Shown here piece by piece: positions 1 to 64,000 of a stretch of DNA of 64,000 nucleotides (position 1 is its first letter; the number at the start of each line of letters is the position of its first letter). Under the pieces are notes generated by a model. It had not been told where the DNA came from. It saw nothing but the letters and a program-made list of their open reading frames with translations, and did not search any database. Location of the stretch: NCBI RefSeq assembly GCF_016026235.1, contig NZ_CP065613.1. The stretch is one strand, 5' to 3'. This stretch comes from Escherichia coli (GTDB lineage: Bacteria; Pseudomonadota; Gammaproteobacteria; Enterobacterales; Enterobacteriaceae). Made by a program: the position numbers and the translations under genes.

Positions 1-342
1 TAACCGCCCACCGCCTGGCACTTCCCAGATAAATCGCAACGGTTCTGCTGCCGCTATACCGGAAAAGGCCACGGTGGTTCCGCTCTGCCCCTCTAATTCG
101 ACACAACGAGATTGCGAACACAAGCGAACCCGCAGTCCTGAAGGTGTCGGGCCGATAAGCTGATAACGCCACGCTACCAGCGTCATCAATCCTGAAGCAG
201 GTTGTCGCGTAGAAAGAGGCGCAGACGACATCGACTCACCGCGATGATTTAGCGTAATTCCTACACTACTTGCCTGCCACATCCCCTCCCCGGCGGCTTG
301 CACCAGCAGCGGAAACAATAATATTGCTAATAAGGTTCTCAT
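1..342 (-). CDS. flhE: FlhE flagellar protein, partial (C-terminal part runs off the window start)
   Basis: Minus-strand translation from ATG at 340-342 gives MRTLLAILLFPLLVQAAGEGMWQASSVGITLNHRGE..., matching FlhE; start overlaps flhA stop (ATGA-type overlap). Confidence 0.85.
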   Translation of the reverse strand, partial: MRTLLAILLFPLLVQAAGEGMWQASSVGITLNHRGESMSSAPLSTRQPASGLMTLVAWRYQLIGPTPSGLRVRLCSQSRCVELEGQSGTTVAFSGIAAAEPLRFIWEVPGGGRL

Positions 343-2420
343 TATTTGCCGCCAATTGTCGCCGTCATGCGGATATGTCGGTTATCAGACAGTTCCAGAT
401 TCGACAGGACCACTAACTGCGGCAAGCTGCGGCGCAGGAAGCGAGACAATAATGGTCGCAGCGCGTGGTTCACCAACAATACTGGCGGCGCACCCAGCAT
501 CTCCTGACGGGATAGCGCTTCCTGAGTTTGCGCCAGTAAACGATCCGCCAGCCCTGGCTCCAGTCCTCCCCCGCCCTGCAGCGCCTGTAGTAACAAACGT
601 TCCAGCGGTGTATCGAGGCCAATAACATGGACTTCATCTTTGCCAGGAAACCACTGCTGGGTAATCGCCCGTCCCAACGCCACGCGCACGACGGCGGTTA
701 ATTCATGTGGATCGCTTTGGATGGGCGCATGTTCCGCCAGCGTTTCGAGAATGGTGCGCATATCGCGAATCGGTACTTTTTCATCGAGGAGATTTTGCAG
801 CACTTTATGCAGTGTGGTGAGCGTGACGACGCCAGGAACGAGATCTTCCGTCAGCTTTGGCATCTCCTGGGCGACGCGATCCAACAGCTGTTGCGCCTCC
901 TGACGACCAAACAGCTCTGCGGCATGCTGGCTAATGAGGTGGTTAAGATGCGTTGCTACCACCGTGCTGGCCTCAACCACTGTGTACCCCTGAATCTGCG
1001 CCTGTTCTTTTAGCGCACTTTCAATCCAGATAGCATTCAGGCCAAATGCCGGATCGACGGTCGCCTCACCAGGTAACGTCCCGGCAGCGGTACCAGGGTT
1101 AATTGCCAGCCAGCGCCCCGGATAAGCATCACCACTGCCAATCTCTACGCCTTTCATCAAAATACGATAACGTGCCGGTTGCAGATCCATATTGTCGCGA
1201 ATGTGCACCACCGGCGGCAAGAAGCCCATTTCCTGAGCAAATTTCTTACGAATACTACGAATACGGCCCAGCAACTCGCCATCTTGTTGGAAATCAACCA
1301 TCGGGATCAGTCGATAACCCACTTCCATTCCCAGAGAATCTTCCAGTTGTACATCGTTCCACGTCGCTTCTACAACGGTATTATTCTCTGCCATTTTTAC
1401 CGGTTTGGGTTCGGCAGGCGCTTTTTGTTCGCGTCCGCGTATCCACCAGGCCAGCCCGAGCAATCCGGCAGTGAACAGCAAAAATACCAGGTTCGGCATT
1501 CCAGGCACCAGGCCGAGTAAACCGAGCACGGCGGCGCTTAACAACATAACGCTTGGGTTACTGAAAAGCTGATTCACCATCTGCTCGCCAACATCCTGAT
1601 CGGTGCTGACACGCGTAACGATGACCCCCGCGGCGGTAGAAATCACCAGCGCCGGAATTTGTGCCACCAGACCGTCGCCAATGGTCAATAGCGTATAACT
1701 TTCCGCCGCGTGTCCCATGCTCATGCCATGTTGCAGCACGCCGACCAGCAACCCGCCGACAACGTTAATGACCATGATGAGGATCCCGGCGATGGCATCG
1801 CCGCGAACAAACTTACTTGCCCCGTCCATTGAGCCGTAAAAATCGGCTTCCTGAGTGACTTCGGAGCGGCGTTTTTTCGCCTCATCTTCACCAATCAATC
1901 CGGCGTTAAGGTCGGCGTCAATCGCCATCTGCTTACCCGGCATACCATCGAGAACAAAGCGCGCACCCACTTCTGCGATACGCCCGGCACCTTTGGTAAT
2001 GACCATAAAGTTGATGATCACGAGAATGACAAACACCACGATACCGATAGCGAAATTGCCACCAACGAGGAAGTGACCGAACGCTTCGACCACCTTCCCT
2101 GCCGCCGCTGCGCCGGTATGCCCTTCCATCAAAATGATACGGGTTGAAGCCACGTTAAGTGCCAGACGCAACAGCGTGGTAAACAACAGAATGGTCGGAA
2201 ACGCAGCAAACTCGAGCGTGCGCTGGGTAAACATCGCCACCAGCAACACCATGATCGACAAGGCAATATTGAAGGTAAACAACAGGTCGAGTATGAATGC
2301 GGGCAGTGGCAGCACCATCATCGACAAGATCAACAGGATCAAAATCGGTCCGGCAAGGATCTGCCATTGTGTCGATTTCAGGTTTGCGGGCAGGCGCAGC
2401 ATCGCGGCCAGATTACTCAT
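342..2420 (-). CDS. flhA: Flagellar export apparatus protein FlhA (692 aa)
   Basis: ORF 342..2495 matches FlhA; the in-frame upstream extension is not used, start set at the conserved MSNLAAMLRLPANLKS (ATG at 2418-2420) overlapping the flhB 3' end. Confidence 0.95.
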   Translation of the reverse strand: MSNLAAMLRLPANLKSTQWQILAGPILILLILSMMVLPLPAFILDLLFTFNIALSIMVLLVAMFTQRTLEFAAFPTILLFTTLLRLALNVASTRIILMEGHTGAAAAGKVVEAFGHFLVGGNFAIGIVVFVILVIINFMVITKGAGRIAEVGARFVLDGMPGKQMAIDADLNAGLIGEDEAKKRRSEVTQEADFYGSMDGASKFVRGDAIAGILIMVINVVGGLLVGVLQHGMSMGHAAESYTLLTIGDGLVAQIPALVISTAAGVIVTRVSTDQDVGEQMVNQLFSNPSVMLLSAAVLGLLGLVPGMPNLVFLLFTAGLLGLAWWIRGREQKAPAEPKPVKMAENNTVVEATWNDVQLEDSLGMEVGYRLIPMVDFQQDGELLGRIRSIRKKFAQEMGFLPPVVHIRDNMDLQPARYRILMKGVEIGSGDAYPGRWLAINPGTAAGTLPGEATVDPAFGLNAIWIESALKEQAQIQGYTVVEASTVVATHLNHLISQHAAELFGRQEAQQLLDRVAQEMPKLTEDLVPGVVTLTTLHKVLQNLLDEKVPIRDMRTILETLAEHAPIQSDPHELTAVVRVALGRAITQQWFPGKDEVHVIGLDTPLERLLLQALQGGGGLEPGLADRLLAQTQEALSRQEMLGAPPVLLVNHALRPLLSRFLRRSLPQLVVLSNLELSDNRHIRMTATIGGK

Positions 2421-3561
2421 GGGTCGGTTTCTCGTTAATAAAATCCAGGGCTTCCGGCACCGGAAGATGAGTAGGTTGTACAGGGCGCTGTCCACCAGCC
2501 AGACGCCAGCGTTTCAGTTGCCAGACCTAGGCCAGCACTTCCGCCACCGCGGCGTACAGTTGACCCGGGATTTGTTGACCAATCTCCGCATGTCGATACA
2601 GCGCTCGCGCCAGCGGCGGCGCTTCAAGCGTCGGGACGTTATTTTCAGCGCCAATTTCACGAATGCGCAGCGCGACCAGCCCTGCACCTTTAGCGACCAC
2701 TTTCGGTGCGCTCATTTTGTTTTCGTCATACTGCAACGCTACCGAATAGTGGGTCGGGTTATTGACAATGACATCCGCTTTCGGCACATCGGCCATCATC
2801 CGACGCCGTGCAGCCGCTCGCTGCATCTGACGGATCCGCCCTTTAACATGGGGGTCGCCTTCGCTTTGTTTGAACTCATCACGAATATCCTGCCGCGACA
2901 TACGCAGCTTTTTCAGGTGGCTGAAGATTTGGAAAAAGACGTCAAATCCCACCATTGGAATGACACCAAGCACCACCAGCAGTGCGCATAGCCCTACCAG
3001 ATCCATCGCATTACCCATGGCGGTAATCGGAGACTCGGCCATTAAGCGCATCATCTGCGGCCAGTGATGCCAGAGAAAAAACCCCGTCACGCTGCCAACC
3101 AGGATGGTTTTCAAAATTGCTTTAAGTAACTCCGCGCCAGTCTGTGCCGAGAACATCCGTTTAATGCCCGGTAGCGGGTTGAGTTTGGAAAACTTCGGCT
3201 GCAAGGATTTGCCGCTAAATACCAGCCCTCCCAGCATGACCGGAGAAATGAGCGCCACCAGCACCACGCAGCTAATCAGCGGTAGCAGCGCCAGCATGGC
3301 TTCTCTGATCAGCAGAATAAACTGCCCGAGGATCAGATTCGGGTCATTGATAATACTGTGATCAAAATGCAGCCCAGCGGAGAGCATGCCCGACAATCGA
3401 CGGGCCAGGGACACACCGCCAAACCAGATAACACACACGCCCACCAGCAAAATCAGCAGTGAAGTCAGTTCACGGGAACGTGGGATTTGCCCCTCTTCCC
3501 GCGCTTTTTCTAGTCGGTGAGGTGTGGGGGCTTCTGTTTTGTCGTCGCTCTCGTCAGACAC
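2413..3561 (-). pseudogene. flhB: FlhB flagellar export switch protein with premature amber codon (TAG at 2527-2529); encodes 344 aa instead of ~382
   Basis: ORF 2527..3561 matches FlhB to ...AVAEVLA then TAG. The same frame continues after the stop (VWQLKRWRLAGGQRPVQPTHLPVPEALDFINEKPTHE*) to the expected stop overlapping the flhA start, so this is a point nonsense change, not the native end. Confidence 0.8.
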
Positions 3562-3796
3562 GTCGCCAATCCTGGAAAGAGTATTAAGCGTAAATGATGC
3601 CAGAGCGCAAAGCGTTCAATGGTTTGAGTAAGGGGCAAAACCGGCGGGATTTAGGACGTTTATGCAAAAATAGGTTCAGTTGCAGAACGTTTTGCGAACC
3701 ATTTTCCAGTTCTGATATTTAGCCATTTAGCCTATAGAATCGCCCACCGCCTCTCTGTTAGTTTGCTAATAATTAAATTATTACAAAGGTGATCAA

Positions 3797-5305
3797 ATGG
3801 AATGGCAACAATTGCTTAACTGCAACCGTCGGAAAGATAATCTAAAAAAAACCAACATAGCATTTTTACATCCCCTTGCTAGCGGAAGACAAGAGATCGA
3901 ACGGGATTACGACCGATTACTTTTTGCTGCGCCAACTCGTCGCCTTGCGGATAAAACACAAGTTTTCCCGTTAGATCAAAATGACAGCATACGGACGAGA
4001 CTGACTCATTCTCACGAAGTAGCAAACTTTGCTCGCGGAATAGGAATGAGACTCGCTTTCGAGATGAAGGAGCACATCTTTGGCGAAATACCCACGGGGA
4101 TTGTCGTTGAACGCGACGTTCCTGCTCTGTTAGCAGCGATCGGACTGGCACACGATCTCGGTAATCCACCATTTGGGCATCAAGGTGAAGCAGCGATGCG
4201 CGCATGGTTTAATAAAAATCTTCCAGGTCTTCTTGATAAAGAAGTAAACAGCGAAATATATAACGACTTTCTGCAATTTGATGGAAACTCACAAACCCTG
4301 CGCCTGGTTACCAAATTACAAATTATTAACGATAACTTTGGTCTGAATTTGACCTATGCCACGCTGGCTGCACTGATCAAATATCCCCGAGCTTCATATT
4401 CATCGGACAAACATTGGAAAAAGCACGGTTTTTTCTATTCTGAGCATGAGGTTGTCATGGATGTCTGGCAGCAAACGGGCCTTGGCGTACCAGGTAATGA
4501 TGCCGGTTGCCGCCACCCATTTACCTGGATAATGGAAGCTTGCGACGATATTGCCTACTCTGTGCTTGACGCAGAAGATACCATCAAGAAAGGATTTGCC
4601 TCATACCAGGATTTGCGTGATTTTTTGATGTCACAATCCGGGGCGAACGATGTAATTGAAAATGTTATTAAAGCTGTAGAGGCCAAAAATGACGCCTGGA
4701 AAGAGCAAAGAAATGCACTTTCACCGGCAGAAATTAATGAACTCAGTATGCAAATGTTCAGAGTGTATGCCACCAGTGCATTGATTAATGCCGTAGTAGA
4801 AGCCTTTCGCGAACAATTACCCACGCTGATGCAGCGTGACTGCCCGTTCAAAGATTTAATCTCGCAAAGCAAAGGTCACGCCCTCTGCACTGCCCTGAAA
4901 ATGTTCGACCGAACACGAGGCTACCTTCATCGTTCAGTCTTGCAACTGGAACTTAGGGGGTCTAATTACATTACTAACTTGATGGATATGCTCTGGATTG
5001 GCATCCATGGACACAAAACAAAGAAAGAACGAGACGGAGAACGCGAGTCCGCGTCTGCAGATAACCTTTTTGTTTCTCGTGAAGAATACCTGTCGGATAC
5101 TCCCTTTGGTCGCTATGCTTACGGGACAATATCTGAAAATTATCGCCGTGTGTTTGAAGATCCCGCCAATACACTCCCTGTTCTTTATAAAGAAGCGCAG
5201 TTGCTTACCGACGCAATCTCAGGCATGACGGATAGTTATTTAATGCGCCTTCACGATGAGCTAAAATCACTGTATGAATGTGGTCTCAAACACCCAACAG
5301 CTTGA
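3797..5305 (+). CDS. Dgt-family dGTP triphosphohydrolase-like HD-domain protein (502 aa)
   Basis: Motifs RTRLTHSHEVANF, LAHDLGNPPFGHQGE, FDGNSQTLRLV and FTWIMEACDDIAYSVLD align with conserved blocks of E. coli Dgt (recalled). RBS AAGGTGA 7 nt upstream of ATG. AT-rich relative to flanking che/flh genes. Confidence 0.8.
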   Translation: MEWQQLLNCNRRKDNLKKTNIAFLHPLASGRQEIERDYDRLLFAAPTRRLADKTQVFPLDQNDSIRTRLTHSHEVANFARGIGMRLAFEMKEHIFGEIPTGIVVERDVPALLAAIGLAHDLGNPPFGHQGEAAMRAWFNKNLPGLLDKEVNSEIYNDFLQFDGNSQTLRLVTKLQIINDNFGLNLTYATLAALIKYPRASYSSDKHWKKHGFFYSEHEVVMDVWQQTGLGVPGNDAGCRHPFTWIMEACDDIAYSVLDAEDTIKKGFASYQDLRDFLMSQSGANDVIENVIKAVEAKNDAWKEQRNALSPAEINELSMQMFRVYATSALINAVVEAFREQLPTLMQRDCPFKDLISQSKGHALCTALKMFDRTRGYLHRSVLQLELRGSNYITNLMDMLWIGIHGHKTKKERDGERESASADNLFVSREEYLSDTPFGRYAYGTISENYRRVFEDPANTLPVLYKEAQLLTDAISGMTDSYLMRLHDELKSLYECGLKHPTA

Positions 5306-6026
5306 ACAGCGTATCGCCGATTTTTTTACGCTTAGTGATGAGCATAAGAAAGCCAGAGTATTACTTGATACTCTGGCCTGTTCCTGTCCGGCCTGGATTT
5401 TTGGCGGGATGGTGCGTGACTTAGGCTTGTTTGGCGTCGAAGGATTCTCTTCAGACCTTGATATCGTCATCGGTCGCTCGCGTGAGGAACTCTTCCAGAC
5501 ATTGGCTGAACTGCCCGTCAAACAACTGCGTTTTAATAAGTTTGGTGGGATCCGTTTTCGTTATCACGACTTCGAATTTGATATCTGGAACCTCAATGAG
5601 ACATGGGCATTTCGGGAAAAACTTATATTTTGTGAGGATGAATCAAGTCTGTTAAACACTACGCTAATGAGTTGGGATGCCGTGCTCTATGATCTACGTA
5701 GTGAAAAAATTATCAGTAAAGATAATTATTTGACCGATTTAAATCGCAGACATCTTGAACTTGTTCTTCATACTAACCCCAATCCAAGCGGTTCGGTAAC
5801 GAAGATTTTACGCACTATTTTTACTAAGCAGGTAAAGAGTTTAGGGCCGGAACTCTGTCATTTCTTGCACCATGAACTGACGAAAAAACGTTATGAAGTA
5901 TGGCATCACTACGATGTACTGCACTACCAATCATCGTCATTTTCTCGTTCACAATTTAATGCATTGATAAATTTACTGGCGCAACAATCACGCTTCGCTG
6001 ATCTAAAATTATCAAACTACAAATAA
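5274..6026 (+). CDS. Minimal nucleotidyltransferase, CCA-adding enzyme / poly(A) polymerase head-domain type (250 aa)
   Basis: WIFGGMVRDLGLFGVEGFSSDLDIVIG matches the GGxVRDxLLG...DxD head motif of class II tRNA nucleotidyltransferases/PcnB. Start overlaps the upstream dGTPase-like ORF by 32 nt; exact start codon uncertain. Confidence 0.6.
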   Translation: MNVVSNTQQLEQRIADFFTLSDEHKKARVLLDTLACSCPAWIFGGMVRDLGLFGVEGFSSDLDIVIGRSREELFQTLAELPVKQLRFNKFGGIRFRYHDFEFDIWNLNETWAFREKLIFCEDESSLLNTTLMSWDAVLYDLRSEKIISKDNYLTDLNRRHLELVLHTNPNPSGSVTKILRTIFTKQVKSLGPELCHFLHHELTKKRYEVWHHYDVLHYQSSSFSRSQFNALINLLAQQSRFADLKLSNYK

Positions 6027-6113
6027 CCATCCTCCACGTACTCCCTGAACGAAACCCGCCACCCTGCTATCGGCCTGGCATCATCGCGCAGGCCGAAGTT
6101 CAGGCAATACAAA

Positions 6114-6758
6114 TCAAAATCCAAGACTATCCAACAAATCGTCCACCTGATCCTGACTGGCTACCACACCGGCTTTGCTGGTATCGACCTGAGGTCCATT
6201 AAGCAAACTCTGGTTTTCACGTTTTGGACGCGACTCCTGTTCCGGGATGTTTTCCAACAGCACCATCAGCAACTGGCGTTCGATCTCCTGAATGACATCC
6301 ATCATCCGCTTAATGACCTGCCCGGTGAGATCCTGAAAATCCTGCGCCATCATGATTTCCAGCAGTTGCGCGTTAGTAAAGCTGGTATGCGCGGGTACAT
6401 CTGCCAGAAATTGTCGTGTATCTGTTACCAGTTCACGGGCGTCGGCAAGGTCAATCGGATCGGCAAACCAGTCATCCCAACGTTGGGTTAACGCTTTTGC
6501 TGATTTCTCCATTTGATCCTGATGCGGTTGTGACGCCTCAACACTGTTCAGCGCCCGCTCCGCAGCCTGGGCGGTCATCTGCACAACATAGTACAAACGA
6601 TCGCGCGCATCGGGGATGGCTTCCGCCGCTTCGGCAATGGCCTGATCCAGCCCCAGTTCCCGCAAACTGTCGCGCAGCATACGCGTCAGGCTGCCGATGC
6701 GCGCAATGATATCGCCAGCTGAATGCTCGTCAGCAGGTTTGATTGATGGTTGCATCAT
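6114..6758 (-). CDS. cheZ: Chemotaxis phosphatase CheZ (214 aa)
   Basis: ORF matches CheZ from [18 protein letters not shown]; start placed at the ATGATG at 6753-6758 rather than the upstream in-frame ATG. Confidence 0.93.
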
Positions 6759-6768
6759 AGTCGCATCC

Positions 6769-8222
<1,454 letters not shown>

Positions 8223-8224
8223 CG

Positions 8225-9085
8225 TTAATCCTTACTTAGCGCATACACCGTCTGACCACGCAGCGTGAAGCGGCGCTCAAGGTGGCTAAAGTTTTCAGAG
8301 TGACCCGCAAACAGCAATCCGTCGGGTTTAAGGAGCGGAACAAAGCGGCGCAAAATCTCCTGCTGGGTATTTTGATCGAAGTAGATCATGACGTTACGAC
8401 AGAAGATCGCATCAAACGGCCCCGGCACGGTGTACTGTTTCGCCAGTAAATTCAGCGGGGCAAAATCAACATAGTTCGCCAGCTCCTGACGCACGCGTAC
8501 CAGCCCTTCATGCGGTCCCGTCCCTCGCATGAAATACCGTTGCAGTTGCTGCGGCGTCAGGTTTTTCAACTCTTCATGGCGATAAATACCGCTTCTGGCT
8601 TTTTCCAGCACTTCGGTGTCGATATCGCTGGCAAACACTTTCCAGCGTCCGGGCGCGGTGCCCAATGTGTCAGCCAGCGTCATCGCAATGCTGTATGGCT
8701 CTTCGCCGGTTGAAGCCGCCGCGCTCCATACGCGATACTCGCCAGAACGGCGACGTGCGTGATCCGCGAGCAGAGGGAAATGATGTGCCTCACGGAAAAA
8801 TGCCGTCAGATTCGTGGTCAGCGAATTGATAAACGCCTGCCACTCACCGCTGTGCTGATTAGATTCCAGCAAGTTCAGATAATGACCGAAATCCGTCAGT
8901 CCCAGCGAACGCAAACGACGAACCAGTCGGTTGTAAACCATGTCGCGTTTATGATCGGCCAGGACGATCCCGGCTCGTTGATAGATCAATTGACTTATCC
9001 GCCGAAAATGCGCGTCGGAAAGCGCCAGGCGCTCGGTCATCTGTAACAATAAAGACGTTTGCCCACAGGGCAGAGATGAAGTCAT
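8225..9085 (-). CDS. cheR: Chemotaxis methyltransferase CheR (286 aa)
   Basis: Full-length match [30 protein letters not shown]... Confidence 0.96.
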
Positions 9086-9103
9086 AGCGCCTTCTCAATC
9101 ACT

Positions 9104-10705
9104 TCAGGATACCACTGGCGCAATTTGTAACTGCGCCGACTCATGTCGTGCTACTTCATGTTCTTCAAGGGTAAATACCGCCACACGCGACGAAAGATGG
9201 TCGGCCTGATTCGCCAGTTGTTCCGTTGCCACCGCCGCTTCTTCTACCAGCGAGGCGTTCTGCTGAGTCACCTGATCCATCTGGCTGACAGCCTGTGCAA
9301 CCTGCTCAATCCCCCGCTGTTGTTCTTCCGACGCAGAGGCAATTTCTCCCATAATGTCGTTCACGCGGGTCACCGAACTGACAATATCGATCATGGTCGC
9401 GGCGGCGTTATTCACCAGTTTCGAACCCTGCTGGACACGATTGACTGACTCTTCGATCAGCCCTTTGATCTCTTTTGCTGCCTGCGCGCTACGGCTGGCA
9501 AGATTGCGCACTTCACCTGCCACTACCGCAAAACCACGCCCCTGCTCTCCGGCGCGAGCCGCTTCCACTGCCGCATTCAGGGCCAGAATATTGGTCTGGA
9601 AAGCAATTCCGTCGATAACGCTGATAATGTCGCCAATTTTTTGCGAGCTGGTGGCGATCTCCTGCATGGTGTGAGTCATGGTACTGACCTGAACACCGCC
9701 CGCCTGCGCCGTTGTCGCGGCATTTTTTGCCAGTTCCGACGCCTGTCGTGCGTTATCGGCGTTTTGCCCTACCGTGGCGGTTAATTGCTCCATACTGGCG
9801 GCCGTTTGTGCCAGCGATGCCGCCTGCTGTTCGGTACGACTTGAGAGATCGTTATTGCCTGCGACAATCTCCGCGATACCAATGTGCATCTCCTGGCTTC
9901 CCTTACGCACATCACTTACCGTCCCACGCAAAGCCTGCTGCATGGTCTTCAGACTGGCAAAAATGGCGGTGATCTCATTACGACCATATACCGCAATCGG
10001 ACGCGCCAGATTACCCGCAGCAATGCTGTCAAAATGGCTACCAATAATGGCCAGTGGTTGAACAATCATCTTGCGCGTCCACCACAGCGCACTGCTGATG
10101 TAGATTGCCGCAACAATAATCATGCTGATAAACACCAGCGCCGAAATCTGATAGTTACGCTGACTTTGCGCACTGGCGGCTTCCAGCACATGGTTGATCT
10201 CCAGCTGCCAGGCCTCAAAGTTAACGTCAAACGCATTCTGTGATCCCTGCACCGGCGCAGTGAGGAAATCCGAAAGTTGATTACTTTCAAGCCAGGTCGC
10301 CTGATGTTCGAGATCGTTGTGCCAGCGGGCAAAACTTTTCTCCGTCTCTTTTTGCAATGCCCTGACGTGCTCGTTGCCCGCAGTCATCGCCATAAAACTT
10401 TTAAACAGCGTGGTGGATTGCGTCAGACTGGCGCGCACCGTCGTCATCAACGTTTTAATGTCATCCGCCGGATAGCTAAGTGCCGTCAGAGTGCCCGCTT
10501 TGTTCAGCGCGGTACTGGCCTGTAACATTACCGCCCGAGTTTGCGCTAATGCCGCACGTTGCTGATTGCTCTGCTCGACCTGATTCAGTCGTTGCAAATC
10601 GTCGCGAAATGCCCAAAAAGACATGCCGTTACTGCCAATCTGCAAGATCCCGCAGAGAATCAAAATTAAAAACAGCGTGGTCGAAATTCGAATACGATTA
10701 AACAT
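9104..10705 (-). CDS. tap: Methyl-accepting chemotaxis protein IV Tap (dipeptide/pyrimidine chemoreceptor)
   Basis: Matches Tap from MFNRIRISTTLF (second Met of the ORF); HAMP and conserved MCP signalling domain present. Confidence 0.94.
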   Translation of the reverse strand: MFNRIRISTTLFLILILCGILQIGSNGMSFWAFRDDLQRLNQVEQSNQQRAALAQTRAVMLQASTALNKAGTLTALSYPADDIKTLMTTVRASLTQSTTLFKSFMAMTAGNEHVRALQKETEKSFARWHNDLEHQATWLESNQLSDFLTAPVQGSQNAFDVNFEAWQLEINHVLEAASAQSQRNYQISALVFISMIIVAAIYISSALWWTRKMIVQPLAIIGSHFDSIAAGNLARPIAVYGRNEITAIFASLKTMQQALRGTVSDVRKGSQEMHIGIAEIVAGNNDLSSRTEQQAASLAQTAASMEQLTATVGQNADNARQASELAKNAATTAQAGGVQVSTMTHTMQEIATSSQKIGDIISVIDGIAFQTNILALNAAVEAARAGEQGRGFAVVAGEVRNLASRSAQAAKEIKGLIEESVNRVQQGSKLVNNAAATMIDIVSSVTRVNDIMGEIASASEEQQRGIEQVAQAVSQMDQVTQQNASLVEEAAVATEQLANQADHLSSRVAVFTLEEHEVARHESAQLQIAPVVS

Positions 10706-10750
10706 CAACGCTCCCCATCAGGCGGCAATGACCGCGTTAGTAAATACTCG

Positions 10751-12412
10751 TCAAAATGTTTCCCAGTTTGGATCTTGTTCAGCAATTCGCAGTCGTGGCT
10801 GTGCCGGTGGTTGCTCACTGGCAGGACGGGATGGTGTTTGCGGTTTATTGGTGAGTGGGCTGGCTGCCAGACGGAACGCGGAAACCGCTTGCGTTAAACG
10901 ACTCGCCTGTTCTTCCAGCGCAGCGGCGGCGGCAGCTGATTCCTGCACCAGCGATGCGTTCTGTTGCGTGACGCGATCCATTTCCGAAACCGCCAATGCG
11001 ACTTGATCGATGCCACGGCTCTGTTCATCCGATGCCGATGCAATCTCGCCCATAATGTCAGTCACGCGAGTGACAGCATTGACGATATTGTTCATTGTTT
11101 CCCCGGCGCTTTCGACCAGCACCGAACCGGTATCAACGCGTGCGACGGAGTCTTCAATGAGGGCTTTGATCTCTTTTGCCGCTTGGGCGCTGCGACTGGC
11201 AAGATTACGCACTTCACCCGCCACCACGGCAAAACCACGGCCCTGTTCACCCGCACGCGCGGCTTCAACCGCGGCATTCAGCGCGAGGATATTAGTCTGG
11301 AAGGCAATACCGTCGATAACGCTGATAATGTCGGCAATTTTCTTCGAACTATCGGCGATCTCATGCATCGTTTTCACTACGCCATCCACCACTTTGCCGC
11401 CGTGCTGGGCGGTGTCGGAGGCACTTTGCGCCAGTTGCGAGGCCTGGCGGGCGTTATCGGCGTTTTGCTTCACTGTCGCGGTGAGCTGCTCCATGCTGGC
11501 GGCAGTTTCTTCCAGCGCGGATGCCTGCTGTTCAGTACGGGAGGAAAGATCGGTGTTGCCCGCCGCAATTTCACGGGTACCGGCATAGATGGCATCTGAA
11601 CCTTCGCGGACATGAGTGACGGTGTCAGTCAAAGAGCGTTGCATATGTGAAACGCTCTGCGCCAGGTCGCCCATTTCACTGCGCCCGTCAATGGTCAGGG
11701 TATTCGCCAGGTTACCACCGGCGATTTCGCGAATGTGAGCAATAATTTTTGCCAGCGGAGTAAGCAACATACGGCGAATGCCGTACCACGCCACCAGCAG
11801 AATCAATACCACCACCAGCGCGATAACCGCCAGTTGCCACTGGGCAAATCGGTAATCATCTGCGTTGTCAGTGACGATATCGCGATACAGTTTTTCACTG
11901 CTGAGGGCGTACTGAGCAAACGCTTCGCCCATTGCATTTTGCATTCCCTGGGTTGGCTGAGCGAAATAAGCTCCAGTATTGCCATAATCTAGATAATCAA
12001 TCAGTTCAGTTAACGCTGTGTAATAGTTTTTATATTTTTCATCAATATTACGACTGGTAGCGACCATTTCAGGTAACGGTGCCATGCTTTTGAATTTTTT
12101 ATAATGCGTCGCTGCCTGCGCCAATGTTTTCCTGGCGCTATCGAGCAATTCAACTTTGGCGTTACTTTGTTGATTGGAGGAATCCATCATCATCCGCACC
12201 GCTGAACGACTCAGGTTAATGCGCGTTTGCAGCATTAAATCCCAGGTTGACGTCAGCTCGCCCTGCTGTTCCCGTAATTGATTGGAAACCACAAAGCTCT
12301 TCTGGCTATGGTGAAGGGAAGAAAAAAACAGACTGCCGGAAATAAGCTGTAACAGTGCGAATACCCCCAGCACCATTACCAACAGCGTGACTACGCGGAT
12401 ACGGTTAATCAT
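10751..12412 (-). CDS. tar: Methyl-accepting chemotaxis protein II Tar (aspartate/maltose chemoreceptor), 553 aa
   Basis: Matches Tar from [23 protein letters not shown]-terminal NWETF pentapeptide present. Start ATG at 12410-12412. Confidence 0.94.
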
Positions 12413-12443
12413 AAGGCACCTTCCTGAAAACAAGTTGATCTCG

Positions 12444-12470
12444 TTATCGGCAAGAAGGGGGGAAACTTTA
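12444..12470 (-). promoter_or_regulatory. Sigma-28 (FliA) class III promoter of tar-tap-cheRBYZ
   Basis: Minus strand reads TAAAGTTT-N11-GCCGATAA, a perfect FliA consensus, about 30 nt upstream of the tar ATG. Confidence 0.85.
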
Positions 12471-12498
12471 TTGCTGATGCCACCCGCCGCGAAATTGA

Positions 12499-12530
12499 AA
12501 TAAAAAACCCGATGCGCAGATCATCGGGTT
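12499..12530 (-). terminator. Rho-independent terminator after cheW (end of motAB-cheAW operon)
   Basis: GC-rich hairpin AACCCGATG...CATCGGGTT followed on the minus strand by a T-run. Confidence 0.7.
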
Positions 12531-12556
12531 CATTTCAATTGAGGAAATCGGGAGAA

Positions 12557-13060
12557 TTACGCCACTTCTGACGCCGCGCTATCTAACAGCGCCATCTCTT
12601 CGCTGTTCAGCAGTTTTTCGATGTTCACCAGAATCAACATACGGTCGCCCAGTGCGCCCAGTCCAGTGAGATATTCTGTTGAAAGCGTCACGGCAAACTC
12701 TGGTGCCGGACGAATTTGCTCCGCCGTCAATGAAAGCACGTCTGAAACGCCGTCAACCACGATGCCGACCACCCGCTGTCCGAGATTCAGGACGATAACT
12801 ACCGTGTTGTCGTTATAGTCCACATCCACCTGGCTGAACTTAATTCGTAAGTCAACAATCGGCACAATAACGCCGCGCAGATTCGTGACGCCTTTGATAA
12901 ACGCTGGCGTGTTCGCAATCCGTGTTACCTGATCGTAGCCACGGATCTCCTGCACTTTCAGGATATCAATACCGTACTCTTCATCACCAAGGGTAAATAC
13001 CAGAAATTCCTGGCCTGACGGCTCGCTGGCCAGCTTTGTTACATTCGTCATACCGGTCAT
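12557..13060 (-). CDS. cheW: Chemotaxis coupling protein CheW (167 aa)
   Basis: Full-length match [42 protein letters not shown]... Confidence 0.96.
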
Positions 13061-13080
13061 ATTGTTACCTTTTTACTCAT

Positions 13081-15972
<2,892 letters not shown>

Positions 15973-16245
15973 GCTTCCTCGGTTGTCGTCTGTTGTTGCG
16001 GATTTTTCACCGCACGCACATGCTCTTCCAGTTCAATAAACGACGGACGTTCGCTGGAATAGAGCGTTTTGCGACCAAACTCAACGGCGATAGGCGGTGC
16101 GTAACCGTTCAGATTAGAAAGCAGAGTGACTTTGACGCACTGCATCATTTTGCTGGTTTCGGCGCTTTTCTGACGTAAAACACTCGCTAATGGGGAAATA
16201 AATCCGTAAGCCAATAAAATGCCGAGGAAAGTCCCCTGAGGAATC

Positions 16246-17528
16246 CCCAGAAAACAAGACAGGCATAGTGAGATGTGATCTAATTGATTGTGCTAACAAT
16301 TTCAAGGAGATCACCACTATGCCTGCACGTTCATTATGCCAAAATTTCCTTAACAACATACTGGCCCCTTTGCATCTTTACCGTCAAAAATCACTGATTG
16401 ACGCAACTAATGCTGTAATAAATGGCGCTTCCCTCACACTTACCAGTATCGGGCGTCATTTAACCGGTACGGCATCAGTTAAAAACAAAATAAAGCGGGT
16501 GGATCGACTGTTGGGGAATCGACATTTGCAAAATGAGGTTTCCACCATTTTTCAGCGAATTACCCAAAAGATTACGCGGGGAATGTCTCGTGTTGTGATA
16601 CTCATTGACTGGAGTGCTTATCATGCCTCTCGTTTTCAGCTTTTGCGGGCAAGCCTGGCATGTGACGGGCGTTCTTTACCGTTGATGAGTTGTGTCGTTC
16701 CATCATCACAGACAGCGAATGCAGATGTACATGAGCGTTTTCTGGAATCGCTTGCTGAGTGCTTTTCCCCCGGGACTGATGTCATTGTTATTACAGATGC
16801 CGGTTTTCAGGGGCGATGGTTCCAACAGCTCCGCTCCCGTGGCTGGACCTATATTTGCCGGGTACTGGGCAATCATTATTACAATGTTGGTAATGGCTGG
16901 GAAAAGGTGTCGGACTCAGGCACAAAAGCATCAACGACAGCAATTTATTTAGGTGAAGGCCTGCTGGGTCGAGATAAAAATGCACAACATGAAGGGCATT
17001 TTTATCTTTATAAAAGTAAGCCTAAAGGTCGTTGATTTAAACGCTCGAAGGAAAGAGCAACCAGACCATCGGTGACGGCTAAAGCTCGTACTGCCGGGAA
17101 ATCACCATGGTTTATTTTCACAAACAGTACTGAGTTCTCGCCAAAACAGGTAATGAAATTATACAGCCGTAGAATGCAAATTGAGCAAAATTTCAGGGAT
17201 GAAAAAATCCTCGCTGGGGATTTGGACTACGGTTTGGTGCCAGTCATTCATCCGGGCGGGTCACGGTATTGAGTCTGATCGCAACATTAGCCAGTATCAT
17301 TATGTGGTTAAGCGGTTTCAGCCTGGAAAACAAAGGGATACATCATAAATATCAGGCAAATACAGTGAAGCACAGGCGAGTCATCTCGTTATTAAAACTG
17401 GCGGAGAATGTGATTCGACATTCTCCACTCATACTAAACACACTGTCACTTGACGCAGGGCTGAAAGTTCTACAGCAACGGTATACCAATATGATAATGG
17501 TTTACTAAATTTTCTGGGGATCCCTCAG
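16246..17528 (+). mobile_element. IS4-family, IS10-like insertion sequence (~1.28 kb) inside motA
   Basis: Ends are inverted repeats CTGAGG(A/G)ATCCCCAGAAAA, resembling IS10 termini; flanked by a ~9 bp target duplication (GAAAGTCC core); internal ORFs homologous to IS10 transposase. Confidence 0.8.
16268..17508 (+). pseudogene. IS10-like transposase, degraded into three ORFs (16268..17035, 17072..17272, 17269..17508)
   Basis: Segments align in order with IS10 transposase blocks (KRVDRLLGNRHL, ILIDWS, ITDAGF, YSRRMQIEQNFRDEK, YQANTVKHRRV) but are separated by a stop and a frame change. Confidence 0.75.
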
Positions 17529-18285
17529 GGAAAGTCCCCACCATCGCATGTGCGATAAGCGCACCCAGCTCGGCGGCAGGACGATCGGCTGAACCTAACG
17601 CGTGAACGACCCCCATTACAGCCGCGACAATACCAAACGCCGGAAGTGAGTCCCCGACCAGCGCCAGACTGTTCGCCGGGACTTCTGCCTCGCTTTCGTG
17701 CGTCTCAATCTCTTCATCCATCAGGGCTTCGATTTCGAAGGTGTTCATATGACCGCTGATAATCAGACGCAGATAATCGACGATAAAATCAAGCATGACG
17801 CTATCCGCGAGGATGCGTGGGTAGCTGGCGAAGATCTCGCTCTCACGGGGATTTTCAATATCACGTTCCAGCGAAAACATCCCCATCTGCCGCGATTTCG
17901 CCATCAACCGATAAAGCAGAGCCAGCAGATCCATATACATTGCTTTGGTGTATTTGGAGCGACGAAACAGCAACGGCAGCGCTTTCAGCGTGCCTTTAAT
18001 CGCTTTGCCATTATTGCCGACGATAAACGACCCAATCCCTGCACCGGCAATAATCACCAGTTCAGCGGGTTGATAGAGTGCTCCAAGGCTTCCACCGGTC
18101 ATCAAATAACCGCCGAAAACTGTACCGAGAACAACCAGGTAACCTAATAAGATAAGCACGACATCATCCTTCCACTGTTGACCATGACAGGATGTTCAGT
18201 CGTCAGGCGTTAACGCGCGATTGGGGCAAAAAAAAGCAGCGGTACGTCGTTACCGCTGCTGGAATGTTGCGCCACACCGTATCAG

Positions 18286-18864
18286 TTAAACAGCCTGTAC
18301 TCTCTGTTCATCCAGCAGTTGTGGGATAATATCGGCAGGATTCTGGGAAAGTTTACGTCTTTTTACTGCCCGGGATGGCGGTTGACATAAGCTGCAGGCA
18401 AAGCTGCCAACAGGCTGGTGAGCGTGGGTAATAAAATTGCCGCCGCAGCAGTTGCAGCTGGAAAGTTGCAGTAATCCACTTTCAACAAACCGCACCAATG
18501 TCCAGGCACGGGTTAATGCCAGCAGTGGTCCTTCTTCTGCTTGTGGGCACTGTTCAAGGTATAAACGGTAGGCTTTGATCACCGCATCGACGCCATTACA
18601 CAAACCTGTTTTCAGTAAAAACTGCCATGCATTACAGAACATCGAAGCATGAACGTTTTGTTCCCAGGTCATAAACCAGTCGGTTGAGAATGGCAGCATG
18701 CCTTTCGGCGGTGGGCTTCCGCGCAGTTCTTTATAAAGTTTTATCAGGCGTCCGCGACTTAACTGTGTTTCGCTTTCCAGCATCTGCAAACGAGCGCCCA
18801 GGGTGATCAATTCCATTGCCAGCTGAATATCCCGCGCTTCCTGAACAATGCTTTTTTCACTCAT
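18286..18864 (-). CDS. flhC: Flagellar master regulator subunit FlhC (192 aa)
   Basis: Full-length match. Confidence 0.96.
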
Positions 18865-18866
18865 GA

Positions 18867-19217
18867 TCAGGCCCTTTTCTTGCGCAGCGCTTCTTCAGGC
18901 TGATTAACATCATTCAGCAAGCGTGTTGAGAGCATGATGCCGGTATGAATTTGCTGGAGATCGTCAACGCGGGAATCTTGCGTCAACTGAGTAATCGTCT
19001 GGTGGCTGTCAAAACGGAAGTGACAAACCAGTTGATTGGTTTCTGCCAGCTTAACCATTTGCGGAAGAGTCAGTGCCGCTAACGTTGTCGCCATTTCTTC
19101 ATTTATGCCGAGACGAAACATAGCGGACGCTTTGTCCTGAACAATCAAACGCTGTGCAAGTAGTAAATATGACAAGTTGATGTCATAAATGTGTTTCAGC
19201 AACTCGGAGGTATGCAT
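18867..19217 (-). CDS. flhD: Flagellar master regulator subunit FlhD
   Basis: Matches FlhD from [22 protein letters not shown]; the ORF has an in-frame upstream ATG at 19226 (MGIM...). Confidence 0.93.
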
Positions 19218-19996
19218 TATTCCCACCCAGAATAACCAACTTTATTTTTATGCGGTTTCACCGCACCCCGTGATGTCGCCGGGAAGCCCCAGTAAAAAAT
19301 AATTAGTATTAGAATAGTTGCGATAAGCTGCAATAAGCAGAACCACCTTTTTGGTTTAATATGTCCTTACAAATAGAAATGGGTCTTTACACTTATCTAA
19401 GATTTTTCCTAAATCGACGCAACTGTACTCGTCACTACACGCACATACAACGGAGGGGGGCTGCGATTTTCAATAATGTGTGATGCAGATCACACAAAAC
19501 ACTCAATTACTTAACATAAATGTATAAGTCATACTTTTGTTTTGGGTGTATTTCAATCTGTTAAAAAGTTTTTCGCTACGCTAGCAAGCAAAAATGAAAC
19601 AGGAATAATCGAAATGGGATGTTGCGCACAGTTAAAATAACTCACCGTAAATAATCATCTGCTATAAATAATCACTTTCATGCAATACCAGATAAGCTAT
19701 TTTTAAACAGACACTTACCGCACAACAAACTAATTAAATACAAAGAAAGGCAACAATCAACTTAATGTTAATGAAATGTTTTACATATATTAACCACTTG
19801 TTTAATGCGGAGAATCAGTACACTATTTTCTTATAATTACATTTGAAATTATATGATCACCGGGAGTGATTGATTAATTGTCTTTACTAATAATCAAACT
19901 AATATTTACCTGTTTGACCGAGTTGGGATTGCGTCGTTTCTCCATTAGGAGTAAAGCTTTAATGTCACCTGAAGTTCACAGAATAAGGAACAGGTT
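19218..19996. promoter_or_regulatory. flhDC upstream control region / uspC promoter region (AT-rich, long untranslated leader)
   Basis: ~780 bp AT-rich non-coding stretch between divergent flhD and uspC; no IS element present here. Individual binding sites not resolved by eye. Confidence 0.5.
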
Positions 19997-20425
19997 ATGA
20001 GCTATAGCAATATTCTTGTCGCTGTTGCGGTTACACCGGAAAGTCAGCAACTGCTGGCAAAAGCGGTATCTATCGCCAGGCCAGTAAAGGGACACATCAG
20101 TTTAATTACTCTCGCTTCCGACCCGGAAATGTACAATCAATTAGCCGCGCCGATGCTTGAAGATTTACGCAGCGTGATGCAAGAAGAAACGCAAAGCTTT
20201 CTTGATAAGTTAATTCAGGATGCGGGGTATCCCGTTGACAAGACGTTTATTGCCTACGGTGAGTTAAGCGAACATATTCTGGAAGTATGTCACAAACATC
20301 ATTTCGATTTGGTGATTTGCGGTAATCACAATCACAGTTTCTTTTCGCGAGCATCCTGCTCGGCGAAAAGAGTTATTGCCTCAAGTGAGGTCGATGTGCT
20401 GTTAGTTCCACTTACGGGAGATTAA
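19997..20425 (+). CDS. uspC: Universal stress protein C (142 aa)
   Basis: Full-length match MSYSNILVAVAVTPESQQLLAKAVSIARP... Confidence 0.93.
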   Translation: MSYSNILVAVAVTPESQQLLAKAVSIARPVKGHISLITLASDPEMYNQLAAPMLEDLRSVMQEETQSFLDKLIQDAGYPVDKTFIAYGELSEHILEVCHKHHFDLVICGNHNHSFFSRASCSAKRVIASSEVDVLLVPLTGD

Positions 20426-20431
20426 CCGCTC

Positions 20432-23787
<3,356 letters not shown>

Positions 23788-23798
23788 ACTCTCCTTAC

Positions 23799-25313
23799 TC
23801 AGGCAACAGCCTGGCTGACTTTAGGCATCGCAAGGCTCAGTGCCTGACGCTCATCTGCCTGCTCGTGTAACAATTCACCGGCGATTTCACCTTCCCGCAT
23901 CACCACAATCCGGTCGGCAACGCCGAGGACTTCAGGTAAGTCGCTGGAGGCAAACAGCACCGCCACACCCTGCGCCGCCAGCGCATAAATCACGTTGTAA
24001 ATTTCATGCTTAGCCCCAACATCAATGCCGCGCGTAGGTTCATCCAGCAAAATGACCTTCATCTCTTCCGATAACCAGCGGCCCAGAATGGCTTTTTGCT
24101 GATTTCCGCCTGAGAGATTCATGATCAGTTGCTCAGCGCCCGGCGTTTTGATGTTGAGCGAACGAATGTGCTGATCGGCATTGTTTTCTTCCCAACCGTT
24201 GTTGATTACACAACCGCCGAGCACATGTTTACGTCTGGCACTGATGTTGATATTGTCGCGAACGGAGTGCACGGGAATAATGCCTTCCGCTTTGCGATCT
24301 TCCGGGCAGAGCATCATGCCTGCGGCAATGGCGTGGCTCGGTTTACTAATATCGATCGGCTGTTGGTCGATATAAACCTGACCGGCGGTGATTTGCGTCC
24401 CGCCAAACAAGCCTTTCATTAATTCGCTACGCCCCGCCCCTACCAGACCAAACAGCCCAACAATTTCACCACTGCGAACCGCCAGACTTATTGGCGTACG
24501 CACGCCTGGTGCTTTCACAGCATCAAGACGCAGGCGCTCCTCGCCATAACTACGAGGTTGCCAGCCGTAGATATCGCCAATGTCGCGCCCGACCATCGCC
24601 TGCACCAGCGCGTCGTGGTCAACCTGCTGCATATCGGTAAAGGTTTTGACATAACGTCCATCTTTAAAGACAGTGATGGCATCGCTGAGGGCAAATATTT
24701 CTTCCATACGGTGAGAAACGTATAAGATCACCCGCCCCTCTTTTCGCAGTTCACGAATAACGCGGAAAAGATTGTCGATTTCGCGGGCAGAAAGGGAGCT
24801 GGTTGGCTCATCAAAGGCGATAATTTTAGCGTTACGCGCCAGCGCCTTGGCGATTTCAACCATCTGCCACTGACCAATGGAGAGATATTTCAGCGGCGTG
24901 TCCGGGTCAATATCCATACCAAGATGTTTAAGTTGTAAACCCGCCTCATAATTCAGCAATGAGCGATTCACAATGCCGCCTTTATGCGGCAGCTGGCCGA
25001 GATAGATGTTTTCCGCGACGGTCATTTCCGGCACGAGATGCAGTTCCTGGTAAATAATCGCCACACCCGCGTTAAGTGCTGCGGTCGTGTCGGAAAAGGA
25101 CATTTCCTGCCCATTAATCACTACAGAACCCGTGGTTGGCGCATAGTTGCCGCTGAGGATTTTTAAGAGAGTTGATTTTCCTGCGCCATTTTCACCCATC
25201 AACGCATGAACCTGACCGGCATAGCAGTCAAAACTAATATCCGTCAGCGCCTTAACGCAGGGAAACGTTTTACCGATGCCGCGAAATGAGAGATACGGGG
25301 TAGACTGTTGCAT
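23799..25313 (-). CDS. araG: L-arabinose ABC transporter ATP-binding protein AraG (504 aa)
   Basis: Matches AraG from [17 protein letters not shown]; two ABC cassettes (Walker [10 protein letters not shown] and GLVGAGRSE). Confidence 0.94.
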
Positions 25314-25382
25314 AACGTCTCCGTGAATCACTGGTCGTTCACACCCCCTCTGCATCATGCAGAGGGGAATTTTTCCGGCAAA

Positions 25383-26372
25383 TTACTTACCGCCTAAACC
25401 TTTTTTCTCCAGTTCTTCTTTAAAGTTGTCACGCGTGATCAGCACCACGTCGGTAACTTCGGTAAATTTTGGCGGTTCAACGTCTTTTGCTACCCAGTTG
25501 TAAAGCATTTCGCTGGATTTATAGCCATGTACGTCCGGGCTTGGCAGCAGGGAACCGTAGAAGCCGGTTGCCTGTGCTTTAGACAGTTCGCTCACCGCAT
25601 CCACACCGTTAATGCCAATGCCGATGATATCGGCAGCTTTAAAGCCCTGACCTTCCGTCGCGCGTACGCCGCCCAGCACGGTGCTGTCGTTCATACCGAC
25701 GATCAGCCAATGTTTAACTTCCGGATGTTGAACCAGCATTGAGTTGGCAGCGTCAAATGCCCCCGGGATGTCGTTAGATTTGGTAGGTACCTGATAAATT
25801 TGTTTTTCCGGGAATCCTGCAGCTTTCAGTGCGTCCATAGAACCCGTTGTACGGCGGCGGGCGGTATCCAGTTCGTTGGCGGTAATCGCCATCACCGCGC
25901 TTTCTTTGACATCCCAGCCACGTTTCTGCATCTCTTTATACAGTTCCTGGCCCTGACGTTCGCCAATTTTAGTCGCCGCCATCATCACCAGAGGAACGGT
26001 ATCCATTGGCTTACCTTTGGCGTTAACAAACTGGTCATCCACGGCAATGACTTTCATATCGTAGCCACGCGCTTTCGCGACGATGGCAGAGCCGAGTTTG
26101 GGGTCCGGAGTACAAATAACGAAACCTTTTGCGCCACTGGCAGCCAGGCTGTCGATCGCGTTCAATGTTTTTTCGCCATCCGGCACGGCAATCTTAATAA
26201 CCTCAAACCCTAAATCCTTCCCGGCTTTATCGGCAAACTTCCATTCGGTCTGGAACCACGGCTCTTCCGGTTGCTTCACCAGAAAACCGAGCTTCAGGTT
26301 CTCCGCCATAGCGGATTGTGACATAACGGCTGCCAGACCAATGGCTGCCAGGGCTTTAGTAAATTTGTGCAT
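25383..26372 (-). CDS. araF: L-arabinose-binding periplasmic protein AraF
   Basis: Matches AraF from MHKFTKALAAIGLAAVMSQSAMA (signal peptide). Confidence 0.94.
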   Translation of the reverse strand: MHKFTKALAAIGLAAVMSQSAMAENLKLGFLVKQPEEPWFQTEWKFADKAGKDLGFEVIKIAVPDGEKTLNAIDSLAASGAKGFVICTPDPKLGSAIVAKARGYDMKVIAVDDQFVNAKGKPMDTVPLVMMAATKIGERQGQELYKEMQKRGWDVKESAVMAITANELDTARRRTTGSMDALKAAGFPEKQIYQVPTKSNDIPGAFDAANSMLVQHPEVKHWLIVGMNDSTVLGGVRATEGQGFKAADIIGIGINGVDAVSELSKAQATGFYGSLLPSPDVHGYKSSEMLYNWVAKDVEPPKFTEVTDVVLITRDNFKEELEKKGLGGK

Positions 26373-27168
26373 GGTTCTCTCCAGCTTTAGTGTCGTTTTG
26401 TGTAGGGCAAAAACGAATGACATTCGTTAAATTAATCGGAAAACAAAGCATTACCTTTTAACTAAAAGATAAGTGACCGTGTTGACATAGTTTTAGCGAG
26501 AAATTAATTCTCCATAGGAGAGCAATATCACATCGCAGAATTACAGTGAGAACGTGCATAAATTTAGCGGGAAAAGACATAAGGGAAAGCCAATTTGTCA
26601 GACAAATTGTCGAATGCACAGCAGATTAATCCATAAGATTAGCCTGGAAATCCTTGTTGTCTTTGGTACCCATGCGGGATGTCTTCTTTTTAACCAGTCA
26701 ATAGGCCGCATTACCTGGCGTTGAGTTTTTGAAATGGTGTAATAACCGCAACTCAAAGATGTGGAAAATGCACGTCATTCATTTCGTCATTAATTATCAC
26801 TGTGCTCATTAATTAACATAACACGTATAATGAGAGCCATCTCGCAAAAATGAAAAAACGTTTTATAAAATCATCACTTCATCATGAATTCAAATTCATT
26901 GATTAATATCAACAAGATACAAAAAGCACTATCATTAAAATTCATTGCAGTTACATTGATTTCATCAATGAAATGTAAAAATATATAAACTTGATGATTT
27001 AAGCATTTTCTTATACCCGTTCAGACGTTATTCTTATTTCAGATCATCGTCAGAATTGACTCCACGATCACATTTCGGACCGGCAGAAAGGAATTATTCT
27101 GCAAACAGTAATTATGGTGTTTTGATTTATCTTGCACCTCTCCACTTCTGGATATAAGGATATTAGGT

Positions 27169-27672
27169 ATGGCAACCGCTGGAATGCTTCTCAAACTCAA
27201 CTCTCAAATGAACCGCGAGTTTTACGCATCCAATCTCTACCTTCACCTGAGTAACTGGTGTTCTGAACAGAGTCTGAACGGCACCGCCACTTTCCTTCGC
27301 GCCCAGGCACAGAGTAATGTGACCCAAATGATGCGCATGTTTAACTTTATGAAGAGTGTCGGCGCTACCCCCATCGTTAAAGCCATTGATGTTCCCAGTG
27401 AAAAACTGAACTCTCTGGAAGAACTGTTCCAAAAAACGATGGAAGAATACGAGCAACGTTCTAATACGTTGGCACAGTTAGCCGATGAAGCGAAAGAACT
27501 GAATGATGATTCAACCGTCAATTTCCTGCGCGATCTGGAAAAAGAACAGCAGCATGATGGTCTGTTGCTGCAAACCATTCTTGATGAAGTGCGCAGTGCG
27601 AAACTTGCGGGTATGTGCCCTGTGCAGACCGACCAACATGTTCTGAATGTCGTGTCACACCAGCTGCATTGA
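27169..27672 (+). CDS. ftnB: Ferritin-like protein FtnB (167 aa)
   Basis: Full-length match [40 protein letters not shown]... Confidence 0.92.
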
Positions 27673-27714
27673 TCATCATCGGCGCTAATGCATTGCGCCG
27701 ATGAAGGTTTTGAG

Positions 27715-27752
27715 AAACCGCTGCCTCATCTGTTTGAAGCAGCGGTTTTTTT
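27715..27752 (+). terminator. Rho-independent terminator downstream of ftnB
   Basis: Hairpin CCGCTGC...GCAGCGG followed by a run of 7 T. Confidence 0.7.
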
Positions 27753-28002
27753 AATGGGATTCACCCTGTGGGGTAAACTTGAGTTCAATAAGCGCGATGG
27801 CTTTTTGGATTGCCCGCATGGTGACCGGGTCTGCGGCGGCGGGATGGTTAGTAAAGTCGATATTCTTCAGCTGACTGGACATTTTTTCACGAACTTCAAC
27901 GGGCGCGATTACATCGAGAACATCCAGAATTTGTTTGATAACCAACTGGCAAGCAACCACATCAGAAACCAGTTCCTGATCGGCATTCAGCGGCTGGGAC
28001 AT
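27751..28002 (-). CDS. yecJ: DUF2766 family protein YecJ (83 aa)
   Basis: Full-length match [31 protein letters not shown]... Confidence 0.88.
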
Positions 28003-28088
28003 CGTAAACTCCTGATAGCATTTTGAAAGCCGTTATAGTAGCGGCTTCACATCTTCAGCGATAGTCACATCCACCGTCATCAGGACAC

Positions 28089-28116
28089 AAAAAAACCTGC
28101 CGGAGCAGGTTTTTTG
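28089..28116 (-). terminator. Rho-independent terminator downstream of azuC
   Basis: Hairpin CCTGC-CGGA-GCAGG flanked by A-run and T-run (bidirectional form). Confidence 0.65.
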
Positions 28117-28203
28117 TTATCGGAACATATTGCCTGGCGGTACGTCTTTGAACGTCTTGCAATAGTTATTGAACATACTTTTCAGGATTTTGCGCAGTTT
28201 CAT
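28117..28203 (-). CDS. azuC: Small membrane-associated protein AzuC (28 aa)
   Basis: Minus-strand translation ATG(28201-28203)...: MKLRKILKSMFNNYCKTFKDVPPGNMFR*. Not in the supplied ORF track (below its length cutoff). Confidence 0.85.
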   Translation of the reverse strand: MKLRKILKSMFNNYCKTFKDVPPGNMFR

Positions 28204-28465
28204 CGCGGCACTCCGACCATTTGTTATACAGGTGTTATTGTCTTTGCGCTTATAATATGACAACCATCACAAAAATCAATCTTTATGTGATACAAATCAC
28301 ATAAATACCCCTTTAATGTTATAAAAATGATAATCAAAAAACAGCCCCCCTATTTCTGACACCTACAGATGGCAAGAAATAGCGCCTGCCAGGCGTCTTT
28401 TCCGGCCATTGTCGCAGCGCTGTAACGCGTAAAATAGTGCTTTCTCTTACTCTTCTGGCTGGACC

Positions 28466-28789
28466 ATGAGACTTCTGATTCTGACTCTTTCATTAATAAC
28501 GCTGGCGGGGTGTACGGTTACTCGCCAAGCCCATGTGAGCGAAGTTGACGCGGCAACAGGTATTGTACGGTTGGTTTATGACCAGGCTTTTTTGCAGCAT
28601 GCCCATACCGATCGTTATGTCAGTCGCGGGATCGCCGATCGCGCATGCCAGCAGGAAGGCTATACCCACGCGATCCCCTTTGGTCAGCCAGTAGGCAACT
28701 GTAGCCTTTTTGCGGGTTCCTTATGTTTGAATACGGAATTCACTTTGTCATATCAGTGCCATCATTCCGCCTTCCCTGTCTTTCTCTAA
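28466..28789 (+). CDS. yecR: Lipoprotein YecR (107 aa)
   Basis: Match MRLLILTLSLITLAGCTVTRQAHVSEVDAATGIVRLVYDQAF...; lipobox LAGC. Confidence 0.9.
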   Translation: MRLLILTLSLITLAGCTVTRQAHVSEVDAATGIVRLVYDQAFLQHAHTDRYVSRGIADRACQQEGYTHAIPFGQPVGNCSLFAGSLCLNTEFTLSYQCHHSAFPVFL

Positions 28790-28959
28790 ATATTTTAATC
28801 AGCGAGGGGATCTTCGCTGATTAAATAAATAGCGGTAATGCGTTTTATTCCCATTCGTATTTTTAATAATTGAAGTTTATATTTTACCTTTTGCAAATAA
28901 TAAAATAACAAATTATAGTGACGCCACAGCAACAAATATAACCTTTGTGGAGCACTATC

Positions 28960-29457
28960 ATGCTGAAACCAGAAATGATTGAAAAACTTAATGAGCAGAT
29001 GAACCTGGAACTGTACTCTTCACTGCTTTATCAGCAAATGAGCGCCTGGTGCAGCTATCATACCTTCGAAGGTGCTGCCGCGTTCCTGCGCCGTCACGCC
29101 CAGGAAGAGATGACGCATATGCAGCGTCTGTTTGATTACCTGACTGATACCGGCAATTTACCGCGTATTAATACCGTTGAATCTCCGTTTGCTGAATATT
29201 CCTCACTTGATGAATTATTCCAGGAAACCTATAAACACGAACAATTAATCACCCAGAAAATTAACGAACTGGCTCATGCTGCAATGACCAATCAGGACTA
29301 CCCAACATTTAATTTCCTGCAATGGTATGTTTCTGAGCAGCATGAAGAAGAGAAACTGTTCAAATCGATTATTGATAAATTAAGCCTGGCAGGCAAAAGC
29401 GGCGAAGGTCTGTATTTTATCGACAAAGAACTCTCTACCCTCGACACACAAAACTAA
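28960..29457 (+). CDS. ftnA: Ferritin FtnA (165 aa)
   Basis: Matches FtnA from [55 protein letters not shown]. Confidence 0.94.
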
Positions 29458-29463
29458 TGCTCT

Positions 29464-29490
29464 CCGGCGGCAGGTTTACTGCCGCCGTTT
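29464..29490 (+). terminator. Rho-independent terminator downstream of ftnA
   Basis: Hairpin CGGCGGCAG-GTTTA-CTGCCGCCG followed by TTTC. Confidence 0.65.
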
Positions 29491-29494
29491 CAAA

Positions 29495-29734
29495 TCAGTG
29501 ACGGCAAATCTTACTCTGATCGGTCGAAAAACCGTCTTTCGAAGGTATAAATTTGCCTTTTGCTGCCAGAAACGCTACCAGCTCTCCCGCTGTCATCCCT
29601 TCTGCCGAGCAGGTGTGAAAACGTGCCTGTTCACCAAAACGCGCTTTAATCGCAGCTTCCAGACTGGCATGCGTATATTGCTCGCCTGATTCAATCATCA
29701 TATTTAACACTTCATGACCGTGAATAGAGTCCAT
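29495..29734 (-). CDS. yecH: DUF2492 family protein YecH (79 aa)
   Basis: Full-length match MDSIHGHEVLNMMIESGEQYTHASLEAAIKARFGEQARFHTCSAEGM... Confidence 0.88.
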   Translation of the reverse strand: MDSIHGHEVLNMMIESGEQYTHASLEAAIKARFGEQARFHTCSAEGMTAGELVAFLAAKGKFIPSKDGFSTDQSKICRH

Positions 29735-29924
29735 CGTCCCTCCTCAAAAAAAGCCTAGCGTAGCGATTGCCGCTTATGAAGACTTTGCGCCAGCGCAGGA
29801 CTGAATGCTTTTTATTGTACATTTATATTTACACCATATGTAACGTCGGTTTGACGAAGCAGCCGTTATGCCTTAACCTGCGCCGCAGATATCATTCATA
29901 AAGATCGTCAGGACAGAAGAAAGC

Positions 29925-31136
29925 GTGAAAAACAGAACCCTGGGAAGTGTTTTTATCGTGGCGGGAACCACAATTGGCGCAGGCATGCTGGCAATGCCGC
30001 TGGCTGCGGCCGGTGTTGGTTTTAGCGTTACGTTAATCTTGTTGATTGGGCTTTGGGCGTTGATGTGCTACACGGCGCTATTACTGCTGGAGGTGTACCA
30101 GCATGTTCCGGCAGATACCGGTCTGGGCACGCTGGCAAAACGCTATCTGGGACGCTACGGTCAATGGCTGACGGGCTTCAGTATGATGTTCTTAATGTAT
30201 GCTCTGACTGCGGCATACATCAGCGGTGCCGGTGAATTGTTGGCCTCCAGCATCAGCGACTGGACAGGTATTTCAATGTCGGCAACCGCTGGCGTGCTGT
30301 TGTTCACTTTTGTTGCCGGTGGCGTGGTTTGTGTTGGAACATCGCTGGTCGATTTATTTAACCGTTTTCTGTTCAGCGCCAAAATTATTTTTCTGGTGGT
30401 GATGCTGGTATTGCTGCTACCGCATATTCACAAAGTGAATCTTTTAACCCTGCCGTTGCAACAGGGGCTGGCTCTGTCAGCAATCCCGGTGATTTTTACC
30501 TCATTTGGTTTTCACGGTAGCGTGCCGAGTATTGTCAGCTATATGGATGGCAACGTTCGTAAGCTACGCTGGGTGTTTATAACCGGTAGTGCGATCCCCC
30601 TGGTGGCATATATTTTCTGGCAGGTGGCAACGCTTGGTAGCATTGATTCAACAACCTTTATGGGATTGCTGGCTAATCATGCTGGATTAAACGGGCTGTT
30701 ACAGGCGTTACGCGAAATGGTGGCCTCTCCGCATGTTGAGCTGGCAGTGCATTTATTTGCTGATTTAGCCCTCGCCACGTCATTTCTCGGCGTTGCGTTA
30801 GGCTTATTTGATTATCTGGCTGATTTATTTCAGCGTTCAAATACCGTTGGTGGACGGTTGCAAACTGGTGCAATTACCTTTCTGCCGCCGTTGGCGTTTG
30901 CACTGTTTTATCCACGAGGATTTGTGATGGCGCTGGGTTACGCCGGTGTGGCGCTGGCGGTACTGGCATTGATTATCCCTTCGCTGTTGACCTGGCAAAG
31001 CAGAAAGCACAATCCTCAGGCGGGTTACCGGGTGAAAGGTGGTCGTCCGGCGCTGGTGGTGGTGTTTCTCTGTGGTATTGCTGTGATTGGCGTGCAATTT
31101 TTGATTGCGGCAGAGTTGTTACCAGAAGTGGGGTGA
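29925..31136 (+). CDS. tyrP: Tyrosine-specific transport protein TyrP (403 aa)
   Basis: Full-length match; GTG start codon at 29925 ([30 protein letters not shown]). Confidence 0.94.
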
Positions 31137-31197
31137 TCAGATAGCCTCAAATTCCTTATTGGGTGCCAGAATTAACGCTGACACCCAATTTGACCTC

Positions 31198-31863
31198 TTA
31201 ATGCAGGCAGCACTGCTTAAATTTCTTACCACTACCGCACGGGCAAGGATCGTTACGCCCCGGTTTCTCTTCTGCTTTGATCGGTTGCTGAACAGCTTTT
31301 TCCTGCGGATGCGCCATCCAGTACGCATGTAGATCAAGCGCCGCCAGTCGAATGGCATCTACGCTCTCTTCAAACGCTTCTGGCGACATTTTCTCTACCC
31401 GCTCGAAGTTTTCCTCAGTACCGTGCAGCGCAATCGCCTCCAGCGCTGGTTTTAACGAATCGGGCAACGTTGACCAGTCAGAAAGTGCCACGCCCCGCAT
31501 ATAGCCAAAGCACCACTCCTCAACAATCGTCAGCTCGCTGCCATCAACTTCTCGCAAGCCGAATAACGGCTCAAACTGCTCCGGGAATTCGTTCAGACGC
31601 TCTGCGGTATCGGCCATATGTTGAAAAGCCAGGTTCATAAAGCGCGTCATCTCTTTCTCTGACGCCCAGCGCGGCACATAGTCAGCCCCACCCCACACGG
31701 CAACCAGCCACTGTGCCGGTTCAATCTCTTGCGGAGAACTCAACACCGCCGTCAATAAACCGTCCAGCTCCGCCACATCAAGGATGGCGTGGTCAGTGTT
31801 GTATTTGGTCAGAATATCGTCCAGCCATTCCAACTCACTTTCGTTTAACGGTCCCGTTTTCAT
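31198..31863 (-). CDS. yecA: UPF0149/SEC-C-motif protein YecA (221 aa)
   Basis: Full-length match; C-terminal metal-binding SEC-C motif [20 protein letters not shown]. Confidence 0.93.
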
Positions 31864-32002
31864 ACGCTTTTCCTTGTGGATCTCAACTCGCCAGCACCTA
31901 TCTTACATGCCGGTCCGTATCAGAGATACTTTTTGAGTGGCTTTGCCGGTGATTAAAAATTAAGGAGGGTGTAACGACAAGTTGCAGGCACAAAAAAACC
32001 AC

Positions 32003-32114
32003 CCGAAGGTGGTTTCACGACACTGCTTATTGCTTTGATTTTATTCTTATCTTTCCCATGGTACCCGGAGCGGGACTTGAACCCGCACAGCGCGAACGCC
32101 GAGGGATTTTAAAT
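32003..32114. repeat. Left direct repeat of the island: terminator-like hairpin plus 56 nt copy of the tRNA-Leu 3' end (32059..32114), att-like
   Basis: About 95% identical to 60482..60601 (the 3' part of intact leuZ and its downstream terminator); tRNA identity is lost after ...GAGGGATTTTAAAT at 32114. Confidence 0.85.
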
Positions 32115-32379
32115 TCTACGTAGGATCAATGAGTTACATAGCAGTGCATTGTGAAACTTTGCTGACGTTGAATGGTCGTCTTTGCAACCACTGGCAGAAA
32201 ATGGATAGCCGTAGATTGCGTTGAGCACAGAAACAGCACAGGGTAATCGTCTACCTGGTCCTGTAAAGGAGGTTGTTGCCACACAAGCTAAAGCGCTTGA
32301 CCTGCCCCCAGTATTCGGTACAACTGTCAGTTAGTAATGGACTGACCCCGTTACTTTATTCGTACCCCTTATAATGGGG

Positions 32380-32576
32380 TGTTAGCCAGCCAGACCCGGC
32401 ATGATTACTGCCCCCAGTCGTCCATGATCCGGGGGGTGATGTCACCGGGTCTGGTGGGGCGCTGGTAACCGCTAATAGGGGTCAGGTCAGGCACTTTTGC
32501 CGGGACCGTCTGTAACGTGGATGCCGGTACCTGCTCCCCGTGGTTATCTGGTTAACCCATATACAAGGGAGACAGA
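32380..32576 (+). ncRNA. Candidate structured non-coding RNA upstream of the IS110-family recombinase (possible bridge RNA)
   Basis: GC-rich non-coding stretch with a long inverted repeat (CCAGACCCGG ... CCGGGTCTGG) immediately 5' of the recombinase; bridge RNAs are encoded in the 5' non-coding end in the IS110 subgroup (established for IS621). Inference only. Confidence 0.25.
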
Positions 32577-33773
32577 ATGACCGAATCCAGCGATTACGAA
32601 TCCGTCCAGGTCTTTATCGGCGTTGATGTCGGTAAAGATACGCATCACGCTGTTGCCATTAATCGTTCAGGTAAACGCCTGTTCGATAAAGCATTACCCA
32701 ACGACGAAAACAAACTCAGGTCGCTAATATCTGACCTGAAACAACATGGTCAGATACTGCTGGTTGTTGATCAGCCAGCTACCATCGGTGCGTTACCTGT
32801 CGCCGTTGCCCGCTCAGAAGGAGTCCTTGTCGGATACCTCCCTGGACTGGCCATGCGCCGCATAGCCGACTTACACGCCGGTGAAGCTAAAACTGATGCT
32901 CGTGACGCTGCCATCATTGCCGAAGCTGCCCGTACCCTGCCTCACGCGCTACGCACGCTGAAACTGGCTGACGAGCAAATCGCCGAACTCTCCATGCTCT
33001 GCGGCTTCGATGATGATCTTGCCGCACAGACAACGCAGGCCAGCAACCGTATCCGCGGCCTTCTGACCCAGATACATCCGGCACTGGAGCGCGTTCTCGG
33101 TCCGAGACTTGAGCACCCGGCGGTACTCGATCTTCTCCAGCGATATCCCTCACCAGAAAAACTCGCTTCGCTGGGTGAGAAGAAGCTGGCAGCCCAGCTC
33201 TGCAAACTTGCGCCTCGTCTGGGTAAACGCCTTGCAGCAGACATAGCTCAGGCACTGGCCGAACAAACCGTCGTCGTTCCCGGCACGAATGCCGCTGCCG
33301 TAGTACTGCCACGTCTGGCACTCCAGCTCATCACGCTGCGTAAGCAAAGAGACGAGGTGGCGCTTGAGGTAGAACAGCGAGTTCTTGCTCACCCTCTTTA
33401 CCCGGTCCTGACCAGTATGCCCGGAGTCGGTGTCAGGACCGCAGCCAGACTCCTCACCGAGGTCGCCTGCCGCGCCTTCGCCTCTGCCGCACATCTCGCT
33501 GCTTATGCTGGCCTTGCGCCGGTAACTCGGCGATCCGGCTCGTCAATACGCGGTGAGCATCCCTCGCGACGGGGTAATAAAGCTCTCAAACGGGCGTTGT
33601 TCCTGTCGGCCTTCGCCGCGCTCAGGGATCCGCTCTCCAGGGCTTACTACACCCGCAAAATGAGTCAGGGAAAACGACACAATCAGGCGCTTATCGCCCT
33701 GGCGAGACGACGCTGCGACGTTCTGTTCGCCATGATGCGCGACGGGACTTTTTATACCCCGCAGGGGTCATAA
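32577..33773 (+). CDS. IS110-family transposase/recombinase (398 aa)
   Basis: N-terminal RuvC-like DEDD motif VFIGVDVGKDTHHAVAIN and C-terminal Transposase_20-type block PGVGVRTAARLL; RBS AAGGGAGA upstream of the ATG. Confidence 0.85.
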   Translation: MTESSDYESVQVFIGVDVGKDTHHAVAINRSGKRLFDKALPNDENKLRSLISDLKQHGQILLVVDQPATIGALPVAVARSEGVLVGYLPGLAMRRIADLHAGEAKTDARDAAIIAEAARTLPHALRTLKLADEQIAELSMLCGFDDDLAAQTTQASNRIRGLLTQIHPALERVLGPRLEHPAVLDLLQRYPSPEKLASLGEKKLAAQLCKLAPRLGKRLAADIAQALAEQTVVVPGTNAAAVVLPRLALQLITLRKQRDEVALEVEQRVLAHPLYPVLTSMPGVGVRTAARLLTEVACRAFASAAHLAAYAGLAPVTRRSGSSIRGEHPSRRGNKALKRALFLSAFAALRDPLSRAYYTRKMSQGKRHNQALIALARRRCDVLFAMMRDGTFYTPQGS

Positions 33774-33869
33774 CATGCTTGACAACTTAATAGGGGCACC
33801 CCCCGGTAGACGATCCTGCCCTATAGTTGGACTGACCCCACCCCGGTAGACGATCCTGCCCTATAGTTT

Positions 33870-34053
33870 GAGTATAGGGGGAGCATATGGGCACACCACG
33901 GTCAATCAACCAATGACTGAGCAAATCAGGCTCAACATTACGGTTGTTAGGACGCGTGTGCCAATCGCCTAGATAACGATAGCCCAATTCCTCAATAAAA
34001 AACCTGACTACGCGCTGTTGAGTTGCGCGTTCACGTTGTCCGACAGTTGTCAC
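33870..34053 (-). pseudogene. 5' remnant of a gene truncated by the IS110-family element (resembles an N-terminus of a restriction-enzyme or helicase subunit)
   Basis: ORF 33787..34053 begins MTTVGQRERATQQRVVRFFIEELGYRYLGDWHTRPNNRNVEPDLL and then reads into the repeat-containing end of the IS; it lies 23 nt downstream of the helicase gene stop, so it was the next gene in that operon. Homology assignment is weak. Confidence 0.3.
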
Positions 34054-36396
34054 TGTTCTTATTACCTTTAACTAATTATGCCAATTCAGACTCAAACGCT
34101 GCATCATTCGCTTCAGCCTCTGCGCCATCAATTAATGCCAAGACTCGGTCAAGAAAGCGTTGCGCTTCGTATACATCTGTTGCTTGCCGCAGATAATGAG
34201 GTATTCGTTCAACAAACTCGGAACGTGATAAAGGCTGATGTTCCAGCAAAGCCTCAAGCATTGCGGGCCGCAACAAACGACGATCAGCATCAACATTAGG
34301 AAGCTCAACCTCAATGACATGTGTGGCAAAATACTTAAGTTGCTCCTTAAGCCCCAAATTGGGCATAAGAGAATCAATTGAGTCAGACGCCACTTCAGCG
34401 CTTGACTCAATCGTTTCGACATATTCACAGGAAGGTACAACAACGTCTGGAGCCAATGTTTTAAGCTCATGGAGTTTACGGATAATCGGAGATAGAACCT
34501 CATCAGGATTACTGAACCAATCAGTGGACCAAATGCGGCTAATTCTCCAACCCAAACGCTCCAGAACCTCTTGACGCAAACGGTCACGATCACGAGCAGA
34601 TTTAGCTGAGTGATAAGCCGCACCATCACACTCTATGCCCATTAAGTAACGGCCAGGACAACCTGGATCTTTCACAGCTAGATCAATAAAGAATCCTGCA
34701 ACCCCTACCTGAGGTTCACACTCAAACCCAGCGTGATTGAGTGCTTCCATTACAGCAACCTCAAAGTCACTATCTGGAGCCCTGCCGGTATGCGTTGTGA
34801 GGGAATCTAGTTTGCCACTTTCGGCAAACTGTAAAAAACCTTTCAACGAAATAACACCAAGTTTACTGGTTTCACTCGTCAATACATCTTCAGAACGCAT
34901 TGAACTAAACACATGCATCCGTTTTTTTGATCGAGTGAAAAGCACATTCAAGCGACGCCAGCCAACATCGGAATTGATAGGTCCAAAGCGTTGATAAACC
35001 TTTCCACCATGCTCAGAAGGTCCATAGGTAAAGGAAATAAAGATTACATCACGCTCATCCCCTTGAACGTTCTCAAGGTTTTTCACAAAAAGTGGCTCTT
35101 CCATGGCATATAAGCCATCGATTGCATCGTTAAATTCAGGGCGATTTCGGCGCAATTCATCGATAGCGCGCTCAATTTGATCGCGTTGCTTGGAACTCAT
35201 GGCCACTACCCCGAGTGACTCACCCGGCCGGTGTTGCGCATGATGAAGTACGGCCTCAGCAACTGCTTGGGCTTCTTCAATATTGTGTTGATTGGAGAAC
35301 CGACCTTTTGACACATAGGTAAATTTAATCCCATACTCTGGAGACTCAGCATTTGGGGAAGGGAATATCACCAAATCACTGTTATAAAAATGGCGGTTAG
35401 AGTATGCAATCAACTTTTCATGTCGTGAACGATAGTGCCAACGCAAACGTCTCATAGGAAACAGTGGCAAAGCAGCATCCAAAATGCTGTCAGTATCACT
35501 TAAAGCCGCGGCATCATCGTCATCTTCTCCGTCGGCACTTCGATCAAAGAAACTGGTTGGTGGTAGCTGTTTCGGGTCACCAACGACCACTAGTTGCTTG
35601 CCCCTCGCGATGACACCCAATGCATCCTCTGGCTTCACCTGAGACGCTTCGTCCATCACCACCAGATCAAATTCCATTCGTCCAGGTTCTAGGTAATGAG
35701 CTGCTGACATTGGCCCCATCATGAAACAAGGTTTAATTGCAACCAGCGCATTACATGCACGGTTAACCAATTGCCTAATTGGAATATGTCTGGTTTTTTT
35801 ACCCAACTCATTTTTGATCAAAGCTAGTTCTGTATATTCACTTTTCTTACCACCAGAATTCCCTTCTGGTATATTTCGGTAAGCAATTTTTGCTGCAATC
35901 CGCTGACGTTGTAATTCAATCAGTTTTTTGTCGTAATCTTTAAATGACTTCTGCAAAGCATTGCGCTGTGAGCCGGAAACTCTCATCAATTCAGGGTGGA
36001 TGTGAATAACCTCCCGCGCCAGCTGGTCATGAATTGCTAATGCTAAACCCAATTCAACTTTTTCAATCGGGAGCGAGCCCGCAAGTACAGCACTCCAGAT
36101 TCGCTGCAATCCATTTTCATGCATCTGCTCGTAACAACGAATAAAGTTAACCCACCCGTTCAACCAACGGGGTTGCTGTATTGCTCTTTCGTTGCGCTCG
36201 ATTAATGTATTAAGAGAACCATCAGTCGACTTGAGCCACTGACTCCGCTCTAACTTTGTTTCTAGCGCATATAACTCAGCATTTTTAATCTGTTCATTCC
36301 ATTTCGAAACTATTTCCCCACCATCACGACATAGTAAATCGGGTGATGCTGCCAACTTACTGATTTAGTGTATGATGGTGTTTTTGAGGTGCTCCA

Positions 36397-36672
36397 GTGG
36401 CTTCTGTTTCTATCAGCTGTCCCTCCTGTTCAGCTACTGACGGGGTGGTGCGTAACGGCAAAAGCACCGCCGGACATCAGCGCTATCTCTGCTCTCACTG
36501 CCGTAAAACATGGCAACTGCAGTTCACTTACACCGCTTCTCAACCCGGTACGCACCAGAAAATCATTGATATGGCCATGAATGGCGTTGGATGCCGGGCA
36601 ACTGCCCGCATTATGGGCGTTGGCCTCAACACGATTTTACGTCACTTAAAAAACTCAGGCCGCAGTCGGTAA
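36397..36672 (+). CDS. insA: IS1 protein InsA
   Basis: [43 protein letters not shown]... matches InsA. Confidence 0.9.
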
Positions 36673-37094
36673 CCTCGCGCATACAGCCGGGCAGTGACGT
36701 CATCGTCTGCGCGGAAATGGACGAACAGTGGGGCTATGTCGGGGCTAAATCGCGCCAGCGCTGGCTGTTTTACGCGTATGACAGTCTCCGGAAGACGGTT
36801 GTTGCGCACGTATTCGGTGAACGCACTATGGCGACGCTGGGGCGTCTTATGAGCCTGCTGTCACCCTTTGACGTGGTGATATGGATGACGGATGGCTGGC
36901 CGCTGTATGAATCCCGCCTGAAGGGAAAGCTGCACGTAATCAGCAAGCGATATACGCAGCGAATTGAGCGGCATAACCTGAATCTGAGGCAGCACCTGGC
37001 ACGGCTGGGACGGAAGTCGCTGTCGTTCTCAAAATCGGTGGAGCTGCATGACAAAGTCATCGGGCATTATCTGAACATAAAACACTATCAATAA
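36591..37094 (+). CDS. insB: IS1 transposase InsB reading frame (expressed as InsAB by -1 frameshift)
   Basis: ORF matches InsB (...[21 protein letters not shown]...); overlaps insA in the -1 frame. Confidence 0.85.
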
Positions 37095-40000
37095 GTTGGA
37101 GTCATTACCAGTAAATCGTAATCACTACCACTAGCCAAATGTCTGATCTGGGTAGCCAAGGATACGCAATTTATCTTATCAACCAGTTGCTCGGCAAAAT
37201 TCAGCGTGTCGTTAATAGTGTCTAACGTCAGTTGATTATTTTTATACGCACCGCAAGCCAATGGGGTTAATTGTAAAAACGCCCCTAACTGTAACGAGTC
37301 ATTTTCAAGGGATATCTGAAGATCGTTTATGTTTTGCAAAATCTCGGAGGAATGAGTCATCTGCTCTAATGATATATCTGGATTGATAAACCATCCCTGC
37401 AAGGCAATGAGAGTATTCCGCACCTGTCGGTAAGATTGCATCAATACACCTTGCTCACCTAACCAAGATGCATGTTCTTCCAACAAGCTAGAAATACGCG
37501 GTAATAACTTAGCCTCGTGCTCGACCCGTTTAACCAAAGTCATTAATCTTGAGCTAATCTGCGATTTCTCGATTAAATGCACACCTTTGATAATCTCACC
37601 ATCTAGGTTAATTAATCCAGAGCCTATCGCAACTCGCTTTCCAAAACCTATCCCGTAACAAGCTCGGACCTTCTTGTACCAATCACGCAATAACATGAGT
37701 TGTTCACAGTCGGTGTCCAACCCTCGGAATGCATTACCAAGTTGATTACCAAAGTCACTTTGTTCAAACCGTTGTAACAGCTCCGAATACTTGAGCAAAT
37801 CAGCTGAGCAGCGTTTTAACTCAGCAAACTTAGTGTCAGGCTTACGAGATTGCGCCATGAGCAGTGCCTTGGCACTACGCCAATCACTCTTAAACCATGC
37901 AAATAATCCCCCTTGCTGGATAACAGCAACGGCATGCGCGAGCATCTCTTGGGAAGGCAACTGGTCCAATTGATACAAAGTAGATAGACCATCTCTTAAA
38001 GGACGCAATGTTTCGATTTGACACATTAAGTCGCGCAATACTGCATCGATATCATCATCATCAAAAAGAGGATCTCGAACTCTAATAAGCTCAGTCGGTA
38101 AAGCACCCAGAATCGACAACAACTCAGAGCAGAATAGCAATCCAGCTTGCGAATCATCGATATACGAAGCAATACCATCTGGCAAAGCATTTTTGAAATC
38201 GTTTAATTGCGCATAAATAGATGATAACTCATCATGAATTGATTGGATGGATTCAAGCCACCTGACCAAATCACGTAAAGTGAAATCCTCTGCTGCACCA
38301 TATTTTTCCAGCTCTTCACGAGGAAAGTCACACGATTGTCCTTGTTCTAAAAGTCGTAGCTTTTGAGGCTCGATAACCTGGCTCAAGGCCACATAATGAC
38401 CTTGTAGCAACTCGAACCTATCTAAATAGTGACGCACCCGTGCAATGGCATCGAGTGAATCTAGCTCACTAAGTGCTGGGAAATGCTCTGAACCACACAA
38501 CACTGGAAGATTCGACTGATCTTCTACCAATTGCTCAATATATTGAAGCGTATTAAGGCTTTCGCCTTCTAACGCCCACTTATCTACATATTCTTGATAG
38601 CTATGTTGAAAGTCGATAATTGATGTCTGCCAAGTTTGTAGCAAATCGACTATACGAGCGCTGTCAAACAATTGAATTTGTGTGTTATTCACACCGCTCC
38701 AAGGGTGCTCATATATTTCTGCATTAGCCCCCACCTGCTCACGAACCTCTTTGTAGATGCGGCTAAACTCTACTATTTGGTCACGCAGCCGTAATTGGGT
38801 CACTTTATCCAACTGCTTCCCGGAAAGGTTTTCGATATGAAGTGCTGTTGCATCAATATCTAATTTGTGACGATAACGTGTTGCACCACTCAAAATCTGA
38901 TGGATCGTTTTGCCTGTTTGCGCCCATTGGTTATTGATCAATGCGGCATATTCATTGAGCTGCTGCTTAAGATCTTCATAACGCAAAATCTGAGCATCAA
39001 TCTCTTCCATAGTAGGCATGGTCGCCTGACTCACCAAGCGAGCATTAATATCATCCAGCACCTTGCGCTTATGAGTTTTATGACTGTGCAACTCTAAGCA
39101 AAATTGACCTAGCCCCGCACGATCCAAGCGACGTTTGACGACCTCCAGTGCAGCCATCTTCTCTGCCACAAACAGGACTTTCTTACCGTTGAGCAGAGCT
39201 GCTGCAATCAAGTTGGTGATCGTTTGTGATTTGCCACTACCAGGAGGGCCCTCAATGACTAAGTTTTGACCACGGATAGCATCGATCAACGCACTGTGCT
39301 GCGAGCTATCCGCATCATCGATTAGTGGAACCTTGTCATGAATATCAGGGTAACTATCGATGCAGTACTCATGCTGACCGAAGCCACCAGGTAAGCCGGA
39401 ATTCTCTTGACCACAGCTCTGACTGGTGAAAAAGCGACGAATTACTTCATGAGACAATATATTGCGCTTGTCACAAGGCCAGCGGGCAGGATCGAGGTCA
39501 AGATACATCATCATCTTGCCAAAATTGAGCAAGCTAAGTGCACCATAACGTTTCACAGACCATTTAGGTTTGTGCTGCTCTACAACCTTCTTCACCGAAG
39601 CAAAATAAGACTCTGGAGTTTCCTCTTCATTGAACAAAGGAAGAGCGAGGCCAAAGTCAGCCTGAAGTTTTTCCTTCAAAGAGAGATTGGGCAAAATATC
39701 TTCACCCGTGTAATAAAGTTGAAACTTGTAAAGACCATCCTTCGGATCTAATTTTCCTCGTTCACATCTCACCGGAATTGTAAATAACGGTGCATAACGT
39801 GCCTTTTCAGAGGAATCGCTTTCATACCACTCAAGGAACCCTAACGCCAAATACAAGATGTTGGCGCCACTCTCCTCCAAAGCAGTTTGAGCCTTACCAT
39901 AGATGGCGCGCAAACAAGCTTCCAGTTCATTTGGATAAAGCAGAGCCTGTATCCGATTATCGTCATGAGAGGAATTGGAAGAAGATATACTAATCTCATT

Positions 40001-40774
40001 CCCAGCCTTTGCCTGTCGTTCAAAATCCTCAAGCCCTTCATAGCCTGCTAAGCAGCACGCCTCCTTCAACGCTGACAAAGCTATACCTTGATTAACGTAT
40101 TCAGAACGAATCCCTGTTAATTTTCCATTCTGGCCTTGGGCATATTGCAAGATAAACTGATGGGCTTTTTCCAGCAACTCTCTATCTGAATCAGAAACAA
40201 CCGTTTTATGGCTATCTGGTAAATCAAAATCTGTACGGATTCCTAAGACGTGCGCCCAATCCTTAGCGCTAGGATGAGCTCTTAACTGTATATCTTTACC
40301 ATCTGGCCCAACTTTGAGATAGCCATGCTCTAACAGCTGCGCTCTAGTTGGATCGGGCACAGGAGCAAATTCCATCGGGATTTCCGAGCAAAGGGTTTCA
40401 TAAAGCTGTTCTGGTAATTCATCAACAATACGTAGTGAAGACCCTTTTTGAGTGATAGGGAAATTCAAAAGTCGATTTCGAGACGTAAGGTCCAATAACT
40501 TCTTACGCATAGCCTCGAGGGAAGTCAGAATAAAATCTGAGCCTCCTTGATTGAGTTCCTCTGCTGTAGAGGTATCTACAGTCGACATAATGTTCTCCAT
40601 TTCTTAGGGTCCACAAGTAAAACGTTTTATGCTGATGCATCACAAAAAGACCGCAGTAAACTGCTGCAAAGAAGAGGAGATTTTTAGTCTCCCCTTCTTT
40701 ATCAATCAGATCATACAATCAACTTAACGCCCATTAGTTGATAGCAGCCAAATTTCATAAACAGATTCAATCCG

Positions 40775-42817
40775 TTATTGCTGAATTTGATTGGATAGTA
40801 AGACCTGCAACATATCTTGTTGATGCTCAGCTATCTCATCTTCCAGCCAACGACCTTTATCTTTCATCAGCCGAATCATAGCAAGCAATTTAAGACTATC
40901 AGTCTGGTTATTGGCAAGGCTTGCTTCAAAGTGCTCCTGCTTCTGTTGCGGCTGGAAGTTACTCAAGCGCGAGTTCTTGCTGTGGCTGATAAGGCAAAGG
41001 TTGCCAAACGAATGGAGTGCACTCTGCTCAACCGGTTTATAGCCATCCATCGGATGCTGGGGTGAGAAGTGCTCCACCGAGCTGCGGAAAGTGAACTCAA
41101 AGGAGCCAGCAACTTTGTCGCTATTCCGATCTCGTACCCACAGCAGATAGTCGAGGAAGTTGAAGACAAAGTTGTTCTCGATATGACCGAAGCGAAGTTT
41201 GGATGTAATCACCTTGTGCCAACTCTCATCCACATTGATGGCGGGCAACAGGGCGTTATCAAGGTAGAGCATCTGGTAATAGGAAGCCCCTTCACCAGGC
41301 GCCAAAAAGCGCTGGAAGACAAAGCGGCGAGCCTGACTCTCCAGATAGGACAGATAAGCCCCGGCATCCACCGGTTGATCAGGGTGACAATTGTCGAACA
41401 GATATCTCAGTGCACCATTCAGCCAATGTTTGTAAACCAGGGTCGGGGTCGACACATGAAACGCCGACAGCAACATCAGGACCCGCCGGTTAACACCAGA
41501 GAAACCATTCTCATTTTCATCCTTGTCAAAGGTATTGATGTAACTGACGCTCTTTTCCGAATACCAGTGCAGCCGCTTCAGACTCCAACTATCCTTGCCA
41601 TCGGCAAACTCGCGCTTGATGATGAACTGATCAAACAGATACTTGCTCTTTAACAGGCCATAGATAAAACGCTGAACTGCCGCTACTGGATCCGGTTGCC
41701 TTATCACTCGCAGCTCAAACTGATCGACCAGTTGTTTATCATCAAGCGGCACCCCCTCCGTATCACCCGGGTCGCGGCTCACGAGTCGCAGCACATGGAG
41801 CAAGAAGTTGGAGAAGTTGATGACGCTGTTAAAGCGCTCGGAGCCTGCGCTCTCCTCCTCCACCGTCTGCTCACCATCAAGCTTGTCATCCTGCAAAATG
41901 GCCAACAAGGTGCGCCCTTGGCTACCGGCAGCTGCACGGCTTTTATCGGCAGCGTCGGCCGTGTTTGGGGATCCTAGCAGTTCAAGCAGATGGGCAAAAT
42001 CACGGGGCACAAACTGACCCCAGTCGCTCTCACCAAACAGACGGTGGCGCTCTTGCGGGGTAAAGCCGTACTGGATATAGCGCTCCATATTGGCGCAGGC
42101 ATCCCATACCCGAGTCAGGATATGAATACTTTGGCGACGATGCTCTTCCTCGGGTATCTGGTTCAGCGTCTCCATCAGCCGCGCCTTGATCACTTCATGC
42201 TTTTCCAACTGCTCGCCGCGATTGTTCATCGCCTCGAAGAAGTGATTGAGATCGGTATCCTTGGGTACTTCGATACGAGAGATCTGCACATGCTTGAAGA
42301 GGTAGTCGCAAAAGGCCGTCAGTTTAGCCCCTACCAAACCAAGATCCGCCATTGCCTTGCCAATCAGCTCAAAACCGTTCACCAAACCTTCATTGAAGGT
42401 ACTCCCCCGCAAATCGTAGGGGGCAACACCCTGCCATAAGCGCTCGAAGGTATGGCTCGATATCGGGCGACTCTCAAAAGCGAGGTTGATGGTCTGATAC
42501 CAGCTCATATCCACCGAATCTATCGCGTGATGTTTGAGCCAATTGGCCAGCAGAGAGAGGGTAGTAAAGCGCTGCTGGCCATCGATTACCTCGAAACTGC
42601 CATCGTCCCGGGCAAACACCACCAGGGTGCCGATATAGTAGGTTTGCGGCCCCTTACCACTGACCAATTTTTGCTGATAATCCAGCACATCCTGCAGCAG
42701 CTGGGTGATCTCTCCCTCACCCCAGGCATAGTTGCGCTGGTACATGGGCACCAGATAGCGGGCGCGATCTTCAAGCAGTGCACGAATGGAAAAGGGGCGA
42801 ACGCCTGCATCATTCAT
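40775..42817 (-). CDS. DUF262 + DUF1524 (HNH-like) protein, GmrSD-family type IV restriction-like (680 aa)
   Basis: N-terminal DUF262 motifs ([26 protein letters not shown]) and C-terminal HNH-type block ([19 protein letters not shown]). GC-rich compared with the AT-rich island cargo. Confidence 0.75.
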
Positions 42818-44264
42818 AATATTTCATCTCCCGAAACAGCCCGACCAGCTCATCTTCGGCACCATTGCGATTGTTCTTGTTCTCTCGACTGCTCATGCTA
42901 GGCAAAGGGAAGCCGTGCAGATCTCCCGGCAGACGAGCATCACGAATGGCACGGATCAGATTGTGCTCCAGCACATAGTTATCCATGGTTGCCAACTGCA
43001 CTACCTGCTGGCGGATGCGGCAGCGATAGGCCCAGATAAAGCACTTCTCGATGGCCAGTGACAGCCCTTGGCTGCCGAACTTGTCGATATAGAAGATCAG
43101 TGCGCAGTCGAACATGGCCCGCACATAACGATCCCCGGTGCGGTGGCGACGCTCGTAGCTGCCCAGGGTCGATAGCACCTTGCTGGCCATCGGTGTCAGC
43201 GTTTCGCCGAGCAGGGTGGCAGATTGCGCCTTGCCGGAATCAGACTCCTCGGCCACGATGGCGGCCACCCGCGTCTGGTAGTACTCGGCCATCTCGAAAA
43301 AGCGCCGACCATTGATGATCATCTGGTCGAGATGAAAGGGAAACGTCATGTACTGGCCGTCAATCTTGCGCTGGTACTGGCGGTTGTACTCATCGACAAA
43401 GTGGTGGGCGATGCGCAGCGACTCCACGTAAGGATAATGCCCTACCCGATCTAGGTTGACCCCCTTGAAGAGATCCACCTCCCCCTTGCCAAAGTAGCGG
43501 GCCGACTTGCCCTCGGCCCACTGGCGTACCCGATAGAGATAGAGGGCGAACAGATTGGCCAGCTCGTCGCTTGGCAGGCGCTCCCAATGGGCGACCGCCT
43601 CGGCCTTGAGATTGGCCTCATGACCGGCAAACTCGCGCAGGTGAAATGCCTTGAGCAGATCGTGAGGAGCCAGATCGCGCCCCCGGGCATTTTGCGAATC
43701 GAAGAACTGGAACGCCTCCGAGATATCCTGCAGTACAAAGCAGACCACCTGACAGCGGTTGAGCAGAAAGTCAATTTGCTGCTCGTCAAACTCAGGGCGG
43801 GCCACCAGCCGACGCAACTCCAGATAGTTGCGTCTGAGGTTGAACTCCGAATCCCGGCTGGGGAAGCGCTGGCGCTGCATAAACGCATCGATAGGTCCAC
43901 GCAAGACCTGCAATTGCTCACGCAGATCCTGACGTTGAAACCGGATACTCTTCTCTTTGCCACTGCGATTTTCGTTATCCAGCACCTCGATCAGCGCCTT
44001 GACGGTCAACATCAGGGTCAGGGTGCGTTGCTGACCATCGACGATATCAAGCATCTCGCCCTGCTCACTATCGGTGTGCTGATGAAACACCACCGAGCCC
44101 AGCCGGTAGGCGCTCTTGTCCTGATGGGTTGCCAAATCGGTAAAGAGATCCGAGATATTCTTGGAGCCCCAGCGGTAAGGTCGCTGATAGCTTGGGATGG
44201 CCAGTTGGGGAATGGCCAGCAACTGGCGTACCGACTGCACTTGATTATTAATGCTCTCCATCAT
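42810..44264 (-). CDS. DUF262 (ParB-like nuclease/NTPase domain) protein (484 aa), partner of the downstream DUF262-DUF1524 gene
   Basis: Motifs [17 protein letters not shown] and [12 protein letters not shown]; 3' end overlaps the downstream gene start by 8 nt. Confidence 0.7.
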
Positions 44265-44276
44265 GCCTCCTGCGGT

Positions 44277-44887
<611 letters not shown>

Positions 44888-44918
44888 GACAAATGAGCCC
44901 ATTGGAATAAGTTAGAAA

Positions 44919-45674
44919 CTACATATCTGCCAACAACATCCCAGCCATACCATCCAGTCGCTTCTTAACCTTTTCCCAGCCCGGCATAACCTGCCCCATC
45001 AGACGGTAAAACTCCTCGCTGTGGTTGTGCTCAGCCACATGGCATAACTCATGTAGCAAAACATAATCGATACATTCTGAGGATGCCTTAACCAGCCATG
45101 GATTCAGGGTCAGACAGCCTTTTGCTGAACAGTTGCCCCATTGCGTTTGCATCGCCCGCAGACGTATCGGAGGACGCTCACTGACCCAAAGGGTCTGCGG
45201 AATCAGTAAATCAAGCCTGCGCTGAAAAACATCTCTGGCACGTTCCCGATACCATTCAGCCAGCAAGGCTTTAATCTTTTCTGCCGATTTGTGTCTGACA
45301 GTCACTTCCAGACGCCCACGCAACATTTTCACTCGTTGCGGCACAGTAGCGTCTTCTGTCACTTTCAACTGATATTGCTTACCGAGATAATAATGGCTTT
45401 CTCCGCTGACATACTGACGCGGAACAATGTGTATCTGTTGCTCCCTGAAATCACGCAGTTGCTGGTATATCCAGCGCCCACGTTTTTTCAGCGCAGACAA
45501 TACCTCGTGCTCCGGTGTTTCAGGCGGTACAGAGGCCACAACCCGGCAGTCCGGATAAACCTTAATGAGCACCCTGCCCTTTACGACCTGACGCGGAACA
45601 CACTGTACGACGATGACCTCATCACCATAGACAATGCGTAACGCTTTCATTGATGGCGATTCTTTTTCACTCAT
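44919..45674 (-). CDS. M48-family zinc metallopeptidase (YgjP/DUF45-like), type I R-M associated (251 aa)
   Basis: HExxH motif LLHELCHVAEHNHSEEF; start overlaps the hsdR stop; this family is commonly encoded next to type I hsd genes. Confidence 0.75.
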   Translation of the reverse strand: MSEKESPSMKALRIVYGDEVIVVQCVPRQVVKGRVLIKVYPDCRVVASVPPETPEHEVLSALKKRGRWIYQQLRDFREQQIHIVPRQYVSGESHYYLGKQYQLKVTEDATVPQRVKMLRGRLEVTVRHKSAEKIKALLAEWYRERARDVFQRRLDLLIPQTLWVSERPPIRLRAMQTQWGNCSAKGCLTLNPWLVKASSECIDYVLLHELCHVAEHNHSEEFYRLMGQVMPGWEKVKKRLDGMAGMLLADM

Positions 45675-48600
45675 GATTTCATCAAACCAACGCGCAGTAT
45701 CTGGATGATGGTTTCAACAATACGGTTAACCTGATTCATTCCGGCACCAATTTCCCGGCAGGCCGTAAACAGCAGTGGTAGCAGACTTGTCTTAACGACT
45801 TTCTCAATGTCCTGGGGGTTCAGGGAGTTTTCTGCCACCGCTTTGACGATAATGTTGTCCACTTCAAAAGCCAGCTTCGTCCACTTATCCTGCACCTGAA
45901 CGTCGTTTACCGCAAAAACCTCAGGTAGCTCTTTTTTAAATACACCGTAATACGCCTGAGCATGCTTGTTTACCGCCAGTGCATCCGGGATATCGCTGAG
46001 CTTACGGGCTTCAACCTGTTCTTCAAATTCACGGAACAAAAGGTACTGTTTCAGCGGATGGTCAAACAGTTTTTCAGCCTCTTCGATAGCCATACGCAGG
46101 AGTTTTGAAAATGCCTCCTGAGCATACGGGTCATCACGCAATTCCTGCTCAATCATCTTTGTCACACGGGTTTTAATGATGTCGGTTTCATTGCGGGTTT
46201 TATTGTTGTCCCACTCTTCGGGCTTTTCGCTCTTGCCCATTTTACCGACTTCATACACGCCATCCGGTTCACGAACTTCAACGCCGGTGACATGCTTATC
46301 CAGCAGTTTTTTCACCTGCTCAGCGTAGTCGTCATAATTGACCTGCTCTCCACTTACCTGCATCGCCCACTGGCGCAGGCTGGACATCTGTTTTACGGTT
46401 TCTTTATAGAGATTTCGGTCTTGTTCCGTAAAGCTCTTGTCGGTGAAGAAGGTAGCGGACTGCAGTGCCACTTTCAGGCATCCGGCAAAGGCCGTTAACG
46501 CCTCGAAGAAATCATCACGGGTTTTCTGATGGATATCGACCATCTCTCCGTCACGTTCTTCCATTTTAGGCACCAGTACCGCACGTAACTGCTCAGTATC
46601 ATTTTTGTTTTTAACACCGGCAAATATGGCCCACAGCTGGTTATACAGATGCGGCAGGCGCTTGTATTCAGAGCTCATGGCGCTGTACAGCCCGTCAATA
46701 TCTTTGATATCGTATCCGCCCTGAGTTCGGGAGGCGAGGTCCTGATATTTGCCGATAGTCGTGTCCAGCTCAGCCAGAATACCGCGATAATCAATCAGCA
46801 GACCGAACTTTTTTAGTGGATGCAGTCGGTTCACCCGCGCAATCGCCTGGATAAGGTTGTGGGACTTAAGCGGCTTGTCGATATACAGCACGGTATTCTT
46901 CGGCTCATCAAACCCGGTGAGCAGTTTATCAACGACTATCAGCAATTTGAGCTTCTCATCGGTATCGAAACGACTGATGACATTACGGGTATACACAGAC
47001 TCATCCTGCGTGCCGACATTATCCTTCCACCATTTCGTCACTTCCGGCAGTTTGCTTTCATCCACTTCGGTATTCCCTTCCCGGGTATCCGGCGGGCTGA
47101 TAACTACAGCTGACTCAAACAACCCGGCTTCATCAAGATACTTTTTATATTTGATGGCGGAAATCTTGCTGTCGCAGGCAAGCTGGCCTTTCAGTCCCTC
47201 ATCAATATTCTTCGAGAAGTGCGTGGCGATATCGAGTGCGATCAGACGGATGCGATCATCTGCACTATAAACCTCACCTTTACGGGCATATTTACGCTTC
47301 AGGTCGGCTTTTTGCGCTTCGCTTAACCCATCGGTAATACGATCAAACCAGGCATCTATTGCCCGATCGTTAACCTCAAGGTCGGGAATACGTTCTTCAT
47401 ACAGCAAAGGTGTAACGGCTTTATCTTCTACCGCTCGCTGCATGGTATAAGCGTGGACAATCGGCCCGAATTTATTAGTGGTCTTATCTTCTTTCAGCAA
47501 CGGCGTACCGGTAAATGCCACAAAGGCGGCGTTCGGCAGTGCCAGTTTCATTCGCACATGGTTCTCACCCCCCTGGCTCCGGTGTCCTTCATCAATCAGT
47601 ACGATGATGTCGGGGCTGGTATTGACGCATTCAGGAAGTTTTGTCGCTGAATTAAATTTCTGGATAAGGGTGAAGATAATGCGTTCTTTACCAGAGCCAA
47701 TCTGCTGTGCCAGTTTCTGGCCAGAGGTCGCCATTGCTTTGGCCTTATCATCCTTTCCGGCCAGTTCGCCACCAGAAGCGAAAGTGCCGCTGAGCTGCCC
47801 TTCAAGATCGACACGGTCCGTCACCACCACAATGCGACACTGCTTCAGGCTGTCATGAAGAATCAGCGCCTTACTGAGGAACACCATGGTGTACGATTTA
47901 CCGGAGCCCGTGGTATGCCAGATCACACCACCTTCTCTGCCCCCGTCCGGTCTGCGGGTGCTTATGCGTTCCAGCAGCCTTTTAATCCCGAACACCTGCT
48001 GATAGCGGGCGACAATTTTCCCGGTCTTTTTATCAAACAGGGTGAAAAAGCGGGTCATCTCCAGCAGACGTTCCGGTGAAAGCAGGCTGATGAGCAGCTT
48101 ATCCTGCCCGCTGACGGCCAGTTCACCGGCGGCGATTAACTGTTGGTACCAGTCGAGATCGGCTGAAGGACGATGATCAAACAACGCATGAATTTGTTCA
48201 GTCGATAACTTATGGTTGCGCAGCGCATACATCTGCGCGTAAGTAATATCTTCTTCGCGCCATGCCGCCCAGAATTTCATTGGTGTATGACAGGTACCGT
48301 AGCGCCCGTCATGCCCGTTAATCGACAGTAATATCTGGCTGTAAGCAAACAGCTGCGGGATTTCGTCGTTGAGCTGATTGCGGATACTCTGGGATATCCC
48401 TTCGTCAATGGTTGGCCCTTTCTTGCCGTGACCCGCCGGGCTTTTCGCTTCAATGACGGCCAGCGGGATACCATTCACAAAACACACAATATCCGGTCTG
48501 CGGGTTTCGACACCGCCTGACCGCAATACCGTAAATTCTTCGGTAAAATGGAACTGGTTATTTTCCGGATGTTCCCAGTCGATCAGCGCAATGGTGGGGT

Positions 48601-48958
48601 TCACCTTCTTGCCATCGACAAACTCCGTGACGGCGATACCGTAGAGCAGATGGTTATACATCCGTTCATTGGCTTTGAGCAGCCCTTCATTGAGCGCCGG
48701 AGAACAGACCTGTGATATCAGGTTATCCAGTGCTTTTTCCGATAACTGGCAGGTTTTGCCACCCGCCATAAAGGAACGCTTCGACAGCTCTTCACGCAGA
48801 ACCGGACGCAGCACCACCTCATCCTGTTTATAGCCCCGGTAATCCATAATCTGTTTCGGAGATAAAAACGTCCAGCCGAGGCTGGTCAGTAACGTCAGTG
48901 CCGGAATTTTGGCGCTGTATTCTTCCTGGAATTTTGGCGTGTACGTCTGGTTCATCAT
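45671..48958 (-). CDS. hsdR: Type I restriction enzyme R subunit HsdR (1,095 aa)
   Basis: Size and motor-domain motifs (TGSGKS Walker A, DEGHRSQ DEAD-box-like motif II) typical of HsdR. Confidence 0.9.
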   Translation of the reverse strand: MMNQTYTPKFQEEYSAKIPALTLLTSLGWTFLSPKQIMDYRGYKQDEVVLRPVLREELSKRSFMAGGKTCQLSEKALDNLISQVCSPALNEGLLKANERMYNHLLYGIAVTEFVDGKKVNPTIALIDWEHPENNQFHFTEEFTVLRSGGVETRRPDIVCFVNGIPLAVIEAKSPAGHGKKGPTIDEGISQSIRNQLNDEIPQLFAYSQILLSINGHDGRYGTCHTPMKFWAAWREEDITYAQMYALRNHKLSTEQIHALFDHRPSADLDWYQQLIAAGELAVSGQDKLLISLLSPERLLEMTRFFTLFDKKTGKIVARYQQVFGIKRLLERISTRRPDGGREGGVIWHTTGSGKSYTMVFLSKALILHDSLKQCRIVVVTDRVDLEGQLSGTFASGGELAGKDDKAKAMATSGQKLAQQIGSGKERIIFTLIQKFNSATKLPECVNTSPDIIVLIDEGHRSQGGENHVRMKLALPNAAFVAFTGTPLLKEDKTTNKFGPIVHAYTMQRAVEDKAVTPLLYEERIPDLEVNDRAIDAWFDRITDGLSEAQKADLKRKYARKGEVYSADDRIRLIALDIATHFSKNIDEGLKGQLACDSKISAIKYKKYLDEAGLFESAVVISPPDTREGNTEVDESKLPEVTKWWKDNVGTQDESVYTRNVISRFDTDEKLKLLIVVDKLLTGFDEPKNTVLYIDKPLKSHNLIQAIARVNRLHPLKKFGLLIDYRGILAELDTTIGKYQDLASRTQGGYDIKDIDGLYSAMSSEYKRLPHLYNQLWAIFAGVKNKNDTEQLRAVLVPKMEERDGEMVDIHQKTRDDFFEALTAFAGCLKVALQSATFFTDKSFTEQDRNLYKETVKQMSSLRQWAMQVSGEQVNYDDYAEQVKKLLDKHVTGVEVREPDGVYEVGKMGKSEKPEEWDNNKTRNETDIIKTRVTKMIEQELRDDPYAQEAFSKLLRMAIEEAEKLFDHPLKQYLLFREFEEQVEARKLSDIPDALAVNKHAQAYYGVFKKELPEVFAVNDVQVQDKWTKLAFEVDNIIVKAVAENSLNPQDIEKVVKTSLLPLLFTACREIGAGMNQVNRIVETIIQILRVGLMKS

Positions 48959-49007
48959 TAATCCTTTTCTTTCTGGCGCTACTCGCTACTGGTCACATGA
49001 AGATTCA

Positions 49008-49691
49008 TCAATGCAGACAGCACTTCTTAAATTTTTTACCGCTGCCACACGGACACGGGTCATTTCGCCCGGGCATGTTTTCTGCCCCCTTCACTGGAAC
49101 AGGCCGGGATGATGCCTCTGACATTCTCACCGACAACCAGTGCTGGTAAAGCGCCAGTGCCGCAGGCTGAATGAGAGTAATACTCTGTTCAAATTGAACA
49201 GGTGACATTTTCTCAACCACTGGGAAGTTCTTTTCGATACCATGAAGGGCTATCGCCTCCAGCGAGGGACGTAAGGCCTCTGGCAAGGCTGACCAGTCAT
49301 CCAGAGACCGGCCTTTCATATACCCGAAACACCACTCTTCGACGATTGTATATGTCTTCCCCTTCACCTCACGTCCATTGAAAATCGGTTCAAACTGTTC
49401 AGGGGCCTCATACAGGCAGCCAGCGATATCGTTCATATGCTGAAAACACAGCCCCACAAAACGCGTCATCTCTTTTTCAGTGGTCCAGTGAGGGTAGTAG
49501 TCACCTCGCCCCCAGATAGCACTAAGCCAGGTATTAGGGGGGATCATATTCGGGCCAGAGACAATCGCTGTCAGAAAGCCATCCAGCTCAGAGAAACAGA
49601 GCACAGAGTCATCATTGCCGTATTTCAGCAACACCTCTTCCAGCCAGTCGATTTCCCGGTCAATCAGCGGCCCGCTTTTCGTCAGTTTCAT
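49008..49691 (-). CDS. YecA-family (UPF0149) SEC-C-motif protein paralog embedded in the type I R-M operon (227 aa)
   Basis: Aligns along its length with chromosomal YecA (31198..31863), including the C-terminal [20 protein letters not shown]; start ATG overlaps the hsdS stop (ATGA). Confidence 0.85.
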
Positions 49692-50914
49692 TCGGCAACC
49701 GCCTCATCGACCTTAACACGACGTTTGCCAGTCAATAGCTGTTGCATCAGGGCTTTTTTCTCATCTCTCAGGCAGGCGAGTTTTTTCTCCAGCGTGGAGA
49801 TTTCGGTGTCAGCAGCGGACAGCACGGCGGCGATTTTTTGTTGCTCTTTAATAAATGGGCAAGAAAAGCTTAAAGTTTCAAAATCTTTCTTGGAAAGTTC
49901 TAAAAATGTTGAGCCAGATGATTTTTTGATCATCTCATTTGTGTTCATTTGCAACAAATAATAAATAAATTCGATATTAAACCCTTCATTCGGAATGATG
50001 TTTTTAAAACCTTGATTGGTACAAATTTCCGATGTCGAAATTGCTAAAGCACCAATGGTAGCTCTTGTACATACCATCAAACTACCTTTTGGCAAAAGAA
50101 CAGCTGAGCTATTTAGTAATCCCGCAGGAGTAATTTTTCTACTAGTATTGCTAACGAACCTACCCGTTAATGCAGTAACATCAGTTGGGGTAAGCCATAG
50201 AATATCGCCTTCCCAATACATGGCCATGTTTGTATCAGGTGTTCCACCGGATACAACTTTGCCCATTTGTATTAGTTTAGTAATTTTCCACTCCCCACTA
50301 AACCTCACCCCATTCTCATCCAACAACCGTTTATTCCCGGTAAGCAATTGCTGCATCAGGGCTTTTTTCTGCTGTTGACTGTTGGCGAGAAGGCTTTCCG
50401 TCACCGAAATTGCCTTATCCCAGGCGGTCAGAATTTGAGATATTTTATCTTGTTCACAAATAGCAGGAGTTTTTATGTTTAACGCTCTAATATCAGAAAG
50501 GTTAATTCTAGAAAAGGTAGAACCACCTGCACTTTTTGCTATCTGTCGCTGGACTAAATCTGATTGTAATGTGTAGTAAATAAACCGCCAATCTGCATGG
50601 ATTGCTTTAATTAAGACAGTGTCTTGCCCTAATACAAATGGCTTTTTGGAATCCACATAGCTAACAACACCGACAGACTGGTTACGACTCATAACCAAAT
50701 CACCTTGTTCAACAACACAGTGATCCATCAGAGAGCGATATTCTTCTTCTGTAACTCTTTTTACAGGTGAAATCAGATCTAAGGCTCCCCATTTTATCGT
50801 CCCCGGTGAGACAAGTGGTATTCCCGATTTAACGTACTCAGGAGTCCTGTGTTTGCAATCGATTATCGACGCAACCGATGAGAGTTTCTGAGATGACCAC
50901 CCCTTAGGAATCAT
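49688..50914 (-). CDS. hsdS: Type I restriction-modification specificity subunit HsdS (408 aa)
   Basis: Two variable target-recognition domains separated and followed by the conserved repeat [11 protein letters not shown]; start overlaps the hsdM stop. Confidence 0.88.
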
Positions 50915-52427
50915 AACCCAACTCCTTCAGATACCCCGCCATCTCCGTTTCCAGCTTCGCCAGTTCCGCCTTCAGTTGCTCGCGTTCGGCGCGTACGGCC
51001 AGCAAATCAATCTCGTCTTCTTCTTCAAAGGTATCGACATAGCGCGGAATATTGAGGTTGTAATCGTTGTCCTGAATTTCCTTCAGGCTGGCAAGATAGG
51101 CGTATTTCTCGACGTTATCGCCATCACGGTAGGTCTTGACGATTTTCTTAATGTTTTCTTCGCTAAGCTGGTTCTGGTTTTTACCTGCCTTGAATTCACG
51201 GCTGGCATCGATAAACAGCACCTTGTCATCAACTTTCTGCTTTTTGAAAATCAGAATCGCAGCCGGAATCCCCGTACCGTAGAACAGTTTTTCCGGCAGA
51301 CCAATTACCGCATCCAGCAAATTTTCGTCGATCAGTTTCTGGCGAATTTTACCTTCGCTGGAGCCACGGAAAAGCACACCGTGTGGCACAACTACGCCCA
51401 TACGGCCAGTTCCCGGTTTCAGGGTTTCGATCATATGCGAGATAAAAGCGTAATCTCCTTTAGTCTTCGGCGGTACACCGCGACGAAAACGGCCAAACTT
51501 ATCGTTCTCGGCCTCGTCATGGCCCCACTTATCGAGGCTGAACGGTGGGTTAGCGGTCACGATATCAAACAGCATCAGGTCGCCATTTTTATCGAGCAGC
51601 TTCGGGTTGCGAATGGTATCGCCCCACTCGATTTTATGGTTGTCTTCCCCGTGCAGGAACATATTCATTTTCGCCAGCGACCACGTAGAACCGATCGCTT
51701 CCTGACCGAACAATGCATAGTTACGACTATCATGCCCGGAGACAATTTTACGCCCACACTTCATCAATAATGAACCGGAACCACAGGCTGGATCGCAGAT
51801 GGTATCACCCGGTTGCGGATCGAGCAGTTCTGCAATCAGGTCCGAAACTTCCGGCGGGGTATAGAACTCCCCGGCTTTCTGCCCACCGCTGGCGGCAAAG
51901 TTTTTGATCAGGTATTCGTAAGCATTGCCGATAACGTCCAGCGTACCGACACGACTCGGCTTCAGGTTGAGATCTTCACCGGCGAAGTCTTCCAGTAGCT
52001 GACGAAGGATGGTGTTTTTCTGTTTTTCTTCGCCAAGACGATCGGTGTTAAACGAAATATCCTGGAACACGCTTTTCCCGGCATCTTTCAGTTTGGTTCC
52101 GTTGGCTTCTTCGATTGCATGCAGAGCCTGATCGATACGCTCACCGTTACCCGGCTCATGGCGGCGTTCGTACAGCGCATAAAAGCTGGCACTTTTTGGC
52201 AGTACAAAACGCTCGTTGGCCATCATCGCTTCAATCAGTTCCGGCACATCGCCATACTGTTCTTTGTATTCGTCATAGTGATCCTGCCAGACATCTGAAA
52301 TGTACTTGAGGAACAGCATGGTAAGGATAAAGTCTTTATAGGTATCAGCACTGATGGTGCCACGGAACGTATCACACGCGGCCCACAGGGCTTTGTTGAT
52401 CGTGTCCTGACTGATTTTGTCGTTCAT
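50904..52427 (-). CDS. hsdM: Type I restriction-modification N6-adenine DNA methyltransferase subunit HsdM (507 aa)
   Basis: AdoMet-binding and catalytic motifs (DPACGSGSLL, NPPF). Confidence 0.9.
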   Translation of the reverse strand: MNDKISQDTINKALWAACDTFRGTISADTYKDFILTMLFLKYISDVWQDHYDEYKEQYGDVPELIEAMMANERFVLPKSASFYALYERRHEPGNGERIDQALHAIEEANGTKLKDAGKSVFQDISFNTDRLGEEKQKNTILRQLLEDFAGEDLNLKPSRVGTLDVIGNAYEYLIKNFAASGGQKAGEFYTPPEVSDLIAELLDPQPGDTICDPACGSGSLLMKCGRKIVSGHDSRNYALFGQEAIGSTWSLAKMNMFLHGEDNHKIEWGDTIRNPKLLDKNGDLMLFDIVTANPPFSLDKWGHDEAENDKFGRFRRGVPPKTKGDYAFISHMIETLKPGTGRMGVVVPHGVLFRGSSEGKIRQKLIDENLLDAVIGLPEKLFYGTGIPAAILIFKKQKVDDKVLFIDASREFKAGKNQNQLSEENIKKIVKTYRDGDNVEKYAYLASLKEIQDNDYNLNIPRYVDTFEEEDEIDLLAVRAEREQLKAELAKLETEMAGYLKELGYDS

Positions 52428-52730
52428 GAATCATCCTGGTCTGAAGAAAAAGCTAGCGATGCAGGGCTTTGCATCTTAAAAATTTCGGTAAATGATACCG
52501 TAAGATGCCTCCCCTGACACGCCAATATCGCAGCATTCAGGTTTGCATCATCCCCGTAATATCGACATGAGACAGACTGACACAACCTGGCTCGTCACTC
52601 GCTAAAAACCAATTATCTTAGTAAGATAGCATCCATATTAGCCATGGTGTAAAACTGCCGTTGGGGTAATGATGATCCATATATCACCCGTTCTGGTGTG
52701 TGAAGCTGACATCATCCATAATCGGCAACG

Positions 52731-53966
52731 TTGATGCCCTTTGATAGTAATGATGACCGTCAATGTGATTCCCCTGCTGACTGGAGGTCTCCGGATAGTA
52801 TGAGTATTACCAACTGCGTTATCGGCCCACTTTACGATGAGCAAATAAAAAAAACACTTATGTATGCTGACCATAAATTCAAGCGGCTAATGAATACACG
52901 AATGTCGTTACTCGAACATTTATCACCCCACTATGACTTATCTTCCATGTTCAGCTATGAGTTGGAGGGAAGAGTTTTTCGGATTAAATTGATCAAGCCT
53001 GAGATTAAATTATCTCGCCAGCAGTTGATCTTCTCCTCACTCTTTTTAGAGCAAGATTTTCTAAAAGAATATAAAAAACACATCTCAAATACTCTACAAA
53101 AAACAATCAAACAGTGCATTAAAAAATACAAACAAAAAATCAAAATCGAGCCTTCTATTTTAGATTACATATCAGCGTCACCCCGCAATACGTCGAGTTA
53201 TGTATTACATGAGATAGTTTCTCAATGTGAACATTGCGATGAAATTCGCAATATTAAAAATGATATATTGCTTGATGAACTAACGTTGAATGGCCGGATC
53301 ACTAACATTTCAAAATACATTAAAAACAGTCAAGATAAAATCGTCGAACATATAGAGTTCTGCACTCATAAACTTGTCAATATAAGTCGTAAGAATCGTC
53401 ACATTTTCAACAGCACCACAATCTCTGGCAGAAAACCCAACATCACTGGTGTTTTACTTTGCCTTTCAGAATTGATAAGCAACCTGCATATTTACCCAAC
53501 TGAAATTAATAATATAAGCAATGCCATAATATTAAGCATTGTATACTCTGTACTTCAACATCTTCAATCCGGAAGAAAAACAGAAAAAACAAAAACCTCT
53601 CCAGCACTGGATTTCATCCCCACCATCATCGCACCTCATGTTTTCTACCTGGCGAAACGCGAAAAATCCTCTCAATATAAATACATTGAAAAAGAATATC
53701 TTCTCGGCCAGTTACTTATATTTTTGATGTATAAAACAGTTTACTACTCGATTCATAACATCAGGGTAAGCCGTAAGCATTTCTATAACGATATAAAACC
53801 AAAATTAATGATACTAAAAAAAGAAAGCTTATTAAGCACCAATTTCATGAAAAATCGAAGAGAGATTAGTGGTGAAGTCTTTGGTGATGTTGGTAGTATT
53901 GAGGCTGATTTTCGAGAAATCAGCACATTGATTCATCGGCGAAAGGCTCTGTTTATTTCCTTTTAA
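52731..53966 (+). CDS. AT-rich hypothetical protein (411 aa), no recognisable motif
   Basis: Long ORF in a strongly AT-rich segment; Lys/Ile/Asn-rich product; start codon uncertain (the first ~25 codons are GC-richer than the rest). Confidence 0.55.
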   Translation: MMPFDSNDDRQCDSPADWRSPDSMSITNCVIGPLYDEQIKKTLMYADHKFKRLMNTRMSLLEHLSPHYDLSSMFSYELEGRVFRIKLIKPEIKLSRQQLIFSSLFLEQDFLKEYKKHISNTLQKTIKQCIKKYKQKIKIEPSILDYISASPRNTSSYVLHEIVSQCEHCDEIRNIKNDILLDELTLNGRITNISKYIKNSQDKIVEHIEFCTHKLVNISRKNRHIFNSTTISGRKPNITGVLLCLSELISNLHIYPTEINNISNAIILSIVYSVLQHLQSGRKTEKTKTSPALDFIPTIIAPHVFYLAKREKSSQYKYIEKEYLLGQLLIFLMYKTVYYSIHNIRVSRKHFYNDIKPKLMILKKESLLSTNFMKNRREISGEVFGDVGSIEADFREISTLIHRRKALFISF

Positions 53967-54368
53967 TCTTTAGAGAACACTATATCATCGTGAAGCAGAG
54001 CTAATTTCAGCCTTGCATAGATCATTATCAATGCCATAGACAGTGTTAATCATATGACATCGTTCCGGTATTGATACTGATTATCAGGCCTTGGTTTTAT
54101 GTAATTTAAACACCACCATCTCTGAAACCTCACAGTGCTCATATTTTAACCATAAAAACTAACCGATTTACACCCGCCACACACCGTCATAACTTATTGT
54201 ATTTAAATAGCTATAAGCCTCTAACTCACTGATTACACCATTAAATTCAAGCCATATCCTTACGCAGATTCAAGCTTGCCCCTGCTGCCATTCACGTTTT
54301 AGGATTACCTCGCTAACACGACATGCTACTTTTTAAATCAGTGTAATAATTCAAACGAGGATAAAATT

Positions 54369-55499
54369 ATGTTCGAGAAAATGAAAAACAATGTAACCCG
54401 TATGCCGGGGAATTTAACAAAACTTAATCAATACCAAAAAGACATTGATCACCTGTCTAAACTATTTTCTGAACAGCAATTACTGGAACTAATGACGACT
54501 ACCGAATCCGATCAAATATTGCAAATGAAGCCTGCTGTAGATATTCTTCATGTACTATCTCCATCAGCATCTACTGCTAAGCATATCAATTTTTTTCAGC
54601 ACGTCCCAGTGCTCGAACAATGGTTAAAAAAGGAGTGCACTGCCTTTAATTTACTGGCAGTACATTTCTATTCACAGCAATCCCGTAAAAATGTAATTCC
54701 GAAAGAAATCTGTATGCTACTGGATGCATTTATTGAAACTGAACTTTCATCTGCGGTTAATGGTAATAATAATGCCGAACTCCTTTCTTGTTTTCAAAAC
54801 ACGCTGGATAAAATGTGCAATACACTAACATTTATAGACCACACAGTTACGGAACAATCAGGTCAAGTAGCAATGCTTGATTTCAGCGCAAAAATGCATG
54901 AATATACTGTTGAAATCAGGACCTTTTTGAAGTCTGAATACTGGCTAAACAAACTACCTAAGGATATTAACATTCCAGCCATTGACCTATCCTGGCTTGT
55001 GTTTTGTTACTTTTGCTCTGAATATCTTTTTGTATTTATTCAAACAACGCTCAATACAATGAAGGCAGGAAAAATCATTCGTGATAACTACCTTTATCAT
55101 CCTAAAATGATTGCATTGATCATTTTATCTATGCTGCCTTATGAAGTCATTCATAACGATGGATCACTGAATAAGTTTAAAACGCCTTTAACCAGCCCTG
55201 ATGAGTTCATAATCAAATCTATTTGCATTAAAGGTAAGCAAAACACTACAGGGCATAAAAAAGATATAGAACAATTGCTTCGTAAGACATATATCTATAT
55301 TGCATTACTCTTAAACCCTGAGTGGGCACCATCTTCCAAGGAGTTGATTTCCTTTTTATCAGGAAAGTCCTCAGTGATAAGTGGTTCACTCAACTTCCAG
55401 TCAACCTCCAGTGGTCTGGGTGTTCAAACAAACAATATAACTCTTCTTAAGAATGAGGTTTACTTCGAAAAAATAGCGAACAAGATCATGAAACTGTAG
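54369..55499 (+). CDS. AT-rich hypothetical protein (376 aa), no recognisable motif
   Basis: Long ORF in an AT-rich segment; RBS-like GAGGA upstream of the ATG. Confidence 0.55.
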   Translation: MFEKMKNNVTRMPGNLTKLNQYQKDIDHLSKLFSEQQLLELMTTTESDQILQMKPAVDILHVLSPSASTAKHINFFQHVPVLEQWLKKECTAFNLLAVHFYSQQSRKNVIPKEICMLLDAFIETELSSAVNGNNNAELLSCFQNTLDKMCNTLTFIDHTVTEQSGQVAMLDFSAKMHEYTVEIRTFLKSEYWLNKLPKDINIPAIDLSWLVFCYFCSEYLFVFIQTTLNTMKAGKIIRDNYLYHPKMIALIILSMLPYEVIHNDGSLNKFKTPLTSPDEFIIKSICIKGKQNTTGHKKDIEQLLRKTYIYIALLLNPEWAPSSKELISFLSGKSSVISGSLNFQSTSSGLGVQTNNITLLKNEVYFEKIANKIMKL

Positions 55500-55642
55500 T
55501 TTCTTAATATAATGGCGACATGGAATTGTGTTGCCATTATATCCGAATCTGCGTTTTTTCACCTGATGAACTGTGAAAGCTGTAACTGGCAGACTATAAC
55601 CTCACATCGTATTTTTCCAGTGTCATTTACAGGAGAAATACG

Positions 55643-56779
55643 ATGCCTATTCTGGATCTGCGTTTCAGCAACAAATCAATTCACCAACTTCCACATCCCC
55701 TCACGGGTTGTCAGGAATACCGTGATATTCACTGCCAAAACCTGCGTGCTCTGGTGTATCCCAATCGGATCACGCTGGCCTTTCGTGCCACTATAAACAA
55801 TCAGCGTATATATGAAACCCTGGGTCAGTTCCCTCAGCTCTGCGTTGAGGATGCCCGTCAGCATGTGATGAAACTGCTTGCTGATAAAAATCGTCTTGCG
55901 GTTCAGTCCCGTCGATTCACTGTGGAACAGGCCATCAATGACCTGTGGCTACCGGATTTGCAGTTGTATAAAAAGAGTCCTCAGTCAGAGTTGTCAAAAC
56001 TCAACCTCTACGTTCGCCCGTTCTGGGGCAAGCGGCAACTTCGCGACATCACGGCAGGAGAACTAGAACAATATGCTGCTGGCTTACGGGAAAAATTACG
56101 TCCGTCAACAGTAAACCGTATCCTCGCAATATTGTCCAAAATATGCTCTCTGGCAGTACGTGCTGGATGGATCACACATTCCCCGATGTCACATGTCCGC
56201 TATCTGAAAGAAAATAACATTCGCTATCGCACACTGTCAGCGACAGAAATCCCGCGCTTTATTGACGCGGCAACAGCGCTGCAAACACCGGCAGCTGATT
56301 CTATATTGCTTGCTCTTTATACGGGGATGCGTATTGGTGAGGTATGTACCCTGAAATGGGAGTACTGGCACCCGGATATGCATCAACTCATACTGCCTGA
56401 TACAAAGTCCGGACACCCTTTCACCTGCCCACTTGCACCTCCAGCCATTGCAGTTGTCCAGTGCCAGCAGGACCTGATGCTCAGCAAAACTTACATTTTT
56501 CCACAACTAACCGACAATGCCCGCCCTCTGGCATATCCGCGTGCAACCTTTGCCCGTATTTGCCGGGATGCCGACATTGATAACCTGCGGATGCATGACC
56601 TGCGCCGTACCTTTGCCACCCGGGTACTACAGGCGACCGGGGATATTGCAATCGCTTCCCATCTGCTAAATCACCATTCACTCACGGCGACCCGTCGCTA
56701 CGCTTTTCACAATGCAGCGACATCACACGCAGTGGTTTCTCAGGTCATAGAAAGTTATGACACAAAAATGAACCTATGA
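55643..56779 (+). CDS. int: Tyrosine recombinase / phage-type integrase (378 aa)
   Basis: C-terminal catalytic motifs (MRIGEVCTLKW, HDLRRTFATRVL, LNHHSLTATRRYAFH) and an N-terminal arm-type region (FSNKSIHQLP). Confidence 0.85.
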   Translation: MPILDLRFSNKSIHQLPHPLTGCQEYRDIHCQNLRALVYPNRITLAFRATINNQRIYETLGQFPQLCVEDARQHVMKLLADKNRLAVQSRRFTVEQAINDLWLPDLQLYKKSPQSELSKLNLYVRPFWGKRQLRDITAGELEQYAAGLREKLRPSTVNRILAILSKICSLAVRAGWITHSPMSHVRYLKENNIRYRTLSATEIPRFIDAATALQTPAADSILLALYTGMRIGEVCTLKWEYWHPDMHQLILPDTKSGHPFTCPLAPPAIAVVQCQQDLMLSKTYIFPQLTDNARPLAYPRATFARICRDADIDNLRMHDLRRTFATRVLQATGDIAIASHLLNHHSLTATRRYAFHNAATSHAVVSQVIESYDTKMNL

Positions 56780-56921
56780 TCTGTGATTCGTGATTGATGC
56801 AACACTCGTTTAAGGACGGTATTGTCATTGCATGCTTCTGCAGGGCCCTGCATTAAGTCATCACAGAATGTGGATTGATATTAAATCCGCGTGGCTTCTT
56901 ATTCTCTGAAACCGGAGGTTT

Positions 56922-57050
56922 ATGTATTTAACCATTAAGCAGTTCGCAGAAAGATTTAATCTTTCTGCATCCACGGTTGCGTCAGATATATCGCGCAACC
57001 CCGGAAAACTCCCGCCCTTCATCAGAATTGGGCGGGCTATACGATTCTCT
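56922..57050 (+). pseudogene. AlpA-family helix-turn-helix regulator/excisionase-like gene truncated by IS1
   Basis: MYLTIKQFAERFNLSASTVASDISRNPGKLPPFIRIGRAIRF resembles AlpA-type HTH proteins; the reading frame runs into the IS1 terminal repeat at 57051. Confidence 0.6.
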
Positions 57051-57818
57051 GGTAATGACTCCAACTTACTGATAGTGTTTTATGTTCAGATAATGCCCGA
57101 TGACCTTGTCATGCAGCTCCACCGATTTTGAGAACGACAGTGACTTCCGTCCCAGCCTTGCCAGATGTTGTCTCAGATTCAGATTATGTCGCTCAATGCG
57201 CTGAGTGTAACGCTTGCTGATAACGTGCAGCTTTCCCTTCAGGCGTGATTCATACAGCGGCCAGCCATCCGTCATCCATACCACGACCTCAAAGGCCGAC
57301 AGCAGGCTCAGAAGACGCTCCAGTGTGGCCAGAGTGCGTTCACCGAAGACGTGCGCCACAACCGTCCTCCGTATCCTGTCATACGCGTAAAACAGCCAGC
57401 GCTGACGTGATTTAGCACCGACGTAGCCCCACTGTTCGTCCATTTCAGCGCAGACAATCACATCACTGCCCGGTTGTATGCGCGAGGTTACCGACTGCGG
57501 CCTGAGTTTTTTAAGTGACGTAAAACCGTGTTGAGGCCAACGCCCATAATGCGTGCACTGGCGCGACATCCGACGCCATTCATGGCCATATCAATGATTT
57601 TCTGGTGCGTACCGGGCTGAGAGGCGGTGTAAGTGAACTGTAGTTGCCATGTTTTACGGCAATGAGAGCAGAGATAGCGCTGATGTCCGGCAGTGCTTTT
57701 GCCGTTACGCACCACGCCTTCAGTAGCGGAGCAGGAAGGACATCTGATGGAAATGGAAGCCACGCAAGCACCTTAAAATCACCATCATACACTAAATCAG
57801 TAAGTTGGCAGCATTACC
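57051..57818 (-). mobile_element. IS1 (768 bp), divergent isoform, no target site duplication
   Basis: Terminal repeats GGTAATGACTCCAACTTA (57051..) and GGTAATGCTGCCAACTTACTG (reverse complement at 57818); insA 57488..57763 and insB 57066..57569 differ at several residues from the IS1 copy at 36342. Flanking 9-mers differ (CGATTCTCT vs CATCTTCAA). Confidence 0.9.
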
Positions 57819-57935
57819 CATCTTCAAATGGGAGTACCAGCTCTGTTTTCAACAGACTCATTACTGACTCCGGAAGAAGGAGCGACGGCAGGTCTTGCCA
57901 GTTCGAGACAAATTTCATTGAATAATCCTCATAAA

Positions 57936-57972
57936 CAAAAAACCCGATACGATTAACGTATCGGGGTTTTTA
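57936..57972. terminator. Bidirectional rho-independent terminator
   Basis: Hairpin CCCGATACG-ATTAA-CGTATCGGG flanked by A-run and T-run. Confidence 0.6.
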
Positions 57973-58013
57973 TACATCCGCATAACTATTATTTACAGTT
58001 ATTGGTTTTCTAT

Positions 58014-58256
58014 TTAAATTCTTTCATAATACCCACAGTCCATACAGATAAGCACTGGCGCATTATTTCTTTCACACTGTTCAAGGAATCCAAATAGTTT
58101 TTTAATAGCCTTAATAATTTCTTTCAGTATTTCAGGTAAAAACTCCAGGCTAATATACCCAGAGCGTTTATTATCGGTTATCGATGGCAGTTTTCCTGCT
58201 GAACTTATCAATGTATTACAACTGCCACACTGTGGGCATTTTAAATGCATCCTCAT
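58014..58256 (-). CDS. Small zinc-ribbon protein (80 aa), AT-rich
   Basis: Two CxxC pairs (CPQCGSC ... CMDCGYY). Confidence 0.5.
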   Translation of the reverse strand: MRMHLKCPQCGSCNTLISSAGKLPSITDNKRSGYISLEFLPEILKEIIKAIKKLFGFLEQCERNNAPVLICMDCGYYERI

Positions 58257-58286
58257 TCTCCATATTTATAGTTTGCTAAAAAGTAG

Positions 58287-59516
58287 TCACATCTGCTTCG
58301 TAGCCGCAGTATTCAGAAGCAGGTCAGTCACTCCCTGCCCTGTCTGACGCATACGTTCCGGTGTTAATTTCGCGTAACGTTCTGTACTCTGAATACTGGC
58401 ATGCGCCAGTTGGGCTTTAACGTCATACAGGCTGAATTGACCACTCGAAACCAGTAAAGAGGCAACAGAATGACGTGTGGTGTGAAAACAGACTTCATTC
58501 TTGTCTATACCGCACTGTGCCAGTATTTTTTCATATGCCCATCGGGGTTCCGATATCGGTTTTCCATTATCCTTAATGGCGAACAGATACGGATTACTGC
58601 CAACTCGTGGGATAGCATCAATAATCGATAATGCGGCATCGCTTAGATATACCGTCCGACTGCGACCATTTTTTGTATAAGGAATGAACAGAGTACGATT
58701 GGCCCGGTCGATATGTTCATGCCTGACATTAAGCATTTCTGATTTGCGTGTACCGGTTAACAACAACATGGCTATCAATCCCCCGGCAGCTTTGTTGGGA
58801 TATTGGGTAGCAGCGTCAAGAATGCGCCTGATCTCATCAGCATCAAAAAAGCGCGTCCGCTGATTATTCTCTTTCAGTAAAGGGATCTTATCGGCTTCAT
58901 TCTTTTCCAGCACATCCTGTCGCAACGCATAACGCCCCATCGTTTTCAGAATAGCAAGGGCTCTGTTACAGGTAGACGGCGCATATTGCTGCCCGTGAAT
59001 ACGCCCCTCCAGCATGTCAAACAGCACCTGTTGTATCTCTCTGGCCCTGAGATCGCAGTAACGTATCTTTCCCAGACGAGGTTCAATGTATTGCGTGAAA
59101 CGCTGAACATCCTTATCCCAGGACTTTTTATGGCGTTTGATGAACGGAACATAGGTCTGGTGAAAAAACTCACTAAGTGTTGGCATCGCACGATAATTAT
59201 CGCGTTCTGCTTTAGGGTCATTTCCCAGTGCAATCGCCTCCTTATGACGGCGAGCTATCTGGCGAGCTGTCCCCACATCAATTTCAGGGAATCTGCCAAT
59301 ACTGATACTTTTTTTGGTACCGTGGAATGTGTAGCGCAGGAGGAAACGTTTGTTACCCGTTCGACCTGAGAGACATTTGAGGCCAATAACTTCGGTATCA
59401 GATACCTCAAGCTCTGTAGATCTGGTATCTGTGTTTGCCGGAAGGGCTTTGATGGATGAATTGGTGAATCGGAAGGATTTTTGCATATTTATCCTCATGT
59501 ATCTGATTGATATCAT
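58287..59516 (-). CDS. int: Tyrosine recombinase / P4-type integrase (about 400 aa; start may be a downstream Met)
   Basis: Arm-type N-terminus (FRFTNSSIKALP), catalytic motifs (LLLTGTRKSEMLNVRHEHI, HTTRHSVASLL, STERYAKL); located close to the tRNA-Leu end of the island. Confidence 0.85.
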   Translation of the reverse strand: MISIRYMRINMQKSFRFTNSSIKALPANTDTRSTELEVSDTEVIGLKCLSGRTGNKRFLLRYTFHGTKKSISIGRFPEIDVGTARQIARRHKEAIALGNDPKAERDNYRAMPTLSEFFHQTYVPFIKRHKKSWDKDVQRFTQYIEPRLGKIRYCDLRAREIQQVLFDMLEGRIHGQQYAPSTCNRALAILKTMGRYALRQDVLEKNEADKIPLLKENNQRTRFFDADEIRRILDAATQYPNKAAGGLIAMLLLTGTRKSEMLNVRHEHIDRANRTLFIPYTKNGRSRTVYLSDAALSIIDAIPRVGSNPYLFAIKDNGKPISEPRWAYEKILAQCGIDKNEVCFHTTRHSVASLLVSSGQFSLYDVKAQLAHASIQSTERYAKLTPERMRQTGQGVTDLLLNTAATKQM

Positions 59517-59566
59517 GGAGATAATATATATCTGAAGGTGTTTTTATTACGGGGCAGGATTGAAGA

Positions 59567-60307
59567 ATGGAAAAGCTATTAGACGCGTACAAACGGATAT
59601 TACAGGAAGTTGACGCCCAGTCATTTAACCTGAATGAGGATAAATACTCAGGCGTCTTTTTACCCGTGCCCTTTGAAGAATACTGGCACTCACCGGTAAA
59701 AATCATACTGGTTGGACGTGAAACCGCTGGCTGGAATACTCTGAATGGTAAGAACACGATATCACGGGTGCTGGGACTTATACCTGACGTCACCATCGGG
59801 CAGGTGGTTGGAGAGGCTGTAGATCGTTACAGGAATCATCTTCCGGTACAAAATGATGGCACCACGAACCTCAAATCACGTAGCCGCTTCACGCAGTATC
59901 ATTTCCGGCTGGCCCGGGAGCTTAATATTCCTCCTCAGGCTATCGTGTATGCCAATCTACTGGCGTGGGATTACGACGGACTGACCCCTCTCAATCGCCC
60001 TCAAAATGAAGTGCAGGAAGTTATATTAGCCTCGCTGAAGCTGCTGGCGGTACAAATTAAACACCTTGAGCCTGATTTCATCATCTTTGCATCCGGAGCC
60101 CGGAGAACAGACTACATCATAAAACAGGTGCTTACTGAGCTGGGCGGCTATGAGACTTCTGCAGTCATTCCGGGGAAGCTATGGGAGTTCAAAACAGGTA
60201 ATGCAATCTGTTTCAGAATTGCCCATCCACGGGCTATGCGCGGACACCAGAAGTACAGAGATGAGGTGATTGCACGAATTAAGCAACTTTGTACTCAGGG
60301 TGGCTAG
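59567..60307 (+). CDS. Hypothetical protein (246 aa) between integrase and leuZ
   Basis: Long ORF with RBS-like sequence; no confident family assignment from sequence alone. Confidence 0.55.
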   Translation: MEKLLDAYKRILQEVDAQSFNLNEDKYSGVFLPVPFEEYWHSPVKIILVGRETAGWNTLNGKNTISRVLGLIPDVTIGQVVGEAVDRYRNHLPVQNDGTTNLKSRSRFTQYHFRLARELNIPPQAIVYANLLAWDYDGLTPLNRPQNEVQEVILASLKLLAVQIKHLEPDFIIFASGARRTDYIIKQVLTELGGYETSAVIPGKLWEFKTGNAICFRIAHPRAMRGHQKYRDEVIARIKQLCTQGG

Positions 60308-60481
60308 AGCATTACAGCTTGCTCAGCGGCCCCCTTCCCGGAAGCGTACCGGAAAACAGGCAAAGCGGCCTGGTTCTCTATGCTGGAAGCGACACGTTCG
60401 ATTCGGCATTGCCAGGCTGAAGATTGCAGCTCATCGCACCCCGTGAGCACAGGATATGCACAGGACATGAATTTCAGGCAC

Positions 60482-60601
60482 AAAAAAACCACCCGGAGGT
60501 GGTTTCACGACACTGCTTATTGCTTTGATTATTCTTGTCTTTCCCATGGTACCCGGAGCGGGACTTGAACCCGCACAGCGCGAACGCCGAGGGATTTTAA
60601 A
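60482..60601. repeat. Right direct repeat of the island (leuZ 3' part plus downstream terminator hairpin)
   Basis: About 95% identical to 32003..32114. Confidence 0.85.
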
Positions 60602-60633
60602 TCCCTTGTGTCTACCGATTCCACCATCCGGGC
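60547..60633 (-). tRNA. leuZ: tRNA-Leu (anticodon UAA)
   Basis: Reverse complement reads GCCCGGATGGTGGAATCGGTAGACACAAGGGATTTAAAATCCCTCGGCGTTCGCGCTGTGCGGGTTCAAGTCCCGCTCCGGGTACCA. Confidence 0.95.
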
Positions 60634-60645
60634 TCGGGAAGAAAA

Positions 60646-60719
60646 TGGAGGCGCGTTCCGGAGTCGAACCGGACTAGACGGATTTGCAATCCGCTACATA
60701 ACCGCTTTGTTAACGCGCC
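60646..60719 (-). tRNA. cysT: tRNA-Cys (anticodon GCA)
   Basis: Reverse complement reads GGCGCGTTAACAAAGCGGTTATGTAGCGGATTGCAAATCCGTCTAGTCCGGTTCGACTCCGGAACGCGCCTCCA. Confidence 0.95.
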
Positions 60720-60773
60720 AAATTCTTCAGGCCTTTCAGCCAGACATCCGCTTGACGCCGATGTCTTTTAAAC

Positions 60774-60849
<76 letters not shown>

Positions 60850-61000
60850 ATTCATCAAGCAATCAGTTAATCACTTGATTTTATTATCGTCTGGCAATCA
60901 GTGCCGCCGTTCGATGCGTTGCATTCTACTTACCTGGCGCGATGAGTCAACGATATTTTTCACCACTTTTGATCGTTTGCTGAAAATTACGCCGAAACGA

Positions 61001-61549
61001 TCACTGATCAAGCAAATCTGCACGCGCAGCGCTCAAATATTGCAACATTGACCACAGAGTCAGTACCGCAGCCACAAAGAAAAGTGCAATACCGGCGTAC
61101 TCAACCCAAATGTTCGGACGCCACAGCAGCCAGGCCAACGCCACCATCTGGGCAGTGGTTTTCACTTTCCCAATCCAGGAGACAGCCACGCTACTGCGTT
61201 TACCCAACTCCGCCATCCATTCGCGTAGCGCAGAAATAATAATTTCACGGGCGATCATCGTTGCCGCCGGTAGGGTCACCCACCAGCTGTGATAATGCTC
61301 GGTTACCAGCACCATGGCGATAGCCACGAGAACTTTATCTGCTACAGGGTCAAGGAAAGCACCAAACCGGGTACTCTGGTTCCAGCGGCGTGCCAGAAAA
61401 CCATCGAACCAGTCAGTCACCGCCGCGACGCAGAAAATGAGCGCGGCGGCAAACGGCGACCAGGTGACAGGCAGATAAAAGACCAATACAAAGAATGGGA
61501 TAAGGATGACACGGAACAGTGTAAGCAACGTAGGGATATTAAATTGCAT
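61001..61549 (-). CDS. pgsA: CDP-diacylglycerol--glycerol-3-phosphate 3-phosphatidyltransferase PgsA (182 aa)
   Basis: Full-length match [27 protein letters not shown]...; CDP-alcohol phosphatidyltransferase motif [10 protein letters not shown]. Confidence 0.94.
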
Positions 61550-61605
61550 AATGACGGGTAACTATCTGTTGTCAGTAAGATTACCCCTATGTTGCTACAG
61601 AGACA

Positions 61606-63438
61606 TCAATGTTTCAACGACCAGAAGATCTTTTCTGCCAGACCTTGCGAAATACCCGGCACTTTTGCAATTTCCTCGACGCTGGCGTTACGTAAACCTT
61701 GCAAACCGCCCATATATTTCAACAACATTTGCCGACGTTTTGGCCCGACGCCTTCAATGGTTTCCAGGGAACTGGTATTTTTGACTTTCGCCCGTTTTTT
61801 ACGGTGCCCGCCAATCGCGTGATCATGTGATTCATCGCGAATATGCTGGATAACATGCAGCGCGGGTGAATCTGGCGGCAAACTAAATCCCTCACCTTCC
61901 GGCTCAAAGAACAGCGTTTCCAGTCCAGCCTTACGATCTGCTCCTTTGGCAACGCCAAGTAGCAGCGGATGATTTTTATCCCATGAGACATCCAGTTCGG
62001 CGAAGACATTTTTCGCCTGCGCAAGCTGGCCTTTGCCGCCGTCGATAAGGATCACATCCGGGATCTTACTGTCGTCAATGGCTTTACCATAACGCCGACG
62101 CAGCACCTGATTCATCGCCGCATAATCATCGCCCGGCGTAATGCCAGTAATGTTATAGCGCCGATACTCCGCACGCAGCGGGCCGTTAGCATCAAACACC
62201 ACACAGGAGGCGACGGTTTGTTCACCCATGGTATGGCTGATGTCAAAGCACTCCATCCGCTTCACTTCCGGCAATTTCAACACGCTGGCAAGCGCGGTCA
62301 GCCGCTGGTGAACGGTAGATTGCTGCGAAAGTTTGCTGGTTAAGGCCGTCGCCGCATTGGTACGCGCGAGTTTCAGATAACGCGCTCTATCGCCACGAGG
62401 TTTGGTTTGAACATTAATCTTGCGTCCCGCCAGTTCTGAAAGGGAATCGGCGAGCAGCGTTTTATCGCTAAGATTAAAATCGAGCAGGATCTCACCCGGT
62501 AAGGTGCGCATCTGGCTGCCTTGTAAATAGAACTGACCTACGAAGGTTTCCACCACCTCGCTCAGTTCCGTACCGCCAGGCACTTTCGGGAAATAGCTGC
62601 GGCTGCCGAGCACTTTGCCCTGACGAATGAACAATACGTGGACACAAGCCATGCCCGCATCGAACGCCACACCAATAACGTCAAGGTCGTCGCCGGTATT
62701 AGAAACAAACTGTTTTTCGGTGACGCGTCGCACCGCCTGAATTTGGTCGCGAATACGTGCCGCTTCTTCAAACTCCAGATTCTGGCTGGCAGTTTCCATA
62801 CGGCTAATCAGTTGCGTAAGCACCTGATCATCTTTGCCAGACAAAAACAGGCGCACATACTCGACCTGCTGAGCGTATTCTTCTTCACTCACCAGTCCTT
62901 CAACGCACGGTCCCAGACAGCGCCCTATCTGATATTGCAGACACGGACGCGAGCGATTGCGATAAACACTATTTTCGCACTGGCGAATGAGGAATATCTT
63001 TTGCAGTAGCGCCAGTGTTTCACGTACGGCATAGCCATTCGGGAACGGGCCGAAATATTCACCTTTGGCATGCTTCGCACCACGATGCATCGCCAGACGC
63101 GGGTGGGTATCGCCACTCAGGAAGATAAAAGGATAAGATTTATCATCGCGTAGCAAAACGTTGTAACGCGGCTGATAGAGTTTGATGTAGTTGTGTTCCA
63201 GCAACAGCGCTTCGGTTTCTGTGTGAGTAACCGTTACATCAATTTGCTGGATCTGGGCGACCAGCGCTTCGGTTTTGCGCGAAGCGAGGTTGCTACGGAA
63301 ATAGCTGGAAAGCCGTTTTTTCAGGTCTTTCGCTTTGCCGACATAGATAACCGTACCACCAGCATCGTACATGCGATAAACGCCTGGCTGGCTGGTTACG
63401 GTTTTTAAAAACGCTTTTGCGTCAAACTGATCACTCAC
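61606..63438 (-). CDS. uvrC: Excinuclease ABC subunit C UvrC (610 aa)
   Basis: Full-length match with GIY-YIG N-terminal domain ([24 protein letters not shown]). Confidence 0.95.
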
Positions 63439-64000
63439 TGACTTGATAATGTCTCCGCATTACACAGACCATGGCGAATTGCCAGGTGAGTCAGCTCAAC
63501 ATCGCCATGAATGTTTAGTTTACTGAACATACGATAGCGGTAGCTGTTCACCGTTTTCGGACTGAGATTGAGCTGTTCTGAGATCTCATTGACCTTCTGG
63601 CCCTTGGTGATCATCAGCATAATCTGCAATTCACGTTCAGACAAACTGGCAAATGGGCTTTCTGTTTTTTCTGGTTCGATCTGGCTTAACGCCATTTGTT
63701 GAGCGATATCAGAAGCAATGTAACGCTGCCCTGAATAGACAGAACGAATCGCACTCACGACTTCCTGCGGAGCCGCGCCTTTGCTGAGGTAGCCCGCAGC
63801 ACCGGCCTGCATGACTTTAGCTGGTAAAGGGTTTTCTGTATGGACGGTAAGCATGATGATTTTGACATCAGCTGTGGAACGCGCGATTTTACGCGTCGCC
63901 TCAAGACCGCCAATGCCCGGCATACTCATGTCCATTAGCACCACGTCAACGGCATTTGTCCGGCACCACTTAACGGCGTCTTCACCGCACGATGCCTCAC
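63435..64000 (-). CDS. uvrY: Response regulator UvrY, partial (N-terminus beyond the window end)
   Basis: ORF 63435..63944 matches UvrY from ...[22 protein letters not shown] to the C-terminus; the reading frame stays open to the window edge. Confidence 0.88.

What the first reader, a model, noticed from the sequence alone, without database searches (positions are those of the whole stretch)
55643..57818. Integrase plus AlpA-like regulator truncated by a divergent IS1 lacking a target duplication
The AlpA-type HTH gene downstream of the first integrase reads straight into an IS1 terminal repeat. The flanking 9-mers of this IS1 differ (CGATTCTCT vs CATCTTCAA), so it probably mediated a deletion or recombination rather than a simple insertion. 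It is also a different IS1 isoform from the copy at 36342 (several InsA/InsB substitutions), implying independent acquisitions.
Basis: seen in the sequence. Interest (0 to 1): 0.35.

Follow-up and report, generated by a model that had tools for sequence, protein, structure and literature searches.

The report
IS1 deletion scar inside a pipolin
An ordinary IS1 insertion sequence sits in an E. coli "pipolin" island next to the leucine tRNA gene leuZ. A 7.8-kb deletion ending exactly at the IS1 has cut the island's excisionase gene and removed its signature DNA polymerase, a textbook IS-mediated deletion rather than anything new.

Summary

- **The element:** window 57051-57818 is an intact 768-bp IS1. 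It is the IS1F isoform, 5 nt different from K-12 IS1F.
- **No target duplication:** its flanks are CGATTCTCT and CATCTTCAA. The other full IS1 (36342-37109, IS1A isoform, 67 nt different) has a perfect 9-bp duplication.
- **Truncated gene:** the small HTH gene after the integrase keeps 43 of 66 codons and then reads into the IS1 end.

The surrounding 28-kb island, bounded by 133-bp direct repeats at tRNA-Leu (leuZ), is an E. coli pipolin. The integrase is the pipolin's "IntP2" recombinase and the HTH gene is its excisionase.

- **IS-free relative L022:** it matches the window almost perfectly on both sides, and there the two flanks lie 7,832 bp apart. The missing DNA holds the excisionase 3' end, a 212-aa orphan, piPolB, a 108-aa orphan, a WYL regulator, a DUF726 protein, DUF2787, a 177-aa orphan and most of a 123-aa orphan.
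- **Intermediate L020:** it has the identical IS1 and the identical right junction, but its left junction lies in DUF2787.

The window therefore equals that state plus a further 6,686-bp deletion starting exactly at the IS1 end. The best reading is stepwise IS1 adjacent deletion. Recombination between two IS1F copies is the main rival. Known biology, low interest.

The parts
55643..56779 (+). Tyrosine recombinase (378 aa), the 'IntP2'-type second integrase of the pipolin core; intact
   Evidence: Pfam Phage_integrase E = 4e-21 plus Phage_int_M. The identical protein lies in complete pipolin cores in L019-L026. The IntP2-plus-excisionase arrangement is described in PMC11551731.
56922..57050 (+). 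5' part (43 of 66 codons) of the excisionase-type HTH_17 gene. The ORF runs on into IS1 and stops at 57131.
   Evidence: Residues 1-43 are identical to the intact L020 protein. The intact orthologue hits HTH_17 at E = 5.9e-9 over residues 2-54. TIGR01764 'excise' scores 24.1 bits, below its cut-off.
57051..57818 (-). Intact IS1, isoform IS1F. The insB-proximal end (IRR) is at 57051-57073 and IRL at 57796-57818. insA is 57488-57763 (-), the insB frame is 57066-57569 (-), and the A6C frameshift motif is present.
   Evidence: It differs by 5 nt from K-12 IS1F and 3 nt from the PK8217 copy, is 100% identical to the L020 copy, and differs by 67 nt from the IS1A-type copy.
57050..57051 (.). Left deletion junction. 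DNA equivalent to L020 11409-18094 (6,686 bp), or L022 11409-19240 (7,832 bp), is missing here.
   Evidence: blastn of the window against L020 and L022.
57819..57918 (-). First 33 codons of a 123-aa pipolin orphan gene, cut by the IRL end of IS1. This right junction is shared with L020.
58014..58256 (-). Small zinc-ribbon-like ORF (78-80 aa), conserved in the pipolin core; intact
   Evidence: Called as a 78-aa gene in L019 and L022. Weak Zn_Ribbon_YjdM hit.
58287..59516 (-). P4/SXT-type integrase ('IntSXT') next to attR; intact
   Evidence: Arm-DNA-bind_3 E = 2.9e-14 and Phage_integrase E = 8.5e-24. Annotated as a 399-aa site-specific integrase in relatives.
59567..60307 (+). Conserved 246-aa pipolin gene between IntSXT and attR
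   Evidence: Present at this position in all relatives. No Pfam hit.
60472..60602 (.). attR direct repeat overlapping the 3' end of tRNA-Leu (leuZ, 60547-60633)
   Evidence: Direct-repeat families D4 and D5; tRNAs.
31982..32114 (.). attL direct repeat, next to yecA; left end of the island
   Evidence: yecA and tyrP synteny with FDAARGOS_943.
36342..37109 (+). Second full IS1, isoform IS1A, a simple insertion in the hhe defence gene with the 9-bp duplication AGTAAATCG (comparison copy)
   Evidence: hhe is uninterrupted in FDAARGOS_943.
44512..44887 (-). 376-bp IS1A-type fragment, an old scar shared with the S30 and FDAARGOS_943 pipolins

Best explanation
The locus is the conserved core of an E. 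coli pipolin, a self-replicating integrative island at tRNA-Leu. An IS1F copy has eroded this core.

Shown:
- In IS-free relatives the core gene order is: IntP2, excisionase, 212-aa orphan, piPolB, 108-aa orphan, WYL regulator, DUF726 protein, DUF2787, 177-aa orphan, 123-aa orphan, small ORF, IntSXT, 246-aa gene, attR.
- In the window's lineage an IS1F sits with its IRL end inside the 123-aa orphan gene.
- In the intermediate L020 that IS1 already lacks a target duplication and has replaced 1,146 bp, up to the middle of DUF2787.
- In the window the same IS1 and the same right junction are kept, but a further 6,686 bp starting exactly at the other IS1 end (IRR) are gone. The deletion ends after codon 43 of the excisionase gene.

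Inferred: the deletions were made by IS1 transposase through intramolecular replicative transposition, known as 'adjacent deletion'. An IS end attacks a nearby target on the same molecule. The intervening DNA is lost as a circle, and the IS stays joined to the new target without a duplication.

Consequence (shown): the island keeps both att sites, both integrases and its defence cargo (type I restriction-modification system, two DUF262 genes, and hhe, which is itself split by IS1A). It has lost piPolB, the WYL regulator, DUF2787 and a functional excisionase.

Inferred from that: it is probably a replication-dead, poorly excisable remnant.
For: - IS1 ends and the absent duplication.
- IS-free reference L022: window 46000-57050 matches L022 358-11408 with 1 mismatch, and 57819-59715 matches L022 19241-21137 with 3 mismatches. 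The flanks are therefore 7,832 bp apart in L022.
- Intermediate L020: window 46000-57050 matches L020 359-11408 with 0 mismatches. Window 57051-60093 (IS1 plus right flank) matches L020 18095-21137, 3,043 of 3,043 nt identical. The L020 left junction is GACACGCCC|IRR inside DUF2787.
- The L020 state occurs in a second assembly, GCA_001907535.1.
- IS1-C is not a chimera with the other isoform in the window. Its 67 differences from IS1A are spread along the whole length.
- The transposase frames, the A6C frameshift motif and both terminal repeats are intact.
- Pipolin identity: the 866-aa protein of relatives is about 100% identical to a UniRef entry named 'Primer-independent DNA polymerase PolB'. 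The core gene set and the tRNA-Leu att repeats match PMC7385651 and PMC11551731.
- Stepwise growth of IS-adjacent deletions without duplications is documented in E. coli evolution lines (PMC11708052).
- Other strains carry independent IS-anchored deletions in the same core: PK13, the PK8217 type and HH194M.
Against: - The final sequence cannot distinguish a transposase-made adjacent deletion from RecA recombination between two directly repeated IS1F copies. Both leave one intact IS1 with unrelated flanks.
- No ancestor with a simple insertion (CATCTTCAA on both sides) was found.
- The window's own junctions were not found in any other genome, so the last step rests on a single sequence.
- Loss of mobility and replication is inferred from gene content, not tested.
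Confidence: 0.62

Rival explanations
1. Homologous recombination between two IS1F copies. In an L020-like ancestor a second IS1F inserted, in the same orientation, into the excisionase gene with a normal 9-bp duplication. RecA-dependent recombination between the two 768-bp repeats then deleted the 6.7 kb between them. This left one IS1 carrying the left flank of one copy and the right flank of the other.
For: It gives exactly the observed product. IS1F-type copies are abundant in this species and lineage: copies at least 99% identical occur in 3,926 records, and the sister strain FDAARGOS_943 reached the 40-piece limit. Recombination between IS copies is a recognised cause of missing duplications (PMC11708052).
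Against: It needs one more event than an adjacent deletion. No genome among 5,426 complete E. coli genomes, nor any GTDB species representative, carries an IS1 at the left junction. L020 itself already lacks a duplication, so at least one earlier deletion at this same IS1 must be explained anyway.
Confidence: 0.28
2. The window's IS1 is inherited from the widespread 'PK8217-type' pipolin, in which an IS1F sits between the 108-aa orphan and a truncated DUF726 gene. Two further deletions, one on each side, would then have produced the window.
For: 248 complete E. coli genomes carry that IS1F-bearing configuration. Its IS1 differs from the window's by only 3 nt. Both window junctions lie outside the PK8217 junctions.
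Against: The window's flanks are 98.5-98.9% identical to PK8217. They are 99.8-100% identical to L020, L022 and FDAARGOS_943, which have an intact WYL/DUF726 region. All contigs that were read and encode the identical IntP2 protein carry the WYL gene. L020 supplies an exact intermediate with a 100% identical IS1. The IS1F isoform is too common for 3 nt to indicate shared descent.
Confidence: 0.04
3. Assembly artefact. The source genome really has two IS1F copies with the 6.7-kb segment between them, and the assembler collapsed the repeat.
For: IS copies are classic collapse points. The window's exact configuration was found in no other genome.
Against: The 64-kb window runs without a break through three IS1 sequences, an IS110-family element and another IS, which is typical of a long-read or finished assembly. 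A collapse would also require the unobserved second copy.
Confidence: 0.05

Closest known systems
IS1F of E. coli K-12 MG1655 (IS1 family)
   Same: 768 bp, identical terminal repeats, 5 nt differences, the same insA/insB layout and the A6C frameshift site.
   Different: K-12's insB7 is a pseudogene, whereas the window copy has open frames whose products are identical to those of the PK8217 copy, which RefSeq annotates as WP_094106546.1. The window copy has no target duplication because of flanking deletion.
IS-mediated adjacent deletions (classical IS1 deletions near gal, from my own knowledge; IS150 and IS903 examples in PMC11708052)
   Same: The IS is retained intact. One junction is unchanged from the precursor. 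The deletion starts exactly at an IS terminus. There is no duplication. The deletion grows in steps, 1.1 kb and then 7.8 kb.
   Different: It is inferred from natural isolates rather than observed in real time. The role of transposase versus RecA is not resolved.
E. coli pipolins at tRNA-Leu (PMC7385651, PMC11551731)
   Same: Same integration site and about 130-bp att repeats, IntSXT next to attR, IntP2 followed by an excisionase, and a defence cargo of a type I restriction-modification system and hhe.
   Different: The hallmark piPolB gene and the core genes WYL and DUF2787 are absent. By the piPolB-based definition it is not a pipolin but a remnant of one.
'Truncated' Enterobacterales pipolins with a deletion between IntSXT and piPolB (PMC11551731, Fig. 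3B pipolin 2; example G1/2, locus L001)
   Same: Erosion of the same core region.
   Different: That form keeps piPolB, loses part of IntSXT and has no IS at the junction. The window keeps both integrases, loses piPolB and has IS1 at the junction.

Membership tests
IS1 family insertion sequence (isoform IS1F) | About 768 bp, bounded by imperfect ~23-bp terminal inverted repeats GGTRATG...CCAACTTAYTGAT | tested here: met
   Ends at 57051-57073 and 57796-57818, 768 bp, none expected by chance.
IS1 family insertion sequence (isoform IS1F) | insA and insB' frames linked by an A6C programmed -1 frameshift site | tested here: met
   insA is 91 codons and the insB frame is open. TTAAAAAAC lies at element position 305. 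The protein frames are identical to those of the PK8217 copy, which RefSeq annotates as IS1 family transposase WP_094106546.1.
IS1 family insertion sequence (isoform IS1F) | Near-identity to the named reference isoform | tested here: met
   5 of 768 differences from K-12 IS1F, against 68 from K-12 IS1A.
Simple IS1 insertion | 8-10-bp (usually 9-bp) direct duplication of the target | tested here: not met
   CGATTCTCT versus CATCTTCAA, with no repeat in any register from 5 to 14 bp. The control copy at 36342 has one.
IS-mediated adjacent deletion | Compared with a precursor, the IS and one junction are unchanged, and the missing DNA starts exactly at the other IS terminus | tested here: met
   Against L020, the IS1 and right flank are 3,043 of 3,043 nt identical. 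L020 11409-18094 is missing, starting at the IRR terminus.
IS-mediated adjacent deletion | Made by transposase (intramolecular transposition), not by recombination between two IS copies | not testable with these tools
   Both routes give the same sequence. No two-copy intermediate was found.
Pipolin | Encodes a primer-independent family-B DNA polymerase (piPolB), the hallmark gene | tested here: not met
   There is no piPolB in the window. The gene (866 aa, UniRef name 'Primer-independent DNA polymerase PolB') lies in the segment that is present in L020 and L022 but missing here.
Pipolin | Integrated at tRNA-Leu between att-like direct repeats | tested here: met
   Repeats at 31982-32114 and 60472-60602 overlap the 3' end of tRNA-Leu. 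This matches PMC7385651.
Pipolin | Gammaproteobacterial core genes IntSXT, IntP2 plus excisionase, DUF2787 and WYL | tested here: inconclusive
   IntSXT-type and IntP2-type recombinases are present and intact. The excisionase is truncated. DUF2787 and WYL are deleted. So 2 of the core genes are intact, 1 is broken and the rest are absent.
AlpA family (Pfam Phage_AlpA, PF05930) | Significant match to the AlpA profile | tested here: not met
   The intact orthologue hits only HTH_17 (PF12728, E = 5.9e-9) at E <= 0.01. NCBIfam gives only 'excise' TIGR01764, below its cut-off. RefSeq names it 'AlpA family transcriptional regulator' in some genomes and 'helix-turn-helix transcriptional regulator' in others.

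The most novel reading that the evidence does not exclude
The repeated, independent IS-anchored losses of the pipolin core may not be neutral decay. Examples are this window, PK13, HH194M, the 248-genome PK8217 type that lacks WYL, and the IS-less G1/2 type. They could instead reflect selection to silence a costly replication and regulation module (piPolB, WYL, DUF2787) while fixing the defence cargo and both integrases in the chromosome. piPolB-less 'domesticated pipolins' would then be a real class that piPolB-based screens cannot see.
Probability: 0.15. Interest if true: 0.4.

Novelty: already known. Interest (0 to 1): 0.2.

Why it matters
It matters mainly for annotation.
- The truncated HTH gene and the unmatched IS1 flanks are now explained base by base.
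- The missing 7.8 kb is reconstructed, and the island can be labelled a pipolin remnant.

A modest wider point follows. Pipolins are detected through piPolB, so derivatives like this one are missed. This one keeps the att sites, two integrases and the defence genes. The counts below from 5,426 complete E. coli genomes hint that such remnants are not rare. The flanks may also belong to other leuZ elements, however.

| Sequence searched | Genomes with a match |
|---|---|
| piPolB | 296 |
| IntP2-side flank | 399 |
| IntSXT-side flank | 532 |

The chain from L022 to L020 to the window is a clean natural example of a stepwise IS1 adjacent deletion.

Tried and rejected
- **PK8217 as ancestor.** I first took strain PK8217 (L002) as the ancestral state, which implied deletions on both sides of a shared IS1. 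I rejected this after finding that PK8217's IS1 also lacks a duplication and replaces the WYL gene. The IS1F isoform is also ubiquitous, and much closer relatives (L020, L022, FDAARGOS_943) are intact there.
- **S30 as closest relative.** Strain S30 looked closest from 401-bp flanks at 100% identity. Over longer stretches it is only 96-98% identical, i.e. mosaic.
- **Searches for the window's own junctions.** The left junction is absent from 5,426 complete E. coli genomes and from GTDB species representatives. The right junction is absent from the complete genomes. The 69-aa fusion ORF is not on record. The source genome was not identified.
- **Chimeric IS1.** A recombinant between IS1A-type and IS1F-type copies was excluded.
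- **piPolB confirmation.** The solved-structure search and the NCBIfam scan for piPolB gave nothing. Pfam gave only a sub-threshold DNA_pol_B_2 hit. The identification rests on a source name for a near-identical protein and on synteny with published pipolins.
- **L020 junction gene look-up.** The first look-up of the 65-aa truncated DUF2787 gene at L020's left IS1 junction failed because that gene uses an ATT start. Repeating it with M as the first residue succeeded.
Full report
**1. What is in the sequence**

An IUPAC search for the IS1 terminal repeat finds five ends in the window, with none expected by chance.
- 36342 and 37109 bound a full copy, here called IS1-A.
- 44887 is the end of a 376-bp fragment.
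- 57051 and 57818 bound the copy in the finding, here called IS1-C.

IS1-C is exactly 768 bp and lies on the minus strand. Its insB-proximal end (IRR) is at 57051 and its IRL at 57818. insA (57488-57763), the insB frame (57066-57569) and the A6C frameshift motif are all intact.

The 9-mers flanking IS1-C are CGATTCTCT and CATCTTCAA. They match at 2 of 9 positions, and no register from 5 to 14 bp gives a repeat. IS1-A serves as an internal control: it is flanked by AGTAAATCG on both sides.

ORF 56922-57131 begins as a small HTH protein and crosses the IS1 boundary at 57050/57051. Compared with the intact 66-aa orthologue it keeps residues 1-43 and then acquires 26 residues encoded by IS1. The upstream ORF 55643-56779 is a tyrosine recombinase.

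**2. The two IS1 isoforms**

IS1-C and IS1-A differ at 67 of 768 positions, spread from position 19 to 765. This gives 5 InsA and 15 InsB-frame amino-acid changes.

| Copy | Differences from K-12 IS1F | Differences from K-12 IS1A |
|---|---|---|
| IS1-C (57051-57818) | 5 nt | 68 nt |
| IS1-A (36342-37109) | 72 nt | 1 nt |
| 376-bp fragment (44512-44887) | 35 nt | 2 nt |

The K-12 reference copies came, and the comparison is.

IS1-C is therefore not an unusual 'divergent' element. Copies at least 99% identical occur in 3,926 records of the complete-genome E. coli collection, including exact copies at unrelated loci.

IS1-A is a separate, simple insertion. It splits the hhe defence gene, which is uninterrupted in the sister strain FDAARGOS_943.

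**3. What the island is**

- tRNA-Leu, tRNA-Cys and tRNA-Gly lie at 60547-60849.
- A 133-bp direct repeat (31982-32114 and 60472-60602) overlaps the 3' end of tRNA-Leu.
- yecA and tyrP lie to the left of the island, and pgsA and uvrC to the right.

The repeats therefore bound a 28-kb island at leuZ.

Relatives carry, after the integrase and the HTH gene, a 212-aa orphan and an 866-aa protein. That protein has a weak DNA_pol_B_2 hit. It is about 100% identical to a UniRef entry named 'Primer-independent DNA polymerase PolB' (P0013).

The published description of E. coli pipolins fits the island gene for gene (PMC7385651; PMC11551731):
- integration at tRNA-Leu between att-like repeats;
- an IntSXT-type integrase near attR;
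- DUF2787 and WYL genes;
- defence cargo such as a type I restriction-modification system and hhe.

The 'AlpA-like regulator' is the excisionase-type HTH_17 protein. Its intact orthologue hits HTH_17 at E = 5.9e-9 with no Phage_AlpA hit, and TIGR01764 'excise' falls below its cut-off.

**4. Reconstructing the missing segment**

I looked up contigs that encode exactly the window's IntP2 protein. This gave eight loci, and two of them are decisive.

L022 (GCA_901482675.2) has no IS in the core.

| Window | L022 | Mismatches |
|---|---|---|
| 46000-57050 | 358-11408 | 1 in 11,051 nt |
| 57819-59715 | 19241-21137 | 3 in 1,897 nt |

The two flanks of IS1-C are therefore 7,832 bp apart in L022 (11409-19240). 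That segment holds the following:
- the last 23 codons of the excisionase;
- the 212-aa orphan;
- piPolB;
- a 108-aa orphan;
- a WYL regulator (HTH_DeoR, WYL and WCX domains);
- a DUF726/LCAT-like protein;
- DUF2787;
- a 177-aa orphan;
- the last 90 codons of a 123-aa orphan.

L020 (GCA_014155105.1) is an intermediate.
- Window 46000-57050 matches L020 359-11408 with no mismatch.
- Window 57051-60093, which is IS1-C plus its right flank, matches L020 18095-21137 at 3,043 of 3,043 positions.
- L020 therefore has the identical IS1 and the identical right junction (IRL|CATCTTCAA).
- Its left junction lies in DUF2787 (GACACGCCC|IRR), and everything from the excisionase to DUF726 is intact.
- Relative to L022 it lacks only 1,146 bp, and it too has no duplication.
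- The same state occurs in a second assembly, GCA_001907535.1.

The window thus equals the L020 state minus L020 11409-18094. That is 6,686 bp beginning exactly at the IRR terminus.

**5. Mechanism**

Three things are shown.
- The element is intact.
- One junction is conserved.
- The deletion starts at the IS terminus and grew in at least two steps, or in two independent single steps from a common simple insertion.

This is the signature of IS-mediated adjacent deletion. PMC11708052 documents, in evolving E. coli, IS copies without duplications whose adjacent deletions 'increased in size over time'. That IS1 makes such deletions by intramolecular replicative transposition comes from my own knowledge of the classical literature (gal-region deletions).

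The main rival is a second IS1F insertion in the excisionase gene followed by homologous recombination with the resident copy. It yields the same sequence but needs an extra event. No genome with an IS1 at the left junction exists among 5,426 complete E. coli genomes or the GTDB species representatives.

My confidences are:
- about 0.95 that this is a deletion derivative anchored on the IS1;
- about 0.6 for the transposase route;
- about 0.3 for recombination.

Descent from the widespread PK8217-type IS1F is disfavoured. That type is found in 248 genomes and replaces WYL and part of DUF726. The window's flanks match it at only 98.5-98.9%, against 99.8-100% for L020, L022 and FDAARGOS_943.

Assembly collapse cannot be excluded without reads. 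It is unlikely for a contig that runs through five IS sequences.

**6. Consequences**

The remnant keeps:
- attL and attR;
- an intact IntP2 and an intact IntSXT;
- the 246-aa gene next to attR;
- the cargo module: a type I restriction-modification system with a YecA-like gene and an M48 peptidase, two DUF262 genes, and hhe, which is itself split by IS1-A.

It has lost the polymerase, the WYL regulator and DUF2787. The excisionase has lost about 11 residues from the end of its HTH_17 domain, which spans residues 2-54 and is cut at residue 43. I infer that the remnant can no longer replicate autonomously and probably excises poorly. This was not tested.

**7. Context in other strains**

The same core is eroded independently elsewhere.

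| Strain | Change in the pipolin core |
|---|---|
| PK13 | An IS1F with other junctions removes IntP2 through piPolB |
| HH194M | IS903B replaces the segment from the IntP2 3' end into DUF726 |
| G1/2 | An IS-less deletion runs from the piPolB 3' end into IntSXT (the 'truncated pipolin' of PMC11551731) |
| FDAARGOS_943 (99.8-100% identical to the window over the compared chromosomal flanks and island DNA) | Two IS600 copies at the excisionase, an IS2 in IntSXT, and an IS1F replacing window 52658-53988 |

Among the 5,426 complete genomes, piPolB is found in 296, the IntP2-side flank in 399 and the IntSXT-side flank in 532. This suggests that piPolB-less relatives are not rare. The flanks may also be shared with other elements integrated at leuZ.

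**8. Verdict**

The result is a precise but ordinary one: a common IS1F copy, a stepwise adjacent deletion, and a known type of island. The only mildly notable point is that the deletion removed the pipolin's hallmark gene. That leaves a remnant which polymerase-based screens would miss.

Interest 0.2; novelty: already known.

Noticed in passing
window 16237-17528: A ~1.3-kb IS4-family-like element interrupts motA relative to the sister strain FDAARGOS_943. Its terminal repeats are CTGAGGAATCCCCAG and TGGGGATCCCTCAG, and its transposase ORF is broken. This suggests a non-motile, IS-rich (Shigella/EIEC-like) lineage.
   Followed up: partly
window 32350-33827: An IS110-family element lies just inside attL and is absent from FDAARGOS_943. 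Its 398-aa transposase hits DEDD_Tnp_IS110 and Transposase_20.
   Followed up: partly
window 34076-40600: The anti-phage helicase gene hhe (DUF4011, 1,911 aa in relatives) is split by the IS1A-type copy at 36342-37109, which has a clean 9-bp duplication. The island's defence cargo is therefore also being inactivated.
   Followed up: partly
window 44264-44887: A 376-bp IS1A fragment next to an IS3-type 'integrase core' fragment is shared with the S30 and FDAARGOS_943 pipolins. It is an old scar at the border between the DUF262 genes and the restriction-modification module.
   Followed up: partly
L002 8001-8768 (E. coli PK8217) and 247 other complete genomes: A separate IS1F, also without a duplication (GCAAAAACA versus CGGAGCCAC), replaces the WYL regulator and part of the DUF726 gene in the commonest E. 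coli pipolin form. Most E. coli pipolins in the complete-genome collection therefore lack the 'core' WYL gene.
   Followed up: partly
window 9234-11581: Two ~72-74% identical direct repeats spaced 1,701 bp apart. By position relative to FDAARGOS_943 these are most likely the paralogous chemoreceptor genes tar and tap. Ordinary.
   Followed up: no
L016 17990-31988 (FDAARGOS_943): A P2-like prophage is integrated in tandem with the pipolin at the same tRNA-Leu site, giving a third att copy, as described for some pipolin hosts. It is absent from the window.
   Followed up: no

Follow-up and report, generated by a model that had tools for sequence, protein, structure and literature searches.

Base-excision defence has so far been shown for only three proteins with a uracil-DNA glycosylase (UDG) fold. 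Two of these came from uncultured soil DNA, the third was found in an integron, and Escherichia coli is the native host of none. Brig1 is an alpha-glucosyl-5hmC DNA glycosylase (PMC11078745), Brig3 is a 5hmC DNA glycosylase (10.64898/2026.02.25.707755), and Brig2 is an integron-encoded UDG-like glycosylase directed against thymidine-hypermodified Pseudomonas phages (10.1101/2025.10.29.685425). Among the seven integron UDG-like proteins tested by Getz et al., Brig2 was the only one with a phenotype (10.1101/2025.10.29.685425); that is, fold and context are no guarantee of measurable defence.

Here we analyze a 64,000-nucleotide window of E. coli DNA. An initial annotation had placed a P4-type integrase, an 80-aa zinc-ribbon protein and a 246-aa protein of unassigned function next to the tRNA gene leuZ, and had noted a weak resemblance of the last of these to UDGs. 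All three ORFs and leuZ were recovered at these places (ORF list, ARAGORN). The 246-aa ORF, which we regard as a candidate antiviral DNA glycosylase of the UDG superfamily, lies at 59567..60307 on the + strand.

Fold and conserved residues of the 246-aa protein

Both motif strings on which the resemblance had been based are present in the protein, namely V49-GRETAGW-N57 and I218-AHPRAMR-G226. Within the ORF, and on the + strand, motif A (G50-R-E52-T-A-G-W56) is encoded at 59714-59734, N130 at 59954-59956, and motif B (H220-P221-R222) at 60224-60232. Single-sequence searches of Pfam, NCBIfam, PADLOC and the PDB gave no match. The structure of the protein was considered through an AF2 model (pLDDT 90.9, pTM 0.90), which predicts one compact domain with the four-stranded parallel beta-sheet and alpha/beta architecture of UDG families 1-6. 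All 50 of the matches listed by Foldseek for this model in the PDB belong to the UDG superfamily, and nearly all of the 50 listed structural neighbors in AFDB50 carry automatic UDG-like names. The layout of the model is also that of a UDG: the strand at residues 46-50 leads into GRETAGW, the strand at 126-130 ends in N130, and the strand at 213-218 leads into AHPRA; i.e., motif A follows beta1, an Asn ends beta2, and His-Pro follows the last core strand.

A broad profile of 60 sequences (profile A3), gathered from a search of 1.84 billion proteins, matches the family-4 UDG of S. tokodaii (4zbx) with E=2.1e-5. In the main stretch of this alignment, N130 falls on N82 and HPRA on the motif B sequence HPAA. 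A second, weak and non-significant stretch of the same match places VGRETxGW on the motif A sequence VGEAPGEN, with R51 opposite the family-4 Glu and E52 opposite Ala. A profile restricted to the 35 sequences of the close family had no match in the PDB, and the Pfam UDG model (PF03167) did not match the E. coli protein even at E<=10. Among the 60 relatives this model gave weak matches, to 27 at E<=0.1 and to five at E<=0.001, the best being 9.7e-6.

The residues at issue are near-invariant in these 60 members, which reach down to 22% identity, and the motifs are thus not a product of chance. G50 is found in 60/60, E52, H220 and P221 each in 59/60, and W56 and N130 each in 58/60. The protein has only two cysteines, C215 and C242, of which just C215 is conserved (50/60 members). 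Judged by its predicted structure and by profile alignment, then, the 246-aa protein has the UDG-superfamily fold, with motifs that map onto UDG motifs A and B. The resemblance that the initial annotation had called unverified is borne out by the AF2 fold, the Foldseek matches and the profile match to a family-4 UDG; the observations it had named as contrary, an unrelated fold or homologues with another established function, were looked for, and neither was found.

Distribution, genomic contexts and predicted function

The glycosylase-like gene is present in 539 of 5426 complete E. coli genomes (~10%), always on the chromosome. Every E. coli copy is annotated as "hypothetical protein", and many are truncated pseudogenes. 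The family as a whole comprises 467 clusters at 50% identity, and all members with a named organism are from Pseudomonadota or Campylobacterota, mostly Gammaproteobacteria. The gene is under purifying selection (dN/dS 0.13-0.19), with a dN/dS roughly four times the value for the integrase next to it. A phage origin was considered and rejected, as tblastn gave no match in 50,697 phage genomes; a PHROGs family exists for the protein (phrog_29550), presumably derived from predicted prophage regions.

Defence or restriction genes lie nearby in about 9 of 13 independent neighborhoods. The neighbors are Mrr and a type I RM system in Proteus; PDC-S02, PDC-S26 and NERD+UvrD in Pectobacterium and Intestinirhabdus; ZacABC, PDC-S36 and HIT in Marinobacter; and ThsB with a WYL regulator in Serratia. 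The Kosakonia copy is plasmid-borne, beside PifA, and the Stutzerimonas copy lies inside an integron cassette array. In E. coli, the cargo of the island that carries the gene includes Hhe, two GmrSD-like genes and a type I RM system. These defence-rich contexts, together with the precedents of Brig1, Brig2 and Brig3, point to a defence role, and we consider it rather probable that the gene encodes a DNA glycosylase of the Brig type, which on its own gives defence against phages. Counting against this reading are the Atlantibacter and Vibrio plasmid neighborhoods, in which no defence genes were seen, and the many truncated copies in E. coli. No PADLOC 2023 model matches the protein, so that neither earlier defence screens nor earlier candidate predictions had picked it up. 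Besides E. coli, the family is common in Enterobacterales associated with plants and humans.

In the mechanism that we propose, the protein would scan DNA and flip a non-canonical pyrimidine into its pocket. There, F108 would stack against the flipped base, N130 would read its Watson-Crick edge, and H220 would stabilize it as it departs. E52 occupies the motif A +2 position that in UNG is taken by the catalytic Asp; it would activate the water that cleaves the N-glycosidic bond, and the gap in the helix would probably be filled by an Arg of the HPRAxR loop. The resulting abasic sites would then block replication of phage DNA bearing the modified base. Host DNA would be spared, being free of the target base, and for that reason no immunity partner would be needed. 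The target would be dU or a 5-substituted or hypermodified uracil or thymine, by analogy at a single residue, because the edge-reading residue is Asn, as it is in uracil- or thymine-excising enzymes. Brig1 and Brig3, which act on cytosine derivatives, have Glu or Asp at this position, a contrast that supports the proposed target class. The N204D variant of UNG provides a further precedent.

The same active site would also suit a horizontally carried repair glycosylase, i.e., a back-up uracil or mismatch enzyme for deaminated or oxidized pyrimidines, with no role in immunity. Its Asn/His/acid constellation is like that of uracil-excising enzymes, among solved structures its nearest relatives act in repair (family 4/5 UDG, SMUG1, MUG/TDG), residual uracil activity is seen in Brig1 and Brig3, and defence genes are missing from some contexts. 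We nevertheless regard such a repair role as unlikely. A gene restricted to about a tenth of E. coli genomes and often pseudogenized is not what this role would predict, nor is its consistent location in accessory DNA (island tip, integron cassette, plasmids, and variable hotspots by restriction or defence genes). E. coli, moreover, already encodes Ung and Mug. Finally, the dN/dS relative to the integrase agrees better with divergence of an arms-race type than with housekeeping. Were the protein a repair enzyme after all, the finding would be an ordinary one.

Because motif A, GRETxG, is unlike that of every characterized UDG family, catalysis is not assured. The fold might also serve a lost or changed chemistry, as in a DNA-binding sensor or processivity-type factor, a UdgX-like cross-linker or a non-DNA glycosidic enzyme, while still serving the mobile element. 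This we find quite improbable, given that the positions of UDG chemistry (the motif A +2 acid, the beta2 Asn and the motif B His-Pro) are near-invariant, and that there is just one compact domain and, in E. coli, no partner gene. UdgX, for its part, cross-links by means of a His in a family-specific loop.

Returning to a Brig-type defence glycosylase, we tentatively advance a more detailed joint reading, which is possible rather than probable. The family would be a fourth, sequence-distinct antiviral family of the UDG superfamily ('Brig4'), with a UNG-like Glu/Asn/His site that lacks an aromatic 5-position gate. It would restrict phages that carry dU, 5hmU or hypermodified uracils in place of thymine (e.g., Ackermannviridae-type 5-NeOmdU phages of Enterobacterales). 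Native to ~10% of E. coli, it would have spread as an att-proximal 'moron' of leuZ islands and as integron cassettes. In some lineages it would be coupled or fused to an accessory domain of ~110 aa, which might broaden the range of its substrates in the way that BapA does for Brig3; two-gene or fused versions with a 109-aa partner occur in Marinobacter or Stutzerimonas. If active, the protein would be a native E. coli glycosylase defence, directly testable on existing coliphage collections; it would also widen the set of phage base modifications known as targets, and bear on the choice of therapeutic phages with modified DNA.

The leuZ island and its attachment-site tip

The glycosylase-like gene comes last in the cargo of a 28.4-kb island (32115-60471) integrated at leuZ, a tRNA-Leu(TAA) gene at 60547..60633 on the - strand (ARAGORN, Rfam tRNA). 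Beyond leuZ follow, in order, tRNA-Cys, tRNA-Gly, pgsA, uvrC and uvrY. A direct repeat of 133 nt, with the 3' half of leuZ within it, bounds the island. The tRNA-proximal copy, at 60472..60602 (direct repeats D4 and D5, 97-99% identity to 31982-32114; alignment), contains the leuZ terminator (about 60483-60506) and the leuZ 3' half up to the anticodon loop. The distal copy, at 31982..32114 (repeat families D4 and D5), is a partial leuZ' with its terminator, beside yecA at the far end of the island. The glycosylase-like gene lies inside this repeat pair, between the integrase and the attachment site; it belongs to the cargo, at the attachment-site end of the island, and not to the integration machinery. 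In the literature on leuZ islands, we found no title or abstract about this gene.

The integrase is encoded by the 409-aa ORF at 58287..59516 on the - strand, divergently from the glycosylase-like gene (ORF list; Pfam, NCBIfam and PHROG integrase matches; annotation in the comparison locus L001). It is a P4-type arm-binding tyrosine integrase, with an N-terminal arm-binding domain and a C-terminal recombinase domain, encoded beside the tRNA-half att repeat; the Pfam domains are Arm-DNA-bind_3 (PF13356), Phage_int_M (PF22022) and Phage_integrase (PF00589). PGAP places its start 30 nt downstream, which gives 399 aa. Between the glycosylase-like gene and the terminator of leuZ, a non-coding spacer (60310..60471) is conserved in two E. 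coli alleles and in Atlantibacter, and is absent in Intestinirhabdus and Pseudescherichia by alignment. Rfam found no RNA family in this spacer, which is possibly the integrase arm-site region of attP.

Downstream of the integrase, the 80-aa zinc-ribbon-like ORF (58014..58256, - strand; ORF list) has two CxxC pairs, CPQC at residues 7-10 and CMDC at 72-75. Its start is probably M3 at 58250, which is preceded by a GGAG ribosome-binding site and gives 78 aa. A diverged allele (int dS 0.56) also has the ORF intact: its 15-nt indel is in frame, and both CxxC pairs are kept. The ORF matches phrog_32727, and is not called by PGAP in NZ_CP025840. The transcription unit of the integrase and this ORF ends in a bidirectional terminator-like hairpin at 57943..57965 (terminator scan), which is also kept in the diverged allele. 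A CopA-like Rfam match at 57933-58002 was below threshold, and a promoter scan gave signal at or under the shuffled background.

The left edge proposed for the module, 57819, marks only the border of an IS1 insertion or deletion. IS1 lies at 57066..57763 on the - strand (InsA/InsB ORFs 57066-57569 and 57488-57763; 300-nt repeat with 44512-44811). Comparison with the intact island in L001 shows that it deleted the adjoining island interior, and the coordinate results from the truncation of a neighboring island gene in this event.

Nor do the integrase, the zinc-ribbon ORF and the glycosylase-like gene constitute a functional module, as the term 'mini-module' in the initial annotation implied: in every non-E. 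coli genome examined, the glycosylase-like gene occurs without integrase or zinc-ribbon ORF. It is very improbable, therefore, that either the UDG-like or the zinc-ribbon protein, or the two together, act as directionality, excision or att-site factors for the integrase; the three genes are always adjacent in E. coli, the UDG-like gene lies between integrase and att core, diverging together with the integrase, and it moves with the leuZ' core even to other loci, but it stands without integrase or tRNA in Pectobacterium, Proteus, Marinobacter, Serratia, the integron and plasmids, and at leuZ without integrase in Atlantibacter, while the zinc-ribbon ORF has just 25 homologues (nearly all in E. 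coli, the rest in Shimwellia), with no link to the glycosylase-like gene outside E. coli, and the conserved glycosylase-type active site would be left unexplained.

The Atlantibacter copy, still at leuZ, suggested that the gene might have been a neighbor of leuZ on the ancestral chromosome. This idea was rejected, because in E. coli the gene lies inside the att repeats, and because in Intestinirhabdus, at a non-leuZ locus, it is followed 3' by the leuZ' core and by the junction sequence found at the distal end of the E. coli island. In both Pseudescherichia and Intestinirhabdus, this leuZ' core lies after the gene with no tRNA present.

Comparison with known glycosylases

The family-1 enzyme UNG and the family-3 enzyme SMUG1 have an acidic or polar catalytic residue at motif A +2 (GQ-D-PY in UNG), an Asn at the uracil edge, and a motif B that starts with His-Pro. 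The 246-aa protein resembles them in all three respects, with G-R-E-T-A in motif A, and its Arg after HP is found also in the wedge region of SMUG1. It differs from the family 4/5 UDGs in several respects: TM-scores to 4ZBX and 4ZBY of S. tokodaii and to 1L9G of T. maritima (TM0511) are only 0.47-0.58, motif A is G50-R-E-T-A-G instead of the GE(A/G)PG of family 4, and a segment of ~50 residues separates motif A from the conserved F108. With two cysteines only, the protein lacks the four-cysteine 4Fe-4S cluster of these enzymes, and its gene is mobile and patchy, whereas theirs are core repair genes. The published END-nuclease system is unrelated.

Like Brig1, the protein is a single-gene UDG-superfamily member of about 250-260 aa found in defence islands (PMC11078745). 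The best structural relative is in both cases the S. tokodaii family-4 UDG, both have a long insert after motif A, and the same mechanism, abasic sites in modified phage DNA, is proposed. Membership in the Brig1 family was nonetheless rejected, as hhalign with the Brig1 sequence from the supplement of PMC11078745 gave a probability of 0.25% (profile A1) or 0.11% (profile A3); Brig1 was also not among the top 50 Foldseek matches in the PDB. Brig1 has GLNPG, Glu E147 and a Y121 pocket, where the present family has GRETxG and Asn130, and its 42 homologues are mostly from Actinobacteria, in contrast to the 467 clusters here, in which all members with a named organism are from Pseudomonadota or Campylobacterota.

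The arrangement of Brig3 is also similar, with motif A near residue 50, an aromatic cage near 100, the beta2 catalytic residue near 127 and an insertion loop near 225. Compared by published residues, however, Brig3 has N50, D127 and N225, as opposed to E52, N130 and the H220-P-R loop, and it acts with the downstream partner BapA, which has no equivalent beside the E. coli gene.

The family is probably distinct from Brig2 as well, as gene length and taxonomic spread would suggest: the Brig2 homologue genes (21 with full 20-kb windows) are about 466-634 bp (~155-211 aa), compared with 741 bp (~245 aa) here, and extend to Bacillota and Bacteroidota. The two share a UDG-like fold and locations near mobile elements and defence systems; Brig2 is found in integrons, as is the Stutzerimonas member of the present family, and the uracil- or thymine-derived target class predicted for the 246-aa protein would match that of Brig2.

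Fold and conserved residues of the UDG-like protein

All three ORFs that the initial annotation described near the tRNA gene leuZ (60547-60633, minus strand) are present in the ORF list. These are a P4-type integrase (58287-59516, minus strand), an assignment borne out by the Arm-DNA-bind_3, Phage_int_M and Phage_integrase domains of its 409-aa product; a small zinc-ribbon ORF of 80 aa (58014-58256, minus strand); and a 246-aa ORF (59567-60307, plus strand), divergent from the integrase and reading towards leuZ. The last is referred to here as the UDG-like gene (UDG, uracil-DNA glycosylase).

The 246-aa protein matched nothing in Pfam in a single-sequence search, even at E ≤ 10, and direct searches of NCBIfam, PADLOC and PDB sequences gave no match. 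A word-indexed search returned 179 homologues with 50-98% identity, from Enterobacterales, Pseudoalteromonas, Marinobacter and Stutzerimonas, and a profile run against 1.84 billion representatives yielded 467 clusters at E ≤ 1e-3. An AlphaFold2 model, with 35 homologues as input, is confident (pLDDT 90.9, pTM 0.90). All 50 PDB matches listed by Foldseek for this model belong to the UDG superfamily, the top one being 4ZBY (E = 2.3e-5), and among the AFDB50 matches listed nearly all neighbours are auto-named "Uracil-DNA glycosylase-like domain-containing protein".

A sequence profile of 60 family members, with identity down to 22%, matches the family-4 UDG of S. tokodaii at E = 2.1e-5. The main aligned stretch places N130 onto N82, the uracil-reading Asn, and H220-P221-R-A onto the HPAA of motif B; a second, non-significant stretch places V-G50-R-E52-T-x-G-W onto V-G-E-A-P-G-E-N of motif A. 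The Pfam UDG model in turn matches 27 of the 60 members at E ≤ 0.1 and five at E ≤ 0.001. In the AlphaFold2 model the motifs follow core beta-strands (E46-50, E126-130, E213-218), in UDG style. Near-invariant positions among the 60 sequences are G50 (60), E52 (59) and W56 (58) in the motif A region; F108 (57), N130 (58) and S156 (60) in the middle; and W206 (59), F208 (60), R217 (59), H220 (59) and P221 (59) in the C-terminal part. The weak UDG resemblance proposed earlier is therefore real: the two strings it quoted, VGRETAGWN (residues 49-57) and IAHPRAMRG (218-226), contain near-invariant residues at UDG motif positions. We conclude that the protein almost certainly adopts the UDG-superfamily fold.

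The leuZ island and its terminal genes

The window covers the E. coli chromosome at glyW-cysT-leuZ-pgsA-uvrC-uvrY. Two copies of a direct repeat of 133 nt (31982-32114 and 60472-60602, 97-99% identity), which contains the terminator of leuZ together with its 3' half as far as the anticodon loop, bound an island of 28.4 kb (32115-60471). The UDG-like gene comes last in the island, with the integrase on one side and the att core on the other. Within about 100 nt after this gene, Intestinirhabdus and Pseudescherichia have the same terminator and leuZ half, and no intact tRNA; in Intestinirhabdus these are joined to sequence that E. coli has at the island's distal end. This is the arrangement expected in attP, and the UDG-like gene therefore belongs to the element, not to the chromosome. 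In Atlantibacter it adjoins leuZ with no integrase, which we read as a decayed island. A non-coding spacer of about 160 nt (60310-60471, 57% GC) runs from the UDG-like stop codon to the leuZ terminator. Between E. coli alleles and Atlantibacter its conservation equals that of the coding sequence; it is absent from Intestinirhabdus and Pseudescherichia and has no match in Rfam. Integrase arm-type sites may lie in it, or a small RNA missing from the annotation.

We regard the small ORF, at 78 aa, as probably a genuine gene. It stays open in an allele whose integrase has a dS of 0.56, and its diverged allele keeps both CxxC pairs and the GGAG site, with an in-frame 15-nt indel; a conserved terminator hairpin (57943-57965) follows it. 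Its homologues number only 25 and come from E. coli and Shimwellia; in at least one genome PGAP does not call it. Several database versions (P0136, P0140, P0142) switch frame at an A6 run within the ORF (58085-58100), giving a different 79-aa C-terminus without the second CxxC; the run could be a slippage-prone site, a mark of pseudogenisation or a sequencing error. Because the small ORF and the UDG-like gene are found together only in E. coli, the proposed three-gene "mini-module" does not hold as a functional system; it is a conserved island end, made up of integrase, small ORF and one cargo gene.

Elsewhere the island carries an IS110 transposase; a type I RM system that includes a YecA-like gene (PDC-S12); two DUF262/GmrSD-like genes (40775-44264); a second integrase; and, interrupted by IS1, the anti-phage gene Hhe (34076-40600). 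Hhe, a DUF4011 helicase, is divided into two ORFs (37088-40600 and 34076-36355) by an IS1-type ORF (167 aa, 36591-37094), and is thus probably inactivated in this strain. The DUF262/GmrSD-like genes (680 and 484 aa) lie side by side and overlap. Each carries the domain N-terminally (PADLOC HEC-06, Orf5, SspE), and the two may form a type IV modification-dependent restriction pair within the island that holds the UDG-like gene. The YecA-family paralogue (49008-49691) sits between hsdR and hsdS, and chromosomal yecA (31198-31863) lies just outside the distal att repeat. The second tyrosine integrase (378 aa, plus strand) and, behind it, a short AlpA-like HTH ORF that runs into IS1 occupy 55643-57131; strain 214-4 has this pair too, ahead of an 866-aa protein and other genes missing from the window. 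The island looks composite and partly deleted by IS1. Towards the left of the window, two diverged direct repeats at 9234-9880 and 10935-11581 (300 nt at 72% and 185 nt at 74% identity, 1701 nt apart) probably mark tandem paralogous genes.

Distribution, selection and genomic contexts

Of 5426 complete E. coli genomes, 539 carry the UDG-like gene (520 of them at 80% coverage or more), always on the chromosome and always annotated "hypothetical protein"; in one sub-lineage it is a 5'-truncated pseudogene beside an IS3-family element. It had no match among 50,697 phage genomes, and 14 plasmids carry it or remoter relatives (24-62% identity). Against diverged alleles its dN/dS is 0.13-0.19, compared with 0.045 for the integrase; that is, it is under purifying selection, about four times more relaxed than that on the integrase.

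The gene is independent of the integrase, and about nine of 13 independent neighbourhoods are defence-rich or cassette arrays. It is directly followed by Mrr (a type IV REase) and a type I RM system in Proteus; adjoins an Mrr-like PDC-S02 gene and PDC-S26 in Pectobacterium brasiliense and Intestinirhabdus, the latter also with NERD and UvrD; is flanked in Marinobacter by ZacABC and by a HIT gene with PDC-S36; and lies near a WYL/BrxR-type regulator and ThsB in Serratia. On a Kosakonia conjugative plasmid it is IS-flanked, with PifA and VapBC nearby; on a Polaromonas plasmid it adjoins a UvrD/GajB-like helicase; and in Stutzerimonas balearica it lies within an integron cassette array. The contexts in P. 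aroidearum, a Vibrio plasmid and Atlantibacter are uninformative.

Pectobacterium and Intestinirhabdus share a three-gene block beside the UDG-like gene (L002:7148-10156 and L022:9606-12614). Its products are a 393-aa Mrr_cat/NA-iREase1 protein, PDC-S26 (a PDDEXK_4 protein of about 380 aa) and a third protein of 163 aa; the recurrence of the block points to a larger mobile defence cluster. Directly upstream of the UDG-like gene, Marinobacter and Stutzerimonas encode a conserved protein of 109 aa (L005:5672-6001 and L008:6657-6986; 57% identity), whose gene overlaps the UDG-like start in Stutzerimonas. In the database protein P0148 this domain is fused N-terminally to the UDG-like domain (BLASTP E = 2e-13), and N-terminal extensions of similar length occur in other members of 337-365 aa (listed with P0148: P0146, P0183, P0187, P0199). 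The 109-aa protein, which has no match in Pfam or PADLOC, may be an accessory factor; the E. coli gene lacks this domain.

Proposed function and relation to known glycosylases

Taking the fold, a conserved active site, purifying selection, a patchy mobile distribution and defence neighbourhoods together with the published antiviral DNA glycosylases Brig1 (PMC11078745), Brig2 (10.1101/2025.10.29.685425) and Brig3 (10.64898/2026.02.25.707755), we favor, with some reserve, a defence role as a stand-alone antiviral DNA glycosylase. Catalytic activity itself appears likely. The protein would excise a base found in phage DNA and absent from host DNA, and the resulting abasic sites would block replication. 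The glycosylase-type defence function suggested in the initial annotation is thereby supported. No PADLOC model matches the protein. According to Getz et al. (10.1101/2025.10.29.685425), only one of seven integron UDG-like proteins assayed gave a phenotype.

The base-edge reader is Asn in this family (N130), but Glu in Brig1 (E147) and Asp in Brig3 (D127). UNG N204D gains cytosine-excising activity. On these grounds the target might tentatively be a uracil- or thymine-type base, such as dU, 5hmU or hypermodified T.

The protein probably belongs to no described UDG family. Motif A of family 4/5 UDGs reads GE(A/G)PG and these enzymes carry a 4Fe-4S cluster, whereas the UDG-like protein has GRETxG and only two cysteines, and therefore lacks the cluster. 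The +2 position of motif A holds the catalytic Asp in UNG and Asn in MUG and SMUG1; it is acidic here (E52), in contrast to the Asn of Brig1. Brig1, taken from the supplement of its paper (PMC11078745), shows no detectable sequence similarity to the family (hhalign probability <1% with both family profiles). Brig2 is probably set apart by gene length, and Brig3 differs in its described residues. In all 21 Brig2 homologues listed with full 20-kb windows the genes imply about 155-211 aa, compared with about 245 aa here (10.1101/2025.10.29.685425). Brig3 resembles the family in layout, but its key residues are N50, D127 and N225, as opposed to E52, N130 and the HPR loop (10.64898/2026.02.25.707755). 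The UDG-like protein is a new candidate among the known UDG-fold defence glycosylases; it is common among E. coli genomes and can be tested directly.
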